Assembly: GCA_002393095.1 (NCBI GenBank)
Contig: DGII01000036.1
Location: 4,808 to 68,807 of the forward strand
DNA from: Lachnospiraceae bacterium UBA3826
Lineage (GTDB): Bacteria; Bacillota; Clostridia; Lachnospirales; Lachnospiraceae
DNA length: 64,000 nt
Direction: 5' to 3'
In this document: piece after piece, positions 1-64,000 of the stretch
How the letters are laid out: each line of letters begins with the position of its first letter
Numbering within the stretch: position 1 is the first letter of the stretch
Translations under genes and position numbers: made by a program
The notes under the pieces: model-generated
Seen by the model: only the letters and a program-made list of their open reading frames with translations
Databases searched by the model: none
Told to the model about the DNA's origin: nothing

Positions 1-195
1 CGTGAGATTCGTAGAGCTCATAGCCTCCTCGTTCTCCTTCTGTATCTGCAGATATACTTCCTTACGGTATACGGGAATCTCCTTGGGAGCCGTGATACCT
101 ATCTTAACCTGATCGCCCTTGATCTCAAGAACCGTTACCTCAATATTATTATTAATAACGAGGGCTTCGTTCTTCTTACGTGATAATGCTAACAT
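1..195 (-). CDS. csrA: Carbon storage regulator CsrA (3' end runs off the window)
   Basis: Manual translation from the ATG at 195 gives [48 protein letters not shown], the CsrA signature; lies directly after fliW. Not in the ORF track. Confidence 0.95.
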
Positions 196-197
196 CC

Positions 198-647
198 TTA
201 GTCCTCCTTCTTAATAATATCATATATGGGGTAACGAACCGGATACTTATCCGAATCAACTATGATCTGACAAGCCTTCTTCTCATCCGCATTGATCACA
301 AAAGGTGCCTGCAGATTAACGCTCATCTTCTTCACATCCTTGGGTACAGTCAGTGTAACAAGCACAAGTACCGACTCCGGATTAAGTTCGCCGATGGGCT
401 TAAGGAGCTCATCCTCTACCACCGGATTATAATCGGGGCATACTGCCAGAGGGTCCATAACAGGCATTGCAAAATTAGGCTCCTGTAGTGACTGCATCCA
501 CCTTACAGGTGAATCCCCCTCCTTCTCCGCATCGTGAACCAGTGCAAAATCCGTAAGCTCCGGGAAGCCGACTATTCCACCCTGAAAATGAATGATCTTA
601 TCTTCCGCGATATCAATATCCCCGAATACTCTTGTCGTAACCTTCAT
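198..647 (-). CDS. fliW: Flagellar assembly factor FliW (CsrA antagonist)
   Basis: [25 protein letters not shown] motifs; fliW-csrA adjacency. Confidence 0.93.
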
Positions 648-728
648 TGCCTACCTCCGTCCTTGTTTTTTATAAGTATATCATATCAATGGCCTGCGGT
701 GTTAGCCATTTTTGATCTTTGACCATGA

Positions 729-2402
729 TCACAGGTAATTCATAAGTGATGTCTGAAGTATCTTACTGGTACTCATAAGCGCTGCCTGATAGGTAAGCTC
801 TGCTCCCTTAAGCTGCAGTGCCACATCTGTGATCTCCACATTCTCATTATCCGACTCAAGAGTCTCGAAATTGGTCTTCTGGCTCATAAGTCTGTTCTTG
901 ATAAGCTCAAGCTTCTTCTCTCTCGTACCGCACTCTGTTGTAGCCTCATTGACTTTATTAAGATGCCCCTGCATCTTGGTGATGCCGCCTTCAAAGAGAG
1001 CCTGATTCTTCTCCTTAAGATAGGTAAGGGCCTTGTTCGCAGCATCTATCTGATTGGTAAGTATCTTGTAATTATCATCATAGTCCGCATCCTGAGTAAG
1101 CCCGTCACGTATCTTAGTAAGCCTGCTTATGGTCTCCTCCATATCTATGACTGCCTGCATGGAATTCACAAGATCATCAACATCCCTGCCTATGGCGTGA
1201 GTGAATACTTCGTCAGCCGTGGTATTGATCCTGATGGACTGATTGAGTCCCACATCATATTCTATTACCTGCTTCTCTACGATACCGCTTAAGTAATCGG
1301 TATTATAGTTGATATGATTAGCCGGATCAGGATCTGACATATCGGTACATGCGAAGTAATGCTCAGGCTTAAGATCATCCTTCTTCCATATGCTCTTCTC
1401 ATATGTGATCTGTATCTGTGACTCATCCTTGGTGGGTGTAGTCACATCATCCTTAAGCTTCATCATCTTCTCATATACAGACTTGCTTACAAGAAGCTCT
1501 CCGGTCTCAGGTATGAGTATCGCATGATCCGTTGCCGTTCCGCCGCCTGCTATGGCTGCTTCATTGGCCTTATCATAATCCGCCATCATCTGGTACGGGC
1601 TGGGAATATCCGTCTGCTTTACGACCTCCGGTGTCAGTCCTGACATGGATGTGTACTGGGATGCAACAGATGCGTTGGGATCTCCTGCCACTACCGAAGG
1701 GTCGTATATCTTGATCACAGGGATGGTATCGTCTGTATTATTATACGCAAGGCGAATTCTGTATATCTTCTGTTCCTCTATTCCCTGTTCCTCGATATCC
1801 TCGTTATTCCCTGTCGTTCCGTGGGAATCCGTATATGTACCGTTATTGTAGTTAGCATCATTAATCCCGTTTAAGTAATCCGAATTGATATATGCTATGG
1901 AATCAAGCGCATTACTGTTAATCTGCTCCGTAATGCTGAATCTCTGTGAGGTTGACTCCGTATACTTAACGGTGGTCTCTGTTCTGTATCCCGTGAATAC
2001 GCTTCTTCCTGCGTAATCGGCATTACCCGTTGCATATACTTCATCTCTTAATGCCTTAAGAGCATCCAATATAGTGTTACGGTCGGTTGATGTAAGCTTC
2101 TCCGAAGACCCCTTGGTACACTGCTCTATCATATCGGTAAGCACATCCGATACCGTAGTAAGGGAATCCTCCGTAACCTTCATCCAGCTCTCCGCATCCG
2201 ATACATTCTTCTCATAATACTGGGTAACCTGACTTACATTGGTACGAAGTCTTAAGGCTCTTATGGCTACCACCGGATCATCAGAGGGACGCACGATCTT
2301 CTTCTCTGTTGCCATCTGATTGTTAAGCTTGTCCTGATATACCTTATTGGTATTGATATTGGCTATGGAATTGCCCTGTATAACCTTGGTAGTTACTCTC
2401 AT
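729..2402 (-). CDS. flgL: Flagellar hook-associated protein 3 FlgL
   Basis: Flagellin-like N-terminus (KKIVRPSDDPV) and C-terminus (YQAALMSTSKILQTSLMNYL); follows flgK. Confidence 0.92.
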   Translation of the reverse strand: MRVTTKVIQGNSIANINTNKVYQDKLNNQMATEKKIVRPSDDPVVAIRALRLRTNVSQVTQYYEKNVSDAESWMKVTEDSLTTVSDVLTDMIEQCTKGSSEKLTSTDRNTILDALKALRDEVYATGNADYAGRSVFTGYRTETTVKYTESTSQRFSITEQINSNALDSIAYINSDYLNGINDANYNNGTYTDSHGTTGNNEDIEEQGIEEQKIYRIRLAYNNTDDTIPVIKIYDPSVVAGDPNASVASQYTSMSGLTPEVVKQTDIPSPYQMMADYDKANEAAIAGGGTATDHAILIPETGELLVSKSVYEKMMKLKDDVTTPTKDESQIQITYEKSIWKKDDLKPEHYFACTDMSDPDPANHINYNTDYLSGIVEKQVIEYDVGLNQSIRINTTADEVFTHAIGRDVDDLVNSMQAVIDMEETISRLTKIRDGLTQDADYDDNYKILTNQIDAANKALTYLKEKNQALFEGGITKMQGHLNKVNEATTECGTREKKLELIKNRLMSQKTNFETLESDNENVEITDVALQLKGAELTYQAALMSTSKILQTSLMNYL

Positions 2403-2466
2403 TTTATTCTCCTGTTTCTTCTGTATAAGAAGCTCTTACATTAAGTGCTGCACAGGCACCTTGACC

Positions 2467-4488
2467 TTATACTCCGGTCTGTAGGATCAGTCTGTCGTAT
2501 ACTTCGGTAAGTGTCTGGATCATCTTGGATGCCAGCGTATATGCATTCTGGTATTTAACAAGGTTGATCGCTTCGTCATCGGTATCCACACCGGATATGG
2601 AGATGCGCTGGTTATCTATGTTCTTACCTATGTTATTGTAGTTATTATAGAAGGTAGTTGCATTCTTGGCGTTAAGTGCCACATCCGACAGTACGCATGT
2701 CAGGAATTCCTGTGTGGCTGCCCCTCGATAGTTGGCCACATCCTTATTGGTGGTCATCTCTATGAGTTCGCCTGCTATATTGTACTCATCCGTACCTGCT
2801 GCCGGATCGGACTTGGTAGCCATCTTGCCGGGATCGTCTATGATAGCCTTCAGGATATTAAGGTTCTTAGCCGTCAGCCAGTAATAACTGTCGTCGGTCA
2901 TCTTGACGTTCTCATCTATAGTCCTTTTGCCGTCAGCATCCTTTAGGTTATATCTTGCTTCACGGAAGAGATACTGACTTGTATCGGCCGCCTTGTCACC
3001 TACGAACATCTCCACTCCGCCGTCACCCTCGGATGTATATCCTTTCTTCAGGATATCGTTGAAGGCTGCCGAGAAGATACGGCACCATTCGTTGAGCTGC
3101 TGCTGATAGTAAGGAACACCCTGATACTTAATGGCTGTTCCGATCTCAGCCTCCTTGTCCGTGAGCGCAGGTGATACGGAATCCTTACTCTCGGTCTCAT
3201 TGATCTTGAAAGTATATACACACTTGCCGGTCGCTCCGTCATAGGAGTATTCCCATTCATCGTAATTATACTTCTGATTACCCAGTATTATGGTTCCGCC
3301 GGAATCGGAGAGTGTACATTTATTAAGGTCCTTTAAGTATTCGGCACTGATCTCTACCTTGATATTCCTTGTGGTGATACCGTCATTGGTAACAGGATCT
3401 CCTATCTCGGTGATCTTACCCTTGAAGTTCTCGGCATTATTACCGTCTCTCATCTGTATGAGACCTTCAAGCTGTCCGCCTAAGGATGCATTGCAGAGGT
3501 TGAACTCCGCACACGGCTCATATGTGATGTACTCATCCTTATAACCGAACTTAACGAATTCGTTCCACTCAAGCTCTCTGTTGGGATCTTCCTTCATAAG
3601 CTTCTCATATACCGCATGATTGGCTGATGATATCCAATATACATCATACAGACCATCGATATCGGACTGGTTGGTCTTCTCATCCGATGTACGTGCCACA
3701 CACTCAAGAGTGTTGTACAGATCCGTATCCACAAGCGTCTGTCCGCCTGCTATCTTGATGATGTACATATTGGCGCCGGTCTCTCTGTCGGGATCGTTGG
3801 TATCCACTACCGGATACTCCTTGGCGTCCACGCTTACTATGGAAGAGAGCTGGTCCACCAGGAGTGTACGCTTATCTCTAAGCTCATTGGCAGAACCGCC
3901 GCTTAACTCTATTACATTGATCTGCTTGTTGATGGTAGCTATCTCACTTGCAAGTGAATTGATCTCATCCACCTTAAGCTTGATCTCGGAGTTGATATCC
4001 TTCTGCACCTGCTCCATGCTGCCTGCCATGGAATTGAAGTATTCGCAGAGATTGTCTGCCATTCCGACGAACTGTGCCTTGGTAGATATATTGGCAGGAT
4101 TCTTCTTAACCTCCGCGAGTGCCGTCATCATCTTATTGAAGGTGGTCGTGAAGCCTTCGATAGTGGAATCGTCTCTGAAGTAATCCTCTATCTGCCTCAT
4201 GTAATAATCCTTCATCTCGAACTGGCCCGTCTTGGTATTATTGGCCCAGTACTTGTTGTCATAGAAATCATCATGTATACGCTCGATAGACAGCGTATCG
4301 ACACCGGCACCGGCGCAGCCGTATGTAGTGAATACACGAAGCGCTTCGGAGGCCTGGGAATTGATACCCTGACGGCTGTAGCCGTCGGTCTCTGCGTTGG
4401 ATATATTATTAGCCGTCGTATTAAGTCCGGCATTGGCATTCAGAAGCCCTGTATATGCTATATTCAGTCCAAAAAATTGTGACGGCAT
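2467..4488 (-). CDS. flgK: Flagellar hook-associated protein 1 FlgK (second copy)
   Basis: GLNTTANNISNAETDGYSRQ N-terminus; ANELRDKR; SISGVDTDDEAINLVKYQNAY C-terminus. Confidence 0.92.
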   Translation of the reverse strand: MPSQFFGLNIAYTGLLNANAGLNTTANNISNAETDGYSRQGINSQASEALRVFTTYGCAGAGVDTLSIERIHDDFYDNKYWANNTKTGQFEMKDYYMRQIEDYFRDDSTIEGFTTTFNKMMTALAEVKKNPANISTKAQFVGMADNLCEYFNSMAGSMEQVQKDINSEIKLKVDEINSLASEIATINKQINVIELSGGSANELRDKRTLLVDQLSSIVSVDAKEYPVVDTNDPDRETGANMYIIKIAGGQTLVDTDLYNTLECVARTSDEKTNQSDIDGLYDVYWISSANHAVYEKLMKEDPNRELEWNEFVKFGYKDEYITYEPCAEFNLCNASLGGQLEGLIQMRDGNNAENFKGKITEIGDPVTNDGITTRNIKVEISAEYLKDLNKCTLSDSGGTIILGNQKYNYDEWEYSYDGATGKCVYTFKINETESKDSVSPALTDKEAEIGTAIKYQGVPYYQQQLNEWCRIFSAAFNDILKKGYTSEGDGGVEMFVGDKAADTSQYLFREARYNLKDADGKRTIDENVKMTDDSYYWLTAKNLNILKAIIDDPGKMATKSDPAAGTDEYNIAGELIEMTTNKDVANYRGAATQEFLTCVLSDVALNAKNATTFYNNYNNIGKNIDNQRISISGVDTDDEAINLVKYQNAYTLASKMIQTLTEVYDRLILQTGV

Positions 4489-4498
4489 ATTACCCTCC

Positions 4499-6238
4499 TT
4501 ATGTTGCTAATGTATTGATGATATGCTCAAGCATATCGTCTACCACATTGATATATCTTGATGATGCATTATATGCATTCTGGAATTTAACCATAAAAGT
4601 CAGCTCTTCATCCTGTGATACGCCGATTACCTGTTCTCTGGCATTGGAGGTGGCAAGCACCGTCTTCTGCTGACTGTCTATAAGGCTCTTATAGACGGAG
4701 CCGGAATTGGCTACCTGACTTACCAGATCGCCGTAATAATCTACGAAGGAAGATTTCTTCTTGACATTGGGATTTAATGTCATGTCCTCCGACTCGAAGG
4801 CTGCCTTTAATGCTTCCATGGTGGTGTAGTCCACCTGACCGTCTATCTTGACAAAGCCAAGCTTGGTAGGCTGCCTTAAGAGCTCTACATTGATCTGCAT
4901 ATTGGTAGTGGTATACAGAGATTCGTTGACGTATCCGTCCACCGTATCCGTCTCCGGATTGTATACTCCGGGCATCTCCACATTATATGCACCGGTGCTG
5001 TCATAGCCCTCGGATGCGATCTTCTTAAATACCTGTATGGGAACCTCCATACCGCTTACGGGATCTGTAGTCATCAGGTATGTACTTGAGGGATTGATTG
5101 CCTTGGCAGCCAATGCCGCATCCGACAGGACCTTATTGATGGAAGTCGCTATGCCGTGTACCAGTTGATCGAATTCAGCCATGACATTCATACATACCGA
5201 CTGCGATATCTCATTATCATAACGGTCCGTCATCAGGTCGGTGTAGTCAGCCCTGTGATCTCCTCTTGCCAAAAGTGAGGACTTAAGTGCTCCCACATCA
5301 GTGTCAAGGTCTGATGATATGGTCCTGTTAAGGTCGAACACCTTCGCCTTCTCAACCTCTTCTGCGGTATAATACCTGTTGCCCGCATTATCCGTGGAAT
5401 ATCTGGCATTCTTGATCCAGAATGGTGTATAGAATCCTGTATCGGCATCCTCGTATAATCCGAGCTTGTAAGCTATCTCACCTCTTACGAGGTCTTCTCC
5501 TTCGAACTGTATCCACACGGTACAGTCAACATCCTCTTCATATGATATGTTGCCGTATGTGGACAGCTCATCTATAAGTGCATTACGTGTATCTCTTAAG
5601 TCGTTGGCTCTCTCGAAGGATATACCGTATTCCTTCGAATTACTTATCTCAACTGTACGAATCTGATCGTTAAGCGTCTTGATCTGCTCGGCGATCTCAT
5701 TAATGCGATTCGTATTCTTCTTAACCGTCTCATTGAGACTCATCTGATATTCACAGAGTCCCTCATATACCGACTGGCTTCTTGCAAGGAACTCTGAGCA
5801 TCTCTCTATGAACATTCCCTGTGTGATGGCACTTGCCGGGTCCTTGGCCATCTCCTGTACGGATGTCCAGAGGTCATTGATGGATTCCTGGAAGGTCTCG
5901 CCGTTCATCTCATCAAGCAGACTTTCTATCTCTCCCAAAGCATCGGCGGACACCTCATAGAAGGAGCTCCTGCCCGATTCTTTTCTGTATGTTGCGTCTA
6001 AGAAGACGTCTCTTACCTGTCTTGTCTTGGAATATACGACACCGAGTCCGATCTGCTGATTAGATACAGCCTTATAGCTTGTCTTGATAGTATCATACGT
6101 AGCAGCACCCTGAAGTATCTGCTGACGCACGTATCCGGTAGTGTCGGTATTGGATATGTTGTGTGCTGTTGTATTAAGTGCATTCTGGCTTGTCTGTAAA
6201 CCCGATACGCCTATGTACAGGCTTCCCATTAATGGCAT
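4499..6238 (-). CDS. flgK: Flagellar hook-associated protein 1 FlgK (first copy)
   Basis: ALNTTAHNISNTDTTGYVRQ; ANDLRDTR; GVSQDEEL..MVKFQNAYNASSR. Confidence 0.9.
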   Translation of the reverse strand: MPLMGSLYIGVSGLQTSQNALNTTAHNISNTDTTGYVRQQILQGAATYDTIKTSYKAVSNQQIGLGVVYSKTRQVRDVFLDATYRKESGRSSFYEVSADALGEIESLLDEMNGETFQESINDLWTSVQEMAKDPASAITQGMFIERCSEFLARSQSVYEGLCEYQMSLNETVKKNTNRINEIAEQIKTLNDQIRTVEISNSKEYGISFERANDLRDTRNALIDELSTYGNISYEEDVDCTVWIQFEGEDLVRGEIAYKLGLYEDADTGFYTPFWIKNARYSTDNAGNRYYTAEEVEKAKVFDLNRTISSDLDTDVGALKSSLLARGDHRADYTDLMTDRYDNEISQSVCMNVMAEFDQLVHGIATSINKVLSDAALAAKAINPSSTYLMTTDPVSGMEVPIQVFKKIASEGYDSTGAYNVEMPGVYNPETDTVDGYVNESLYTTTNMQINVELLRQPTKLGFVKIDGQVDYTTMEALKAAFESEDMTLNPNVKKKSSFVDYYGDLVSQVANSGSVYKSLIDSQQKTVLATSNAREQVIGVSQDEELTFMVKFQNAYNASSRYINVVDDMLEHIINTLAT

Positions 6239-6265
6239 ATTGCTACCTCGTTACTTTTCCGGATG

Positions 6266-6784
6266 TTACTGTTTTGCGTCAAAGGCTCCCTTCTCTACAC
6301 CCATGTAAGTACCTGCACTGTATGCACCTGATGTATAATTGGCTGTTTCGGGAGCCGATCTGTAGGCCTGCAATACATTCATGTCGAATTGCACCATTTC
6401 AAGTGAATCCTGTATCAACTGTCTGTTCTGCTCATTCACCCTCTTCATCTGGGCGAGAGTGTCCCTCAGCTTGTCATATATGTCTGCCAGCCTGTTCTGT
6501 TCTGCGGGTCTTCCTTTAAGGATATCTATAAGGTCGACCACCTTCAAGCTATTAACATCCTTGTTAATAACATTGGCAATGTCATTCATGTTCTCTTGCC
6601 GCTTGCGGTCAAGAGCGTTGATCTGGTTCACGATACTCTGCTCATCATCCGTGATCTTAGCGAGTTCATCCAGGTTCGCGCTTATGATAACCGGAGTCTT
6701 GTCCATGGACAGCTTAAGCAACCTCTTATAGGCTTCATTTTCCTTCTCAAGATTGTCAATAAGTGCTTCCATTAAACTGGCCAC
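6266..6784 (-). CDS. flgN: Flagellar export chaperone FlgN
   Basis: Helical 172 aa protein between flgM and flgK; NEQNRQLIQDSL and C-terminal FDAKQ. Confidence 0.85.
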   Translation of the reverse strand: MASLMEALIDNLEKENEAYKRLLKLSMDKTPVIISANLDELAKITDDEQSIVNQINALDRKRQENMNDIANVINKDVNSLKVVDLIDILKGRPAEQNRLADIYDKLRDTLAQMKRVNEQNRQLIQDSLEMVQFDMNVLQAYRSAPETANYTSGAYSAGTYMGVEKGAFDAKQ

Positions 6785-6798
6785 CGGTTATCCCCTCC

Positions 6799-7068
6799 TT
6801 ATAAAGAGTATCTCTCGTAAAGCTTAGCTGCGAAGCTTTCCGCATCGACGCTGTATGTGCCGTTATCGATCCTCTGCTTGATTGAAGCGACAAGATCCTC
6901 TCTTACGTCACTTGTACCTGCCAATGCCTGCTTAGCTACCTGAATATCCTTCCCTGTGCTGGATATCTGGAGTTGATCAGAGAAGCTTGCCTTAGCTGTG
7001 CTCTTAACCTGTTTCGGACTGCTGCTCCTGTAAAGCTGCTGTACCTGATTATATGCTTCTATACGCAT
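6799..7068 (-). CDS. flgM: Anti-sigma28 factor FlgM
   Basis: DQLQISS and VREDLVASIKQRIDNGTY motifs. Confidence 0.92.
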   Translation of the reverse strand: MRIEAYNQVQQLYRSSSPKQVKSTAKASFSDQLQISSTGKDIQVAKQALAGTSDVREDLVASIKQRIDNGTYSVDAESFAAKLYERYSL

Positions 7069-7111
7069 AATGCTACTCCTCCTTGGGGATAAACTTTTGG
7101 TTTCATAATGA

Positions 7112-7138
7112 TTATCGGATGTTTCACGAAATACTTTA
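7112..7138 (-). promoter_or_regulatory. Sigma28 (FliA/SigD) promoter of the flgM operon
   Basis: Minus strand reads TAAA-N15-TCCGATAA, matching consensus TAAA-N15-GCCGATAA, 44 bp upstream of flgM. Confidence 0.85.
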
Positions 7139-7178
7139 TAGCATTTTTAAAAAAACTTTTTCTCTTATCCTCTTAAGC

Positions 7179-9896
7179 TTAGGAAGTAAGTATCGGCTCC
7201 TTCCAATCCGCCAGATGACTCTGCCTGAGATATGCTATTCCTACCGCACCCACACCTACATTACCGGCGGAGGATACACTTGACTTGGTAAGCATAAGCG
7301 CGTTCTCCGGTATCGACTGCTTAAGCTCCTTCATTATATTATTCTGCATTCTGGGAGACAGACCTACATGCGTGGCTATAATGGGAACTCTGTTATCCAT
7401 ACGTCCGGCAAGCAGCATGGTAGTCTTGATATGTCTTGGAATGACCTTCTCCATATCTCCTCTGTAGGCTCTGACCTGCTTAAGCTTTCCTCCTGATATG
7501 CTTATTGCAGGATGCACATTGAGGGCATCATATAACTGCCCCCTCTTCTTGGCCATAAGTCCGTATTCGGCATAGATCGATGAAGACGGCAGGACATAGC
7601 ACATCTCTATATGCTTGGACAGCTTCTTAATATCCCTGCATATCTCCTCTATAGGCTTATCCATGGATGCCCACACCGATGAGATCATGGCTAAGAGTCC
7701 AAGCGCGGATGATATAAGTCCGCTGTCTATTACCTGTACATGCGAGAAGCTCTTGGCTGCCTCCATTGCTCTGCCGCAGGTATTACCCATCTTGGAGCTG
7801 AAGCTTAGGTGTATGATATCCTCAGAGGCTTCAAGCTCTCTGGTGAAGAATCTCTCATATTCCGCAACAGTAGCCCCGTCCGGACACAGCTCCCTGCTGT
7901 TCTCCGTCAGCTTACCCATAAGATCCGATGTATCTATCTCCACCGTATCCTTGAATCTGCCCTTGGCAGTCTTAATGTACAGATACATGATACCTATATC
8001 ATACTTTTTGATAACATCCTCAGGGATATCACATATGGAATCGGTAGTTATACGAAGCCTTCTCTTCCTCTTGGTCACTACCTTGGTGAAGGTACTTCTT
8101 GAGGATTTCTTATTGGAATCCCTGTATTCTATGAGTTCCTTGGGTATATTGTCGGCTATGGCCTCTTCAAGCACGGTATATTCCACGGGCTTAGTCAGTA
8201 TCATATCAAAGTCATACAGGACATTATTGTGCATCCTGCCATCGAGATTGGCACCGGTTAAGGCTATCACAACACTTTCCCTGCACTTTCCTCCGCCCTG
8301 GGTCCTTATCGAGTCAAGCAGCTCCGAGCCGCTCATACCCGGCATCAGATAATCCACCAGTATCACATGATACTGCTCCTTAGCCGTAAGCTTTAAGGCT
8401 TCCTCACCGCTTCCGGCTTCATCCACGGTTACCTTGGTATCTCTTAACAGACCCTTGATAATGGCGCGGTTCTGTGCATCGTCATCCACCACGAGTATAC
8501 GCGCCTTGCTTGCCTCGAAGCTTCTGACATACTCTCTTGTAGTGGTGGAGGTATCTCTTAACTCCTCATAATTACTTCCGCCTATGACATCATCTCCCTC
8601 ATAAGCCAGAGTCACATCCATGGTAAAGGTAGAGCCCTGACCGTATACGCTGTCTACAGACAACGTTCCGCCCATAAGATTAGTAAGCTCATAGGCTATG
8701 GGAAGACCCAGACCGTTACCCTCTATATCACCGTTACTGCCTCTGTCGAACTGTGAGAAGGTCTCGAAGAGGTGGTCTATATTCTTCTTCTCTATACCGA
8801 TACCGGTATCACTTACGCTTGCCTTGATCCTTACCTTATCCTCTCCCTGTCTGTCGCTTGCCACCCTTATCCTTACCTGGCCCTCTTCAGTGTATTTAAC
8901 GGCATTGGTCAGGAGATTGAGGAGAACCTGTGTGATACGTCTCTCATCACCTATAAGCGTCTTGGGAAGCTCAGGGTCTGTCTCAAGTATAAGCTCAAGT
9001 CCCTTGTTCTCGGCTCTGATGCTTATCATCTCCATAAGCTCTGTCAGCACATCCGCACTGTTAAAGGGAGATATGGATAGCTGCATGCTGTGGTTCTCTA
9101 TCTGTGTCAGATCCATGATATCATTGACGATGCTTAGAAGCAGCTTACCGGAACGGGCAATAGCCTCAGAGTTGGAGGATACCTCCTTATCCTTGCTTAT
9201 ACGCAGATTCAGCTCATTAAGTCCGACTATCGCATTGATCGGATTGCGTATCTCATGTGAGAAATTAGCATAGAACCTCTCTCTTGAGGCATTGATCCTG
9301 TCTATCTCGTTGCGTTGGTTGATAGCCATCGCACTCTCTCTCATATATCCCGCTCTTCTGAAGGTGAATACAAGACCTGCCGTGATGCCCACAGATATGA
9401 GTCCGAAGGCCGAATCCACATATACCGCAAGCCTTGAACCCAGAGGATTGACGAATTCAGGATGCAGATATGCCACGACGTATGAGGCAACATCCACAAC
9501 AACCGTCAGCAGTCCGTATATTACTAAAGCCCTGCCTCTGTATACCAGAAAGATATATATAAGTCCCATGGCGAACCAGCAGTTCGATCCGCTCTCAACT
9601 CCGCCGCAGGTGAAGAATACCATGGGGAATACCACACAATTCATCCACAGTGTAACAGTGGCTATGGGCAATTCCTGTCCTCCCTTATTCATCACATACC
9701 ACACTGCCCACGGAATTATGATAAGAGTGGTGAAAACAACCACATAATTGAACAATCCCACTCTTAGGGATATGCATTCTATGAGACAGGCTACCGCCGC
9801 CACTATCGCTTCAAGACATATGATGACGAAGAGCTTCTCCCTCATATTCCTGTTGTCATTACCCATTAATTCTCTGATCTTGTCTATCATAATCAA
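7179..9896 (-). CDS. Membrane hybrid histidine kinase (TM-HisKA-HATPase-REC) with C-terminal DegV/FakB-like domain
   Basis: About 6 TM segments; SHEIRNP H-box; NLLTNAVKYT; GNGLGL; REC (VDDD, VDYLMPG); DegV-like start ITTDSICDIP and VIDS. Confidence 0.85.
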   Translation of the reverse strand: MIMIDKIRELMGNDNRNMREKLFVIICLEAIVAAVACLIECISLRVGLFNYVVVFTTLIIIPWAVWYVMNKGGQELPIATVTLWMNCVVFPMVFFTCGGVESGSNCWFAMGLIYIFLVYRGRALVIYGLLTVVVDVASYVVAYLHPEFVNPLGSRLAVYVDSAFGLISVGITAGLVFTFRRAGYMRESAMAINQRNEIDRINASRERFYANFSHEIRNPINAIVGLNELNLRISKDKEVSSNSEAIARSGKLLLSIVNDIMDLTQIENHSMQLSISPFNSADVLTELMEMISIRAENKGLELILETDPELPKTLIGDERRITQVLLNLLTNAVKYTEEGQVRIRVASDRQGEDKVRIKASVSDTGIGIEKKNIDHLFETFSQFDRGSNGDIEGNGLGLPIAYELTNLMGGTLSVDSVYGQGSTFTMDVTLAYEGDDVIGGSNYEELRDTSTTTREYVRSFEASKARILVVDDDAQNRAIIKGLLRDTKVTVDEAGSGEEALKLTAKEQYHVILVDYLMPGMSGSELLDSIRTQGGGKCRESVVIALTGANLDGRMHNNVLYDFDMILTKPVEYTVLEEAIADNIPKELIEYRDSNKKSSRSTFTKVVTKRKRRLRITTDSICDIPEDVIKKYDIGIMYLYIKTAKGRFKDTVEIDTSDLMGKLTENSRELCPDGATVAEYERFFTRELEASEDIIHLSFSSKMGNTCGRAMEAAKSFSHVQVIDSGLISSALGLLAMISSVWASMDKPIEEICRDIKKLSKHIEMCYVLPSSSIYAEYGLMAKKRGQLYDALNVHPAISISGGKLKQVRAYRGDMEKVIPRHIKTTMLLAGRMDNRVPIIATHVGLSPRMQNNIMKELKQSIPENALMLTKSSVSSAGNVGVGAVGIAYLRQSHLADWKEPILTS

Positions 9897-9909
9897 TCCC
9901 TAACCCTAA

Positions 9910-12336
9910 CTAGCGATTCCTGTATCTCTCTCTGATTGAGCTTAGCGCATCCGCTGCCGACATATAGTCGGACATCTCCACCTTTCTCCTGATAGCTATG
10001 AGCTGAGGTGCCAGAGGATGCCCGTTATAGCTGAATTCCTTAAGCTCATCCAGTATCTTAAGCATATCATCCGCCACGAAGGTATAGGCCGCATCCTCGA
10101 AGTCATTCACATACTTATCGAACTTATCATCATCTATCGGATCGGCCACATTCTCGCTGAATTCGTCGCTTACCTCCATCTGTACCGTATCCTGACCAAG
10201 CAGAAGTGAGATGACTCTCTCATATTCCTTCATCATCTCTTCGTGATATGCTTCTATATAAGGAATATCCCTGTCCTTGGCCGCCTGCTCCATATCCTTG
10301 GCCATCTTGGAGAGTACATCCGCACCGATACTTGCCATCGAACTCTTAAGAGCGTGGACATATATGGTATAGTTCTCGTAATCACCGTCTGCGAAGAACT
10401 TCCTTATCCTGTCGATATTCTCCGGACCGTTGGTCGCATGTACCTTAAGCACGTTCATATAGTTATCAACAGTACCGCAGTACAGAAGCCCCTTCTTGAC
10501 ATCCAGATCTCCTATCACAAGATTACCTGCCGCATTCTCCGTCTCTGTTCCCGTCGCATCATCTATATCCGAATAACTTATCTTATCCGAAGAGATATAC
10601 TTCTTAAGAATACGTTCAAGGCTGCCGACCTCAACAGGCTTGGAGATAAAGTCATTAAAGCCGTTCTCCATGAACATCTCCTTGGCACCTGCCACGGCAT
10701 TGGCAGTAAGGGCTATGATGGGCACCTCCTTATAATATGCGATATCCTTGTCCCTGATCCTGCGTACAGTCTCGATACCGTCCATCTCCGGCATCATATG
10801 ATCCATGAATATGAAATCATAATCACGGCTTACAAGCTTCTCAAGAGCCTCCCTTCCGCTTCCGGCAGTGGTTATCTTGATCTTATACGGCTTAAGCAGC
10901 CCCTCTATTACCTTAAGGTTCATGAAGCTGTCATCTACTATCATGATATGGGCATTAGGCATGATCATCTGTCCGGTTATAGCACCCGAACCTGATTTGC
11001 CTGTTATCCTGACAGCACTGTCACCATAATCACCGCCGGCCACATTCTCGATATTGACAGCCACAAGTCTCTTGTCAATGGCACCTATAGGAGAAGAATC
11101 CACAACGGTCTGGGGAATGGTGAACTGTATGTCGGTCCCTTTGCCGTACTTGGAGTCTACGGTCATGAATCCGCCCATAAGCTCTACCATATATCTGACT
11201 ATGGTAAGCCCCAATCCTATTCCGCCCTGCTTGCGGTCCCTTCCGCTGTTAAGCTGGGTAAAATCAGAGAATATCCTGTTTAAGCTCTCAGGCCTCATTC
11301 CTATGCCCGTATCCCTGATTCGAACACACAGATTGATACCGTAATCCTCATTACGTCCGCTTATATCTATTATCACATAGCCTTCCTGGGTATACTTGAT
11401 GGCATTGTCTATGAGATTGAGCATGATACGCTTAAGCTTGGGTTCATCTCCGCGCAGAGATGACGGAAGCATGGGGTCGCAGTTAAGTATGAGCTCAAGC
11501 TTCTTATCCCCGATCCTTGCAAGGCTTAGGTTAAGCACATCATTGATCGTAGACGAGATATTATACTTATCCTCGTCAAGCGTAAACCTTCCACTGCTTA
11601 TCTCCGAATAGTCAAGGATATCATTCACCACAGTCATAAGGCTCCTGCCGGCGTTCTTGATATCAGTCAGGTGCTCTCTTGTGGTCTCGCTCTTGGCTTC
11701 GGATATGGCGATCTCACTCATGCCGCATATGGTATTGATCGGAGTGCGAAGCTCATGTGACATATTGGCCAGGAAATCATCCTTGCTTCTCTCCGCTAAT
11801 TTAAGCTCATCTATCGTATCAAGGAGTCTGACCTTATTCCTCTCCTCCTCATCTATGAAGAACTTCACCACGAGGATCGTCACATATATGGATATGATCT
11901 CAAGTATCGTTCTTGATGCCCCTGTTAAGGATGTCAGCGCCAGTGTCTTGGATATAAAAAGGTGATGCAGGATAATCAGGGATACAGATACAAGGGGGAA
12001 TACCAGCAATCCCTGCAGCTCATACAGACCTATGACAATGGAGAATCCGGTTGCGGCTATCAGTGCTCCCGGCTCGCTGTTGACAAACACACAGTATACG
12101 AGTATGCATAAGGATGCTATGGCTGCACAGAGTCCGGCTCTGAACCTGTAGCTTTTGAATTCGGTCAGATGAACCATCCACAGTATCAGCACACCGCCCT
12201 CTATGATATAGGTGATCCATGCGTTGGGCGTGGCATATGTAACTGCCGCCACGAATACGGAGTATATGGTGCATATCACCAATACCACATTCTCTATTCT
12301 TTTTCTTCTAAGAAGATCGAATTCTCTGTTGTCCAT
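9910..12336 (-). CDS. Membrane hybrid histidine kinase (HisKA-HATPase-REC-Hpt)
   Basis: SHELRTP, NLIDNAIKYT, GIGLGL, MDHMMPEMDG, Hpt VHALKS. Confidence 0.9.
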   Translation of the reverse strand: MDNREFDLLRRKRIENVVLVICTIYSVFVAAVTYATPNAWITYIIEGGVLILWMVHLTEFKSYRFRAGLCAAIASLCILVYCVFVNSEPGALIAATGFSIVIGLYELQGLLVFPLVSVSLIILHHLFISKTLALTSLTGASRTILEIISIYVTILVVKFFIDEEERNKVRLLDTIDELKLAERSKDDFLANMSHELRTPINTICGMSEIAISEAKSETTREHLTDIKNAGRSLMTVVNDILDYSEISSGRFTLDEDKYNISSTINDVLNLSLARIGDKKLELILNCDPMLPSSLRGDEPKLKRIMLNLIDNAIKYTQEGYVIIDISGRNEDYGINLCVRIRDTGIGMRPESLNRIFSDFTQLNSGRDRKQGGIGLGLTIVRYMVELMGGFMTVDSKYGKGTDIQFTIPQTVVDSSPIGAIDKRLVAVNIENVAGGDYGDSAVRITGKSGSGAITGQMIMPNAHIMIVDDSFMNLKVIEGLLKPYKIKITTAGSGREALEKLVSRDYDFIFMDHMMPEMDGIETVRRIRDKDIAYYKEVPIIALTANAVAGAKEMFMENGFNDFISKPVEVGSLERILKKYISSDKISYSDIDDATGTETENAAGNLVIGDLDVKKGLLYCGTVDNYMNVLKVHATNGPENIDRIRKFFADGDYENYTIYVHALKSSMASIGADVLSKMAKDMEQAAKDRDIPYIEAYHEEMMKEYERVISLLLGQDTVQMEVSDEFSENVADPIDDDKFDKYVNDFEDAAYTFVADDMLKILDELKEFSYNGHPLAPQLIAIRRKVEMSDYMSAADALSSIRERYRNR

Positions 12337-12378
12337 CTTGTTCCTTTACAATCCTGCGTTACTGACCATATCCTCTTC

Positions 12379-14040
12379 CTATGCGGGGAATCTCATGGTC
12401 ATTGTACTTCCAAGGCCCTTCCTGCTCTCAATATCCAATGTGCCGCCTATCTGCTCGATCGAGCTTACCACCACATCCATTCCGACTCCCCTTCCGGAGA
12501 ATTCCGTTATGTCAGTATTGGTCGAAAAGCCGGGCAGCGTAATGAATCTCCAGACCTCTTCATCGGTGTAATCCGCATCCGATCTGTCTTCATCCATAAG
12601 GCCCTTTTCCCTGGCCTTTTTAAGTATCTTATCCCTGTCAAGTCCTGCGCCGTCATCGCTTACGGATATCCTAAGCTCTCCGTCCGCAATCTCAGCCTTA
12701 AGTGTGATCCTTCCCTTACGGGGCTTGCCTGCGGCCTCTCTTAAGTCGGCATCCTCTATTCCGTGATCGGCAGAATTGCGTACCATATGCATCAACGGAT
12801 CGGATATATGCTCAACGATCCCTCTGTCAGCGCGTACATCATCCCCTATGATCGAACATTCTATATCCTTGTTAAGCTTCCTTGAAGCCTCGAATATCAC
12901 CCTGTTCATACGCAGGAATATATTGGTCAGAGGAACCATCCTCATATTATTGATAACAGACTGGATATCCTCGGTAAGCTTCTTAAGCTTATCGGTGGTC
13001 TTATCACCGGCAAGCTTATTCTCCTGACTTATAAGCTTCATTACAAGGTCAGAGAGCCTGTCAAGCTCCGCTACCTCCACATTGACATGGGAATTCTTAA
13101 GCTTGGCAGCCGCATTGTCCTTAGCCAATACCACTCCGCCGCCCGGAGCGTTGGCATGTACGACGAAGTCACCGGGTACATACTCTGTCTTATCCTTCGA
13201 ATGCTTGGCAGCTATGTCCGCATCCACGCCAAAAAGCTTGAATCCCGCATTATATCTTGCAGCATCTATCTCCGATATGCTTATGGAATCGGTCTCATAG
13301 CCCGCACTTACGATCTTATCTATCTGCTTCTTGGAGACTGCACTTCTAAGCAGTATCTTAAAGCCCTGTTCGATTATCTCGTCACTGCTCTTCTCATCCG
13401 TAAGGATAGAAGAGGGAGAATACTTGATATCCTGTGCGATACCCTTAAGGGCATGAACCACCTTGTACGCATGTACGTTGGCAAGCTTGGTATCTCTTGC
13501 ATATGTGATATATATCTGATAATAGTGGCTGGCCTTGGTATCCTTAGGTGCTATGTATATCTGGGTCGACCCTGTGGCACTGCTGCCTTCTGTCTCTGTT
13601 ATATCCTTATTCCCGGCCGCATTCTTCTCCACATTGATGGATTCTAAGAAGGCATCCAGCTCATCTATGAGTGCTTGTGCGCTTGTATCCGCCATCTCTC
13701 CGGCTGATAATCTGTCAAGCTCTCCCTGTACAAAATCGCCCACCTTAAGCACAAGCTCTATCAGTTCCTTATGTGGTACGTCTGTAGGCTTATACTCTCT
13801 TATATAGAAGAAGACATCCTCCATCTTATGTGTCAGCATATTGATCTGCTCGAACATCATGAATCCGGCGGAGCCCTTCATTGTATGCATATGTCTGAAG
13901 ATCTCGTCTATTGCTTCCGGCGGAAATTCCTTCTCATCTCTGTATTTCAGCACGACACCCTGTAACTCCTCAAGTATCTGTGAAGTCTCAAGCAGATATG
14001 TGTCAAGCATGTCATCTCTGTCAAAAGCCATTGCTGTCAC
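12379..14040 (-). CDS. cheA: CheA-like histidine kinase lacking the C-terminal CheW-like (P5) domain
   Basis: P1 FRHMHTMKG; P4 DPLMHMVRNSADHG and LPGFST..SGRGVGMDVV; ends immediately after P4 (MRFPA*). Confidence 0.85.
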   Translation of the reverse strand: MTAMAFDRDDMLDTYLLETSQILEELQGVVLKYRDEKEFPPEAIDEIFRHMHTMKGSAGFMMFEQINMLTHKMEDVFFYIREYKPTDVPHKELIELVLKVGDFVQGELDRLSAGEMADTSAQALIDELDAFLESINVEKNAAGNKDITETEGSSATGSTQIYIAPKDTKASHYYQIYITYARDTKLANVHAYKVVHALKGIAQDIKYSPSSILTDEKSSDEIIEQGFKILLRSAVSKKQIDKIVSAGYETDSISISEIDAARYNAGFKLFGVDADIAAKHSKDKTEYVPGDFVVHANAPGGGVVLAKDNAAAKLKNSHVNVEVAELDRLSDLVMKLISQENKLAGDKTTDKLKKLTEDIQSVINNMRMVPLTNIFLRMNRVIFEASRKLNKDIECSIIGDDVRADRGIVEHISDPLMHMVRNSADHGIEDADLREAAGKPRKGRITLKAEIADGELRISVSDDGAGLDRDKILKKAREKGLMDEDRSDADYTDEEVWRFITLPGFSTNTDITEFSGRGVGMDVVVSSIEQIGGTLDIESRKGLGSTMTMRFPA

Positions 14041-14061
14041 CTCTCTTCATTAACGATACAG

Positions 14062-14475
14062 CTACTCGATCAGACCAAGCTTCTTAAGCGCCTGCTCGAA
14101 TCTGTCCTGATTGATAGGCTTCCCCGAATATATGGTGCATCCCAGATCGAAAGCCATCTTGACATTCTTCTCTTCATTGAGTGCCGTAGCCATGATTATC
14201 TTGACAGCCTTATCAGGCTCTATACCTCTCTCCTTCTCGATATTACGTATACCGATAAGCGCCTGATATCCGTCCATCACAGGCATCATGATATCTAAGC
14301 AGACCAAGTCGTAGGGCTCGCCCTCCTCCTGAGCAAGCAGGAATGCGTCCACAGCCTCCATACCGTCTACGGTCACATCACAGTCACCATACTTAGACAG
14401 GAAACTCATCATGAACTTCCTTGTCACAAAATCATCTTCTGCCAGTAGTATTCTCATATTTCCCTTCCTTTCCAC
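14062..14475 (-). CDS. Single-domain response regulator (CheY-like)
   Basis: LAEDD, LDIMMPVMDG, IMATA, KP motifs. Confidence 0.9.
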   Translation of the reverse strand: MERKGNMRILLAEDDFVTRKFMMSFLSKYGDCDVTVDGMEAVDAFLLAQEEGEPYDLVCLDIMMPVMDGYQALIGIRNIEKERGIEPDKAVKIIMATALNEEKNVKMAFDLGCTIYSGKPINQDRFEQALKKLGLIE

Positions 14476-14494
14476 ACAATATTATGCATATGAT

Positions 14495-15571
14495 CTATCT
14501 GAGCTGCTTGGAAATCTTTCGACATACCCGATATATTTCGGGGTTGAACTTCTCTCCTATATCCGCGCCTATTATCCGAAGCGCTTCCTCCTTGGTATAG
14601 GATACTCTGTATACTCTGTCTGCGGTAAGGGCACAGTACACATTGCCCACGGCTACTATCTGTGCCGATAACGGGATGCTCTCGCCCTTCCTTCCCGTGG
14701 GATATCCGGTTCCGTCCCAGTTCTCATGATGATAATTGGCTATATCCGCAGCCATCTGCACGAAATCATCATATTCGCTTGAGAGCGCCACATCCTTAAG
14801 TATCCTTGCGCCTACATCAGTGTGCGTCTGCATCCTCAGCCTTTCCTCATGATCAAGAGCATCCTTTTTCTGAAGGATCTCCTTGGGGATAGCCACATTA
14901 CCTATATCACACAGAGGCGCCGCTATCTCGATAGTATTGATGAAGGTATCCGTCACCACATCACTATATAGCTCCGCAAGCTGCATGGCCTGTGCTATCA
15001 GCCTGCAATTATAAGACAGTCTCTCGATGAATTTCTCCTCGTACATCGAATTACGTCTTGCGAGATTGGCAAGCGCATACAGCACTCCCTTCTTCTCATG
15101 CTCGATCTGCCTTAACTGACTGTTGATGGAGCTCTGAAGCCTTCTGTTGGTCTCCATAAGGTCGCGCTTCGTCTCATGGAACCGCAGGTGTACACCCGCT
15201 CTTGCCTTGACAACCTCCGGTATGAAGGGCTTGGTGATATAATCCTCGCCGCCTATCTCGAAGCCTCTGACTATATCGTCTACCTCATCATATGCCGATA
15301 TGAATACTATCGGTATATCTCTGGTATCCACATTGCCCTTGACGATAGCGGCGAATTCATAACCTCCCATCTCCGGCATGGATATGTCAAGCAATATAAG
15401 GTCCGGCACACACTTCTGCAGCACCTTAAGTCCCTGTATTCCGTTCTCCGCAAGTATCGGCTGGTATCCCATCTCCGATATGATATTCCTTAATACGAAT
15501 CTGTTGACTTCAACATCATCGATTATCAGGACCCTGCCCTTGCCCTCGACAGTACTTGTGTTATCTGCCAT
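14495..15571 (-). CDS. Response regulator with degenerate HD-GYP domain
   Basis: REC (IDD, LDISMP, KPF) plus HHENWDGTGYP; the HD dyad reads CD (APLCDIG). Confidence 0.85.
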   Translation of the reverse strand: MADNTSTVEGKGRVLIIDDVEVNRFVLRNIISEMGYQPILAENGIQGLKVLQKCVPDLILLDISMPEMGGYEFAAIVKGNVDTRDIPIVFISAYDEVDDIVRGFEIGGEDYITKPFIPEVVKARAGVHLRFHETKRDLMETNRRLQSSINSQLRQIEHEKKGVLYALANLARRNSMYEEKFIERLSYNCRLIAQAMQLAELYSDVVTDTFINTIEIAAPLCDIGNVAIPKEILQKKDALDHEERLRMQTHTDVGARILKDVALSSEYDDFVQMAADIANYHHENWDGTGYPTGRKGESIPLSAQIVAVGNVYCALTADRVYRVSYTKEEALRIIGADIGEKFNPEIYRVCRKISKQLR

Positions 15572-15608
15572 ATGATCTGCACATCCTCCGTAATCGTATG
15601 ATCACCAC

Positions 15609-17057
15609 TTATTCGTTATACCCCCCCCCGATCATCTCACGCAGTTCATCGATGATCTCGGTGGTCTTCTCTTTATTCTCCTTCTGCACTGCCATCTTAA
15701 GCTTAAGCGTAGCTGTGGATATCTCCTTGGGCGCTCCTATCGTAAGCTGCTTGATGGCCTCTGCGAAGGTCTCTGCCTTGTCCCATGTATCCATCTCGAC
15801 ACAAAGGACTAACTTCATGAGTCTCTTCTCTATCTCCTCGGCATTCTCGGATGACCCGAATGAGAAGGTCTCTTCCTCTTCAAGCTGGGACATCTGACTG
15901 TCCGCAACACTGGTCGTATCTATATGGAAATCCGTAGCTATGGACTTGTCATCCTCCGAATCCGCCACACTTAACCATACGGAGAAATTGAAGTTGGAGC
16001 CCTTGCCCGGCTTACTGTCTACCGAGATATTACCGTCCATAAGAGACACCAGATGCTTGCTTATATTAAGTCCAAGTCCGGTACCGCCGTACTGTCTTGA
16101 GATTGAAGCATCCACCTGTGAGAACTCCTTGAAAAGCTTATCCTTATCCTTCTCGGCTATACCTATACCGGTATCCATGACCATGAAGAAAAGCTCTATC
16201 TTCCTGCCTGCTCTTGCGGTCTGTACAACCTCAAGCATTATCTTACCCACCGATGTGAACTTGGTGGCATTGGATAAAAGGTTATTAAGTATCTGCTCTA
16301 ACCTGAGTTCGTCTCCTATAAGGATATCCGGTATATCCGGTGCTACCGATACGAAGAAGTCAAGTCCCTTATCATGTATCTTGTTGGCATGATTGGACTT
16401 CACGTAATTGATCATATCCCTTAGAGAGAATTCCCTCTCCTCTATCTCGAACTTACCGGCTTCAAGCTTGGAGAAGTCGAGTATGTTATTGATCAGAGCA
16501 TTCATGTCGGCACAGCTTTTCTCTATCATCTCCATGGTATAGAGTCTGCTCTTGTCCCTCTCCGTATTCATGAGTTCTCTGATATTGCCCAATATACCGT
16601 TGACCGGAGTACGAAGCTCGTGTGTGACATTGGCCACGAACTCGTCCTTGATCTTGGTCATATTGATGGTATTCTCCTTGATCTTATCGATCTCTCTCAT
16701 CATTGAGTCCCGACCGGATATGTCCCTTCCGATACAGACACTCCTTGTGATGCCTTCATCATCGTTAAGGAATCTCACCTCAGCATTGAAGCATGTGCTG
16801 TTGCTTCTGTATGCAACCGTGGCTACCATTCTTCCGTCCATCTCTGCAGAGCTTGTAAGCCTGCCTCCGGTCACGGTAAATATCGTGGGAAAGATGTCCT
16901 GTATGCCCTTGTCGTCAAAGCTGTCATACATAAGGAGAGTGTACGCCTCTTCATTGGCATACATTATGCTGCCGTCATCCTCAAAGACCAGAAAGAAGTC
17001 AAAAAGGCAATCTCCCAGTTTCTTAAGATATTCTCCGCTTTTAAGAATCTCTTTCAT
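15609..17057 (-). CDS. Cytoplasmic PAS-domain histidine kinase with Hpt-like tail
   Basis: PAS-like N-terminus (IMYANEEA); THELRTP; NLLSNATKFT; GGTGLGL. Confidence 0.88.
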   Translation of the reverse strand: MKEILKSGEYLKKLGDCLFDFFLVFEDDGSIMYANEEAYTLLMYDSFDDKGIQDIFPTIFTVTGGRLTSSAEMDGRMVATVAYRSNSTCFNAEVRFLNDDEGITRSVCIGRDISGRDSMMREIDKIKENTINMTKIKDEFVANVTHELRTPVNGILGNIRELMNTERDKSRLYTMEMIEKSCADMNALINNILDFSKLEAGKFEIEEREFSLRDMINYVKSNHANKIHDKGLDFFVSVAPDIPDILIGDELRLEQILNNLLSNATKFTSVGKIMLEVVQTARAGRKIELFFMVMDTGIGIAEKDKDKLFKEFSQVDASISRQYGGTGLGLNISKHLVSLMDGNISVDSKPGKGSNFNFSVWLSVADSEDDKSIATDFHIDTTSVADSQMSQLEEEETFSFGSSENAEEIEKRLMKLVLCVEMDTWDKAETFAEAIKQLTIGAPKEISTATLKLKMAVQKENKEKTTEIIDELREMIGGGYNE

Positions 17058-17116
17058 TTTGTAACGCCCCTAATACACCTGTGTATCATATATACCCTAT
17101 ATTCAACAATGCTAAC

Positions 17117-17141
17117 AGAGGAAAGCCGCAGGCTTTCCTCT
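17117..17141. other. Perfect 11-bp stem-loop (leader hairpin of the signalling operon, or end-of-transcript hairpin of the mrp operon)
   Basis: AGAGGAAAGCC-GCA-GGCTTTCCTCT; no clear U-tract on either strand. Confidence 0.55.
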
Positions 17142-17154
17142 CTAACCTTAATAA

Positions 17155-17183
17155 ATTATAACAAATTTGATTCTTTATTACAA
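17155..17183 (-). promoter_or_regulatory. SigmaA-type promoter of the signalling operon
   Basis: Minus strand TTGTAA-N17-TATAAT with extended -10 TG. Confidence 0.65.
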
Positions 17184-17200
17184 CAAAATTTGGTACTTAT

Positions 17201-19138
17201 CTACCACCATCTGGTTATCAATATATATGCCACTGTCAGCACCAGTCCCAGACAGAACATCATCAGCCCGAAGGACATGCTTCTGAATATAACGGTCCTG
17301 CTCTCCTTTAAGCTCTCATAATCCATTGCGAACTTATGCACAAAGTTGACGGGCTTACCCACCCTGACTCCTTTCAGCTTAAGATATCTTCGCCTTATCC
17401 TGTTAAGCTTTCCGGCAATCACACCAAGGCAGTATGTGAGTCTGTTGCCCTCGGCAAGCTCTTCCTTTTCCCCGCTGTCGGCGAATATCCCTTTTCTGAG
17501 GAAATATATAGTTATGTCAACCAATTTATCAAGGAATCTGCATACCACAGCCGCTACGAAGGGAAGCGCATATAATACCACGGGTCTGTACAGCTTATCC
17601 TCCAGGTCAAGCCATCCCGGCCATTTGTCCGTATATTCGTCTTCTTCGGTCATAAGCACGTTCCTTATGATTCCCGCATATATAACTATGCCTATGGCAA
17701 TGGATATGATCGCACCCTTAAGACATTCCGATGTGAAAAAGCTTTCGAGCATATATTCCGCATCCCTGTTGATGACAAGAGCATCTGCACAGATATCGAC
17801 GATCGTCCTCATGGTATATCCGGGCGTAAGCCCAAGCGCCGGCGGTATCAGTGCCGCCACCGTAAGGGCTGTAGCAGTTGCCCTGTTCATATACGGCTTA
17901 CCCTCATCATAGACTGCCTGAATATCCGCATCCTTATTCTTCTCCACGAATATACATATGTAAAGCTTAAGCATATAGGCCACGGTACAACCGCCGCTTA
18001 TTAAGAATATCCATTCCGTATACTTTATTATGTCATAGCTTAGTGCCGCCGCCCCGCCATAGTACATATAGCTCTCAAGTGCGGTGATTCCCTCATGTAT
18101 CAGAGTCTTGCTTATATATCCGTTAAAAAGCGGGATTCCGCCAATCCCCAAGGCCCCGGATAAGAATATGAGCTTAAGCAGCGGCTTCCTGCGCCCGTAG
18201 CCCCTTAAGGAATTAAGATCAAGCTTATGGACGTTCATGTATATGACACCTGCCGCAGCAAAAAGTATCAGCTTGAATACGGAATGTCCCACCATATGCA
18301 GGAGGCTTCCGCTTAGAGCAAGGTCGGATGCAGCCAGTCCGCTTACGCCTATTCCCGTGAGTATGAAGCCTATCTGTGATACCGAAGAGCATGCGAGTGT
18401 ACGCTTAATGTCCACGCTGAATATGGCAAGCACCGCGCCTGTTGCCATTGTGAGCACGCCGGTTATGAGGATAAGTGCCGACCATGAGGACTTATCTGCG
18501 AATATCGGAAGGAATATATATCTTGAGAGCATCAGTATACCGAGTATACCGGTCTTGGTAAGCATTCCCGACAGAAGTGCCGATGCCGGTGCAGGTGCCA
18601 CAGGATGAGCCTTGGGAAGCCATATATGCAGAGGAAAGGCTCCGGCTTTGGCTCCGAATCCGACAAGCATACACAGACCTGCTGCCCATATCTGCCTGAC
18701 CCCTCTGTCATCTCCCATAAGTCTCATGGAATCATACAGGTACTTAAGAGAATTGAATCTTAAGCTTCCGTCCATACCGATATCGGTAACAGCATCATAG
18801 AGAAGGAACAGTCCCATGAGCATGGTCAGCCCACCTATGATGGCTATGGCAAGATAAGTATCCGCCGCCCTTAAGGAAGCTGCCCTCTCATCAAAGGCCA
18901 CCCACACATAGGATGCAAGTGACATGATCTCGAAGAATATGAACATAGTATAGAAATCCGCTGCCAGAAATACTCCCACCGTGGCAACATATGTAAGGAG
19001 CGTGAAGATATAGAACCTTCCCTTCCTCTCATAGTGCCTCATGTATTCATAGGAGAGTACCAGACTCACGACCCACATGAATGTGGCTATGCATATATAA
19101 GTTATTCTGAAGTTGTCCAAGGTAAATGCTATAGTCAT
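17201..19138 (-). CDS. MrpD/NuoL-family proton-translocating membrane subunit
   Basis: FFEIMS, KAGAFPLHIWLPKAHPVAPAPASALLSG, LACSSVSQIG. Confidence 0.85.
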   Translation of the reverse strand: MTIAFTLDNFRITYICIATFMWVVSLVLSYEYMRHYERKGRFYIFTLLTYVATVGVFLAADFYTMFIFFEIMSLASYVWVAFDERAASLRAADTYLAIAIIGGLTMLMGLFLLYDAVTDIGMDGSLRFNSLKYLYDSMRLMGDDRGVRQIWAAGLCMLVGFGAKAGAFPLHIWLPKAHPVAPAPASALLSGMLTKTGILGILMLSRYIFLPIFADKSSWSALILITGVLTMATGAVLAIFSVDIKRTLACSSVSQIGFILTGIGVSGLAASDLALSGSLLHMVGHSVFKLILFAAAGVIYMNVHKLDLNSLRGYGRRKPLLKLIFLSGALGIGGIPLFNGYISKTLIHEGITALESYMYYGGAAALSYDIIKYTEWIFLISGGCTVAYMLKLYICIFVEKNKDADIQAVYDEGKPYMNRATATALTVAALIPPALGLTPGYTMRTIVDICADALVINRDAEYMLESFFTSECLKGAIISIAIGIVIYAGIIRNVLMTEEDEYTDKWPGWLDLEDKLYRPVVLYALPFVAAVVCRFLDKLVDITIYFLRKGIFADSGEKEELAEGNRLTYCLGVIAGKLNRIRRRYLKLKGVRVGKPVNFVHKFAMDYESLKESRTVIFRSMSFGLMMFCLGLVLTVAYILITRWW

Positions 19139-19167
19139 ATCGATCCCTTCATCCGCTCATCAGTAAC

Positions 19168-20649
19168 CTAAGACAGTCCGACCTGCGCTACCTGCTTAAG
19201 AAAGTCCATGATATATGAACAGTTAAAGCCAAATGCGAATATCGCTATCGTGAATATGGTAAGAGGCAGCAACATTCTCCAGCCCGGATCATTAATATGA
19301 GAATTGACACTCATGTCATAATCGCCTCTGGGGAAGAAGGCTCTCACCATCATTGTCATCATATATATGGCGGTAAGTATGGCAGATATAAGCAGTGCCA
19401 CAACTCCCGCATACGCAAGAGGCATTCCTGTCTCTATTGCAGCCGCGGCAAGATTGTACTTGCTTATGAAGCCGCACAGCCCCGGCACGCCCATGACAGC
19501 CAGTCCGCTTACGGTGAATATAGTAAAAACCTTCGGCATCGCATAGCCAAGACCGTCCAGCTCATACACATATTCCCTTCCGGACCTCACGATCACGGCT
19601 CCTGCGCAGAAGAAAGCGCATATCTTCATCACCGCATGCATTATCATATGGCACAGGGCCGCCGTCATTCCAAGAGGAGTCATAAGAGTCACCCCGAATA
19701 ATATATAGGACAGATTGGCGATGGTAGAGTAGGCAAGCCTTCTCTTGATATGCGGCTCCTTCACCGCTCTGAAGCTTCCGTATACTATCGTGAATATCAC
19801 TACGCTCATTGTCACATACTGAGCCCATGTTCCTCTTATGAAGTCAGCGCCGAAGAGATAATATGTAAGTCTTATTATGGCAAAGGCTCCTGATTTGACC
19901 ACCGCAACCGCGTGTAAGAGTGCGGTGACCGGGGTAGGCGCAACACCCGCATCCGGCAGCCATGAATTGAAGGGACATACTGCCGCCTTTACTCCAAAGC
20001 CCATGAATGCGAACACATATATGAGCAGAAGCGTATTGCTCCTTGAACCCACCTTCGCCATATCAAGCACACCGCCCAAGGAGAATTCTATCGTGCTTCC
20101 GAAGCTTATGATGAATATCATTCCAAGGAAGGCGAACGCTGCTCCGCCAAGCGAATAATACATGTACTTACGGCTTGCAAGGATAGCCTTGCGCGTAAGA
20201 GTGTGCATGACAAGCGGCACCGTAACAATGGTAAGCAGCTCATAGAAGAAGTACATCGTAAGTATATTGGCCGCAAGTGCTATTCCGAGTGTCACTCCGA
20301 ACGTCATCGTGTAGAACATGAAGAATACCCTCTCATGCTCACCCTCCATGTATTCGAAGGAATAGAGTGTCGCAAGAGGCCAGAGTGCGGATATAAGTCC
20401 GGAGAATACCATACTCAGTCCGTCCATGCGAAATCCTATGGAGAGATTCCCCGGAAAGGTGACAAGAGTAAAGCACTCCGCTCCGGGGCTTAATATCATC
20501 CACCAGACCAGTACCGAGTTGATGAGCACCATAAGCTCGGTGAATATATGCATTTGTTTTTCATTTTTCCACTTAATGACGGGAATTAAAGCCCCTGTCA
20601 CCAAAGGAATAAGAACCGTCGCAAATATCATGTTGATCCTCTTAATCAA
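19168..20649 (-). CDS. MrpD/NuoL-family proton-translocating membrane subunit
   Basis: FFYELLT, KAAVCPFNSWLPDAGVAPTPVTALLHA, RRLAYST. Confidence 0.85.
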   Translation of the reverse strand: MIKRINMIFATVLIPLVTGALIPVIKWKNEKQMHIFTELMVLINSVLVWWMILSPGAECFTLVTFPGNLSIGFRMDGLSMVFSGLISALWPLATLYSFEYMEGEHERVFFMFYTMTFGVTLGIALAANILTMYFFYELLTIVTVPLVMHTLTRKAILASRKYMYYSLGGAAFAFLGMIFIISFGSTIEFSLGGVLDMAKVGSRSNTLLLIYVFAFMGFGVKAAVCPFNSWLPDAGVAPTPVTALLHAVAVVKSGAFAIIRLTYYLFGADFIRGTWAQYVTMSVVIFTIVYGSFRAVKEPHIKRRLAYSTIANLSYILFGVTLMTPLGMTAALCHMIMHAVMKICAFFCAGAVIVRSGREYVYELDGLGYAMPKVFTIFTVSGLAVMGVPGLCGFISKYNLAAAAIETGMPLAYAGVVALLISAILTAIYMMTMMVRAFFPRGDYDMSVNSHINDPGWRMLLPLTIFTIAIFAFGFNCSYIMDFLKQVAQVGLS

Positions 20650-20686
20650 TAATTAAGTCTGACTGTATCTGTATGCGGATATCTAT

Positions 20687-22033
20687 CTATATGAATATCT
20701 GTCGTATCAGCTCTATCACGGGTTCCGGATACAAGCCTGTCATAACCGACAGCAGCGTCAGCGTCGCTATGGGCAGCGCCATCAGAAGTCCCGGTCTGTA
20801 CCCCTTGATATCCTCTCCTGCATGGCTAAGCCTGTATTCCTCTCCCGGAAAGAATCCGATGATAGTAAGCTTAAGCAGATAGCCTGCGGTTAGCAGCGCA
20901 CTTATCAGAAGTATCACAGGCCCCAGATACGAGAATACCGGTATATCTGCAGACAGAGCTCCCGTTGCCAGATACCACTTGGATACGAATCCGCCTGTAG
21001 GCGGTATGCCGATAAGACCCAAGGCTACAATGGTATAGCATATCATGACAAAGGGCATCTTAAGCCCGATCCCGCGCATATCCTCAACCTTAACAGCCTT
21101 CGTATGATGTATGATCGCTCCTGCCGTAAGGAAAAGCGCCGCTTTGATAAAGGCGTGGGCCATTACATGCAGTATGGCTCCGGTCAGTGCATCGGATGAA
21201 TAGCTGATGGAGCTTAAAGCGTTGTCACTATCGTATACACCGAAGCTTACTGATAGTCCGAAAAGGATATAAGACATCTGACTTACGGTGGAATATGCCA
21301 GACGCTTCTTAAGTACAGGCTCTCTGTAGGCAAGCACCGAGCCCATCAGTACCGTTACCAGCGAAAGGCTCATGAATGCCGTCTGTACCGGACTGCCCTT
21401 AAGATTGATCGAACCCAGTACATACCACAGACTTCTTATGATTCCTAAGACTCCGGCATTGACCACGCATGCCGAGAGTACTGCGGAAGCCGGTGCCGGT
21501 GCAACGGGATGGGCGGATGTAAGCCACGAATGCATAGGCCACATGCCTGCCTTGACTCCAAAGCCCAGGATAAGCGACATGGCTGTTATCATCAGTATGG
21601 TGCCGTGCTGCTCCCATGTGGCGGCATCCACGCTGCCTCCCATTATGAAATCCAGACTGCCTGCGAATCTGCCTAAGTTATATATGCCAAAAAGAGCAAA
21701 ATAAGCCCCGAAGAGCGAGAAGAACATATACTTAAGGGCGGCCATCTTAGCCTCCTTCGTCCTGTCATGGATGACAAGAGGCATCGATATAAGCGTTAAA
21801 AGCTCATAACACAGATAGAACGTCACAAGGTTCGAGGCTGCGCATAGCAGTATCTCAACAAGCATCGAAGCGGCAAAGAACACACCAAAGCTCTTCCTTC
21901 GCTCCTTACCCTTCATGTAATCGAGCGCAAATATCCCGGCGCATATGAAGATCACAAGGGTAAGTACCGCGAAGACCGCACCTAACGGGTCCATATGAAA
22001 TTGAATAGGTAATCTGTCCATCATATCCGTCAC
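20687..22033 (-). CDS. MrpD/NuoL-family proton-translocating membrane subunit
   Basis: CYELLT, KAGMWPMHSWLTSAHPVAPAP, KRLAYSTVSQ. Confidence 0.85.
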   Translation of the reverse strand: MTDMMDRLPIQFHMDPLGAVFAVLTLVIFICAGIFALDYMKGKERRKSFGVFFAASMLVEILLCAASNLVTFYLCYELLTLISMPLVIHDRTKEAKMAALKYMFFSLFGAYFALFGIYNLGRFAGSLDFIMGGSVDAATWEQHGTILMITAMSLILGFGVKAGMWPMHSWLTSAHPVAPAPASAVLSACVVNAGVLGIIRSLWYVLGSINLKGSPVQTAFMSLSLVTVLMGSVLAYREPVLKKRLAYSTVSQMSYILFGLSVSFGVYDSDNALSSISYSSDALTGAILHVMAHAFIKAALFLTAGAIIHHTKAVKVEDMRGIGLKMPFVMICYTIVALGLIGIPPTGGFVSKWYLATGALSADIPVFSYLGPVILLISALLTAGYLLKLTIIGFFPGEEYRLSHAGEDIKGYRPGLLMALPIATLTLLSVMTGLYPEPVIELIRQIFI

Positions 22034-23544
22034 GCAAACATATCAAGCCCCTGTCTGATAAGCTCCACTATCGGATCAGACATGACTCCGAGAATAACAT
22101 TAAGTATCACGAAAGCACCAAGCACCGCACTGTATAACGGCACACTCCGCATATGCACCTTCTCATAGCCCTCTCTTCTGAAATTCTCATCCTCCTCTAC
22201 CGGCGTATATATCCTTATGACCGTCTTCATAAAGTATATGGCATTAAGGATGGTACTTATTCCAAGGACTATAAGCACCGGAAGCATCCTCACCGTAAGG
22301 TTGACCGCCGCCTCGGCAAAGAGCAGCTTGCTTATGAAGCCTGAGAATAGAGGCACACCCACCATGGACAGTGCCCCGACTGCAAAGGCTATTCCCGCCA
22401 TTCTGTTACGGTAGGCACTTCCTGTAAGCGGACCGAACTTCCTGCTGCCGTCGGATACATCGGTAAGTCCTATGGCAGATATGAAAAGAAGTGATTTGGT
22501 CGCCGCATGGCTTAGCATATGGAATATCGCAGCCACCATACCGAAGGCCGTACCCATTCCTATACCCATGAATATATATCCTATCTGTGCCACCGATGAG
22601 TAGGCGATCATTCGTCTTATATCATTTTCCCTGATGGCGCTTACCGAACCGAATATCATGCCCGAGAGTCCGAATATGAACAACACATCTATGATGCCGC
22701 TGTTTTTGTATATCTCAAAGCCTATTACTCTGTATATTATCTTGATAAGCAGGAATATATAGCCCTTGGACACAAGACTCGAAAGTATGGCGGCGCTTGA
22801 TACGGTAGAGTATCCGTAAGCATCCGGAAGCCATGCATGGAACGGGAAGAGCGCACATTTTATTGCAAGTCCCACGCTCATAAGCGCTATGGTGCACAGC
22901 AAGGGCTCCGGATAGTGTCCGGCACTGACAAGCCCTTCCACGGATTCCTTGATATTGCTCATAAGCAGATGTCCCGTTATGTCATAGAGGATACATATTC
23001 CAAGCAGGATCATTCCCGAACCGATAAGGCTCATGATCATATATCTGACCGCCGCCTCTATGGTACGTCCGTTCTCCCTGATCATTATCAGTCCGCATGC
23101 CGATATGGTATTGATCTCCACGAATACATAAGCCGTGAAAAGGTCGTTGGTATATACCAGAGCAAGCAGTGAGCTTAACATCAGTCCCACAAGCACATAA
23201 TACAGATTATGCTTACCTGTATTCACTTCATCATACAGCTTCTTGATACCGCCAAGCACCGACAGAAGCATCACTATGGAGAAGAAAAGTGCCATCCCCG
23301 CTTCCAGTATTCCCGCCCTTATCTCATTACCCCACGGTGCGGGAAAGTGTCCCATCATGAACACAAAGCTCTCTCTCGTTACGATAAGATTGCCCAGCAG
23401 CACGGCAGAAAGTCCTATGATTACGGTTATCACCACAGCATTAAGTACTCTGGCCGCCTTACCCGGAAGCACCGAGCATACGGGTCCTGAGAACATTGCA
23501 AGCATTATTGAGAAGAAGGGGAAGTTACGCACAAAGCCCATCAT
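22030..23544 (-). CDS. mrpD: Monovalent cation/H+ antiporter subunit D (MrpD/MbhH-like)
   Basis: DLFTAYVFVEI, KCALFPFHAWLPDAY, RRMIAYSSVAQIG; follows mrpC. Confidence 0.85.
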   Translation of the reverse strand: MMGFVRNFPFFSIMLAMFSGPVCSVLPGKAARVLNAVVITVIIGLSAVLLGNLIVTRESFVFMMGHFPAPWGNEIRAGILEAGMALFFSIVMLLSVLGGIKKLYDEVNTGKHNLYYVLVGLMLSSLLALVYTNDLFTAYVFVEINTISACGLIMIRENGRTIEAAVRYMIMSLIGSGMILLGICILYDITGHLLMSNIKESVEGLVSAGHYPEPLLCTIALMSVGLAIKCALFPFHAWLPDAYGYSTVSSAAILSSLVSKGYIFLLIKIIYRVIGFEIYKNSGIIDVLFIFGLSGMIFGSVSAIRENDIRRMIAYSSVAQIGYIFMGIGMGTAFGMVAAIFHMLSHAATKSLLFISAIGLTDVSDGSRKFGPLTGSAYRNRMAGIAFAVGALSMVGVPLFSGFISKLLFAEAAVNLTVRMLPVLIVLGISTILNAIYFMKTVIRIYTPVEEDENFRREGYEKVHMRSVPLYSAVLGAFVILNVILGVMSDPIVELIRQGLDMFA

Positions 23545-23915
23545 AAGCCCTCCTTCTTAAGTCTTGTTGATATCTCGTCCAGATTAAGCGTCCTGTATCT
23601 TCTGTAAAGCCTTATGGTAAGCGAAAGCATAAGGGCGGACACTGACACCGACACCACGATTCCCGTAAGCACAAGTCCTGCGGGGATAGGGTTGATATAT
23701 CTCTCCACCGAAGTCACTCCGTCCACCACTATAGGCACCGTCCTTCCGGTTATATATCCCTTCACCGCAAGGAAGAGGTATATGGATGAGTCCATGATAT
23801 TAAGTCCTATTATCTTCTTGATAAGGTTCTTCTGGAGCAGCAGATTGGCAAAGCCCGTGGCAAAAAGCGCCATGGCGATGACTTCCGCATAATTGGAAAA
23901 GAAATTTGCACCCAT
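23541..23915 (-). CDS. mrpC: Antiporter subunit C (MrpC/MbhG-like)
   Basis: NLIKKIIGL and NPIPAGLVLTGIVV motifs. Confidence 0.88.
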   Translation of the reverse strand: MGANFFSNYAEVIAMALFATGFANLLLQKNLIKKIIGLNIMDSSIYLFLAVKGYITGRTVPIVVDGVTSVERYINPIPAGLVLTGIVVSVSVSALMLSLTIRLYRRYRTLNLDEISTRLKKEGL

Positions 23916-23916
23916 G

Positions 23917-24882
23917 TTAAAAATCTCCCTTCCTGAACATCACATAGAACGTATACATGGTGCATGCCACCACAAGTCCCACGCATATATTAAGTATCAG
24001 TATAAGTCCGCTTGAAAGTATGGCCCCCGCGGTTCCAAGGGGTATATGACTGTCTAAGTGATTGGCACCGCAGTAGAAGGAATATGCCTTACACAGACAG
24101 TATGTAGTCAGGGCAAAAAAGCTTATCCACTTATATGTCTTCTCAGTGAAGAACCTCTCAGTCTTCATAAAGCCAAAGGCATTGAGATAGAGTATCAGTC
24201 CCGCACCTATTATGGCACCTCCTGAGAATCCGCCTCCCGGAGACAGGTGTCCGTTAAGTATCACATATATACCGAATACGATTATGATAGGCACCAGGAA
24301 TTTAGCCACAGTCTGCAATATCACATCATTCTTGGGCTCATATATGCGGTCACTTGATTCTTCCTTGTCCTTCTCATCCTTCTTATTGTGACGAAGAAGT
24401 ATGAGCACCGTTATCGTTGCCACGAAGAGCACGTTGGATTCACCGAAGGTATCGAACGCCCTGTAATCAAGTATCATACCCGTCACGATATTGACAGCGC
24501 CCGTCTCCTCCAAGCCCTTCTCTATATACCTTGCCGGCACCTCATTATTGGTGGGTCTGTCGGCCGCTCCGACCTTAGGTAAGAATGATACGCTGTATAT
24601 TAAGAGTGCGCCCAGTATGATGCAGAAAAGCACCGCAACCACTCTGTAGCAACGGTTAAAAAACCTAAGCAGCTTATTGGAGCTTTCATCATAAGCCTTC
24701 TCCTTGGCCAACTGCTTATCCTTCATTCGCTCTATCAGATCGGATTCATCCTCCATGGGAATGAGTAAAGACATGTCCATCTTAGTCTCATCCGGATAGT
24801 ATTCATCCTCACCCTTAAGCCATTTGAAAAAACGATATGCTTTTGTCTTACTGTATTCTTCGTCGCTTTTACGCCTGCTCAT
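23917..24882 (-). CDS. mrpB: Antiporter subunit B (MrpB; MbhE+MbhF-like fusion)
   Basis: NIVTGMILDYRAFDTFGE and GHLSPGGGFSGG motifs. Confidence 0.88.
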   Translation of the reverse strand: MSRRKSDEEYSKTKAYRFFKWLKGEDEYYPDETKMDMSLLIPMEDESDLIERMKDKQLAKEKAYDESSNKLLRFFNRCYRVVAVLFCIILGALLIYSVSFLPKVGAADRPTNNEVPARYIEKGLEETGAVNIVTGMILDYRAFDTFGESNVLFVATITVLILLRHNKKDEKDKEESSDRIYEPKNDVILQTVAKFLVPIIIVFGIYVILNGHLSPGGGFSGGAIIGAGLILYLNAFGFMKTERFFTEKTYKWISFFALTTYCLCKAYSFYCGANHLDSHIPLGTAGAILSSGLILILNICVGLVVACTMYTFYVMFRKGDF

Positions 24883-25180
24883 CGAGTCCGTCCACCTTTT
24901 CGGTATTGATATCCATATCCGACAATTCCTTTGTTCCCTCTTCTATGTTGATCGCATGTATCTTCTTAAGTGTCACGAAGAAGAGCACACTGGTAACACC
25001 TGCTCCCACGGCCGCTTCCGTGATGGCAAGATCCGGAGATTCCAGCGTTACCCATATGATAGACATGATAAGTGAGAATGACATATATATAAGGATGGCA
25101 TTAAGCAGATCCTTGGTCACGCTCACGCTCACAGCACATACAAGCAGAAAAACAAGCAATATTATCTGTAAAGTATTCAT
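24869..25180 (-). CDS. DUF4040/MbhD-like small antiporter subunit
   Basis: SPDLAITEAAVGAG motif, three TM segments. Confidence 0.85.
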   Translation of the reverse strand: MNTLQIILLVFLLVCAVSVSVTKDLLNAILIYMSFSLIMSIIWVTLESPDLAITEAAVGAGVTSVLFFVTLKKIHAINIEEGTKELSDMDINTEKVDGLDEQA

Positions 25181-25551
25181 AGTTCTTCCTTTTTTTCCGA
25201 TGCTTTATCATACTCAGCCTCAAGTATGCTCACATCCTCATACACCGTAGCTCTCTTATCTATATCCTCATTGGTAGTCACCTCAAGTCTGGCTAACAGA
25301 TGTGAGGCCACCGGAGATGAGAACCACAGGAATACCACTATAAGCACTATCTTAAGTGTAGTCATGTTAAGTCCCGAAAAGATCATAAGGCCCACAAGGG
25401 ACAGGCTTATACCAAGAGTGTCGCCCATGGCTGCCGCCTGCATACGGTTAAGAACGTAATTCATATGGAATACCCCATAGAGCTCCACCGTGAAGATGAT
25501 AAGCCCCGCAAGCAGGAAGGCCGCTCCGATCACAAGTCGTATCCATTCCAT
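25177..25551 (-). CDS. mrpG: Antiporter subunit G (MrpG/MbhC-like)
   Basis: NRMQAAAMGDTLG, SPVASHLLAR; start moved to MEWIRL, which has an upstream GGAGG. Confidence 0.85.
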   Translation of the reverse strand: MEWIRLVIGAAFLLAGLIIFTVELYGVFHMNYVLNRMQAAAMGDTLGISLSLVGLMIFSGLNMTTLKIVLIVVFLWFSSPVASHLLARLEVTTNEDIDKRATVYEDVSILEAEYDKASEKKEEL

Positions 25552-25552
25552 G

Positions 25553-25882
25553 TTAATCCTCCTCCTTCTTTTTCCTTGCCGCTTTTCTCTCTTCATATAT
25601 TCCTATATATACCTTGGTGATGACCACAACGGCTATAAAGCTTATCATGGCATAGATAAGCGATATGTCCACAAGATAATCCTCCTTAAGCAGAAGGGCG
25701 AGGGCTGTCATTATGACCATTACCATGGTTCCCATCATATTAACGGCCACTATCCTGTCCGCTATGCGCGGCCCTCTTATCGCCCTTATCAAGCAGGCAA
25801 AAAGCGCCAAGGCCAAGATCACTATGACGAACATATATATGGCTCTGTATGCTGTATCTATACTCATACTGCTTCCTTTCAC
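25553..25882 (-). CDS. mrpF: Antiporter subunit F (MrpF/MbhB-like)
   Basis: RAIRGPRIADRIVA, DISLIYAMISF. Confidence 0.88.
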   Translation of the reverse strand: MKGSSMSIDTAYRAIYMFVIVILALALFACLIRAIRGPRIADRIVAVNMMGTMVMVIMTALALLLKEDYLVDISLIYAMISFIAVVVITKVYIGIYEERKAARKKKEED

Positions 25883-26407
25883 TCAGTCCTTGTCCGCAGA
25901 CTCATTCTTCTGCGCTATCATATCAAAGCCGCCGAACTGCTTCTCCCACCTGTCCTCGAATTCGTGCAGCATCACACAGAATACCGAATCCTTTATTCCC
26001 AGGGCGAGACTTTTATCAAGGCAGTGCACCTTGAATCTGTTGCCCTCAACGGATACAGTTATCGTACCCGGAGTAAGCGTTATGCTGTTGGCTAACATCA
26101 TCCTGGCCGAATCCGTCTTAAGATCTGTTACAAAGCTTACAACGGCAGGCTCCACATCATATCTTGAGCTCATGATCATCCTTATGACCGAGAAGTTGGC
26201 CTTGACGATCTCCACTATAAGCACGGCGAAGTACTTCACAAAAAGACCCGCATTACGTGCCGCAAAAATGTCTATCCTTGGAGAATAATCAAGAAAATGA
26301 CAGATGAACCAATATACGCATCCGCAGATGACCAGCCCGAAAAGCGCGATCTCTGTCGTGAGCTTTCCGTTAAAGATTACCCATACGAAGAATAAAAATA
26401 AAAACAT
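25883..26407 (-). CDS. mrpE: Antiporter subunit E (MrpE/MbhA-like)
   Basis: EIVKANF, LANSITLTPGT, VHCLD. Confidence 0.9.
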   Translation of the reverse strand: MFLFLFFVWVIFNGKLTTEIALFGLVICGCVYWFICHFLDYSPRIDIFAARNAGLFVKYFAVLIVEIVKANFSVIRMIMSSRYDVEPAVVSFVTDLKTDSARMMLANSITLTPGTITVSVEGNRFKVHCLDKSLALGIKDSVFCVMLHEFEDRWEKQFGGFDMIAQKNESADKD

Positions 26408-26456
26408 TTATGATTTCTACCTATTATTTATGAACAAATATATTTACAAAGCAATA

Positions 26457-26485
26457 TTGACATTGTACACCTTATTTTTTAAAAT
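26457..26485 (+). promoter_or_regulatory. SigmaA-type promoter of the dut / Dlt-like operon
   Basis: TTGACA-N17-TAAAAT. Confidence 0.7.
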
Positions 26486-26538
26486 GCAAGTTGCAAGTAT
26501 ACAAAAAAGCAAAAGGTATACAAAGGGAGCGTAAAACA

Positions 26539-26973
26539 ATGGAAAAGATAAGGATAAAGTATTTCACCGATAAGATCGAAAAGCTTGCGTATATAGACGG
26601 CAAGTCCGACTGGATAGATCTTCGCGCCGCCGAGGATATATATCTGAAGGAAGGCGAATGGAGGCTTATCCCCTTAGGAGTAGCCATGGAGCTTCCCAAG
26701 GGATATGAGGCCCATATAGTACCCAGAAGCTCTACATACAAGAACTTCGGGATCATCCAGACCAATCATCAGGGTGTGGTGGACTGCTCATACTGCGGAG
26801 ACAATGACCAGTGGTACATGCCGGTGCTTGCCATGAGAGACACTCACATAAGCTTAAATGACAGGATATGTCAGTTCCGTATAATGGAGAACCAGCCCAA
26901 GCTCGAATTCGATGAGGTTACTCACCTTGAAGGCGCGGACAGAGGCGGCTTCGGCTCCACGGGCAGACAGTAA
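26539..26973 (+). CDS. dut: Trimeric dUTP diphosphatase
   Basis: [32 protein letters not shown] motifs; start moved to MEKIRIK. Confidence 0.93.
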
Positions 26974-26982
26974 GGAGCGCCT

Positions 26983-28497
26983 ATGCATAACAATGTGACA
27001 GATTATCTTAATTCCATAGTGAAGAGCAAGCCTCACAAGGTTGCCTACAGCGACGGTACAGACTCTCTTACCTTCATGGACGTATATAACATAAGCGGTG
27101 CAATAGGCACATATATCGCAGGAAGAGGTATATATAAGAAGCCCGTTGTAGTCTTCATGAGCAAATCCCCCGCAGAGGTGGCCACCTTCTTAGGTGTTGT
27201 ATCGGCAGGCTGCTATTATGTGCCCATAGATGAAGAGATGCCATCCGAGAGGATACGCCTTATCCTTGACAATGTCTCATCTCCTCTTATTATATGCGAC
27301 AGCCTGACAGCAGAGGTCGCAGAAGGCTTTAAGAAGAATGACACCGATGTCATATTATATGACGATATCCGTTCAACTCTCCGTAATGACAGCGTGCTTA
27401 ATGACATTCATGACAGAGCAATTGATACAGACCCCATATATATAGTATTCACCTCAGGCTCGACAGGCGTTCCCAAGGGTGTAGCGGCTTGCCACCGCTC
27501 GGTGATAGACTATATCGAGCAGCTATCGGAGGTGCTGTCCTTTAGCGAGGATACTGTATTCGGCAATCAGTCTCCCCTGTACTTCGATGCCTGTCTTAAG
27601 GAACTGTATCCCACTCTTAAGTTCGGTGCCACGGATTATCTCATACCCAAGCAGCTATTCTCTACTCCCTATAAGCTTGTGGAATTTCTGAATGAGCACA
27701 GGATCAATACCATATGCTGGGTAGTATCCGCACTCACAATGGTGAGCGCATTCGATACCTTCGATGATATCAAGCCTGAGTATCTTCATACTATAGCCTT
27801 CGGAAGCGAGGTCTTCCCTGTCAAGCAGTTCAGGATATGGAGAGATACCCTTCCCAATGCTACCTTCACTAACCTCTACGGTCCCACCGAAGGAACGGGA
27901 ATGTGCTGCTATTACAGGGTGAACAGAGACTTTGAAGAGGGCGATTCCATCCCTATCGGCAGACCCTTTGACAACAGGGAGATACTGCTTATCAAGGATG
28001 ACGATACTCTTGCAGGTGACGGCGAAGAGGGCGAGATCTGCATTAGAGGAACCTCGGTTACTCTCGGATACTATAACGACCCCGAAAGGACAGCCGCAGT
28101 ATTCACTCAGAACCCGCTTAATACCGCCTACCCTGAGATAATATACAGAACCGGAGATATAGGCAGATACAATGAGCTCGGCGAGCTTATATACATATCC
28201 CGTAAGGATTATCAGATCAAGCACATGGGCCACAGGGTGGAGCTTGGCGAGATAGAAGCTGACGTGGATGCACTGGATGTCATAAGGATGGCGGCCTGCA
28301 TATATGACAATGACAAAAAGCTCATTATACTGTATTATATAGGAGATATAGAGGCAGCAGAGCTTAATAAGCTGCTTAAGGACAAACTGCCAAGGTATAT
28401 GCTGCCCGGCAGGACATATAAGCTTGACAGCATGCCCTTTACCGGCAACGGCAAGATAGATCGTGTTACACTTAAGAAGATGTACAAGGAGGCATAA
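26983..28497 (+). CDS. Stand-alone amino acid adenylation enzyme (DltA-like amino acid-carrier protein ligase)
   Basis: A3 YIVFTSGSTGVPKG, A4 FDAC, A5 NLYGPTE, A7 YRTGD, A8 RVELGEIE, A10 NGKIDR. Confidence 0.9.
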   Translation: MHNNVTDYLNSIVKSKPHKVAYSDGTDSLTFMDVYNISGAIGTYIAGRGIYKKPVVVFMSKSPAEVATFLGVVSAGCYYVPIDEEMPSERIRLILDNVSSPLIICDSLTAEVAEGFKKNDTDVILYDDIRSTLRNDSVLNDIHDRAIDTDPIYIVFTSGSTGVPKGVAACHRSVIDYIEQLSEVLSFSEDTVFGNQSPLYFDACLKELYPTLKFGATDYLIPKQLFSTPYKLVEFLNEHRINTICWVVSALTMVSAFDTFDDIKPEYLHTIAFGSEVFPVKQFRIWRDTLPNATFTNLYGPTEGTGMCCYYRVNRDFEEGDSIPIGRPFDNREILLIKDDDTLAGDGEEGEICIRGTSVTLGYYNDPERTAAVFTQNPLNTAYPEIIYRTGDIGRYNELGELIYISRKDYQIKHMGHRVELGEIEADVDALDVIRMAACIYDNDKKLIILYYIGDIEAAELNKLLKDKLPRYMLPGRTYKLDSMPFTGNGKIDRVTLKKMYKEA

Positions 28498-28500
28498 GCA

Positions 28501-28728
28501 ATGGAAGAATTAATGGAGATACTTACATCCCTTCACCCGGATGTTGATTTTGACAAAGAGGAGCATCTGATAGATGACAAGATCCTTGACTCAATGGATA
28601 TAGTAAGGCTTGTGACCGAGCTTACGGACAAGTTCGATATTAAGATCAAGGCCAAGGATATTATCCCTGAGAACTTCAATTCCGCTAAGGCGATCGGTGC
28701 ACTGATAGACAGGATCAATGAAGAATGA
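28501..28728 (+). CDS. Acyl/aminoacyl carrier protein (DltC-like)
   Basis: 75 aa acidic protein with phosphopantetheine site ILDSMDIV and PENFNS. Confidence 0.9.
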   Translation: MEELMEILTSLHPDVDFDKEEHLIDDKILDSMDIVRLVTELTDKFDIKIKAKDIIPENFNSAKAIGALIDRINEE

Positions 28729-28740
28729 TGAGGTGTTAAG

Positions 28741-30336
28741 GTGCTATTCACATCCTACGGCTTCATAGGCTCAGTGCTTATACTTTTTCTGCTCTACTAC
28801 GTTATTCCCAAGAGGTTAAGACCGGCACTTTTGCTAGTCTTCTCTCTTATCATATACGGTATGGCAGACGCCAGATACCTTATATATATAGGTATAACCG
28901 TTGTAACGGTATGGTACGCAGCCCTTATCATAGATAAGAACAACAAAGCCGTCAAAGACTACATCAAAAAGCATAAGGCAGAGATGTCCGCCACGGAGCG
29001 TAAGGCATACAAAAAGCTTAAGGGGAGAAAAAGTCTCCTCTTCTTTTTGGCAGGGCTTGTCTTAAACTTAGGAATACTGGCCGTAGTGAAATACTCCGGC
29101 TTTGTCTTATCCGGTATAGGGCATATGCTCTCTTCCGGTACAGACGGTGTACTGAATATACCCGATATGCTTATCCCCTTGGGCATATCCTTCTATACCT
29201 TCCAGTCCGTTGGATATCTGACTGATGTATACAGAGAGAATATCGATGCAGAGAAGAGTCTGCCAAGATATGCTCTCTTTATCACTTTTTTCCCGCAACT
29301 GGTACAGGGTCCCATAAGCAGATATGAGGATCTTGCTCCCACACTGCTTGCTCCGCACAGTGCCGACTTCAGTGTCATATTCCGTGGACTTCAGCGGATA
29401 CTGTGGGGATATTTTAAGAAGCTTGTCATTGCAGACAGACTTCTTATGGGAGTTACCACGCTTATAGGGGATACCTCCCTCTATCGCGGCGGGTATGTAC
29501 CCGTTATGATGCTTCTGTATACGCTTGAGCTCTATGCGGACTTTACCGGCGGAATTGACATAACCATCGGTATCGCCGAGACCCTTGGCATTAGCATCAA
29601 GGAGAACTTCATACGTCCCTACCTGTCCACATCCCTTGCAGATTACTGGCGCAGGTGGCACATATCCATGTGCAGTTGGTTCCGTGACTATGTCTTCTAT
29701 CCGGTATCCACAAGCAACGCTTCCATACGGCTGTCCAAGTGGGCCAGAAAGCATATAAGCGATAGTGCGGGCGGTAAACTTCCCGTATATCTGTCAAGCT
29801 TCATTGTATGGTTCTGTACCGGCATATGGCATGGGGCAAGTGTCAACTTCATAGTATGGGGACTTCTTAACTTCCTTGTACTTACGATATCTGAAGAGCT
29901 TTCTCCTCTCTATGAGAGATTCCATAAGCGCTTCTCATTCGCCGGCAGCTTCCCTTATCGTGTATTCATGATACTTCGTACCTTCCTTTTGGTATGCGTA
30001 CTGAATCTCTTCGACTGCTTTGCGGATGTCAGAGATACTCTCGGCCTTATAGTATCCGCTTTTAACTTCGGAAGCTACTCATCTATGGAAAAGGGTGCCC
30101 TGCTTAACATCGGCTTAAGCGTAAGTGACTATGTTATCGCTGCCGTTGCGCTTACGGCTGTACTTATCGTAAGCATCATCGAAGAGAGGTATGATACAAG
30201 CATCAGGGATATCATAAGAAAGCGTCCCTATGCGGTGAGGTTCATTCTGTGGACATGCCTGTTCCTTGCAACTCTCATATTCGGAGTATACGGTATAGGC
30301 TATGACTCCTCACAGTTCATATACAACAGGTTCTAA
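28741..30336 (+). CDS. MBOAT acyltransferase (DltB/AlgI-like) with C-terminal FIYNRF motif
   Basis: PLGISFYTFQ, FFPQLVQGPI, WRRWHISM, catalytic GIWHGA; ends FIYNRF. Confidence 0.92.
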   Translation: MLFTSYGFIGSVLILFLLYYVIPKRLRPALLLVFSLIIYGMADARYLIYIGITVVTVWYAALIIDKNNKAVKDYIKKHKAEMSATERKAYKKLKGRKSLLFFLAGLVLNLGILAVVKYSGFVLSGIGHMLSSGTDGVLNIPDMLIPLGISFYTFQSVGYLTDVYRENIDAEKSLPRYALFITFFPQLVQGPISRYEDLAPTLLAPHSADFSVIFRGLQRILWGYFKKLVIADRLLMGVTTLIGDTSLYRGGYVPVMMLLYTLELYADFTGGIDITIGIAETLGISIKENFIRPYLSTSLADYWRRWHISMCSWFRDYVFYPVSTSNASIRLSKWARKHISDSAGGKLPVYLSSFIVWFCTGIWHGASVNFIVWGLLNFLVLTISEELSPLYERFHKRFSFAGSFPYRVFMILRTFLLVCVLNLFDCFADVRDTLGLIVSAFNFGSYSSMEKGALLNIGLSVSDYVIAAVALTAVLIVSIIEERYDTSIRDIIRKRPYAVRFILWTCLFLATLIFGVYGIGYDSSQFIYNRF

Positions 30337-30340
30337 AGCA

Positions 30341-31393
30341 ATGAGAAAAAAGTTAGAGACAAGACAACTTATAACCGCATTACTGTCTGCCGTGGCTGTT
30401 ATCGCGCTGATATACCTTGCGCAGAGACTTCTGATCCCCAAGTATGTGGATGATATCGTGGAAGGCGGAATGGTATCCGAATACTATGATGAGAAGGACA
30501 AGAGCTTCGATGTTATCTTCATAGGCGACTGTGAGGTGTATGAAAACTTCTCTCCCGTCACACTGTGGGAGAACTACGGCATCAACAGTTATATAAGAGG
30601 AAGTGCCGAGCAGTATATCTTCCAGTCATATTATATGCTGGAGGATACCTTAAGATACAGCAGACCGAAGGTTGTGGTATTCAACATACAATCCCTGCAA
30701 TTTGATGAGTCAAGATCGGAAGCATACAACCGCATGACCATAGACGGTATGAAGTGGTCAGGGGCCAAGCTTGGATGTATCAAAGCCTCCATGACAGATG
30801 AAGAACATCTTATTGAATATATATTCCCCATCTTAAGGTTCCATTCAAGATGGAACGAGCTAACGTCTGCGGATGTGGAGTACATGTTCAGACACAAGAA
30901 GGTGACACACAACGGCTATTACATGCGAGTGGATGCTCTTCCCGCAGGGGACATGCCGCCGGTGAAGCCGCTTGGAGACTACAGCTTCGGTGACAGGGCA
31001 TGGGAATATCTTGATAAGATACGCACCTGCTGTGAGGACAATAATATAGAGCTTCTGCTCATCAAGGCGCCCAGTCTTTACCCGTACTGGTATCCGCAGT
31101 GGGATGAACAGGTAAAGGAATATGCCGATATGTACGGCCTTAAATACATTAATTTCCTTGACGAAAAGGATGCAATAGGTATAGATTATAACACAGACAC
31201 ATATGACGGCGGTCTGCATATGAACCTAAGCGGTGCCGTGAAGTGTGCGGATTACATCGGCCCCATACTAAGGAATGAGTATGAAGTGCCCGACAGACGT
31301 GATGATGAGGCTCTTGCTTCCATATGGGCAGACAAGATCAGGGTCTACAACGAAGATATAGATTATCAGAAGGAGCAGTACGGTATAGAATGA
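30341..31393 (+). CDS. Membrane-anchored SGNH-like transferase (DltD/AlgJ-like)
   Basis: N-terminal TM; block I FIGDCE; C-terminal YDGGLHMN; start moved to MRKKLE. Confidence 0.75.
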   Translation: MRKKLETRQLITALLSAVAVIALIYLAQRLLIPKYVDDIVEGGMVSEYYDEKDKSFDVIFIGDCEVYENFSPVTLWENYGINSYIRGSAEQYIFQSYYMLEDTLRYSRPKVVVFNIQSLQFDESRSEAYNRMTIDGMKWSGAKLGCIKASMTDEEHLIEYIFPILRFHSRWNELTSADVEYMFRHKKVTHNGYYMRVDALPAGDMPPVKPLGDYSFGDRAWEYLDKIRTCCEDNNIELLLIKAPSLYPYWYPQWDEQVKEYADMYGLKYINFLDEKDAIGIDYNTDTYDGGLHMNLSGAVKCADYIGPILRNEYEVPDRRDDEALASIWADKIRVYNEDIDYQKEQYGIE

Positions 31394-31406
31394 CCGTTAT
31401 AAGAAT

Positions 31407-33251
31407 ATGTGCGGAATATGCGGAATCTTAGGAAGAGAGAACAGAAGAAGCATCCCTGAGGATGTCCTTAAGGATATGATGAAGGCCATTGCCCACAGAG
31501 GACCGGACGGAAGCGGAAGCTTCATCGACTCTCATGTGGCTCTTGGCTTCAACAGGTTAAGCTTTATTGACCTTGAGGGCGGGATGCAGCCTCTCTATAA
31601 CGGTGATAAGTCCGTGGTTATGGTATGTAACGGAGAGATATTCAACCATAACGAATTAAGGGATGAACTTATGGCTAAAGGCTATGTGTTCAGGACCAGA
31701 ACAGATGTGGAGGTGATACCCCATCTGTATGATGAATACGGACTTGACTTTCCCAAGTATCTGAACGGGCAGTTCGCCATTGCTCTGTATGATATCCGTA
31801 AGGACGAGCTGTACTTAATAAGAGATCAGGTGGGGATATGTCCCCTTTACTATACGATATATGACGGTCGTGTCATATTTGGTTCGGAGATCAAGGCTAT
31901 CCTTGAATATCCCGGCGTTCCGAGAAGGCTCAATATGAAAGCCGTCGATCAGCTTATGAACTTCCCCGGCATCGTCTCTCCCACTACCTTCTTCGATGGT
32001 ATATACGCACTCCGCGCCGGACATATCATAAGGTTTGCGGCAGATCCTGCCATAGAGCCTGAGGATATTGAATTTTGGGATATGATATACACGGAGGATA
32101 TAGAGGATAAGGGCGAGGAATACTATGTTGAGAATGTGAAAAAGCTCTTTAAAGAGGCTGTTGCCAGAAGATTAGAGGCGGATGTGCCCATCGGATTCTA
32201 TATATCCGGAGGTCTTGACAGCTCGCTTGTGGCCTGTTATATAGGCAAATTCCTGCTTAACAGCTACTATTCCTTCTCTGCCGAGATCGGAACAGACGAA
32301 CTGGACGAAAGCCCTTATCAGAAGCTTGTTAAGGACTGTGTTAAGTCTACACATTATTCCGTTCCCGTAACGGATGAGAGTATATATGAGAATCTGCGTA
32401 CCGTGATACATCATACGGAATCCGCAGTCAAGGAAAGCTATGATGTGGCAGCCTTTCTCTTAAGCTCTCTCGTGCAGGGCTCTCCTGCCAAGGCTGTCCT
32501 TACGGGGCAGGGTTCGGACGAATTCTTCTGCGGTTATGTGGGCTATATGCTTGATATGTTCCGCGGTATGCAGCGTGGTTCCATGAGCGAGGATGAACTT
32601 AAATATAATGAACACCTGTGGGGTGACAGATACTTCAGATACGAAAGGATACATCCGGATATTCGCAAGGTGCATAAGCAGGTGTATTCTCCTGAATTCG
32701 CATCACAGTTAGAGAGCTTCTCGGCACTTAAGGAAAGCCCTATAGATACAGCCAAGGTTGCGGGCTTAAGTGATGCCAAGAGACGGTCATATATAGACTA
32801 TAAGCTTCGTCTGTCGGATCACCTTCTGATAGAACACGGTGACCATATGTTCTTCTCTCATTCGGTTGAAGGCAGGCACCCATTCTTAGATGCCAGGCTG
32901 CTTGACTTCGTAAGGCTGATACCCGATGAGTATAAGATCAACGGTACCAATGAGAAGTACATACTTAAGCGTGCCGGAGAAGGCATCGTGCCTGAGAAGA
33001 TCCTTAAGCGCAACAAGTTCCCCTTTCAGGCACAGGGAATGTCGATGCTTATCAAGAATACCCGCATTGAAGAATACATCGACGACACACTTATAAGAAA
33101 ATACGGTATATTCAATACCGATTTCATAAGCAGGATGAGAAAGGACTACAGACAGGAGGATTTCAAGCTCATGGGCGCATATGAGATCGACTATCTCATG
33201 ATAGTCATGACGGTGACCATGCTGTGTGAGGAATTCTCATTAAGCGTATGA
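31407..33251 (+). CDS. Asparagine synthetase B-family glutamine amidotransferase
   Basis: Ntn nucleophile MCGICG, NGEIFN, SGGLDSS ATP loop, LTGQGSDE, RHPFLD. Confidence 0.9.
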   Translation: MCGICGILGRENRRSIPEDVLKDMMKAIAHRGPDGSGSFIDSHVALGFNRLSFIDLEGGMQPLYNGDKSVVMVCNGEIFNHNELRDELMAKGYVFRTRTDVEVIPHLYDEYGLDFPKYLNGQFAIALYDIRKDELYLIRDQVGICPLYYTIYDGRVIFGSEIKAILEYPGVPRRLNMKAVDQLMNFPGIVSPTTFFDGIYALRAGHIIRFAADPAIEPEDIEFWDMIYTEDIEDKGEEYYVENVKKLFKEAVARRLEADVPIGFYISGGLDSSLVACYIGKFLLNSYYSFSAEIGTDELDESPYQKLVKDCVKSTHYSVPVTDESIYENLRTVIHHTESAVKESYDVAAFLLSSLVQGSPAKAVLTGQGSDEFFCGYVGYMLDMFRGMQRGSMSEDELKYNEHLWGDRYFRYERIHPDIRKVHKQVYSPEFASQLESFSALKESPIDTAKVAGLSDAKRRSYIDYKLRLSDHLLIEHGDHMFFSHSVEGRHPFLDARLLDFVRLIPDEYKINGTNEKYILKRAGEGIVPEKILKRNKFPFQAQGMSMLIKNTRIEEYIDDTLIRKYGIFNTDFISRMRKDYRQEDFKLMGAYEIDYLMIVMTVTMLCEEFSLSV

Positions 33252-33296
33252 GCAGGCTTTATCATACATGTATGTTTTTTTTTATGAGGGATTAGT

Positions 33297-35192
33297 GTGA
33301 AAAATATGAGTAATATAGACAAAGAGATGGAGATCATCGATCTTGACAACGAGGACATAACCTCAGAGCCCGATCTGTCCGAAGATGAGATCGTACATGA
33401 GGACGAGACCGTGTCTTATGATGAGAACACATCCGGTGAAGCCGCATCAGATGAGACCGCATCCGGTGAGGCTGCTTTGGATACAGAGCATGGCACGACT
33501 ACACATTCAGAGCGTTCCCATAAGAGACATAAGAAAAATAAGAAGAAGCATAAGAATCGCAAAAAGGGGCATGGCATAGCCGTGGCTCTGATCTTATTTA
33601 CTCTTCTTGCTGCTCTGGGAGTCGGCGGATATTATATCTACAGCGACTATACGGGACGCGTCTATTCAAGGGCTATAATAGAGGCCGGTGACGTTGAGGT
33701 CACCCCCGATGACTTCTCTAAGGACCCTCTTAAGCCAGTATATTTTGCGGACGGCTTCGATATCACGGCTATAGATACCAAGTCTCCCGGTGACTATGAT
33801 ATCTCTCTTACATCCGGCTTCTATAGCTATACATCCATTCTGACCGTAGAGGATACTACCCCTCCCGTAGCAGAGATCGACACTGTAACCCTTGAATTCG
33901 GTAAAGAGGTTACTCCTTCCGATTTCATAATTAGTATTGATGATGTGACTAAGGTGGATGTAGCCTTCGCCACAGCCCCCGATCTAAGCAAGGGCGGTGA
34001 AAGCCCCGTCACCCTTATACTTACCGATACTTCCGGTAATACGGCAACATATGATTCCACACTTACCATAATTCCCATACACAGCAGTGTAGTGATCGAG
34101 GCCGGAGATGATATGCCGTCTGTTGACAGCTTCCTGCTTCCTGAGATGGGTTCGGATAATGATGGCGCAGTTATGTTAACCTCTGCCGGTTCAATAGATA
34201 CTCTTATCCCCGGAGAATACCCTGTTAAGATCAAGCTTTCCTCAGGTACATATGAGTCCAGACTTATCATAGAGGATACCATAGCGCCTGTCATCACCGT
34301 GAAGGACTTCGACGGCTATATAACCTCGGATATCACTCCCGAATCCCTTATAGAGACTGCCGAGGATTCCACAGAGCTTAAGTTCTCCTTCAAGGAAGAA
34401 CCCGAATTCGATTCCGAAGGCACATATGAGGTTACAGTGGTTGCCACGGATATGGGTGGCAACACCGCTGAGGCTGTATCAACCCTTAAGCTTATACCCG
34501 ATACGGAAGCACCGGTCATCACAGGTGCCAAGGATATCACGATCATGCAGAATTATCCCATAAGCTATCGTGACGGTATCACGGTGACGGATAACTGTGA
34601 TGAGAACATAGTACTTAAGATCGAAGCAGACAGTGTCAACCCCAAGGAGCTCGGTACATACCCCATAGTATATTCCGCTACGGACAGAGCCGGCAATACC
34701 ACTGAGGTACCCGTTACCCTTACCATAATCGAAGAGCACTATGATGAAGCCACGGTATATGCCCTTGCCTCACAGACACTTGCACGTATCACCACTCCCG
34801 AAATGAACAATATGGAGAAGATAACGGCCATATACTGGTATGTCAAGAAGAACATGTCCTATACCGAATCCGACAATAAGGATGACTGGCTTAAGGCTGC
34901 TTACTATGGTCTTGCTCTCCATAAGGGCGACTGCTACTCATACTGCTGTGCATGCAAGGCAATGTTCGATGTACTCGGCATCCCCAATATGATCATAGAC
35001 ACCTATCCCTTAAGGATCATACATTTCTGGAATCTGGTCGATCTGGGCGAAGGCTGGAGACACTTTGATACCACCCCAAGAATAGGCGGAGGCGAGTTCC
35101 TGTACATGGATGATGCAACTATCACAGCATACTCTGTAGCACACAATAACTCACATATATACGACAGGAACAGATTTCCGGGCATTCAGTAG
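33297..35192 (+). CDS. Membrane-anchored protein with Ig-like repeats and C-terminal transglutaminase-like domain
   Basis: Acidic N-terminus, His/Lys-rich patch, one TM, repeats ending DTTPP/DTIAP/DTEAP, triad GDCYSY..HFWNLV..HFDTT. Confidence 0.82.
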   Translation: MKNMSNIDKEMEIIDLDNEDITSEPDLSEDEIVHEDETVSYDENTSGEAASDETASGEAALDTEHGTTTHSERSHKRHKKNKKKHKNRKKGHGIAVALILFTLLAALGVGGYYIYSDYTGRVYSRAIIEAGDVEVTPDDFSKDPLKPVYFADGFDITAIDTKSPGDYDISLTSGFYSYTSILTVEDTTPPVAEIDTVTLEFGKEVTPSDFIISIDDVTKVDVAFATAPDLSKGGESPVTLILTDTSGNTATYDSTLTIIPIHSSVVIEAGDDMPSVDSFLLPEMGSDNDGAVMLTSAGSIDTLIPGEYPVKIKLSSGTYESRLIIEDTIAPVITVKDFDGYITSDITPESLIETAEDSTELKFSFKEEPEFDSEGTYEVTVVATDMGGNTAEAVSTLKLIPDTEAPVITGAKDITIMQNYPISYRDGITVTDNCDENIVLKIEADSVNPKELGTYPIVYSATDRAGNTTEVPVTLTIIEEHYDEATVYALASQTLARITTPEMNNMEKITAIYWYVKKNMSYTESDNKDDWLKAAYYGLALHKGDCYSYCCACKAMFDVLGIPNMIIDTYPLRIIHFWNLVDLGEGWRHFDTTPRIGGGEFLYMDDATITAYSVAHNNSHIYDRNRFPGIQ

Positions 35193-35209
35193 CCCGTAGT
35201 CAAAGGATT

Positions 35210-35920
35210 ATGGAAAAACTCGGTATTATAGGCGGTCTGGGCCCCATGGCCACAGTCAGTTTCATGAAAAGAATAATTGACATGACGGATGCTACCTGCG
35301 ATCAGGAGCATATTCATATGGTAGTGGAGCACTGCCCCACTATCCCCGACCGTACAGCTTACATCCTGGATCATAACAAGCCCGATCCTGCCCCCGCCAT
35401 ACTTGAGGCTTGCAGGATTTTGGAGGGTGCAGGTGTGGACGAGATAGCCATCCCCTGTGTAACAGCCCATTTCTTCAGGGATAAGATTGCCAAGATCACA
35501 TCGATACCCGTACTGGACGGTGTAGCGTTGTGTGCGGATTATCTTAAGGAAAAGGGCGTACATAATGTAGGGATAATGGCTACCGACGGAACGATAGCCT
35601 CCGGTATATTCCACAATGTACTGTCCGAACACGGGATCACCTCTGTCACACCTACACCGAAGGCTCAGAGGTATGTAATGGACCTTATATATAATGATGT
35701 CAAGGGCGGCAGACCTATAGAGCAGGATAAGTTTGGTGCCGTGGCCGTTGAACTCAGAGAAAACGGTGCCGAGGTGATAATCCTTGGATGCACCGAATTG
35801 TCCGTTATAGCCGATAAGTGGCTGCCGGATGGCAGGTTTTTGGATGTTTTATCAGTTTTATCCCGTGCATGTGTCATGGATTTCGGCAAATTGAAGGATG
35901 CATATAAGGAATTATTGTGA
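35210..35920 (+). CDS. Aspartate/glutamate-family cofactor-independent racemase (aspartate racemase-like)
   Basis: GIIGGLGPMAT, IPDRT, two catalytic Cys in PCVTAH and GCTEL. Confidence 0.88.
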   Translation: MEKLGIIGGLGPMATVSFMKRIIDMTDATCDQEHIHMVVEHCPTIPDRTAYILDHNKPDPAPAILEACRILEGAGVDEIAIPCVTAHFFRDKIAKITSIPVLDGVALCADYLKEKGVHNVGIMATDGTIASGIFHNVLSEHGITSVTPTPKAQRYVMDLIYNDVKGGRPIEQDKFGAVAVELRENGAEVIILGCTELSVIADKWLPDGRFLDVLSVLSRACVMDFGKLKDAYKELL

Positions 35921-35973
35921 TACAATTAATGTCCATGATAGGAATATATTATTAGATTAAAGAGGATATCATA

Positions 35974-36009
35974 GTGTGAAAAATATGATTGATATCATAT
36001 TTTTCACAC
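35974..36009. repeat. Perfect 16-bp inverted repeat (palindrome family A, copy 1)
   Basis: GTGTGAAAAATATGAT-TGAT-ATCATATTTTTCACAC; related copy at 61063-61096. Confidence 0.85.
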
Positions 36010-36010
36010 A

Positions 36011-36100
36011 GCGATTTGTGCCGAGCCCAAATCGCCTTATCGCATCGGCGAATCTGAAATTCGCCTCGCGAGCCTCGCACAATGTGCTCGGCCCGGAGGA
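36011..36100 (+). repeat. Multi-hairpin intergenic repeat (family B, copy 1)
   Basis: 36042-36082 matches 43125-43165 at 40 of 41 nt; hairpins GCGATTTG/CAAATCGC, GGCGAAT/ATTCGCC, CGAGC/GCTCG; ends at GGAGG. Confidence 0.85.
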
Positions 36101-36105
36101 TTATT

Positions 36106-36732
36106 ATGAAAAAATCAATCAGTGTTATCATAACAGCAGCCGCACTTGCAATGGCACTTACAGCATGCGGCGGGACATCTGAGGATGTTAAAAGGATAGA
36201 GAAGGATTCAACATCCGCTACGGCAACAGAGACTACCGAGGTCAAGGCCGAGGAGCCCGTAACGGAGGGTGCAGAAGTAACGGCTAACGAAGCCTCTTCG
36301 GATGGTGGCTATATATATCACGCCGAGACAGCCTCCGGCTCCATAGATGTATCTGTGGATATGCCGATGGAGACGGTGCTTGCCGCATTAGGCGAGTCTG
36401 ACAGCTACTTTGAAGCCAAGAGCTGTGCTTTTGACGGTCTTGACAAGATGTATACCTACGGACATTTTGAGATAGATACCTATCCCAGTGAATCAGGCGA
36501 CAAGGTATCCGCAATCTACCTTACGGACGACCTGACCGGTACTCCTGAGGGATTATATATAGGTTCTTCCAAGGAGGATATGGAGAAGCTCTACGGAACC
36601 GACTATGAGGTGAACGGAAGTGAATATACATACAAGTCCGGGGATATGAGTCTCAAGATTCAGATATCCAAGGACAAGGTAAGCTATATAACATATGCTT
36701 CCAAGGTACTCGGTACGGTAGCCGGCAACTGA
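36106..36732 (+). CDS. Lipoprotein of unknown function
   Basis: MKK-hydrophobic-LTAC lipobox, Thr/Glu-rich linker; start moved to the ATG after GGAGG. Confidence 0.8.
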   Translation: MKKSISVIITAAALAMALTACGGTSEDVKRIEKDSTSATATETTEVKAEEPVTEGAEVTANEASSDGGYIYHAETASGSIDVSVDMPMETVLAALGESDSYFEAKSCAFDGLDKMYTYGHFEIDTYPSESGDKVSAIYLTDDLTGTPEGLYIGSSKEDMEKLYGTDYEVNGSEYTYKSGDMSLKIQISKDKVSYITYASKVLGTVAGN

Positions 36733-36788
36733 TGATATATTCGTATGATGACTTAAGATAAAGGTCTGTACAGAGGGGATATTCTATT

Positions 36789-37544
36789 ATGACAAAGATA
36801 ACTGTATCAGGAAAAATCAAAGCATTATCAATGGCTGCCATGACTGCTGTTATGGTAGCTTCATCATCCGTGCCCGTATATGCTTCTTCTACAGGTATTC
36901 CCACTGAGGTATTCAGAGCGCAGAAGCTCGCTGATGAGAAGAAGGCAGAAGAACTAAGGATCGCTGCCGCTAAGCAGGCTGCCGCAGAACAGGCTGCATT
37001 CGCAGAAGAACAGATGCAGATACGCGCTGCAATGATAGCCTCCGGAGTGGCTATTCCTCAGGCGATAAAGGGTGCCATTATGCCGGATACCACCGGCTAT
37101 TCACTTATAGCAGTGTATTCCACCAAGTACAACGACAGTCAGGCACGTGCCACTAACATAACTCTTGCCGCCAACAGGATCAACGGATATGTACTGAATC
37201 CCGGAGATGTATTCTCCTTCACTCATACCATTCTTCCCAGAACCGTGGCCAACGGCTATGTGGCAGGTCCTATATTCGTGCAGAAGGAGCATTCCATGGG
37301 CATAGGCGGAGGCATCTGTCAGGTATCCTCCACTCTATACGCGGCTACTATTACGGCAGGTATACCTGCTTTAGAGCGTCATGAGCACGGACTGCCGGTT
37401 ACATATATTCCTCAGGGAATGGATGCCACGATCGATGGCACGAGACTTGACTTTAAATTCGCCAATCCCTACGATAAGCCGCTTATGATATCGGCCACGC
37501 CCGATTACGGTACTCTTACCGTAGGCTTATGGCTTATGAACTGA
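36789..37544 (+). CDS. Secreted VanW-family protein
   Basis: Signal peptide; RATNITLAA, PGDVFSF, GGGICQVSSTLY, GMDATI, DFKFAN. Confidence 0.85.
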   Translation: MTKITVSGKIKALSMAAMTAVMVASSSVPVYASSTGIPTEVFRAQKLADEKKAEELRIAAAKQAAAEQAAFAEEQMQIRAAMIASGVAIPQAIKGAIMPDTTGYSLIAVYSTKYNDSQARATNITLAANRINGYVLNPGDVFSFTHTILPRTVANGYVAGPIFVQKEHSMGIGGGICQVSSTLYAATITAGIPALERHEHGLPVTYIPQGMDATIDGTRLDFKFANPYDKPLMISATPDYGTLTVGLWLMN

Positions 37545-37564
37545 TCGCTTGATCGATTGATCGA

Positions 37565-39175
37565 TCATCTTATACTCGTTCCCCTTATCGCCTGTTTGAC
37601 TTTAAGCAGGCTTCCGGGGGATACCGAGAGTTCATCCACACCCATCCTCAGAAGATCTCTTGTAAATGTCGTATCCGCAGCAAGCTCACCGCATACGCAT
37701 ACCTTTTTCCCGGCATCGTGGGCATTGGTGATTATCATCTTAAGCATACGTATAACTGCCTGATGATGATAGTCGCATATGAATTCAAGCTCGGTATTCT
37801 GTCTGTCTACAGCCAGTGTATACTGGGTCAGGTCATTGGTTCCTATTGAGAAAAAATCCACCTCTTTGGCTAAAAGGTCGGATATGACTGCTGCTGCCGG
37901 TGTCTCTATCATCACACCCACCCTGCAGTCACGGTATTCAATACCCTCTCTGTCAAGCTCTGCTTTTGCTTCATTCATTACTGAACGTATCTGCCATATC
38001 TCCTCTATTGAGATTATCATGGGCAGGAGGATTGATATGTGACCGCAGGCCGCTGCCCTGTATATGGCTTTAAGCTGTGTCCTGAATACATCCTTATGTC
38101 CCAGACAATATCTGACGGCTCTCATACCCATGGCCGGATTATCCTCATGCTTAAACTGCATATAAGCCTCGGTCTTATCCGCACCTATGTCAATTGTCCT
38201 GACTATAAGCTCCTTACCGTCAAGTATGCGGACAGCCTCGGTATATGTGTCGTATTGCTCCTCCTCAGTGGGATAGTCATCCCTGTCCAAATAGAAAAGC
38301 TCCGTTCTGAACAGTCCTATTCCTTCGCAGCCGTTATCTATAGCCCTCTTAACATCATCCACACTTCCCACATTGGACATAAGACCTATATGCTTTCCGT
38401 CCAAGGTGACACAGGGCTCCGCCTTAAGGAGCTTCAGATTCTTATCCCTCTCCTCGCTCTCTTCCTTCTTTCTCTTGTATATAAGGAGCTGTTCCTCATC
38501 CGGATCTATTATCAGATTACCGGTATACGCATCCACAATGGCGGTCAGTCCCTCACAGTCCTTAGGGAAATCCACCGCCACAATGGCCGGAATATTAAGG
38601 GATCTTGCAAGGATAGCCGTATGTGAGAGGTTGGAGCCTCTCCTTGTAACGAATGCAAGTATCCTGTCCTTATCAAGCTGCATAGTCTGGCTTGGTGTCA
38701 GATCATCCGCAAGCAGTATATACTTACCCTCAGGCATCGTGATGACGGTATGTCTCCCCGTCAGTATACGGATGATGCGGTCGCTTATATCGCCTATATC
38801 CTCCGCTCTTGCCTGCATATATTCATCATCCATTGCAAGGAACAAATTACATATACTGTCCCTTGTCTCCTCAACTGCATGCTCAGCCGGAATCTGTCTG
38901 TCTCTGATACGCTTCTCTACAGCCTCCACGTATGCAGGATCGTCAAGCATAACAAGGTATGAGTTAAGCAGGGCAGCATTCATCTTGTTGTCCTCTTCCT
39001 CCGCCTTATCACGTAGCTGTGTAAGCTGTATACGGGCAACTGCTCTTGCTTCGGTGAATCTTCTTATCTCACCCGTATTCCCCAGATACCCTGATATCTC
39101 TCCCGCCTTGGCATGACCTCTGTATATTGTTAATGTTCCGATGGCTATTCCTTCGGATACTGCTTTTCCCTGCAC
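37565..39175 (-). CDS. ptsI: PTS enzyme I (phosphoenolpyruvate-protein phosphotransferase)
   Basis: SHTAILAR phospho-His, GIGLFRTE, SIGTNDLTQY, CVCGE. Confidence 0.93.
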   Translation of the reverse strand: MQGKAVSEGIAIGTLTIYRGHAKAGEISGYLGNTGEIRRFTEARAVARIQLTQLRDKAEEEDNKMNAALLNSYLVMLDDPAYVEAVEKRIRDRQIPAEHAVEETRDSICNLFLAMDDEYMQARAEDIGDISDRIIRILTGRHTVITMPEGKYILLADDLTPSQTMQLDKDRILAFVTRRGSNLSHTAILARSLNIPAIVAVDFPKDCEGLTAIVDAYTGNLIIDPDEEQLLIYKRKKEESEERDKNLKLLKAEPCVTLDGKHIGLMSNVGSVDDVKRAIDNGCEGIGLFRTELFYLDRDDYPTEEEQYDTYTEAVRILDGKELIVRTIDIGADKTEAYMQFKHEDNPAMGMRAVRYCLGHKDVFRTQLKAIYRAAACGHISILLPMIISIEEIWQIRSVMNEAKAELDREGIEYRDCRVGVMIETPAAAVISDLLAKEVDFFSIGTNDLTQYTLAVDRQNTELEFICDYHHQAVIRMLKMIITNAHDAGKKVCVCGELAADTTFTRDLLRMGVDELSVSPGSLLKVKQAIRGTSIR

Positions 39176-42100
39176 TCAAACCTCTCTTCCGTCCCCTGCG
39201 GACCTGAATATATCCGTCAGGGTATTAACAAGTACATTAATATCTATAGGCTTGGCGATATGAGCGTTCATACCTGCCTCTTTCGCTTTCTTCACATCCT
39301 CCGAGAAAGCGTTGGCTGTCATGGCTACTATCGGTATACTTGCCAAAACCTCATCCTCCAACCCTCTTATTGTTCTGGTGGCCTCATAACCATCCATAAC
39401 CGGCATCTGAATATCCATAAGCACACCATCAAAGTGTCCGTGCGGAGAGGTTCTTACCTTCTCAACCGCTTCCCGTCCATTCTCAGCGATCTCTACTACA
39501 AATCCCAGTCTCCTAAGTATCTTGAGCGCTATCTCCCTGTTGATGGCCACATCCTCCACAAGAAGCAGACGAAGCCCCGTAAAGTCCGCACCCTTATCGG
39601 GCTTATCGGCCTCGGCCTTACTTCCGGCAGGCTCAGGTGCGATACCGAATGTGAGCCTTACTATAAATTCCGTACCCTGTTCCGGTGCCGTATCAACCTC
39701 TATGGTTCCTCCCATCAGATCAACGATACTCTTGGTTATGGCCATTCCCAGACCGCTTCCCTGAATACCGCTTACCGTAGAGGTTCTCTCCTGCTCGAAT
39801 GCCTCGAAGACTCTGGCTGCGAACTCCTTGGTCATTCCTATACCGCTGTCCTTGACACGAAGCTCATATCTTCCGTGATCCTTATCATCATCCATTATCT
39901 GCCATATGTTCACACTGACGGTTCCACCCTCAGGAGTGAATTTATACGCATTACTTAACAGATTCAGAAGCACTCTGTTCAGCCGGTTCTTGTCGCAATA
40001 GACGAACCTGTCCTTGATCTGTGAGGTATCCACCACGAAAGCTATGTCCTTCTCCCCCATCTGTGTAGCGAACATATCCCTAAGCTCTTCAAAGGTCTTC
40101 CTAAGGTCTATCGGAATAAGCTCAAGATCCATCTTACCTGTCTCTATACGGCTCATCTCCAGTACATCATTGATAAGCGCAAGGAGATGATAGCTTGATG
40201 TCTTGATCTTACCTAAGTACTCTCTCATACCGTTGAAATCCACATCCTTCTGCTCTGCCAGATTGATATAGCCTATAATGGCATTCATGGGAGTACGTAT
40301 ATCATGAGACATATTGGATAGGAAGGTAGATTTGGCGATGCTTCGCTCCTCTGCTACGCCCTTGGCTCTCTCCATCTGTCTCTCTCTCTTGGATATGGTA
40401 TTGTATATACTGAACATGATACCGAGGGATGCCAGAATAATGCACATCTGTATAATATTGTTACGGGTCTGTAGCCCTGATGCCATCTCTATCTGTGAAT
40501 CTATATATGCCTTGGTAAGCTCCGTATTCTCCACCTTTCCTTCAGTTATATCCCTGTTCTCATAGTAGTCGCTTATGTTGCCTGTGATCTCCTTGGTCAT
40601 ATCATCATTGGCCTGCTTGATCCACATAAGAGATGTGAAGAATATGAGGAAAAGAAGTCCGATCCACACAACCGTAGACTTTCCGAATCTTCTCTCTTTA
40701 TCCCTGCCGAACACATATCTGAAGAAGATAAATCCCAGTATACTCCAGAATGCGAGTATGAGATACGACTCCGTAGCCATGGCACCCACTGACCATGACA
40801 TGAAATAGAAGAAGAATATCACCGACATTATCAGTCCGATGATCCCTGTAGCAATGATCTTCCCATCCTTCTCCTTCCTTGCAAGCGTGAAAGCGGCAGC
40901 AGAGGTGTACGCATAGGCTATGGTTGCTCCGATGGTATTGACATCAACTATCCACCCTATGGCGGTGCGGCCTAAGAACGGGATCACCATGGATATGCAC
41001 ATAAGGAACATCACCGCATTCTTAGGCGTTCCGTCTGTGCTCAAGGCACCGAACCACTTGGGCAGCATGCCATCCTCGGACATTGTATACATCAGTCTGC
41101 TGGCCGCTATGAAATTGCCCACAAGCCCTGTGATGACACCTGCAATGACTGTGAATGTCAGTATCACGAAGCCTGTAGTGCCCATTACGCTTTTGACCGA
41201 ATAGAATACAGGCAGTCCTTCAAGACCACCGACCCCCGGAAGAGCCGCGATGTATTCACCCGTGCTGTTATACTGTGGCGGGACTACTGACGAAGTCAGA
41301 CCCGACAGCAGCAGATACGCTATCATTCCGGTCAGTACCGATGTTCCCAATATGATTATCGATCTTTTAACAGGGAAGTCAAAGTCTTCCGTGGAATTGG
41401 ATACGGATTCAAATCCCGCAAAAGCCCACGGTGTAAGGGCGATAATACTGCATATCTGCGATATGACCGGTCTTCCTGAAGCCGAGAAGCCACTGTAGAG
41501 GTCTGTAAAGCTTTTATCAGACAAATCAAACACCGTAAAGGCACATATCACTATACCGGCAAGAAGAATGACAGCCAGTACTATCTGAATCGTTATGGCA
41601 AGTCTCTTACCGTACATACAGCAGCATCCGAAGACTGCAGTGATCACTACGGAGAGCAGTACCTCTCCCATATATATATCGTAGCCCAGTATCACATAAT
41701 GAAACCCGAACTGGAAAAGGGCACCGAAGAGCTTCCTGAATATAAGCGAGAGTGCTGTAGCGTTAGCCCAGATAATAGCTATATACACAAGCATTAAAAA
41801 CCATGCGCTTAAAAAGCCATGATCATATCCGAAAGCCTTGATCGTATATGTAAGTGTACCGCCGGCATCCGGATATCTGTTCATAAGATAGTGGTAATTC
41901 ACACCTATAATGAACATAATAACCGCACCGATCATGATACCTACGGCAGTTCCTGCCGGACCCGCTAAGGGGAGAAAGGTTGTTCCCGGCATGACGAAAG
42001 CGCCCCATCCCACAGCACAACCGAATGACAGTGCCCACACTGCCATCGGGGATAGGTACTTCTTAAGTCCGGATCTTTCTATATTATCCCGCCTGTCCAA
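39176..42100 (-). CDS. APC-family amino acid permease fused to a hybrid histidine kinase (HisKA-HATPase-REC)
   Basis: APC motifs GCAVGWGAF, WAFAGFE, AASRLMYTMS.DG.LP; SHDIRTP; NLLSNAYKFT; MDIQMPVMDG. Confidence 0.88.
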   Translation of the reverse strand: MDRRDNIERSGLKKYLSPMAVWALSFGCAVGWGAFVMPGTTFLPLAGPAGTAVGIMIGAVIMFIIGVNYHYLMNRYPDAGGTLTYTIKAFGYDHGFLSAWFLMLVYIAIIWANATALSLIFRKLFGALFQFGFHYVILGYDIYMGEVLLSVVITAVFGCCCMYGKRLAITIQIVLAVILLAGIVICAFTVFDLSDKSFTDLYSGFSASGRPVISQICSIIALTPWAFAGFESVSNSTEDFDFPVKRSIIILGTSVLTGMIAYLLLSGLTSSVVPPQYNSTGEYIAALPGVGGLEGLPVFYSVKSVMGTTGFVILTFTVIAGVITGLVGNFIAASRLMYTMSEDGMLPKWFGALSTDGTPKNAVMFLMCISMVIPFLGRTAIGWIVDVNTIGATIAYAYTSAAAFTLARKEKDGKIIATGIIGLIMSVIFFFYFMSWSVGAMATESYLILAFWSILGFIFFRYVFGRDKERRFGKSTVVWIGLLFLIFFTSLMWIKQANDDMTKEITGNISDYYENRDITEGKVENTELTKAYIDSQIEMASGLQTRNNIIQMCIILASLGIMFSIYNTISKRERQMERAKGVAEERSIAKSTFLSNMSHDIRTPMNAIIGYINLAEQKDVDFNGMREYLGKIKTSSYHLLALINDVLEMSRIETGKMDLELIPIDLRKTFEELRDMFATQMGEKDIAFVVDTSQIKDRFVYCDKNRLNRVLLNLLSNAYKFTPEGGTVSVNIWQIMDDDKDHGRYELRVKDSGIGMTKEFAARVFEAFEQERTSTVSGIQGSGLGMAITKSIVDLMGGTIEVDTAPEQGTEFIVRLTFGIAPEPAGSKAEADKPDKGADFTGLRLLLVEDVAINREIALKILRRLGFVVEIAENGREAVEKVRTSPHGHFDGVLMDIQMPVMDGYEATRTIRGLEDEVLASIPIVAMTANAFSEDVKKAKEAGMNAHIAKPIDINVLVNTLTDIFRSAGDGREV

Positions 42101-42119
42101 AGCTCTTCCCTCTCTTTAA

Positions 42120-42344
42120 TCAATGTCTGATATTACCCTGTTCCTGTTTATCCGATTTGTTCAATCCTTCACCCTTTATGTAGTATTCAAGCAGTCTGAG
42201 TACATATTCGGGAGCATGCCTGTTATCCCTCTCCCACTCCGTAACCGTACGATATGATATACCGAAAAGCTCACAGAACTGCTTCCTGTTCATTCCTGTG
42301 GACTCACGTAATTCCTTTATCTTCTTCTGAGTGTTATTATCCAT
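42120..42344 (-). CDS. Small XRE-family helix-turn-helix regulator
   Basis: IKELRESTGMNRKQFCELFGISYRTVTEWE; start moved to MDNN. Confidence 0.8.
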   Translation of the reverse strand: MDNNTQKKIKELRESTGMNRKQFCELFGISYRTVTEWERDNRHAPEYVLRLLEYYIKGEGLNKSDKQEQGNIRH

Positions 42345-42477
42345 GCATTCCCTCCGTCTCCTGCATCCGGTCAACCTTGCATATCTTCGAAAATCTCTAG
42401 TACTTATTAATGATACACTCTGTGTATTTTATCATATTACATATACAAAAAGAATAGACTTTTTTTTGATTTGAGTG

Positions 42478-42515
42478 TTGACAATCGTTTTTTAATTGTG
42501 TACAATCTAATTGCA
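42478..42515 (+). promoter_or_regulatory. SigmaA promoter of gpx with overlapping OhrR-like operator
   Basis: TTGACA-N17-TACAAT; TACAATC-T-AATTGCA resembles the B. subtilis OhrR box TACAATT-N-AATTGTA. Confidence 0.7.
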
Positions 42516-42572
42516 GCAAATCAAACCCATCCTTCTTACATGAAGGGTCAATGTAGAAACCGGAGGATAACT

Positions 42573-43112
42573 ATGAATTTATATGATTTTACTGTTAAAG
42601 CACGGGATGGCTCAGATGTTGCATTGTCTGATTTCAAGGGCAAGGTAGTCTTAGTGGTGAACACCGCTACAGGCTGCGGATTTACCCCCCAGTATGATGA
42701 GCTTCAGGATATGTATGATGAGCTTAAGGATAAGGGCTTCGAGATCCTTGACTTCCCCTGCAACCAGTTCGCTAATCAGGCACCCGGAAGCGATGAAGAG
42801 ATCCACACCTTCTGCAGCGGCAGATACGGTATCACCTTCCCTCAGTACAGCAAGGTGGATGTCAACGGTGAGAATGCCATTCCTTTATTCAAATGGCTCA
42901 CAGAGAATACCAAGTTCGAGGGCTTCAACGGTCCCGCCAAGCTCATGCTCACTCCTATAGTCAAGAAGATGGATGCCGATTACAAGAACAACGGCAACGT
43001 TAAGTGGAACTTCACCAAGTTCGTCATAGATAAGAACGGTGAGATTGCCGGACGCTTCGAGCCTACGGCTGATTGTAAGGATGTTAAGGCTAAGGTTGAA
43101 TCACTTTTATAA
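42573..43112 (+). CDS. gpx: Cysteine glutathione/thioredoxin peroxidase (Gpx family)
   Basis: VNTATGCGFT, FPCNQF, KWNFTKF; start moved to MNLYDF after GGAGG. Confidence 0.92.
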   Translation: MNLYDFTVKARDGSDVALSDFKGKVVLVVNTATGCGFTPQYDELQDMYDELKDKGFEILDFPCNQFANQAPGSDEEIHTFCSGRYGITFPQYSKVDVNGENAIPLFKWLTENTKFEGFNGPAKLMLTPIVKKMDADYKNNGNVKWNFTKFVIDKNGEIAGRFEPTADCKDVKAKVESLL

Positions 43113-43124
43113 TTGCGTTTTAAG

Positions 43125-43198
43125 GCATCGGCGAATCTGAAATTCGCCTCGCGAGCCTAGCACAAGCATCAAAGATGCTATGGCTCGGCATGGAGGAT
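43125..43198 (+). repeat. Multi-hairpin intergenic repeat (family B, copy 2)
   Basis: 34-nt exact match to 36042-36075; stem CGAGCC/GGCTCG enclosing TAGCA/TGCTA; ends at GGAGG. Confidence 0.85.
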
Positions 43199-43202
43199 TA
43201 AT

Positions 43203-43493
43203 ATGTTTCATTATGATTACAGAACACAGGGTACATGCTCACAGCTTATAAGCTTTGATCTTGAGGATGATGTTGTCCGCAACATCTCCTTCATGGGAGG
43301 CTGCAACGGCAATCTTAAGGCTGTATCCACACTTTGCGACGGTATGACCGTGGATCAGATAGAGAGCAAGCTTAAGGGAATACTGTGCGGTAGAAGACCT
43401 ACCTCATGCGGAGACCAGTTTGCAAGAGCCGTCAGAGAAGGCTATAATGCATCTAAGGACCCTGACTACACGCCCGAAGCTGTTGCAGACTGA
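43203..43493 (+). CDS. TSCPD-domain small protein (TIGR03905-like)
   Basis: GTCS, GGCNGN, CGRRPTSCGDQ motifs. Confidence 0.8.
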   Translation: MFHYDYRTQGTCSQLISFDLEDDVVRNISFMGGCNGNLKAVSTLCDGMTVDQIESKLKGILCGRRPTSCGDQFARAVREGYNASKDPDYTPEAVAD

Positions 43494-43536
43494 CAGGGCT
43501 CCGATACTTTACTCGGCATGGAGGATAATTCTACAT

Positions 43537-43968
43537 ATGGGAGATAAGTACGACTGTTTAAAGCTTGACAATCAGATATGCTTTCCGCTATATGCCTGTG
43601 CCAAGGAGATTGTGCGCAGATATAAGCCGCTGCTTGACAAGCTTGACCTGACTTATACACAATATATTACCATGATGGTCATGTGGGAGCATGAAAGGCT
43701 CAACGTCAAGGAACTTGGGAAGTATCTGTATCTGGATTCAGGTACACTCACACCACTGCTTAAGACACTGGAGAAAAAAGGGTACTTAAGCCGTACCCGT
43801 TCTGCGGATGACGAAAGGAACCTCATAATCACCATAACCGATAAGGGTATGGCTCTAAGAGATGCCGCCATAGAGGTGCCTTCTAAGATGGGTTCATGCT
43901 TTAACATGGAGCCTGAGGATGCGGCCACTCTCTACAGGCTGCTTCATAAGCTTATGGAAACATTCTGA
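43537..43968 (+). CDS. ohrR: MarR-family organic hydroperoxide sensor (OhrR-like)
   Basis: LDNQICFPLY with sensing Cys, LTYTQY, LDSGTLTPLLK, DER; start moved to MGDKY. Confidence 0.8.
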   Translation: MGDKYDCLKLDNQICFPLYACAKEIVRRYKPLLDKLDLTYTQYITMMVMWEHERLNVKELGKYLYLDSGTLTPLLKTLEKKGYLSRTRSADDERNLIITITDKGMALRDAAIEVPSKMGSCFNMEPEDAATLYRLLHKLMETF

Positions 43969-43979
43969 TCATTGGGATA

Positions 43980-44318
43980 TCAAAGCTCAGCATCAAACTT
44001 GGCTTTGATATCCCACATTTTATTCAATAAAGGTGAATAATCGGTATCTGTCCGTGAGCGCAGAAGCTCGGTGATCTCACTTACGACATCATATAACGGG
44101 GTAAGTGCCAGATTGGCAAGTACACCCTTTATTGCATGCGCCTCTTCAAAAGCCCCCTCCAGATCCTTCGCCTTCACCTTCTCATCTAAAGCCTTATACC
44201 GCTCCCCACTAAAGGCTTCGGGAATAAGTCCTAAGTAGAACTCCTCATCATTAAAGCATCTTTCAAGCCCCTCCGATGTATTGCATCCAAGTTCATTAAG
44301 CTTCTCTACTGTTATCAT
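43980..44318 (-). CDS. Stand-alone Hpt phosphotransfer protein
   Basis: AHAIKG phospho-His motif in a 112 aa helical protein. Confidence 0.85.
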   Translation of the reverse strand: MITVEKLNELGCNTSEGLERCFNDEEFYLGLIPEAFSGERYKALDEKVKAKDLEGAFEEAHAIKGVLANLALTPLYDVVSEITELLRSRTDTDYSPLLNKMWDIKAKFDAEL

Positions 44319-46008
44319 ATTCTATCCTCTCCTTTATAAAATCGCTGAATCTGTCAGGATGTATGGGCTTGGAGAAATAGAAGCCCTGTATCACATGAAC
44401 CCCCGCCTGACGTAACAGCTCATACTGCTCCTTGAATTCAACCCCTTCAGCCACAACCGTCAGATTAAGATACTCCGCTATATCCATTATGAGTACCACC
44501 ATACGAAGATCCTTGGGGTTGGTATGGATGTTCCTTATGAATCTCATATCAAGCTTAAGTACATCTATCGGAAGTGAAGACAGCATATTAAGCGATGAAT
44601 ATCCCGTACCGAAATCATCCATCTCTATCCTGAAGCCGGCACTCCTTAAGTCATTAACTACCTCTATGATCCTGTCGGAATCCTCGGTATATGCTGACTC
44701 CGTGACTTCAAGCATATACTCATCCGGTGTGATGCCTGCTTCCTTCACGATGTTCATGATCTCATCTATAAAGCCCGGCTCCAGCATATCTATCCTTGAT
44801 ACGTTGACAGATACGGGGATAGTGATACCATATGTATTCTTCCACGCAGCTACCTGTGCTGCCGCTTCTCTCCAGACATATCTGTCAAGCTTCCTTATCA
44901 TGCCGTTCTCTTCAAACAGTGGTATGAAATGTCCCGGACTTATCATGCCAAGCTCCGGATGCTGCCATCTTATGAGCGCTTCCGCGGATGTAAGATGAGG
45001 CACACCCTCCTGTATGGCCATCTTAGGCTGATAATAGACGACAAACTGTTTCTCGGAAAGCGCCTTCTCCATATCGGCCATGAGCCTCTCCGCATATGCC
45101 TCCTTCTCCCTCATCTCAGAATCATAATATGCTATGTGCGCATTGTACTTGCCCTTTATACTGTTGCATGCAAGCAGGGCGCAATCCATCCTTCTGTGGA
45201 TATCCAGCCTCCTGTTGACTCTGGGATATATGCCTACCCTTATACGTCCTCCGGCATCCTCAAGCTTATCCGATACATCGGTAACTATCTGTCTGAATAT
45301 CTCCTCTATATAGTCCGTATGCGGCATGTATATATAGAACATATCCGCATGATATCTGCACGCTATTCCTCTGTTCTCCCTGACATAGCCCTTGACTGAT
45401 GCCGCTATCTTCTTAAGGAGTTCATCACCGAAGGGACGGCCGTACATCTCATTAAGGACATGAAAGCGATTGATATTGATGACCACCGCATCCATATCGG
45501 TATCCGGATAGTACTGATCGATCACTGTACAGTATTCCATGAAGAACTCCCTGTTGAAGAGACTTGTAAGCTCGTCATACTGAGTGGCGGACACGATATT
45601 GATATTCTCATACAGTTGTATGGTCTTATTCACTCTTGCCAGTATAACCTCCGGCAGATCATATGGCTTGGGGATGAAATCAGCCGCTCCCATATTAAGG
45701 CTCTTGACCTCTGCGCTCTTCTCTGATGTGAGGACGATCACAGGGATATGCTTAAGATTCACATCATTCTCTATGAGTGAAAGCAGCTCATATCCGTCCA
45801 TCACCGGCATCAGAAGGTCCAAAAGCACAAGTGAAAGTGTATCCTGATTATCCAATATTACAGTAAGCGCTTCTCTGCCGTTAGAGGCCTCCAGTATCTC
45901 ATAAGAGCCTTCAAGCATCTTCTCAAGCATCTTGCGGTTTACAGCCTCATCATCAACCACAAGTACCTTACGCTTAATCTTAAGTCTGTTCTCCATAAAT
46001 TCTTTCAT
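44296..46008 (-). CDS. REC-GGDEF(degenerate)-EAL c-di-GMP phosphodiesterase
   Basis: REC (VDDE, LDLLMP); GGDEF site reads YHADMF; YYQPK..AEALIRW and DDFGTGYSS intact; start uncertain (46008 or 46026). Confidence 0.87.
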   Translation of the reverse strand: MKEFMENRLKIKRKVLVVDDEAVNRKMLEKMLEGSYEILEASNGREALTVILDNQDTLSLVLLDLLMPVMDGYELLSLIENDVNLKHIPVIVLTSEKSAEVKSLNMGAADFIPKPYDLPEVILARVNKTIQLYENINIVSATQYDELTSLFNREFFMEYCTVIDQYYPDTDMDAVVININRFHVLNEMYGRPFGDELLKKIAASVKGYVRENRGIACRYHADMFYIYMPHTDYIEEIFRQIVTDVSDKLEDAGGRIRVGIYPRVNRRLDIHRRMDCALLACNSIKGKYNAHIAYYDSEMREKEAYAERLMADMEKALSEKQFVVYYQPKMAIQEGVPHLTSAEALIRWQHPELGMISPGHFIPLFEENGMIRKLDRYVWREAAAQVAAWKNTYGITIPVSVNVSRIDMLEPGFIDEIMNIVKEAGITPDEYMLEVTESAYTEDSDRIIEVVNDLRSAGFRIEMDDFGTGYSSLNMLSSLPIDVLKLDMRFIRNIHTNPKDLRMVVLIMDIAEYLNLTVVAEGVEFKEQYELLRQAGVHVIQGFYFSKPIHPDRFSDFIKERIEYDNSREA

Positions 46009-46186
46009 TAATGATCTCCATTGCATTCTTCTGTCATGATCTCAATAGTCTGTTATTACAGTATTAATAACACAATTATATGTTTTTTCGGTAATATTCT
46101 CAACATCTTTCGATAATTATCAGTAATTTATTGTCATTTTTTTATAAATTGTGTAGAATAAGATAGTGTGGAGGTAGTGTGCCTTA

Positions 46187-47224
46187 ATGTATGGTTTACG
46201 GCCCAGCGCTCTGGTGGTGGACGATGAGCGTGTCAATTTGCTTATATTGGAAAAGCTGCTTCGGGGAATGGGAGTAGATGTGACCGGTGCTTCAAGCGGA
46301 CGTGAATGCCTGACTCTGTGCGAGAGCAACAGATATGATTATGTATTCCTTGATCAGAGGATGCCCGGTCTTACAGGTACCGATACCATGACTAACCTTA
46401 AGCAGATCTTCTCTGCCTGCGGTATAAGCACTCCTATCATATGTGTGACGGGTCTTAACGGCAAGGAGGATCGCATCAGGCTTTTGGCAGAAGGCTTCAC
46501 TGACTATCTTGCCAAGCCTGTGGATAAGAAGCACTTAGAGCAGATACTTGCCAAGTACACTCCCGTAGGTAAGACTATCATAAGCGTAGAGGATGAGGAT
46601 GAGCTTGACGATCTGCCTAACTGGATAGGCGACTTAAGGGAGGTGGATGCCACTCACGGTATCAGGCATTGCGGTTCCGCCTCTGAGTTCCTTACCATCC
46701 TTGGTATATTCCGCAATTCCATCGAGGAGAAATCAATGCGGATCGAGGAGCTTTTTAAAGAAAGCAACTGGGAAGATCTGGGCATACTGGTACATTCCCT
46801 TAAGAGCACCTCAAGGGCTGTGGGCGCACTTGAGATATCGGATGTATGCATGATACTTGAGACCGCCTGTAATCAGGGCAACATCCCTCTGCTTAACGGA
46901 CTTACACCGAAGCTGCTTGCCAAGTACAGGGATCTGGGCAGGCATATTCAGGAATTGAGCGGCAGAGCGGATGATAAATCGGATCTTAAGGACATAACCT
47001 ATGAGGAGCTTAAGGAGGCCAACAGCTCCATAAGAGAGCTCATAGATCATTACGATTACGGCAGTATAGAGATTATCATGGAATCCCTTGAAGAGTACAA
47101 TATACCGCATGAATGGCGGGTATACTTCGATGGACTTAATCGTCATTTTAATAGAATGAATTGGGAAGGAGCCCGTTCTCTTATGAATGAGTTCGGGGAG
47201 TTGCACTTATCGGACAATGAGTAA
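46187..47224 (+). CDS. REC-Hpt phosphorelay protein
   Basis: VDDE, LDQRMPG, KP; Hpt VHSLKS. Confidence 0.82.
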   Translation: MYGLRPSALVVDDERVNLLILEKLLRGMGVDVTGASSGRECLTLCESNRYDYVFLDQRMPGLTGTDTMTNLKQIFSACGISTPIICVTGLNGKEDRIRLLAEGFTDYLAKPVDKKHLEQILAKYTPVGKTIISVEDEDELDDLPNWIGDLREVDATHGIRHCGSASEFLTILGIFRNSIEEKSMRIEELFKESNWEDLGILVHSLKSTSRAVGALEISDVCMILETACNQGNIPLLNGLTPKLLAKYRDLGRHIQELSGRADDKSDLKDITYEELKEANSSIRELIDHYDYGSIEIIMESLEEYNIPHEWRVYFDGLNRHFNRMNWEGARSLMNEFGELHLSDNE

Positions 47225-48014
47225 TTCAATCGTTTTTATCAAGGGTGAGCCCGGATTCATGGTTCAGGCTGTACTTAAGAATATGCAGAGCTCAGGGCTG
47301 GATGTCATAGAGGTCGATGCCGATATTGCGGAGATAGAGAGACACCAGTATGACTCGAATATCATACTGTACTACATGGGGAGTACACAGCAGGTCACCA
47401 AGCGTGTCCTTGAATGCTTAAGCGGCATGTGCAAGGAATTCCGTAAGACCCTGTGCCTTATCGGTGACTCAGAGAGCCTGTACACGGCAGAGAAGACCTG
47501 TGAGCAGGGAGTCATATCCGTCACATACAACAGACCCATCGATGTACGTTCCCTTGTGGACGACCTTAAGCATATGTTAGGCACACATGAAGAATATGCC
47601 CGTAAGAAGACTATACTCTTAGTGGATGACGATACTGATTTCTTACAGATAGCCAATACATGGTTCTCCGGTACATATGTGATAGATACGGTGAACTCTG
47701 CCAAAGAAGCTCTTAAGTACCTGAACAATAAGAAGCCCGATCTTATACTCTTAGATTATGAGATGCCCAAGATGAGCGGATACGAGCTTTTGACCGAGAT
47801 AAGAAGAGCATGGAAGACTGCTGACATTCCTGTCATATTCCTTACCGGCAAGGACGATAAGGACAGTGTCATGAAGATAATAGACAAGAAGCCCGACGGC
47901 TATCTCCTTAAGTCTACACCCAAGGATCAGTTGCTCAGCAGCATAGATAAGTTCTTCGCCGATTATATCCTCGGAGGCCGGGCTGCTGCCGTAACCTCTG
48001 ATAAGAAGGCTTAA
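47217..48014 (+). CDS. Response regulator (divergent N-terminal REC-like domain plus C-terminal REC)
   Basis: C-terminal VDDD, LDYEMP, FLTG; start moved to MSNSIV. Confidence 0.78.
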   Translation: MSNSIVFIKGEPGFMVQAVLKNMQSSGLDVIEVDADIAEIERHQYDSNIILYYMGSTQQVTKRVLECLSGMCKEFRKTLCLIGDSESLYTAEKTCEQGVISVTYNRPIDVRSLVDDLKHMLGTHEEYARKKTILLVDDDTDFLQIANTWFSGTYVIDTVNSAKEALKYLNNKKPDLILLDYEMPKMSGYELLTEIRRAWKTADIPVIFLTGKDDKDSVMKIIDKKPDGYLLKSTPKDQLLSSIDKFFADYILGGRAAAVTSDKKA

Positions 48015-48017
48015 CGC

Positions 48018-50204
48018 TTACAGACTAAGCCTTCCTTCAATCCCGGAATAATCTATAGCCTTAATCGACCTATCCATATGCTCGATAATGATCTTACTTG
48101 CGGAGCCTGCTATGCAGGTTCCGTTTTTATCTCTTAAGGGATGTATAAGTGCTATATCCCTTATGGGAAAAAGCTCATCCACGGTAAAATCCCTCGCTTC
48201 ATCAAGGGTGATGACCTGAGATATATACAGATAATCCTCCGATGCATCATACTGGCGCATCAGCCCGCCCTTGCCGTATGCAATGACAGAGCATTCACTC
48301 TCAGGATTCGTTCCTCTGCTTTTTACATAGCCGATATCATCAAATCCCGCATACACGGTCATGGCAAGGCGCTTATCCCTTCCCACGCTATCCTTGCCCT
48401 TAAGTATGATAGCCTTGGGAATCAGTGAATATGCTCCGCCTTCAGTACCCTGCCCTATAGTCTCATCACCTGTGGAGGCATGTACTTTTACCGCTCTCCC
48501 CTCCACCGTGTGTATGTCCGTATGCCCGTTGTCGGGGAAGCCGTAGGCTCCAAGCGTTATATACATCGGTCTCTTGCATATACGGAATCTGTCTGCGCGC
48601 ATGATACCAAGCGGCATGGGATAGTCTGCCAGATCTACTGCCTGCAGCCAGTGGCACTCTGTCTTAAGCTCATACTCAAAAAACTGTCTCCTGTAGAGTA
48701 CTCCATCCTTACATCCGCCGTAAAAGGTCACATTGGCAAGTTCGATATGGTCATCGATGCCGCTTCTTAATACATATTGCTGGGACTCTGTTCTGTCTGT
48801 GTTATGTAAACCCGTCTCGTCCTGACACGGACTGCTCTCCCACGGATATTTGGTGTTGTAATTAAGCTTCGAATAATTCCACATTCCATGAATATCGCCT
48901 CTGTCCTTCAGAACCTTGGCGGTTCTTAATATCGTCTCCCTGTTGGCTTCATGATTCGTAAGTACAAGAGCCGGTCCGTCTAAGACCGTCTCCTTGACCT
49001 CACCCTTTGATAATCCGTCCCATGTGCCGTTATTCTCCTTTGCACTCCAGAAGGGATGATCCGCCTTAAGGTGCAGGCACATGAATGCTTTACCTAGCCA
49101 GAATGGTGACTCTGCACATGAATATCCCTGTACCAAGGGAGTGAACTGTCCATAGAAGCCAAGGCTCGGTATACCCTTTGACAAGAAATCCTCTCTTCCA
49201 AGGAACTGCATCAGTGATCCGGAAGCTATCCTCCTCGCAAGACCGGGGTTGACTGTGGGAGCATTAAGGAAGAGATTGCCGTCGAAGGGTGAAGTGGCTG
49301 CATTCCTGTATATACAGCTTCTTCCCCACATATTGGTATAGCCGTCATAATCGAACATATCCGGATAGGTCTCCATGAGCTTATTCGAGTTCTCCTCGAA
49401 CCTTGCCGATATCTCAGGCATCTTCTCATAGCCGTACCACAGATTCCAAAGAGGCGCATAGAAATTGAAGGCCCAGCATGAATAATAGTCAAAGGAATGT
49501 CCGTCCCTGTACCAGCCGTCACCCACATAGTAGTCAAGTACAGCCTTCGCATGATCCGCCATAACATTCCTGTCTGTCTCATAGCCGTACATATCAAGGA
49601 ACGCCATGTCAAGCATATTAAAAAGGCGCCAGTTCTGAGGTACCGTATTGGCATGGGCAAAGCCCGACAGGAAGGAAGCTATTGCATCTCTCTCACTATC
49701 CGTATAGCTCTCCCATATGACATCCTTACACATATACAGTCCTATCACGAGAGCGCAGGTCTCAACCGTCTGCTGATAAGGTCTGAAGGGATCATCAGAG
49801 GCCGTAAGCTTCTGCATATCCTCATATGAGCCCACATATTCATCACTGCTTTTATCCGTGCAGCTTCTCAGTATATGCAGCTTATAGTAATCCCTTATAA
49901 GGATACCGTTGATCTTAAGCTCCGGAGCATCTGCCATAAGCACCGATGCTATGAATAAGGACCTTGTCAGTCCCTCGAATATCTCTGCCTTAAGCTCCGC
50001 CTTACGTACATTCTCCGGCGCCTTAAGGTGGGGATATGTGACCTCTGTCTCTGTCCTTGGCATGATGATGGGTGCATCCATATCGGGAATATTATTGAAT
50101 ATCCCCTCCAAAAGATATTCCCCCGCCTCTATCCAGCTCTCTCTTGTAAGCCCTGTATACGGACTTAATTCATAGTCTAAGTTCTTCGGTGTGAATACAG
50201 CCAT
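48018..50204 (-). CDS. DUF2264-domain protein (GH154-like, possible beta-glucuronidase)
   Basis: EGLTRSLF, QNWRLF, YVGDGWYRDG..FDYY, WGRSCIYRNAA, VQGYSCAESPFW. Confidence 0.7.
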   Translation of the reverse strand: MAVFTPKNLDYELSPYTGLTRESWIEAGEYLLEGIFNNIPDMDAPIIMPRTETEVTYPHLKAPENVRKAELKAEIFEGLTRSLFIASVLMADAPELKINGILIRDYYKLHILRSCTDKSSDEYVGSYEDMQKLTASDDPFRPYQQTVETCALVIGLYMCKDVIWESYTDSERDAIASFLSGFAHANTVPQNWRLFNMLDMAFLDMYGYETDRNVMADHAKAVLDYYVGDGWYRDGHSFDYYSCWAFNFYAPLWNLWYGYEKMPEISARFEENSNKLMETYPDMFDYDGYTNMWGRSCIYRNAATSPFDGNLFLNAPTVNPGLARRIASGSLMQFLGREDFLSKGIPSLGFYGQFTPLVQGYSCAESPFWLGKAFMCLHLKADHPFWSAKENNGTWDGLSKGEVKETVLDGPALVLTNHEANRETILRTAKVLKDRGDIHGMWNYSKLNYNTKYPWESSPCQDETGLHNTDRTESQQYVLRSGIDDHIELANVTFYGGCKDGVLYRRQFFEYELKTECHWLQAVDLADYPMPLGIMRADRFRICKRPMYITLGAYGFPDNGHTDIHTVEGRAVKVHASTGDETIGQGTEGGAYSLIPKAIILKGKDSVGRDKRLAMTVYAGFDDIGYVKSRGTNPESECSVIAYGKGGLMRQYDASEDYLYISQVITLDEARDFTVDELFPIRDIALIHPLRDKNGTCIAGSASKIIIEHMDRSIKAIDYSGIEGRLSL

Positions 50205-50288
50205 TATATATCCTTCTCCGTTACCTTTACTTATAATTACTTACAGTTAATTACTTACAGTGCTCCTTCCGCTGCCGCCTCTATATGA

Positions 50289-51503
50289 TCACCAGTATAT
50301 CTTCCAATCGGGATTAAGAAGTCTGTTAAGTGCCTCCATGTAATAGTAGTCACCCCATATGACACATTCGTCAACTCCCTCCGGAGTACATGTGTTGTAA
50401 GGGCTCTTCTTGGAATATGTACCGTGCAGGATGCGGCCGTTAGAGGAAGCGATATCCTTCACACTGTATATATCATATACTGACTTGATAAGCTTACGGG
50501 CTATTCCGGTATAGTATTCGGAATCCGAAGGTTCCATGTATTTGCTCATCTCAAGCATACCGCAGGCAGCAATGACCGCTGAGGATGAATCCCTTGGTTC
50601 ACCGGCCTCATCTCCGTCTCCGAAGGTCAGATCCCAGAATGGGCACAGATCTGCCGGAAGGTGCTTAAGGAAGTATCCGCACACCCTCTTATAGTATTCT
50701 ATATACTCTTCTCTTCCGGTGTACTTATACGCAACAGCAGTACCGTATATTCCCCATGCCTGTCCTCTGGCCCAGGCACTTCCGTCCTTATAGCCCTGAC
50801 AGGTGGCTCCGTGGTGGAAGCCTCCCGTCACATTGTCCATGAACACCGTATGCCATGTGGAATCATCCTCCCTTATGACATTGTTCATAGCTGTATGGAT
50901 ATGCTTCTCGGCTATATTCTTATACTTATCATCACCGGTCTCTTCGCTTGCCCAGTACAGGAGCGGCAGATTGAGCAGACAGTCTATTATGAACCTGTAA
51001 TTATCCGCTGCACCCATCTCACCCCATGCCTGAATGAATTCTCCCACAGGCTGGAATCGTGTAATAAGCTTGTCTGCTGCCAGGAGCGCAGCTTTTTTGC
51101 CCTCCTCTGAGCCTGTCAGCTTATATGCCGCCACGCATGACGGACTGTACAAAAAGCCCATGTCATGATGCTCCACATCATATAAGCTCTCTATCCTTCC
51201 AAGGAAGGAGTGAACCTGTTCATTCGCCGCTGCGAGCAGACGCTTCCTGCTAACCTCATCTGTAGCATTCTCATAAGCGAGCCAGAGCTCACCGGTATAG
51301 AAGCCCGTAGTCCAGCCCTTATTCTCTCCGGGCTTATAGAAGCCGCCAAAAGATGCCGGTCCGGGGAAGCTGTCAGTGAAATCATCAAGGTATTTAAGCA
51401 CTCCCGAAATGCACACAGAGAGAGCCTCTTTAGCCTCTCTCTGCGTGATCTCAGGATAACCCTCAAGCTTATCAACAGTTATCCATTTATCCATTATATC
51501 CAT
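50289..51503 (-). CDS. GH88 unsaturated glucuronyl hydrolase
   Basis: WTTGF, HHDMGFLY, IIDCLLNLPLL, WARGQAWG, DSSSAVI, WGDYYYMEAL. Confidence 0.9.
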   Translation of the reverse strand: MDIMDKWITVDKLEGYPEITQREAKEALSVCISGVLKYLDDFTDSFPGPASFGGFYKPGENKGWTTGFYTGELWLAYENATDEVSRKRLLAAANEQVHSFLGRIESLYDVEHHDMGFLYSPSCVAAYKLTGSEEGKKAALLAADKLITRFQPVGEFIQAWGEMGAADNYRFIIDCLLNLPLLYWASEETGDDKYKNIAEKHIHTAMNNVIREDDSTWHTVFMDNVTGGFHHGATCQGYKDGSAWARGQAWGIYGTAVAYKYTGREEYIEYYKRVCGYFLKHLPADLCPFWDLTFGDGDEAGEPRDSSSAVIAACGMLEMSKYMEPSDSEYYTGIARKLIKSVYDIYSVKDIASSNGRILHGTYSKKSPYNTCTPEGVDECVIWGDYYYMEALNRLLNPDWKIYW

Positions 51504-51542
51504 CCTCCGAATATCCGTATTATCAGGTTTGATCCGCTTAGC

Positions 51543-52379
51543 TTAACCCTTCACGGCACCCGTGGTAATACCTGCCACGAAGTACTTCTGTAATGCCATG
51601 AAGACTATGAGCACCGGTATGAGCGACAGAACCGATGCGGCCATTATGAGTCCGTACTCAGCCGAATACTGTGATATGAACATCTTAATTCCTATCTGCA
51701 GGGTCTTCTTGGAATCCGTGGTCAAGTAGATGAGGGGTCCCAAGAAGTCGTTCCATGTATTGACGAATGTGAATATCACAAGTGTAGACAGCGCCGGCTT
51801 CGAAAGCGGGAGCATGATCTTGGCATATATCTTGTACTCGCTCATTCCGTCTATTCTTGCCGCCTCACACAATGAATCCGGTATACCCTCATAGAACTGT
51901 CTCATAAGGAACACTCCGAATGCGGAGAATGCCTGCAATATGATGATAGCCAGATGGGTGTCCGCAAGTCCCAGCTTCCTCATGAAGATGAACTGGGGCA
52001 CCATGTATACCTGCCAGGGCACTGCAATAGTAGCGATGTATGCCAGGAAAAGGAGATTCCTTCCCTTAAACTGCAGCTTAGCGAATGCATATGCCGCAAA
52101 GCTTGATGTAAGTATCTGCAAAAGTGTCACTATAAGCGTCAGCTTCACCGTGTTAAGAGCGTATTTGGCAAGAGGGATCTTAGTCCAGATATCTATATAA
52201 TTCTGCCATCTGGGTTCAAATCCAAGCCATGCATAGGGTATCACGAAGATATCCTTATTAAGCTTAAGTGATGCCGTGATCATCCATACGAAAGGGATGA
52301 GCATTATAAGCGCCAGTATCACAAGGAATATATATATTATTACTTTACCTATTCTTCTGTTGGTTGTCTTGCTGCTCAT
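51543..52379 (-). CDS. Carbohydrate ABC transporter permease
   Basis: EAARIDG loop, WNDFLGPL, C-terminal GAVKG. Confidence 0.92.
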   Translation of the reverse strand: MSSKTTNRRIGKVIIYIFLVILALIMLIPFVWMITASLKLNKDIFVIPYAWLGFEPRWQNYIDIWTKIPLAKYALNTVKLTLIVTLLQILTSSFAAYAFAKLQFKGRNLLFLAYIATIAVPWQVYMVPQFIFMRKLGLADTHLAIIILQAFSAFGVFLMRQFYEGIPDSLCEAARIDGMSEYKIYAKIMLPLSKPALSTLVIFTFVNTWNDFLGPLIYLTTDSKKTLQIGIKMFISQYSAEYGLIMAASVLSLIPVLIVFMALQKYFVAGITTGAVKG

Positions 52380-52390
52380 ACATATCCTCC

Positions 52391-53326
52391 CTAATCGTTA
52401 GCGTAATTCTTCTCGCCCCTAAACTGTATCAGGGTGATGACAAGTACTATAGCAAAAAGCACCAGAGCCGCTGCCGAAGCACTTCCAAGCTTCCAGTTAC
52501 GGAAGGCTTCCTCATAGATGTAGTATACGAGCACGATGGCACTCTTGTTGACTACACCGTTAGAGCCGCCGGCTAACATGTATACGATATCGTATATCTT
52601 GAAGCAGCTTATGGTCAGCATGACTGTGACAAAGAATGTCGTAGGCTTAAGCTGAGGCAATGTCACATACCAGAACTTCTGCCATGAATTGGCTCCGTCC
52701 AGAGACGCTGCTTCATACAGATCTTCGCTTATGCCCTGCAATCCCGCAAGATAGATGACCATGTAGTATCCCATGTTTTTCCATATGGAGAAGAGGATAA
52801 TGGTCAGCATGACTGTGTTGGGAGCCGCCGCCCACTTAAGAGGCTCGGTGTGGAAGACGTTCATAAGAAGCTGGTTCATCAGACCGCCCTTGCTGGGAGT
52901 AAAAAGCATGTTCCACACTGCCGCTACTGCTACAAGGGAAGCCACATATGGGAAAAAGGCGACTGTTCTGAAGAATGTCCTTCCTTTAATTTTCTGATTT
53001 AATAGTATAGCGAGTCCTAAGGCCGCCACAAGTGTAAGGGGCACGGTAAATAAGCTGTATACTATGGTATTCTTAAGTGCCGCCACGAATCTGTCATTGG
53101 CAAAAAGGGATGAGAAATTACCTATCCCGATGAATTTCATGGGATTAGAACCGTCCCACTCGGTGAAAGCCATGATGAACGCAAGAATAATGGGCCCCAG
53201 TGTGAATACGGCGAATCCTATGAAATTGGGCGCTATAAACGAATATGCCACCAGCGCTCTCTTGCGTTCTCTTGCCGACATTCCCTTTGTTCTCCGGGCC
53301 TGTGTCATTGCAGCCTCGTTGCTCAT
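52391..53326 (-). CDS. Carbohydrate ABC transporter permease
   Basis: YLAGLQGI..DLYEAASLDGA loop. Confidence 0.92.
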   Translation of the reverse strand: MSNEAAMTQARRTKGMSARERKRALVAYSFIAPNFIGFAVFTLGPIILAFIMAFTEWDGSNPMKFIGIGNFSSLFANDRFVAALKNTIVYSLFTVPLTLVAALGLAILLNQKIKGRTFFRTVAFFPYVASLVAVAAVWNMLFTPSKGGLMNQLLMNVFHTEPLKWAAAPNTVMLTIILFSIWKNMGYYMVIYLAGLQGISEDLYEAASLDGANSWQKFWYVTLPQLKPTTFFVTVMLTISCFKIYDIVYMLAGGSNGVVNKSAIVLVYYIYEEAFRNWKLGSASAAALVLFAIVLVITLIQFRGEKNYAND

Positions 53327-53365
53327 ACATAACTCCGTTCCGCATCTTTCGGATGTCTTTTCTTA

Positions 53366-53395
53366 AAAAGGGTACCTGTATCAACAGGTACCCTT
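53366..53395 (-). terminator. Intrinsic terminator or transcript-stabilising hairpin after the solute-binding protein gene
   Basis: 12-bp stem AAGGGTACCTGT/ACAGGTACCCTT running into a T-tract on the minus strand. Confidence 0.75.
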
Positions 53396-53459
53396 ATTTT
53401 CTTGTTGTTACTTATACCCGTAGTCTTACGACTTATGAGTTCTTATTGCCTGATATGTA

Positions 53460-54836
53460 TTACTGGCCGATTATAGCCTGTACACCTTCGTTCATTGCTT
53501 CTATAGCATCATCAACTGTTGATACTTCGTTCATGATATTATCGTGCTGCTCGTTAAGAACTGTCTCGATCTCTGAAGACTTCTCATTAGCAGGCATCTC
53601 AAGATAAGCTGCTGCTGCCGTAAGAGCATCCTTGGAATTGGCATCTGTAGGGAAGCCATCCATTTCAGCGATCTTAGCGTTGATTGCATCGTTGCTCATT
53701 GCAGGTGTGTTACCTGTGCTTGCCATGATCTCTGCACCCTCCGGACCTGATACGAACTTAACGAAGTCCCAAGCTGCTTCCTTGTTAGGAGCTGATGTAG
53801 GAATTGCAAGTGCTGTGATGGTTGCAAGTGTTGATCCCGGAGCTACGCCTTCAGCGTGAGGATACTTAACGATACCCCAGTTAGCTGCTGCTGCTGCCTC
53901 ACCATCCTTAACCTTGGCTATAAGTGTAGGTATGAACCATGAACCCATGTTCATCATGCCCACATTGCCCTGATAGAAAGCTGCCGAGTAGTGTAAGCCC
54001 TGTGTCTTAAGTGTAGCGTAGTCCATGCATACGCCATCCTTCTGCTGTGCGAGAACCATCTCATAGTAAGGCTTTGTGAAATCATATGTTCCGTCTACTA
54101 TAGTGTGCTTGCCATCAAGTATGCCAAGAAGCTGTATTGTAGATCTCCATGTATGATAGTGTGCACCGTATACCTCTGCGCCGGGAGTTGTGTCTGTGAT
54201 CTTTCTTGCAAGCTCATCATACTCTTCCCATGTCATGTCGTTGGTAGGATAGTCAACGCCTGCCTTATCGAATACGTCCTTATTATAGAAGAGTACCCAG
54301 ATATCACGACGGAAAGGAAGCTCGTAAAGCGCATCATTGACCTTGATCTGATCTGTGATACCGCTGTATACGGAGAGGTCTATGCCATCCTGTGCGATAA
54401 GTGAATCAAGGGGCTCAAGCACTCCCTTATTAGCCAGAGTAACAAGTCCGGGAACGTCCTTTATGGTTACTACATCGAAGTTTGCATCAGAACCTGAAAG
54501 CTGTGTTCCGAGTACTGTCTGATAATCTGTAGAACCAAGGTCTACCATCTCGATCGTTACATTGGGATGAGCTGCTGTATAGCCATCGATAAGAGGCTGG
54601 TAATATACTGTAGCGTCCTTATCCCAAAGTGCCCACTTAAGGGTTACAGGCTCATCTGCTGCAGGTGCTTCCGCTGCGGGTGCCTCTGCTGCGGGTGCTT
54701 CTGCTGCAGGTGCCTCTGCTGCGGGTGCTTCCGCTGCGGGTGCCTCTGCTGCGGGTGCTGCACTGCTTCCGCAGGCAGTAAGTGTTGCAGCGATCATTGA
54801 TACTGCGAGTAAAGTACTGATTACTTTCTTTTTCAT
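53460..54836 (-). CDS. Carbohydrate ABC transporter solute-binding lipoprotein
   Basis: LTAC lipobox, AEAPA linker, YNKDVFDKAG, AAWDFVKF. Confidence 0.92.
   Translation of the reverse strand: MKKKVISTLLAVSMIAATLTACGSSAAPAAEAPAAEAPAAEAPAAEAPAAEAPAAEAPAADEPVTLKWALWDKDATVYYQPLIDGYTAAHPNVTIEMVDLGSTDYQTVLGTQLSGSDANFDVVTIKDVPGLVTLANKGVLEPLDSLIAQDGIDLSVYSGITDQIKVNDALYELPFRRDIWVLFYNKDVFDKAGVDYPTNDMTWEEYDELARKITDTTPGAEVYGAHYHTWRSTIQLLGILDGKHTIVDGTYDFTKPYYEMVLAQQKDGVCMDYATLKTQGLHYSAAFYQGNVGMMNMGSWFIPTLIAKVKDGEAAAAANWGIVKYPHAEGVAPGSTLATITALAIPTSAPNKEAAWDFVKFVSGPEGAEIMASTGNTPAMSNDAINAKIAEMDGFPTDANSKDALTAAAAYLEMPANEKSSEIETVLNEQHDNIMNEVSTVDDAIEAMNEGVQAIIGQ
54656..54759. repeat. 15-bp tandem repeat (about 6.5 units) encoding the AEAPA linker
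   Basis: Unit GCRGGTGCYTCYGCT repeated within the solute-binding protein gene. Confidence 0.9.
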
Positions 54837-55005
54837 TTTTACCTCCTGTTGATCATAAAAACAGTCAAATTGTTTTTTAGGTGCTTTTATCGTATAATTT
54901 TTTATAAAAAGACAGAATGGAATTATTTTTTACAAATTTGTCATTAATCCTTTACATTTTATAATACTTTTGTCTTTATTTTATATAAAGTTGTATTTTT
55001 TTTAG

Positions 55006-56826
55006 ATGCATGCCATGAAGTATAATTTTAAAAGCATAAGATTCAAGATAATAACGATAATCCTGTCATTCTGCGCAGTCATAGCCACTGCGGTTGAGAT
55101 ATTAAGCTATATGATCACAAGGCAGCATCTGACAGAGAGCCAGCAGCAGTCTGCCTATATCAACCTCCAGCTTATCGGAGGTGAGATAAGCTCTGACCTT
55201 TCAAGCGCGCTGGGCTTCTCCAACTGGCTGTTGCTTGACTCCGATGTGGAAGCCTATCTGACCAGAATATCAGGCTTTGGTCCCGATGATATCGTGGAAC
55301 GCAGGCGCTTCACCATGGATATATGGAAGCACTTAAATGACGAGTATGCCCTGAGTGCAGCCCATGATATGATCACCAGATTCATAGCCTCCACTCCCGA
55401 CGGAAGCGACTTCATCCATGTAGCCAGCGTGCCCGGCTCTACTACCATGGCTATCCCTGCCTGCATCATGAATATGGACTGCTATGACGAGCTTGTAAGC
55501 TCATACGGCTATACCTTCACGGGTCTCTATACAAGTCCCATCGCGCCGTCATACAGCGTACCGGTGATACCCGTGATACGACCCGTCAAGAGCAGTCGTT
55601 CTCCTGTCACCATAGGCTTTATATATGTAGAGATATCATCGGATATCATCACCAAGCACCTTGATAATATCGATCTGCCAAAGGACAGCGAGCTCTATAT
55701 AACCTTTGGGGATCATATAACCTACAGATACGAGGACGGCGGCTTCACAGAGGCTTCTCTTCCTCACGGACTCACCACATACAGGCTTCCGGATAAGAAC
55801 ATATCCCTGTCCCTTCTTCCCTCTGCCAGCGAATTAAGGGCAAGAAGCAAGGATCAGATCATAATACTCATCATCATACTTCTCTTCATACTTCTTGCGG
55901 GAGCCGTTACATATGCGATCCTGCAGCATATGATAAGTGTACCGGTGGATGCGCTTATCTCCAAGCTTTCCAAGGTGGGTAACGGCAATTTCACAAGAGA
56001 TGAGAAGATAGAATGGGAGAATGAGCTCGGAGAGATAGGCAAGGGTATCAACGACCTCTCAGACAATGTAAGTGCCCTTATTAAGAATAAAGTTGAGGAT
56101 GAGCGCACAAGGCAGGCGCTGGAATACCGCATACTGCAATCTCAGGTCAATCCGCACTTCATGTACAATACACTTAATACCATCAAGTGGATGGCTACCA
56201 TACAGGGTGCGGACGGGATCGCCGATATGTCTACCGCTTTATCAAGGCTGCTTAAGAATGTGTCCAAGGGTACGGATAACCTGATCCCTCTTAGGGATGA
56301 GATCGCACTGCTTGATGACTATTACACCATAATGAAATACCGCTACGGAGGCACTATAGAGCTTGCTTACGAGATCGAGGATGAAGCACTGCTTAAGTGC
56401 ATGGTGAACCGCTTCTCCCTTCAGCCGATAGTGGAGAATGCTATCTTCCACGGTATAGAACCCAAGGGAAGCGCCGGCAGGATAGTGATCCATATATACA
56501 GTGAAGAAGACGAGACATCCGGTGCAGATAATCTTATAATAGATGTGACAGACAATGGAGTCGGGATGGATGAGGAGACGATAGAGCGTATAATGAAGGG
56601 TGATGAGAGCTCCTCCAACGACTTCTTCAAGGATGTGGGTGTGGCTAATGTGGCAAGCCGCATAGCCTTCACCTTCGGTAATGATTACGGGCTTAAAGCG
56701 TTCAGCAAGCCCGGCAGCTATACCACCATACGGTTCGTTCTTCCGAAGACAAGTGACGAAGAGCCGGACCGGACAGACCGGAGTGGTATTGCCAGGAATG
56801 GAGATAAGTGTGGACAATATGAGTGA
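55006..56826 (+). CDS. YesM/LytS-type sensor histidine kinase
   Basis: Two TM, HAMP, LQSQVNPHFMYNTLN, LQPIVENAIFHG. Confidence 0.9.
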   Translation: MHAMKYNFKSIRFKIITIILSFCAVIATAVEILSYMITRQHLTESQQQSAYINLQLIGGEISSDLSSALGFSNWLLLDSDVEAYLTRISGFGPDDIVERRRFTMDIWKHLNDEYALSAAHDMITRFIASTPDGSDFIHVASVPGSTTMAIPACIMNMDCYDELVSSYGYTFTGLYTSPIAPSYSVPVIPVIRPVKSSRSPVTIGFIYVEISSDIITKHLDNIDLPKDSELYITFGDHITYRYEDGGFTEASLPHGLTTYRLPDKNISLSLLPSASELRARSKDQIIILIIILLFILLAGAVTYAILQHMISVPVDALISKLSKVGNGNFTRDEKIEWENELGEIGKGINDLSDNVSALIKNKVEDERTRQALEYRILQSQVNPHFMYNTLNTIKWMATIQGADGIADMSTALSRLLKNVSKGTDNLIPLRDEIALLDDYYTIMKYRYGGTIELAYEIEDEALLKCMVNRFSLQPIVENAIFHGIEPKGSAGRIVIHIYSEEDETSGADNLIIDVTDNGVGMDEETIERIMKGDESSSNDFFKDVGVANVASRIAFTFGNDYGLKAFSKPGSYTTIRFVLPKTSDEEPDRTDRSGIARNGDKCGQYE

Positions 56827-58096
56827 ACAGTACAGAGTTCTAATAGCGGATGATGAACCCCTCGTCCAGATCGGACTTAAGTCCATGATGGGCAAGGGCT
56901 TCGACGAATATACCATAGTCGGGAGTGCCTCCAACGGCAAGGATGCCATGGATATGATAGAGAAGCTTCATCCCGACATAGTGATATCCGACATCAAGAT
57001 GCCCATTATGACAGGGCTTGAGCTTATAGAAAAGTCCGCGGAGAGATTCGGTCCTCTGCCGGTATTCATCATGCTTACAGCCTTCGAGGACTTCGAGATG
57101 GCAAGGCGTGCCCTGTCGGGGGAAGCCGTGGATTACCTTGTTAAGATCGAGTTATCCGCAGATACTCTTAAGAAGGCTTTGGAGCGTGCCGTAAAGCGTG
57201 TGAACGAGCACACTGCCTCAGGAGTTAAGTCCGGAAGCGGCGAGCTTCGTTCCATAGACGAATTCAGACAGAAGTTCGCCATCAAGATACTTAATAATAT
57301 CATAACCGACAGAGACACCTTCTTCACACAGGCTTGCGAGAATAAGATGGATCTCAGCTACAACCGATATATCGCTGTCTACGGCAAGCTGTGTGAGAGC
57401 GATGATATGAGCGAGGAGAAGCTTCTGACGCTCTATTCATCAACGCTTGGAATGACTGCGGATATATTGTCCAAGTATTCGCCCTGCTACGCCATAGCCA
57501 ATGATATGAAGCATTTTACATTTATCTTCTATTTTAACGAAGAGGAAGCCGTAGCCGATATCATGGAGCAGATACACGACGGTGTCGAGAATGCCATAGA
57601 GATGATAGAGAATTACTTCAATGTTGAGCTTCGCTTCGGCATAGGTACGGCCGTCTCCGACCCTATGGATATCCATACATCCTTCGAGGAATCCAAGACT
57701 GCCGAGGAGCACACCGATAAGGGTACTCCGATACGTCTATTCTCACATATAGTAGGTGCCAACCGCCGCTCCGGTAAGGATAAGCTTATAGCATCCATAC
57801 AGCAGTATATCGATGAGAACTTAGACGGCAGACTGCAATTATCCGAGGTGGCAGAGACCTTCGGTCTCTCCGGTGCATATCTTTCTTCCATATTCAAGAA
57901 GAATACAGAGGTGGGATTCTCCGAATATGTATATACCAAGAAGATTGAGAAAGCCAAGGAGATGCTCCTTAACGACGATATGAAGATATACGAGGTGGCA
58001 GATGCGCTAAGCTTTGAATCAGCCTATTACTTCTCCAAGGTGTTCAAGAAGGTCGAAGGGGTGAGTCCCAGAGAATGGCTCAACTCTAAGCTGTAG
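56819..58096 (+). CDS. YesN-type response regulator (REC + AraC HTH)
   Basis: ADDE, SDIKMP; AraC tail YLSSIFKK..YFSKVFKK; start moved to MSEQY. Confidence 0.9.
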   Translation: MSEQYRVLIADDEPLVQIGLKSMMGKGFDEYTIVGSASNGKDAMDMIEKLHPDIVISDIKMPIMTGLELIEKSAERFGPLPVFIMLTAFEDFEMARRALSGEAVDYLVKIELSADTLKKALERAVKRVNEHTASGVKSGSGELRSIDEFRQKFAIKILNNIITDRDTFFTQACENKMDLSYNRYIAVYGKLCESDDMSEEKLLTLYSSTLGMTADILSKYSPCYAIANDMKHFTFIFYFNEEEAVADIMEQIHDGVENAIEMIENYFNVELRFGIGTAVSDPMDIHTSFEESKTAEEHTDKGTPIRLFSHIVGANRRSGKDKLIASIQQYIDENLDGRLQLSEVAETFGLSGAYLSSIFKKNTEVGFSEYVYTKKIEKAKEMLLNDDMKIYEVADALSFESAYYFSKVFKKVEGVSPREWLNSKL

Positions 58097-60167
58097 CCGC
58101 ATAGAGCAGTATCCTGTAGCAGTCATGCTTCCATGCGATCCCAAGCCGCTCATCTGTGATCGGGCAGACGGATATGGCAGCCTTAGCTATACCATATGCT
58201 TCTATCTCTGCCAGTTCCCCGATTCTTATCCTTATAGCATCACCCCGTAGCTTATCATCCGCCTTAAGCTCTGTTCCTTCGTATCCCGATGCATCATCGG
58301 TCAGAATATCCATATTATCCGCATATACTCTGTATACTATCCCTGCCGTAGCAGCATCGGATATGCAAGCGCTGCCGGTCACACCGTCAGACTCACTGTC
58401 AAGGAGCTTTGGCTTCTCATATGACATAAGTGTCATAACAGGTATCAGTCCGGTGTCCTTGCTCTTGTCCGGGGCTGTGACTATTCTATCCTCAATCCTT
58501 ATCTCCCTATTCTTATCAAAGGTTACCTCCCGTACCACACTCTTTATACGCTTATCATCATATGCCTTAGCCATGTCAAACCGCATGTATGCCCTATCCG
58601 GTGTAAGAGATACCTCCGTATCCGATGCCCCGTACTCCATGCCGTCACGCTGACATATATCCGGTTCCTTATACTGCCCGGATTCCGCAGCCGTATCTGT
58701 ATCCGCGGCTGCTGTATATGTCTTGGGCTTTGCCCCATATTCCATGAAGTTTAACGTATTATGATAAGCCGACTGCATGGTCCAGATATCATACCTGTCG
58801 GGAGAGAATGTCTTAGCCGTATATGTCTCCACGCCCAAGTCTATAAGCAAGGGCTTATTATCCTTATAGAGAGTTATGCTTCCCACATCATTGTGATTAT
58901 GGCTGTCTCCGTTATTGCCCGCCTTGACCGCAAGAGTATAGTGATTGTCTCTTGCTATCATAAGACCAACACTTTCAAAGTACGAATCCTCTGCATGTAC
59001 CTCTGTCACCTCATGTGCCATGACCTCATCATGATACATAAGCGTAAGCAGGTGATAGTATAGATTCTGTTCATCGAAGGCAAGCCTCTCCGTTGCGGTC
59101 AGGCTCTTGTAGTCCTTCGCCGTGAAGGATACATAAGCCTCATTATGCGTATGCACGGCATAGAGGTAATCCCTTACATCCCTGTGTCCGGGAAAAGGTG
59201 AACAATCCGCGAAGTTGATATAATATCCGTCTCCAACATACATCTTGACGATATATGCAGCTATATTCCCAATAAGTGCATCCTCATACAAGGGAGCGAA
59301 AGCATCCCCTGTTATCCTGTTAAGCACATCTATACATCCGAAGAGGCAGAGTCCCGCATGGGAATAGTACTGTGCACCTTCGTTGCAGCAGCCGTCCTCT
59401 CCGTATTCGTCCAGGAAGTAATCAACAGAGACAACAGCCTGCTTAAGCACCTTACATGACTCTTCCCTGCTCATGAAGCCCTTCTTACGGCTAAAAAGGG
59501 CAAGGAGGACATTCTGTGTGATCCACGGCGTCCAGTTACACATCGGCTCAAGACCGTTACCCATCCACCAGAAATGATATGTAAGATAAGGGATAAGTAT
59601 GCGCTTCTTAATCTCCCTGTCCACATATTCACTTATATAAGGACTGATCGCACACAGCTTCTCCCTTAACAGGCTCTCCGTAAGTCCCACTATCTCTGCA
59701 GTCTCCGCCGCGAAGAGATCAATTACAGGTCTGTTCTCATCGGGAAGCTCAAGCTGCTTCTCGTCCCTTATATATGTATTATGAGCCGGTATACACCATG
59801 TAGTCTCCTCTAAGATCAGATACAGACCGTCAAGTATCTTATCAAGGAATCTCCCCTCTCCCTCCACACACTCAGCGAGCGTAAGTACGGTCAGCATCCT
59901 GCGTCTTAAGAAGTACTTCTCTTCGAAGTATACCCTGTTGCCGTCCTTAGAGAATCTTCTGTAATCCGACAGAAGCAGGGCCGGATAATCAGTATCAAGG
60001 TATCTTTCAGCCTGCTTAAGCAGGGCGATGCGCATGTCTGAATCCTTACTGTCCATGCATGAAGATAAGCTGTTCTCACCTATATTCGGAAAAGCAATCT
60101 CGGACAGGCAGACAGTATCACATATGCTGTTATACAGAGCCTCTGCAAGAGTATTATGCGTGTTCAT
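58086..60167 (-). CDS. Heparinase II/III-like polysaccharide lyase (PL33-like, tentative)
   Basis: WCIPAH, IDLFAAET, NWTPWI, DGCCNEG..Y, NFAD, SHNHNDVG; no signal peptide. Confidence 0.78.
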   Translation of the reverse strand: MNTHNTLAEALYNSICDTVCLSEIAFPNIGENSLSSCMDSKDSDMRIALLKQAERYLDTDYPALLLSDYRRFSKDGNRVYFEEKYFLRRRMLTVLTLAECVEGEGRFLDKILDGLYLILEETTWCIPAHNTYIRDEKQLELPDENRPVIDLFAAETAEIVGLTESLLREKLCAISPYISEYVDREIKKRILIPYLTYHFWWMGNGLEPMCNWTPWITQNVLLALFSRKKGFMSREESCKVLKQAVVSVDYFLDEYGEDGCCNEGAQYYSHAGLCLFGCIDVLNRITGDAFAPLYEDALIGNIAAYIVKMYVGDGYYINFADCSPFPGHRDVRDYLYAVHTHNEAYVSFTAKDYKSLTATERLAFDEQNLYYHLLTLMYHDEVMAHEVTEVHAEDSYFESVGLMIARDNHYTLAVKAGNNGDSHNHNDVGSITLYKDNKPLLIDLGVETYTAKTFSPDRYDIWTMQSAYHNTLNFMEYGAKPKTYTAAADTDTAAESGQYKEPDICQRDGMEYGASDTEVSLTPDRAYMRFDMAKAYDDKRIKSVVREVTFDKNREIRIEDRIVTAPDKSKDTGLIPVMTLMSYEKPKLLDSESDGVTGSACISDAATAGIVYRVYADNMDILTDDASGYEGTELKADDKLRGDAIRIRIGELAEIEAYGIAKAAISVCPITDERLGIAWKHDCYRILLYAATA

Positions 60168-60948
60168 TACCGTATACCTCTATCTGCGTAAGCGCAGGGA
60201 AAGGACTGGGATCATCCGCTTTGATCAGATCACGCAGTTTGATCCATCTTATATCCTTCTTATCTATATTGTCGAAGATATGGGGAGTGTCGATATGCTT
60301 ATCGAATGTAAGCTCCCTGGTGCTTCCGTCAGAGAATTCCAGCACACCCTTTACCCACCAATTATCATGTGGGAAGTCTGCTCTTGTGTATATCTCTATC
60401 CTGTCTATATCTACCCCCCTGCCGAAGTCAAGCTTAAAGCAGGCATCATCCTGTCTGTTGATACCCCATGATTCGTATGGCCATTCACCGTGAGACCTTG
60501 TGGCGATACAACCGTCTATTGCATTACGTGCGGCGAATACCGCCTCGCCTCTTGTCTCCACATTGGCAGACGCATGCGGGTACACACCCTCCACATCATG
60601 CTGGTCGAAAGGATTGAGCGCCAGATTCTTATAGGCTCCTATCTCATATTCTTTTGCTTCCCTTATGGAGATATAGTGTCTGTTACCGAAGAAAGCAAGA
60701 GGGTTGTAGCTTGTCTTCTTCTCATAGAAAGGCACGGTATATATCACTCTTTCCGTCTCAATAAGCACTAGCGCTTCCTCTATGGCGGCGTCCACCTTGA
60801 CCTTATAGAACCGGCCCTTTTTAAGACCGCTGAATTCTATGATATCACCCTTACGGTACTCTCCGTCCCACGCAAGCACTGCCTGTGTCTGCCCTGAGCT
60901 TTCTGCCTTATTCACATGATCCCAGTCATTATATACTTCTATCTTCAC
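60154..60948 (-). CDS. Uncharacterised putative carbohydrate-binding protein (discoidin/galactose-binding-like C-terminus)
   Basis: NLALNP, AARNAIDG, LDFG, EVYG end; overlaps the lyase gene. Confidence 0.6.
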   Translation of the reverse strand: MKIEVYNDWDHVNKAESSGQTQAVLAWDGEYRKGDIIEFSGLKKGRFYKVKVDAAIEEALVLIETERVIYTVPFYEKKTSYNPLAFFGNRHYISIREAKEYEIGAYKNLALNPFDQHDVEGVYPHASANVETRGEAVFAARNAIDGCIATRSHGEWPYESWGINRQDDACFKLDFGRGVDIDRIEIYTRADFPHDNWWVKGVLEFSDGSTRELTFDKHIDTPHIFDNIDKKDIRWIKLRDLIKADDPSPFPALTQIEVYGNEHA

Positions 60949-61062
60949 TCATTACCTCCGTCTTATGCGCCGTATATAAGGCATGGCCTAAGCCCACGGC
61001 TGTGCCGTGCACTCATACTGCGCAGATTACTGTCAGTCATGATAATCCATGCCAAACACTCT

Positions 61063-61096
61063 GTGTGAAAATATGATATCGATCATATTTCCACAC
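61063..61096. repeat. 15-bp inverted repeat (palindrome family A, copy 2)
   Basis: GTGTGAAAATATGAT-ATCG-ATCATATTTCCACAC; reverse-complement homologue of 35974-36009. Confidence 0.8.
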
Positions 61097-61164
61097 TAAT
61101 ACTATACCTTGACCGCATGACAAAAAAATGATTTTTTATTCTCAAAAGATGTAATTTCTTAGAC

Positions 61165-61875
61165 TCAGATATGGAATCTCCGGAACAGCTCGCGCTTAGC
61201 CCTGTCACCGCCGAGTATCAGAGTACCCGACAGCAGCAGCACCGATACTGCCAGCGCAATATATACTATATTAGGATATGTGATCACGCCAAAAAGGCTT
61301 AAGATAAGCATGAATACAGACACAACCACAAGGAATATCTCAAGAGGGATATAACTCTGCCAGTTGCGGATATTGACAAATAACAGGATGAAGGTGATGA
61401 GGCTGAGCAAAAGGATCGCCGATGGAAGCACCGCATTAAGCGACCACCCTCTAAAGCCTGTCAGAGCATCTATACCGATCAATATGGCAACAGCTATAAA
61501 GGTCAGCCACAGTGTCTTGGACTGATAGCCCACTCGTCCCGTTATTGCCATACGAAGTGCAGTATTAACATATACGAGTATCAGTCCTATTATGACAGTC
61601 CATGCCACAAAGGGTCTTCCTATGATATTGGCAAGCATGAGTCCCATCATGGCTACCACACTTGTAAAGAGCACAAGTCTCTCTGCAAACCTGAATCTTC
61701 TTACACTTACCGCCGCATTGGGGTACATACCGTTATAAGTTATGTCAACTACACCGGCGGCATTTTTTTCATTGCCTGCGACAGATGCATGTCCAACATC
61801 CAGCACACTGTGACACAGCGGACACTCACATGTATTATCCAGTATATCTACTCCGCACTTATTACATCTGCTCAT
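61165..61875 (-). CDS. Membrane protein with N-terminal zinc ribbon (DUF6320-like)
   Basis: CNKC..CPLC, about 6 TM segments, C-terminal ELFRRFHI. Confidence 0.7.
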   Translation of the reverse strand: MSRCNKCGVDILDNTCECPLCHSVLDVGHASVAGNEKNAAGVVDITYNGMYPNAAVSVRRFRFAERLVLFTSVVAMMGLMLANIIGRPFVAWTVIIGLILVYVNTALRMAITGRVGYQSKTLWLTFIAVAILIGIDALTGFRGWSLNAVLPSAILLLSLITFILLFVNIRNWQSYIPLEIFLVVVSVFMLILSLFGVITYPNIVYIALAVSVLLLSGTLILGGDRAKRELFRRFHI

Positions 61876-63242
61876 TGTCTTACAAATACTCCGTTAGTCT
61901 CTATCTTAACATCCACACCGTCTTCAGTTATATGCTTGAAGAAGGCCCTCTCCACTGAGGTATCGGATAATATGGTACTGAAGGTGAATACATATTCATC
62001 CCTGAAGGCACATATTGTTCCTTTTAAGAACTGTCCTTTTGACATCGCTATATTGGCATGGAATCTCTCTATATACGGTTCATATACATCGTCAACCTGT
62101 ATCTTGCCTATATTGGTCACTGTGGTTGTATTGGCAAGCGCCGACTGATTGTAGACTATCCTCATGGCGATACTCTTAAGCGGTAACGGGAATATACGAA
62201 GCCAGATATTCTGCTGGTTAGCTACCCCGTATGAGAAGAGATCCTCCAGATGCTCTTTATTTATCTGGCTTTTAAGGCTTGCGTTAATGATATCCACCAC
62301 TTCTCTGAAATCATACTCCTTCTCTTGAGGATGGAATTCAGCGGATACCATCATGAAGAAATTCTTGGTGGTTATGGAATCATAATAAGGTCTTAGATTA
62401 ACAGGCACCGCTATCCTTATAGGCTTATCGGACGAACCCCTTTTAAGGCATGCCACATATACGCTGTAGGCGAAGCAGGCAACCAGATAGGTATTGACTG
62501 ATACTCCATAGCTTCCCGCTGCCTCCTTTAGCTTGTCTATAGGCATATATCCGTGCATGAGTCCGAATTCACCTGCCGGCAGCTTCTCTCCCTTTATAAG
62601 ATATGCCCTCTTTCTCTCGAACCCTCTCGGCTTGCTTCTCTTGAAGTTCCTTACAAAGCTGTCATCTAAGTTAAGGGAGGTATATGCTGCCAGAGAGTCC
62701 CTGTTGGTCTTAAGTTCATCATGCTTAAGGCGTAAGTACTGATAGGTAAGCTCTCTTAAGAAATTGATCCCACCCATTCCGTCCGTAAGGACATGGAATA
62801 CCTCAAGATTGATCCTCCTGCCGTAGTATGAGACTCTGAACAGATAGCTGTGATTGAGGTTCGGTCTTATATATCTGCATGGGAAGGTATGCTCCATCTC
62901 AACCTTCGGTGCAGGCTTGCCGTTCTCCTCGAAATAATACCAGAAAAAGCCTTTCCTCAGACGCACATTAAAGCCGTCAATCTTGGGCAATACAATGTCA
63001 AGCGCCTGCTGTAAAAGTAAGGGCTCTATCTCCTCCCGAAGCGTCACACTTATGCGATAGACATTGGTCATGTTCTCCCCCGCAATGGCCGGGAAAAGGT
63101 TGGCTGTATTATCCAGCCGGTCCCACCGTATCACTCTGTCTGCGGAATAGACCTTCTTACCTGCTGCCCTTCTGACCTTATCCTTTTTAACGCTATCAGT
63201 CTTATCCGTACTTTTGTCTCTAACCTTATTACCCTTCATCAT
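61872..63242 (-). CDS. CoA-dependent acyltransferase-like protein (alcohol acetyltransferase/condensation fold)
   Basis: HxxxDG motif FHVLTDG, PVNLR, TNIG. Confidence 0.7.
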   Translation of the reverse strand: MMKGNKVRDKSTDKTDSVKKDKVRRAAGKKVYSADRVIRWDRLDNTANLFPAIAGENMTNVYRISVTLREEIEPLLLQQALDIVLPKIDGFNVRLRKGFFWYYFEENGKPAPKVEMEHTFPCRYIRPNLNHSYLFRVSYYGRRINLEVFHVLTDGMGGINFLRELTYQYLRLKHDELKTNRDSLAAYTSLNLDDSFVRNFKRSKPRGFERKRAYLIKGEKLPAGEFGLMHGYMPIDKLKEAAGSYGVSVNTYLVACFAYSVYVACLKRGSSDKPIRIAVPVNLRPYYDSITTKNFFMMVSAEFHPQEKEYDFREVVDIINASLKSQINKEHLEDLFSYGVANQQNIWLRIFPLPLKSIAMRIVYNQSALANTTTVTNIGKIQVDDVYEPYIERFHANIAMSKGQFLKGTICAFRDEYVFTFSTILSDTSVERAFFKHITEDGVDVKIETNGVFVRQ

Positions 63243-63305
63243 TCAAGCCCTTTAAGCGCCTCTACCATATTGATGTCATTTACCTTTTACAGTCCCTACC
63301 AATAA

Positions 63306-63334
63306 ATAATAGTTAAACATAAACCCCATGTCAA
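63306..63334 (-). promoter_or_regulatory. SigmaA-type promoter for the acyltransferase-like operon
   Basis: Minus strand TTGACA-N17-TATTAT. Confidence 0.65.
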
Positions 63335-63437
63335 GGCAAGGCATTGTCCATAATACAGGCAATACGGGTTTGTTTTGGTTTAACAAGTGTGATATTATAT
63401 TCTACGGTAGTTTTATATCCTTTATGAGAGGTAACAG

Positions 63438-64000
63438 ATGAAAGAGTATGTATTAGGTAACGGTGCTATAGCATTGGGGGCATTGTCTTCCGGCGTCAAT
63501 CTGGTCGCCGGATACCCCGGAACCCCGTCTTCCGAGATCATAGAGACTATCTCCAAATATCCGCATGACGGAATACATCTGGAGTGGTCGGTGAACGAGA
63601 AGGCAGCTCTTGAGGTTGCTGCCGCCGCTGCATATAGCGGGGCGCGTGCGCTGGTAACAATGAAACAGGTCGGATTGAACGTAGCCTCCGATCCGCTTAT
63701 GTCTCTTGCTTATGTAGGTGTCAAAGGCGGACTGGTCATAGTAAGCGCAGACGATCCGGGACCGATATCTTCACAGACAGAGCAGGATACAAGGCGTTTT
63801 GCCGATTTTTGCAGGATACCCGTGTTTGATCCTTCAACTCCCGAAGAAGCTTACGCAATGGTCAAAGATGCCTTTGAGTATTCGGAGAAATACAATACAC
63901 CGGTTTTGCTAAGACCAACGACCAGAGTCTGTCATGCATATGCATCCATAGAGGTGCCGGATTCCTACAGTCCGAAAGAATATGAAGGCTTTGTCAAGGA
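63438..64000 (+). CDS. iorA: Indolepyruvate:ferredoxin oxidoreductase alpha subunit (partial, runs off the window)
   Basis: Manual translation MKEYVLGNGAIA..GYPGTPSSEI..EWSVNEKAALE..MKQVGLNVASDP..DDPGPISSQTEQD. Confidence 0.9.
   Translation, partial: MKEYVLGNGAIALGALSSGVNLVAGYPGTPSSEIIETISKYPHDGIHLEWSVNEKAALEVAAAAAYSGARALVTMKQVGLNVASDPLMSLAYVGVKGGLVIVSADDPGPISSQTEQDTRRFADFCRIPVFDPSTPEEAYAMVKDAFEYSEKYNTPVLLRPTTRVCHAYASIEVPDSYSPKEYEGFVK

Follow-up and report, generated by a model that had tools for sequence, protein, structure and literature searches.

The rumen bacterium Lachnospiraceae bacterium UBA3826 carries a cassette of eight genes, a set that is common in gut Clostridia. It lies in a 64,000-nucleotide stretch of contig DGII01000036.1 (the window), and the module that it encodes is best read as a modular, extracellular thioester relay that would N-acylate a surface amine. 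In full, D-aspartate would be made, loaded on a carrier protein, exported by an MBOAT shuttle and passed as a thioester from one to the next of three extracellular cysteines, the last step giving an amide with an envelope amine, a reading with a slightly better than even chance of being right. A literature search, in which most matches were judged from titles or abstract openings, returned no description of the gene set.

Seven of the genes had been picked out in a first-pass annotation as a co-directional unit, and all seven ORFs are intact, on the plus strand and where that annotation had placed them, with gaps of 3, 12, 4, 13, 45 and 17 bp. The unit was incomplete, as a lipoprotein gene at 36,106–36,732 (plus strand) that belongs to it had been overlooked. 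Upstream, dut ends 9 bp before the start of the adenylation gene and is a local neighbour only: both dut and a VanW-domain gene were rejected as cassette members (2/80 loci, the best 80 of 574). The single sigmaA promoter proposed earlier survives as a candidate upstream of dut (TTGACA-17-TAAAAT, 26,457–26,485, plus strand, an 11/12 consensus match alone). A second 11/12 consensus match lies inside dut (26,858–26,885), and sigmaA-type matches number 37, against 22.0 ± 4.5 in shuffled sequence. Contigs from RNA libraries of four studies overlap pieces of the cassette (bin depths 27, 24, 14 and 14 of 30), which may reflect transcription.

Co-occurrence was counted in the full-flank loci among the best 80 of 574, with 36 short-flank loci left out. 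In these 44 loci, the MBOAT and the SGNH-fold protein are always present (44/44 each), followed by the carrier, the transglutaminase-like protein and the lipoprotein (43/44 each), the racemase (40/44) and the AsnB-type amidotransferase (13/44). Since the same set is kept in at least a dozen gene orders among the best 80 of 574 loci, the clustering is not due to chance. The expected association of the racemase with the cassette was thus supported at this level, and the transglutaminase is not the bystander that it had been taken for. The claim that racemase and AsnB both belong to the cassette held only in part: at class level, the racemase is found in 11/29 and is not universal, and AsnB, previously counted as core, is found in 1/29 and, because it is present in only 13 of the 44 full-flank loci, is an optional add-on. 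The cassette was detected in 29 of 300 sampled Clostridia and DltA-like genes in 10 of 300, none of them among the 29. Cultured carriers include Agathobacter ruminis JK623, which has AsnB, and Acetatifactor aquisgranensis DSM 110981, which lacks it.

The stand-alone amino acid adenylation enzyme (26,983–28,497, plus strand; AMP-binding and TIGR01733 matches at cut-off) is, judged by its sequence, not DltA. It scores 286 bits against the DltA model, for which the cut-off is 559.85, and forms its own clade apart from DltA with a support of 0.98. The pocket code, DAKCAGLGMK, whose residues include Asp202, Lys206, Gly274 and Ser275, has a lysine at the bottom of the pocket and a serine at PheA position 302, and it recurs in 81/86 close homologues; the same mapping recovers DLMVLCTVAK for DltA as a control. 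A D-A-K...G pattern is common to this code and the surfactin Glu/Asp code, DAKDLGVV (PMC10548584). The pocket and the separate clade bear out the earlier suggestion of an acidic substrate rather than alanine. The DltC-like carrier (28,501–28,728, plus strand; PP-binding match at cut-off) scores below the DltC cut-off, and its Ppant serine (Ser31, in an LDS motif) is conserved among homologues. One PPTase is found in the genome.

DltA selects the D-isomer via a cysteine at the pocket site that matches the 301–302 region (PMC9338922). In genus g82 (61 genomes), the operon racemase is present in 16 of the 24 A-cassette genomes and in none of the 37 others. The eight A-cassette genomes without it all have Gly-Gly at 301–302, and the 15 with it whose pocket was read have Gly-Ser (13) or Val-Gly (two). 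From this pairing, Gly274–Ser275 likely sets the D-selectivity of the enzyme. However, three genomes of genus g41 have the Ser302 code with no aspartate racemase found, and six A-anchored loci with no racemase in view also keep it. Related genomes are not independent, and the Gly-Gly pocket may represent one event. An influence of AsnB on the pocket was considered and rejected, as 16/20 AsnB loci have the same code.

The racemase (35,210–35,920, plus strand; Asp_Glu_race) is a two-cysteine, aspartate-type enzyme, whose closest solved relative is the archaeal aspartate racemase 1JFL (E 3e-44). Its Cys83, Cys194, Arg48 and Lys165 are conserved in 70–71 of 71 sequences; Arg48 and Lys165 are presumably the basic catalytic residues, as in 1JFL. 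The same relay might carry a different cargo, D-Glu or D-Gln (or cysteate), which seems rather improbable. The D-A-K pocket does resemble the surfactin module-1 code, two of the three g41 genomes with this code and no aspartate racemase have MurI, and the racemase passes the CuyB cysteate-racemase model (208.7 against a cut-off of 190). However, CuyB is found in the context of a neighboring CuyA lyase and transporter (PMC11193023), which are absent from the conserved gene set of the cassette loci, and the racemase is closest to an aspartate enzyme. MurI is also present in 11/11 class-level genomes that carry the operon racemase, which would make a second Glu racemase redundant. In the genus of UBA3826 itself, MurI is found in 0/11 genomes; a housekeeping role for the operon racemase as a Glu racemase was rejected because MurI and this racemase are both missing from most of these genomes. 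The cargo loaded on the carrier is likely D-aspartate, here probably amidated to D-asparagine.

The AsnB-family glutamine amidotransferase (31,407–33,251, plus strand; Asn_synthase and GATase matches) has Cys2 and an SGGLDSS motif. In 29/33 close loci its clade lies beside the core genes, the other four being cut by contig ends, and by this distribution it is an accessory gene dedicated to the cassette. MurE has a DNPR motif, which we take to be of mDAP type, in 5/5 cassette genomes (that of UBA3826 is cut by a contig end). Both observations argue against a highly improbable alternative, that the racemase and AsnB build Lactococcus-type D-Asp/D-Asn bridges, or that AsnB amidates mDAP, apart from the MBOAT genes. 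RacD and AsnH do play the bridge role in L. lactis and AsnB1 amidates mDAP in L. plantarum, but the L. lactis route requires AslA and Lys-type stems (PMC4155827). RacD–AslA–AsnH shares an aspartate racemase and an AsnB-type amidase of D-Asp with the cassette, but uses an ATP-grasp ligase in the cytoplasm and a Lys-type peptidoglycan, none of which is seen for the cassette. An ATP-grasp D-Asp ligase, previously noted as absent from the window, is not evident in the 84%-complete genome either, judged by its PF13535 matches (a protein of a sugar locus, Ddl and one of CarB size). A precedent for the amidation may be GbnC/MgsD, for which the accessible part of 10.64898/2026.04.24.720606 proposes glutamine-dependent amidation of a carrier-bound dicarboxylate, although on polyketide starters (succinyl, malonyl) rather than an exported amino acid.

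The MBOAT (28,741–30,336, plus strand; MBOAT family match) scores below the DltB cut-off and has His364 and a FIYNRF motif (Tyr528) at its C-terminus, which matches DltX weakly; the shuttle is thus fused and not a separate DltX. According to the accessible part of PMC12148441, which defines the FXYXXF acyl-shuttle motif, all characterized MBOAT–SGNH pairs yield O-esters, and the O-acetyltransferases of the PatA/PatB and AlgI/AlgJ type use acyl-CoA and no carrier. These systems also have the motif fused to the MBOAT C-terminus, but in the cassette the carrier is core and the SGNH protein has a cysteine.

That protein (30,341–31,393, plus strand) is membrane-anchored and has no match in Pfam or NCBIfam; its longest ORF starts at 30,302, but homologues of 347–350 residues favor 30,341. 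The model (pLDDT 96.7) and alignment identify an SGNH fold (best match Z 13.5, rmsd 2.8, 162 aligned; DltD 7DXM, Z 11.2, rmsd 5.3, 247 aligned) in which Cys64, in a GDCE motif, replaces the catalytic serine, with Asp289 and His293. The first-pass annotation had missed this change. Cys64 is found in all close homologues, and serine in 92/138 aligned representatives, mostly distant ones. In an SGNH-anchored search across Clostridia, 29/29 close loci have the cysteine, with the lipoprotein in 28 (three as fusions) and the transglutaminase in 27, all misses being at contig ends. Eleven of 18 distant matches were examined; these Ser-SGNH loci have neither partner, and 4 of the 11 have their own adenylation enzyme and carrier. 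The Cys-SGNH clade is one split with a support of only 0.16, and the Ser/Cys contrast may reflect a single event among kin that are not independent.

The DltA–DltC–DltB–DltD architecture assigned to the first four genes therefore holds for a Dlt-like donor half. Both systems have an adenylation enzyme, a carrier with Ppant, an MBOAT whose histidine is catalytic, an FXYXXF tyrosine shuttle and a membrane-anchored partner of SGNH fold. The cassette differs in that its adenylation enzyme falls outside the DltA clade and has a pocket for an acidic substrate, in the fused shuttle and cysteine nucleophile, and in bringing along a racemase, a lipoprotein, a transglutaminase-like enzyme and, in some loci, an amidotransferase.

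The lipoprotein has a lipobox (Cys21), a disordered linker of about 45 residues (17–71, median 36, in 91/94 homologues) and a tandem BLIP/DUF4309-like domain with an invariant Cys107 (SCAF), which the model places at the tip of a β-hairpin. Its fold resembles 4IFA (Z 11.7, rmsd 2.8, 121 aligned) and YjgB 4YGT (Z 10.1, rmsd 2.8, 115 aligned), and an Atlas search matched the homologue P0136 to a BLIP-like fold. The Cys107 loop is predicted to dock into the SGNH active site: the complex model scores 0.62, compared to 0.02 for the best of three controls, on a scale whose mark was reached by 116/157 solved complexes and 2/215 mismatches. SGNH residues 63–64, 289 and 292–293 contact residues 104–109 of the lipoprotein, and at least 71% of contacts are shared between runs, which used own alignments, with partner pLDDT of at least 87. 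The two proteins are fused in five representatives and three loci. SGNH–transglutaminase fusions also exist (P0177 and P0212); since P0212 joins a Ser-SGNH to an intact transglutaminase, the cysteine and the transglutaminase are not strictly coupled.

The transglutaminase-like protein (33,297–35,192, plus strand; Transglut_core and Ig-like matches) is a type II membrane protein with a TM helix (93–111), an Ig-like stalk and a Cys546-His576-Asp591 triad. The triad pattern recurs in 120/129 homologues, in which the cysteine lies 121–573 residues from the TM; no solved relative of the domain was found by sequence. The domain resembles AdmF (andrimid) and arylamine NAT-type enzymes, in which, per the accessible part of 10.64898/2026.04.15.718676, a Cys-His-Asp triad makes an amide from a thioester. 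Those are cytoplasmic natural-product enzymes fed by Ppant carriers, whereas the cassette enzyme stands on a stalk outside the cell and is predicted to receive its acyl group from a Cys carrier.

Loops of BLIP-fold proteins that insert into an active site can be inhibitory. The loop that occupies the SGNH site in the model could thus belong to an activator or inhibitor gating it, with the Cys-SGNH passing D-Asx straight to a hydroxyl group on teichoic acid or on a polysaccharide of the wall, as in Dlt-like O-esterification, and the transglutaminase acting as an editing hydrolase. This is unlikely, although O-esters are the products of the characterized pairs, the Dlt operon encodes a remover of its modification, DltE (PMC13653941), and GT2/GT87 genes are present in some g82 loci. 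It leaves unexplained the three invariant extracellular cysteines and the absence of lipoprotein and transglutaminase from the Ser-SGNH relatives. PF00884 (LtaS/sulfatase) has no match in the complete genome G278, which has the cassette, and only a fragment in G000, which makes teichoic acid doubtful as the acceptor. No conserved acceptor gene was found travelling with the cassette in a scan of 40 neighbors hand-picked from 146.

Genus g82 appears to swap donors. The outer module is accompanied by the amino acid donor in 24/61 genomes and by an FkbH-ACP-MBOAT donor, predicted to supply glyceryl, in 36/61. One donor and one SGNH are found in 54 genomes; three have both donors and extra SGNH copies (2–3), three have neither donor nor SGNH, and one has an SGNH only. 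From this distribution, the outer module appears to be donor-agnostic and fed by the glyceryl donor as well, which has no amine. This counts against a very unlikely scheme in which D-Asx is a linker: once it has been joined to a polymer or lipid, its free α-amine would attack as the nucleophile in a sortase-like transamidation, by which the transglutaminase cross-links to it a peptide of the peptidoglycan or a protein of the surface. In favor of this scheme, transamidation is the namesake reaction of the family, up to six transglutaminase paralogues with different ectodomains occur in g82 loci, and a YkuD/S11 protein follows the cassette in 3/3 g41 loci.

The Cys-SGNH, the lipoprotein with its invariant cysteine and the transglutaminase point to the relay-to-amide reading. 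By its family and residues, the racemase would convert L-Asp to D-Asp; the adenylation enzyme would activate the α-carboxyl, with Lys206 holding the side-chain carboxylate, and load Ser31-Ppant of the carrier. AsnB, where present, could then amidate the side-chain carboxyl, still free in the carrier-bound residue, by analogy to GbnC/MgsD. As in Dlt and PatA, His364 of the MBOAT would direct the acyl group to Tyr528, from which Cys64 of the SGNH protein would take it as a thioester. Outside the cell, Cys107 of the long, flexibly tethered lipoprotein would accept it, and Cys546 of the transglutaminase would take it and make an amide with a wall amine, the candidates including the free amine of mDAP, that of an amino sugar freed of its acetyl group and a lysine side chain of a protein. 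A relay ending in an amide rather than a DltD-type O-ester means that the mild-base release proposed in the first-pass annotation could give a false negative.

In the MBOAT–SGNH pathways known so far, a serine enzyme makes the final O-ester, and the cassette appears to have been rebuilt for a thioester hand-off and an amide outside the cell. The broader picture, to which somewhat less than an even chance is given, is of a thiotemplated assembly line that works outside the cell and occurs in roughly one in ten Clostridia. In it, the tethered lipoprotein would be a Cys-armed acyl carrier, needing no cofactor, between a Cys-SGNH and stalked transglutaminases, and amide-linked envelope modifications would result; donors of the carrier–MBOAT kind (D-Asp, D-Asn, L-Asp, glyceryl) could be exchanged for one another on this plug-in module. 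With the cassette about three times as frequent as DltA-like genes in the 300 sampled Clostridia, many commensals of the gut and rumen may have an envelope modification, acidic or neutral, that has not been described and that a single gene (AsnB) could tune, with a possible stereo-switch in the adenylation pocket. The recognition of these bacteria by lysozyme, peptides, phages and the immune system would then be affected.

The seven open reading frames at 26983..35920 (+ strand) encode an adenylation (A) enzyme, a carrier protein, an MBOAT, an SGNH-like protein, an AsnB-like amidotransferase, a transglutaminase-like protein (TG) and a racemase. Their order and gaps of 3–45 bp agree with the first-pass annotation, and the families it named are borne out by Pfam and NCBIfam, except that the SGNH-like protein matches no family in either. 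GC content of the region is that of the window, which is contig C133 of a genome (G000) that is 84% complete; among the matches listed, the nearest named records are rumen Lachnospiraceae MAGs.

Co-occurrence was counted on 44 loci with at least 6 kb on either side, taken from the best 80 of 574 genome loci anchored on the A enzyme. All 44 include an MBOAT and an SGNH protein, 43 each a carrier, a TG and a lipoprotein, 40 a racemase and 13 an AsnB; the complete set of seven core genes is found in 38. The lipoprotein gene (36106..36732; 43/44) is therefore core and AsnB (13/44) accessory. The seven-gene unit first proposed was right in its genes and incomplete as a set; of the two genes thought to travel with the first four, the racemase mostly does and AsnB does in a minority of loci. 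When AsnB is the anchor, 29 of 33 close metagenome loci, several of them near-identical, adjoin core genes and the remaining four end at contig edges. With SGNH as the anchor, 29 of 300 sampled Clostridia, from at least nine families, have a close homologue, accompanied by the lipoprotein in 28, TG in 27, MBOAT in 24, A enzyme and carrier in 22 each, racemase in 11 and AsnB in one. Of six racemase-less genomes in two families, five encode an intact racemase of the aspartate type at another site; no such gene was found in three genomes of genus g41 or in genome G211.

A palindromic element of ~130 bp (35971..36104), REP- or MITE-like, sits between the racemase and lipoprotein genes and has near-full copies at about a dozen genome sites (78–98% identity). 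A VanW-domain protein (36789..37544), of a family that we take to be L,D-transpeptidases, is a neighbour of the cassette in no relatives but the two closest. The run of membrane proteins at 20687..26407 (− strand) presumably resembles an Mrp/Mnh cation-proton antiporter operon.

The first four genes had been matched to the Dlt architecture. The likeness holds for the donor half (A enzyme, carrier and MBOAT), but fails on the DltA pocket and on the Ser nucleophile of the SGNH protein. DltA-like genes occur in 10 of the 300 Clostridia and in none of the 29 cassette genomes among them. Alignment to DltA structures gives the A-enzyme pocket code DAKCAGLGMK, with Ser at position 302, and 81 of 86 close homologues share it; DltA-like proteins, as a mapping control, yield DLMVLCTVAK by the identical procedure, and the cassette enzymes form their own clade (support 0.98), separate from them. 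DltA is described as selecting D-Ala by a Cys at the 301–302 site (PMC9338922). At the bottom of the pocket, a Lys is suited to an acidic side chain, with the surfactin code DAKDLGVV as a comparison for Lys in an acidic-substrate pocket (PMC10548584). Glu and cysteate (the latter from PMC11193023) are the rival cargoes to Asp. The racemase is nearest to aspartate racemase 1JFL, and MurI is found alongside it in all 11 class-level genomes with the operon racemase, which argues for Asp over Glu as its substrate. MurI matches number 0/11 in genus g1 (G000 and ten relatives) and 0/4 in genus g98.

In genus g82, the racemase is present in 16 of 24 cassette genomes versus none of 37 others. Positions 301–302 are Gly-Gly in all eight cassette genomes that lack it; where it is present, they are Gly-Ser in 13 of the 15 read and Val-Gly in two. 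This link is probably a single evolutionary event, with counter-examples that include g41. Amidation of dicarboxylates held on a carrier has been proposed for AsnB homologues (bioRxiv 2026.04.24.720606), a fitting analogy for a D-Asp-to-D-Asn conversion.

His364 is conserved in the MBOAT, whose C-terminus is FIYNRF, the type of tyrosine shuttle found in PatA and DltX (PMC12148441). Since that source states that MBOATs with a fused shuttle lack a carrier, the cassette MBOAT, which has both, is a hybrid. Seven more MBOAT genes lie in G000 (contigs C2, C42, C79, C86, C147, C150 and C156), most of them adjoining a single-TM partner. A second A enzyme of G000 (contig C161, 8847..11915; 41% identical, code DVKIMSLCNK) shares a sugar-nucleotide locus with a carrier and a TIGR03099-like PLP decarboxylase, and these genes may supply a glycan with a decarboxylated aminoacyl group (beta-Ala or GABA).

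The outer half consists of the SGNH protein, the lipoprotein and TG. The SGNH-like protein is predicted to fold as an SGNH enzyme, and its block I is GDCE in all close homologues (GDCD in five loci); distant relatives have Ser at the nucleophile position. Neither TG nor the lipoprotein was found in 11 distant Ser-SGNH loci, even those with A enzyme and carrier. GSCN in three SGNH proteins (P0220, P0225 and P0303) is apparently an independent Ser-to-Cys change. The lipoprotein joins a disordered tether to a tandem BLIP/DUF4309 fold, and among 109 aligned sequences it has five invariant columns, of which Cys107 is one. TG keeps Cys-His-Asp, with an Ig stalk of varying length. Domain fusions join SGNH to the lipoprotein in eight sequences, linker retained, and to TG in two, one of which, with Ser, is an exception.

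A model of the SGNH–lipoprotein complex, built on the analysis's own alignments, scored 0.62 against 0.02 for the best control, passing a mark attained by 116 of 157 solved pairs and 2 of 215 mismatched pairs; contact agreement was at least 71% and partner pLDDT at least 87. The modelled interface includes SGNH Cys64, Asp289 and His293 and lipoprotein residues 104–109, and supports binding of the lipoprotein at the SGNH active site, acyl transfer being a separate matter.

The preferred reading, to which we give slightly better than even confidence, is an extracellular Cys thioester relay. D-Asp (or D-Asn) would pass from its carrier thioester to an ester on the MBOAT Tyr, then as a thioester to the Cys of SGNH, of the lipoprotein and of TG in turn, and would end up amide-linked to an amine of the wall. 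AdmF-like Cys-His-Asp enzymes are described as converting thioesters to amides (bioRxiv 2026.04.15.718676). One rival is direct O-ester formation, with a regulatory lipoprotein and with TG as an editor resembling DltE (PMC13653941). For the relay, there are weak hints of peptidoglycan as the acceptor: MurE is of the DNPR type in five of five cassette-carrying genomes, no match to the LtaS family was found in the complete genome G278, and in three g41 loci a YkuD/S11 protein comes after the cassette. Further rivals are that D-Asx serves as a cross-link linker, or that an independent bridge of the Lactococcus type (PMC4155827) is made.

The donor appears to be exchangeable. Five g82 genomes keep SGNH, the lipoprotein and several TGs in a locus without A enzyme, carrier or MBOAT, and carry FkbH-ACP-MBOAT-ThrH at another site, a context seen in 10 of 36 FkbH-type MBOAT loci; no SGNH was found within about 8 kb of it. 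FkbH is presumably a glyceryl loader here. Among 61 g82 genomes, which as relatives are not independent, 24 have the cassette A enzyme and 36 the FkbH-type MBOAT, with both in three and neither in four. Cys-SGNH is present in 2–3 copies in the three with both donors and absent from three of the four with neither; by these counts, therefore, the outer module stands in a one-to-one relation to carrier-MBOAT donors, irrespective of cargo.

Other arrangements are also seen. In five loci (L150, L152–L155), a GT2 glycosyltransferase occupies the A-carrier-MBOAT position of sister genomes, joined by a GT87 in L150, with up to six TG paralogues per locus and a second lipoprotein. Loci L151 (genome G303) and L250 read TG-MBOAT-Cys-SGNH-lipoprotein without A enzyme or carrier, possibly a third donor type; the only related A enzyme of that genome is followed by a decarboxylase. 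Four A-carrier-MBOAT-Ser-SGNH cassettes (L156, L157, L159 and L158), in which the pocket lacks Asp235 (SMTYLALDIK) or a GNAT gene is inserted, would be further uncharacterised carrier-fed acylation systems.

Literature searches found no published description of this gene set, as the first-pass annotation had maintained. The cassette is real, widespread and uncharacterised, and there is a credible case that it represents a new extracellular thiotemplate mechanism.
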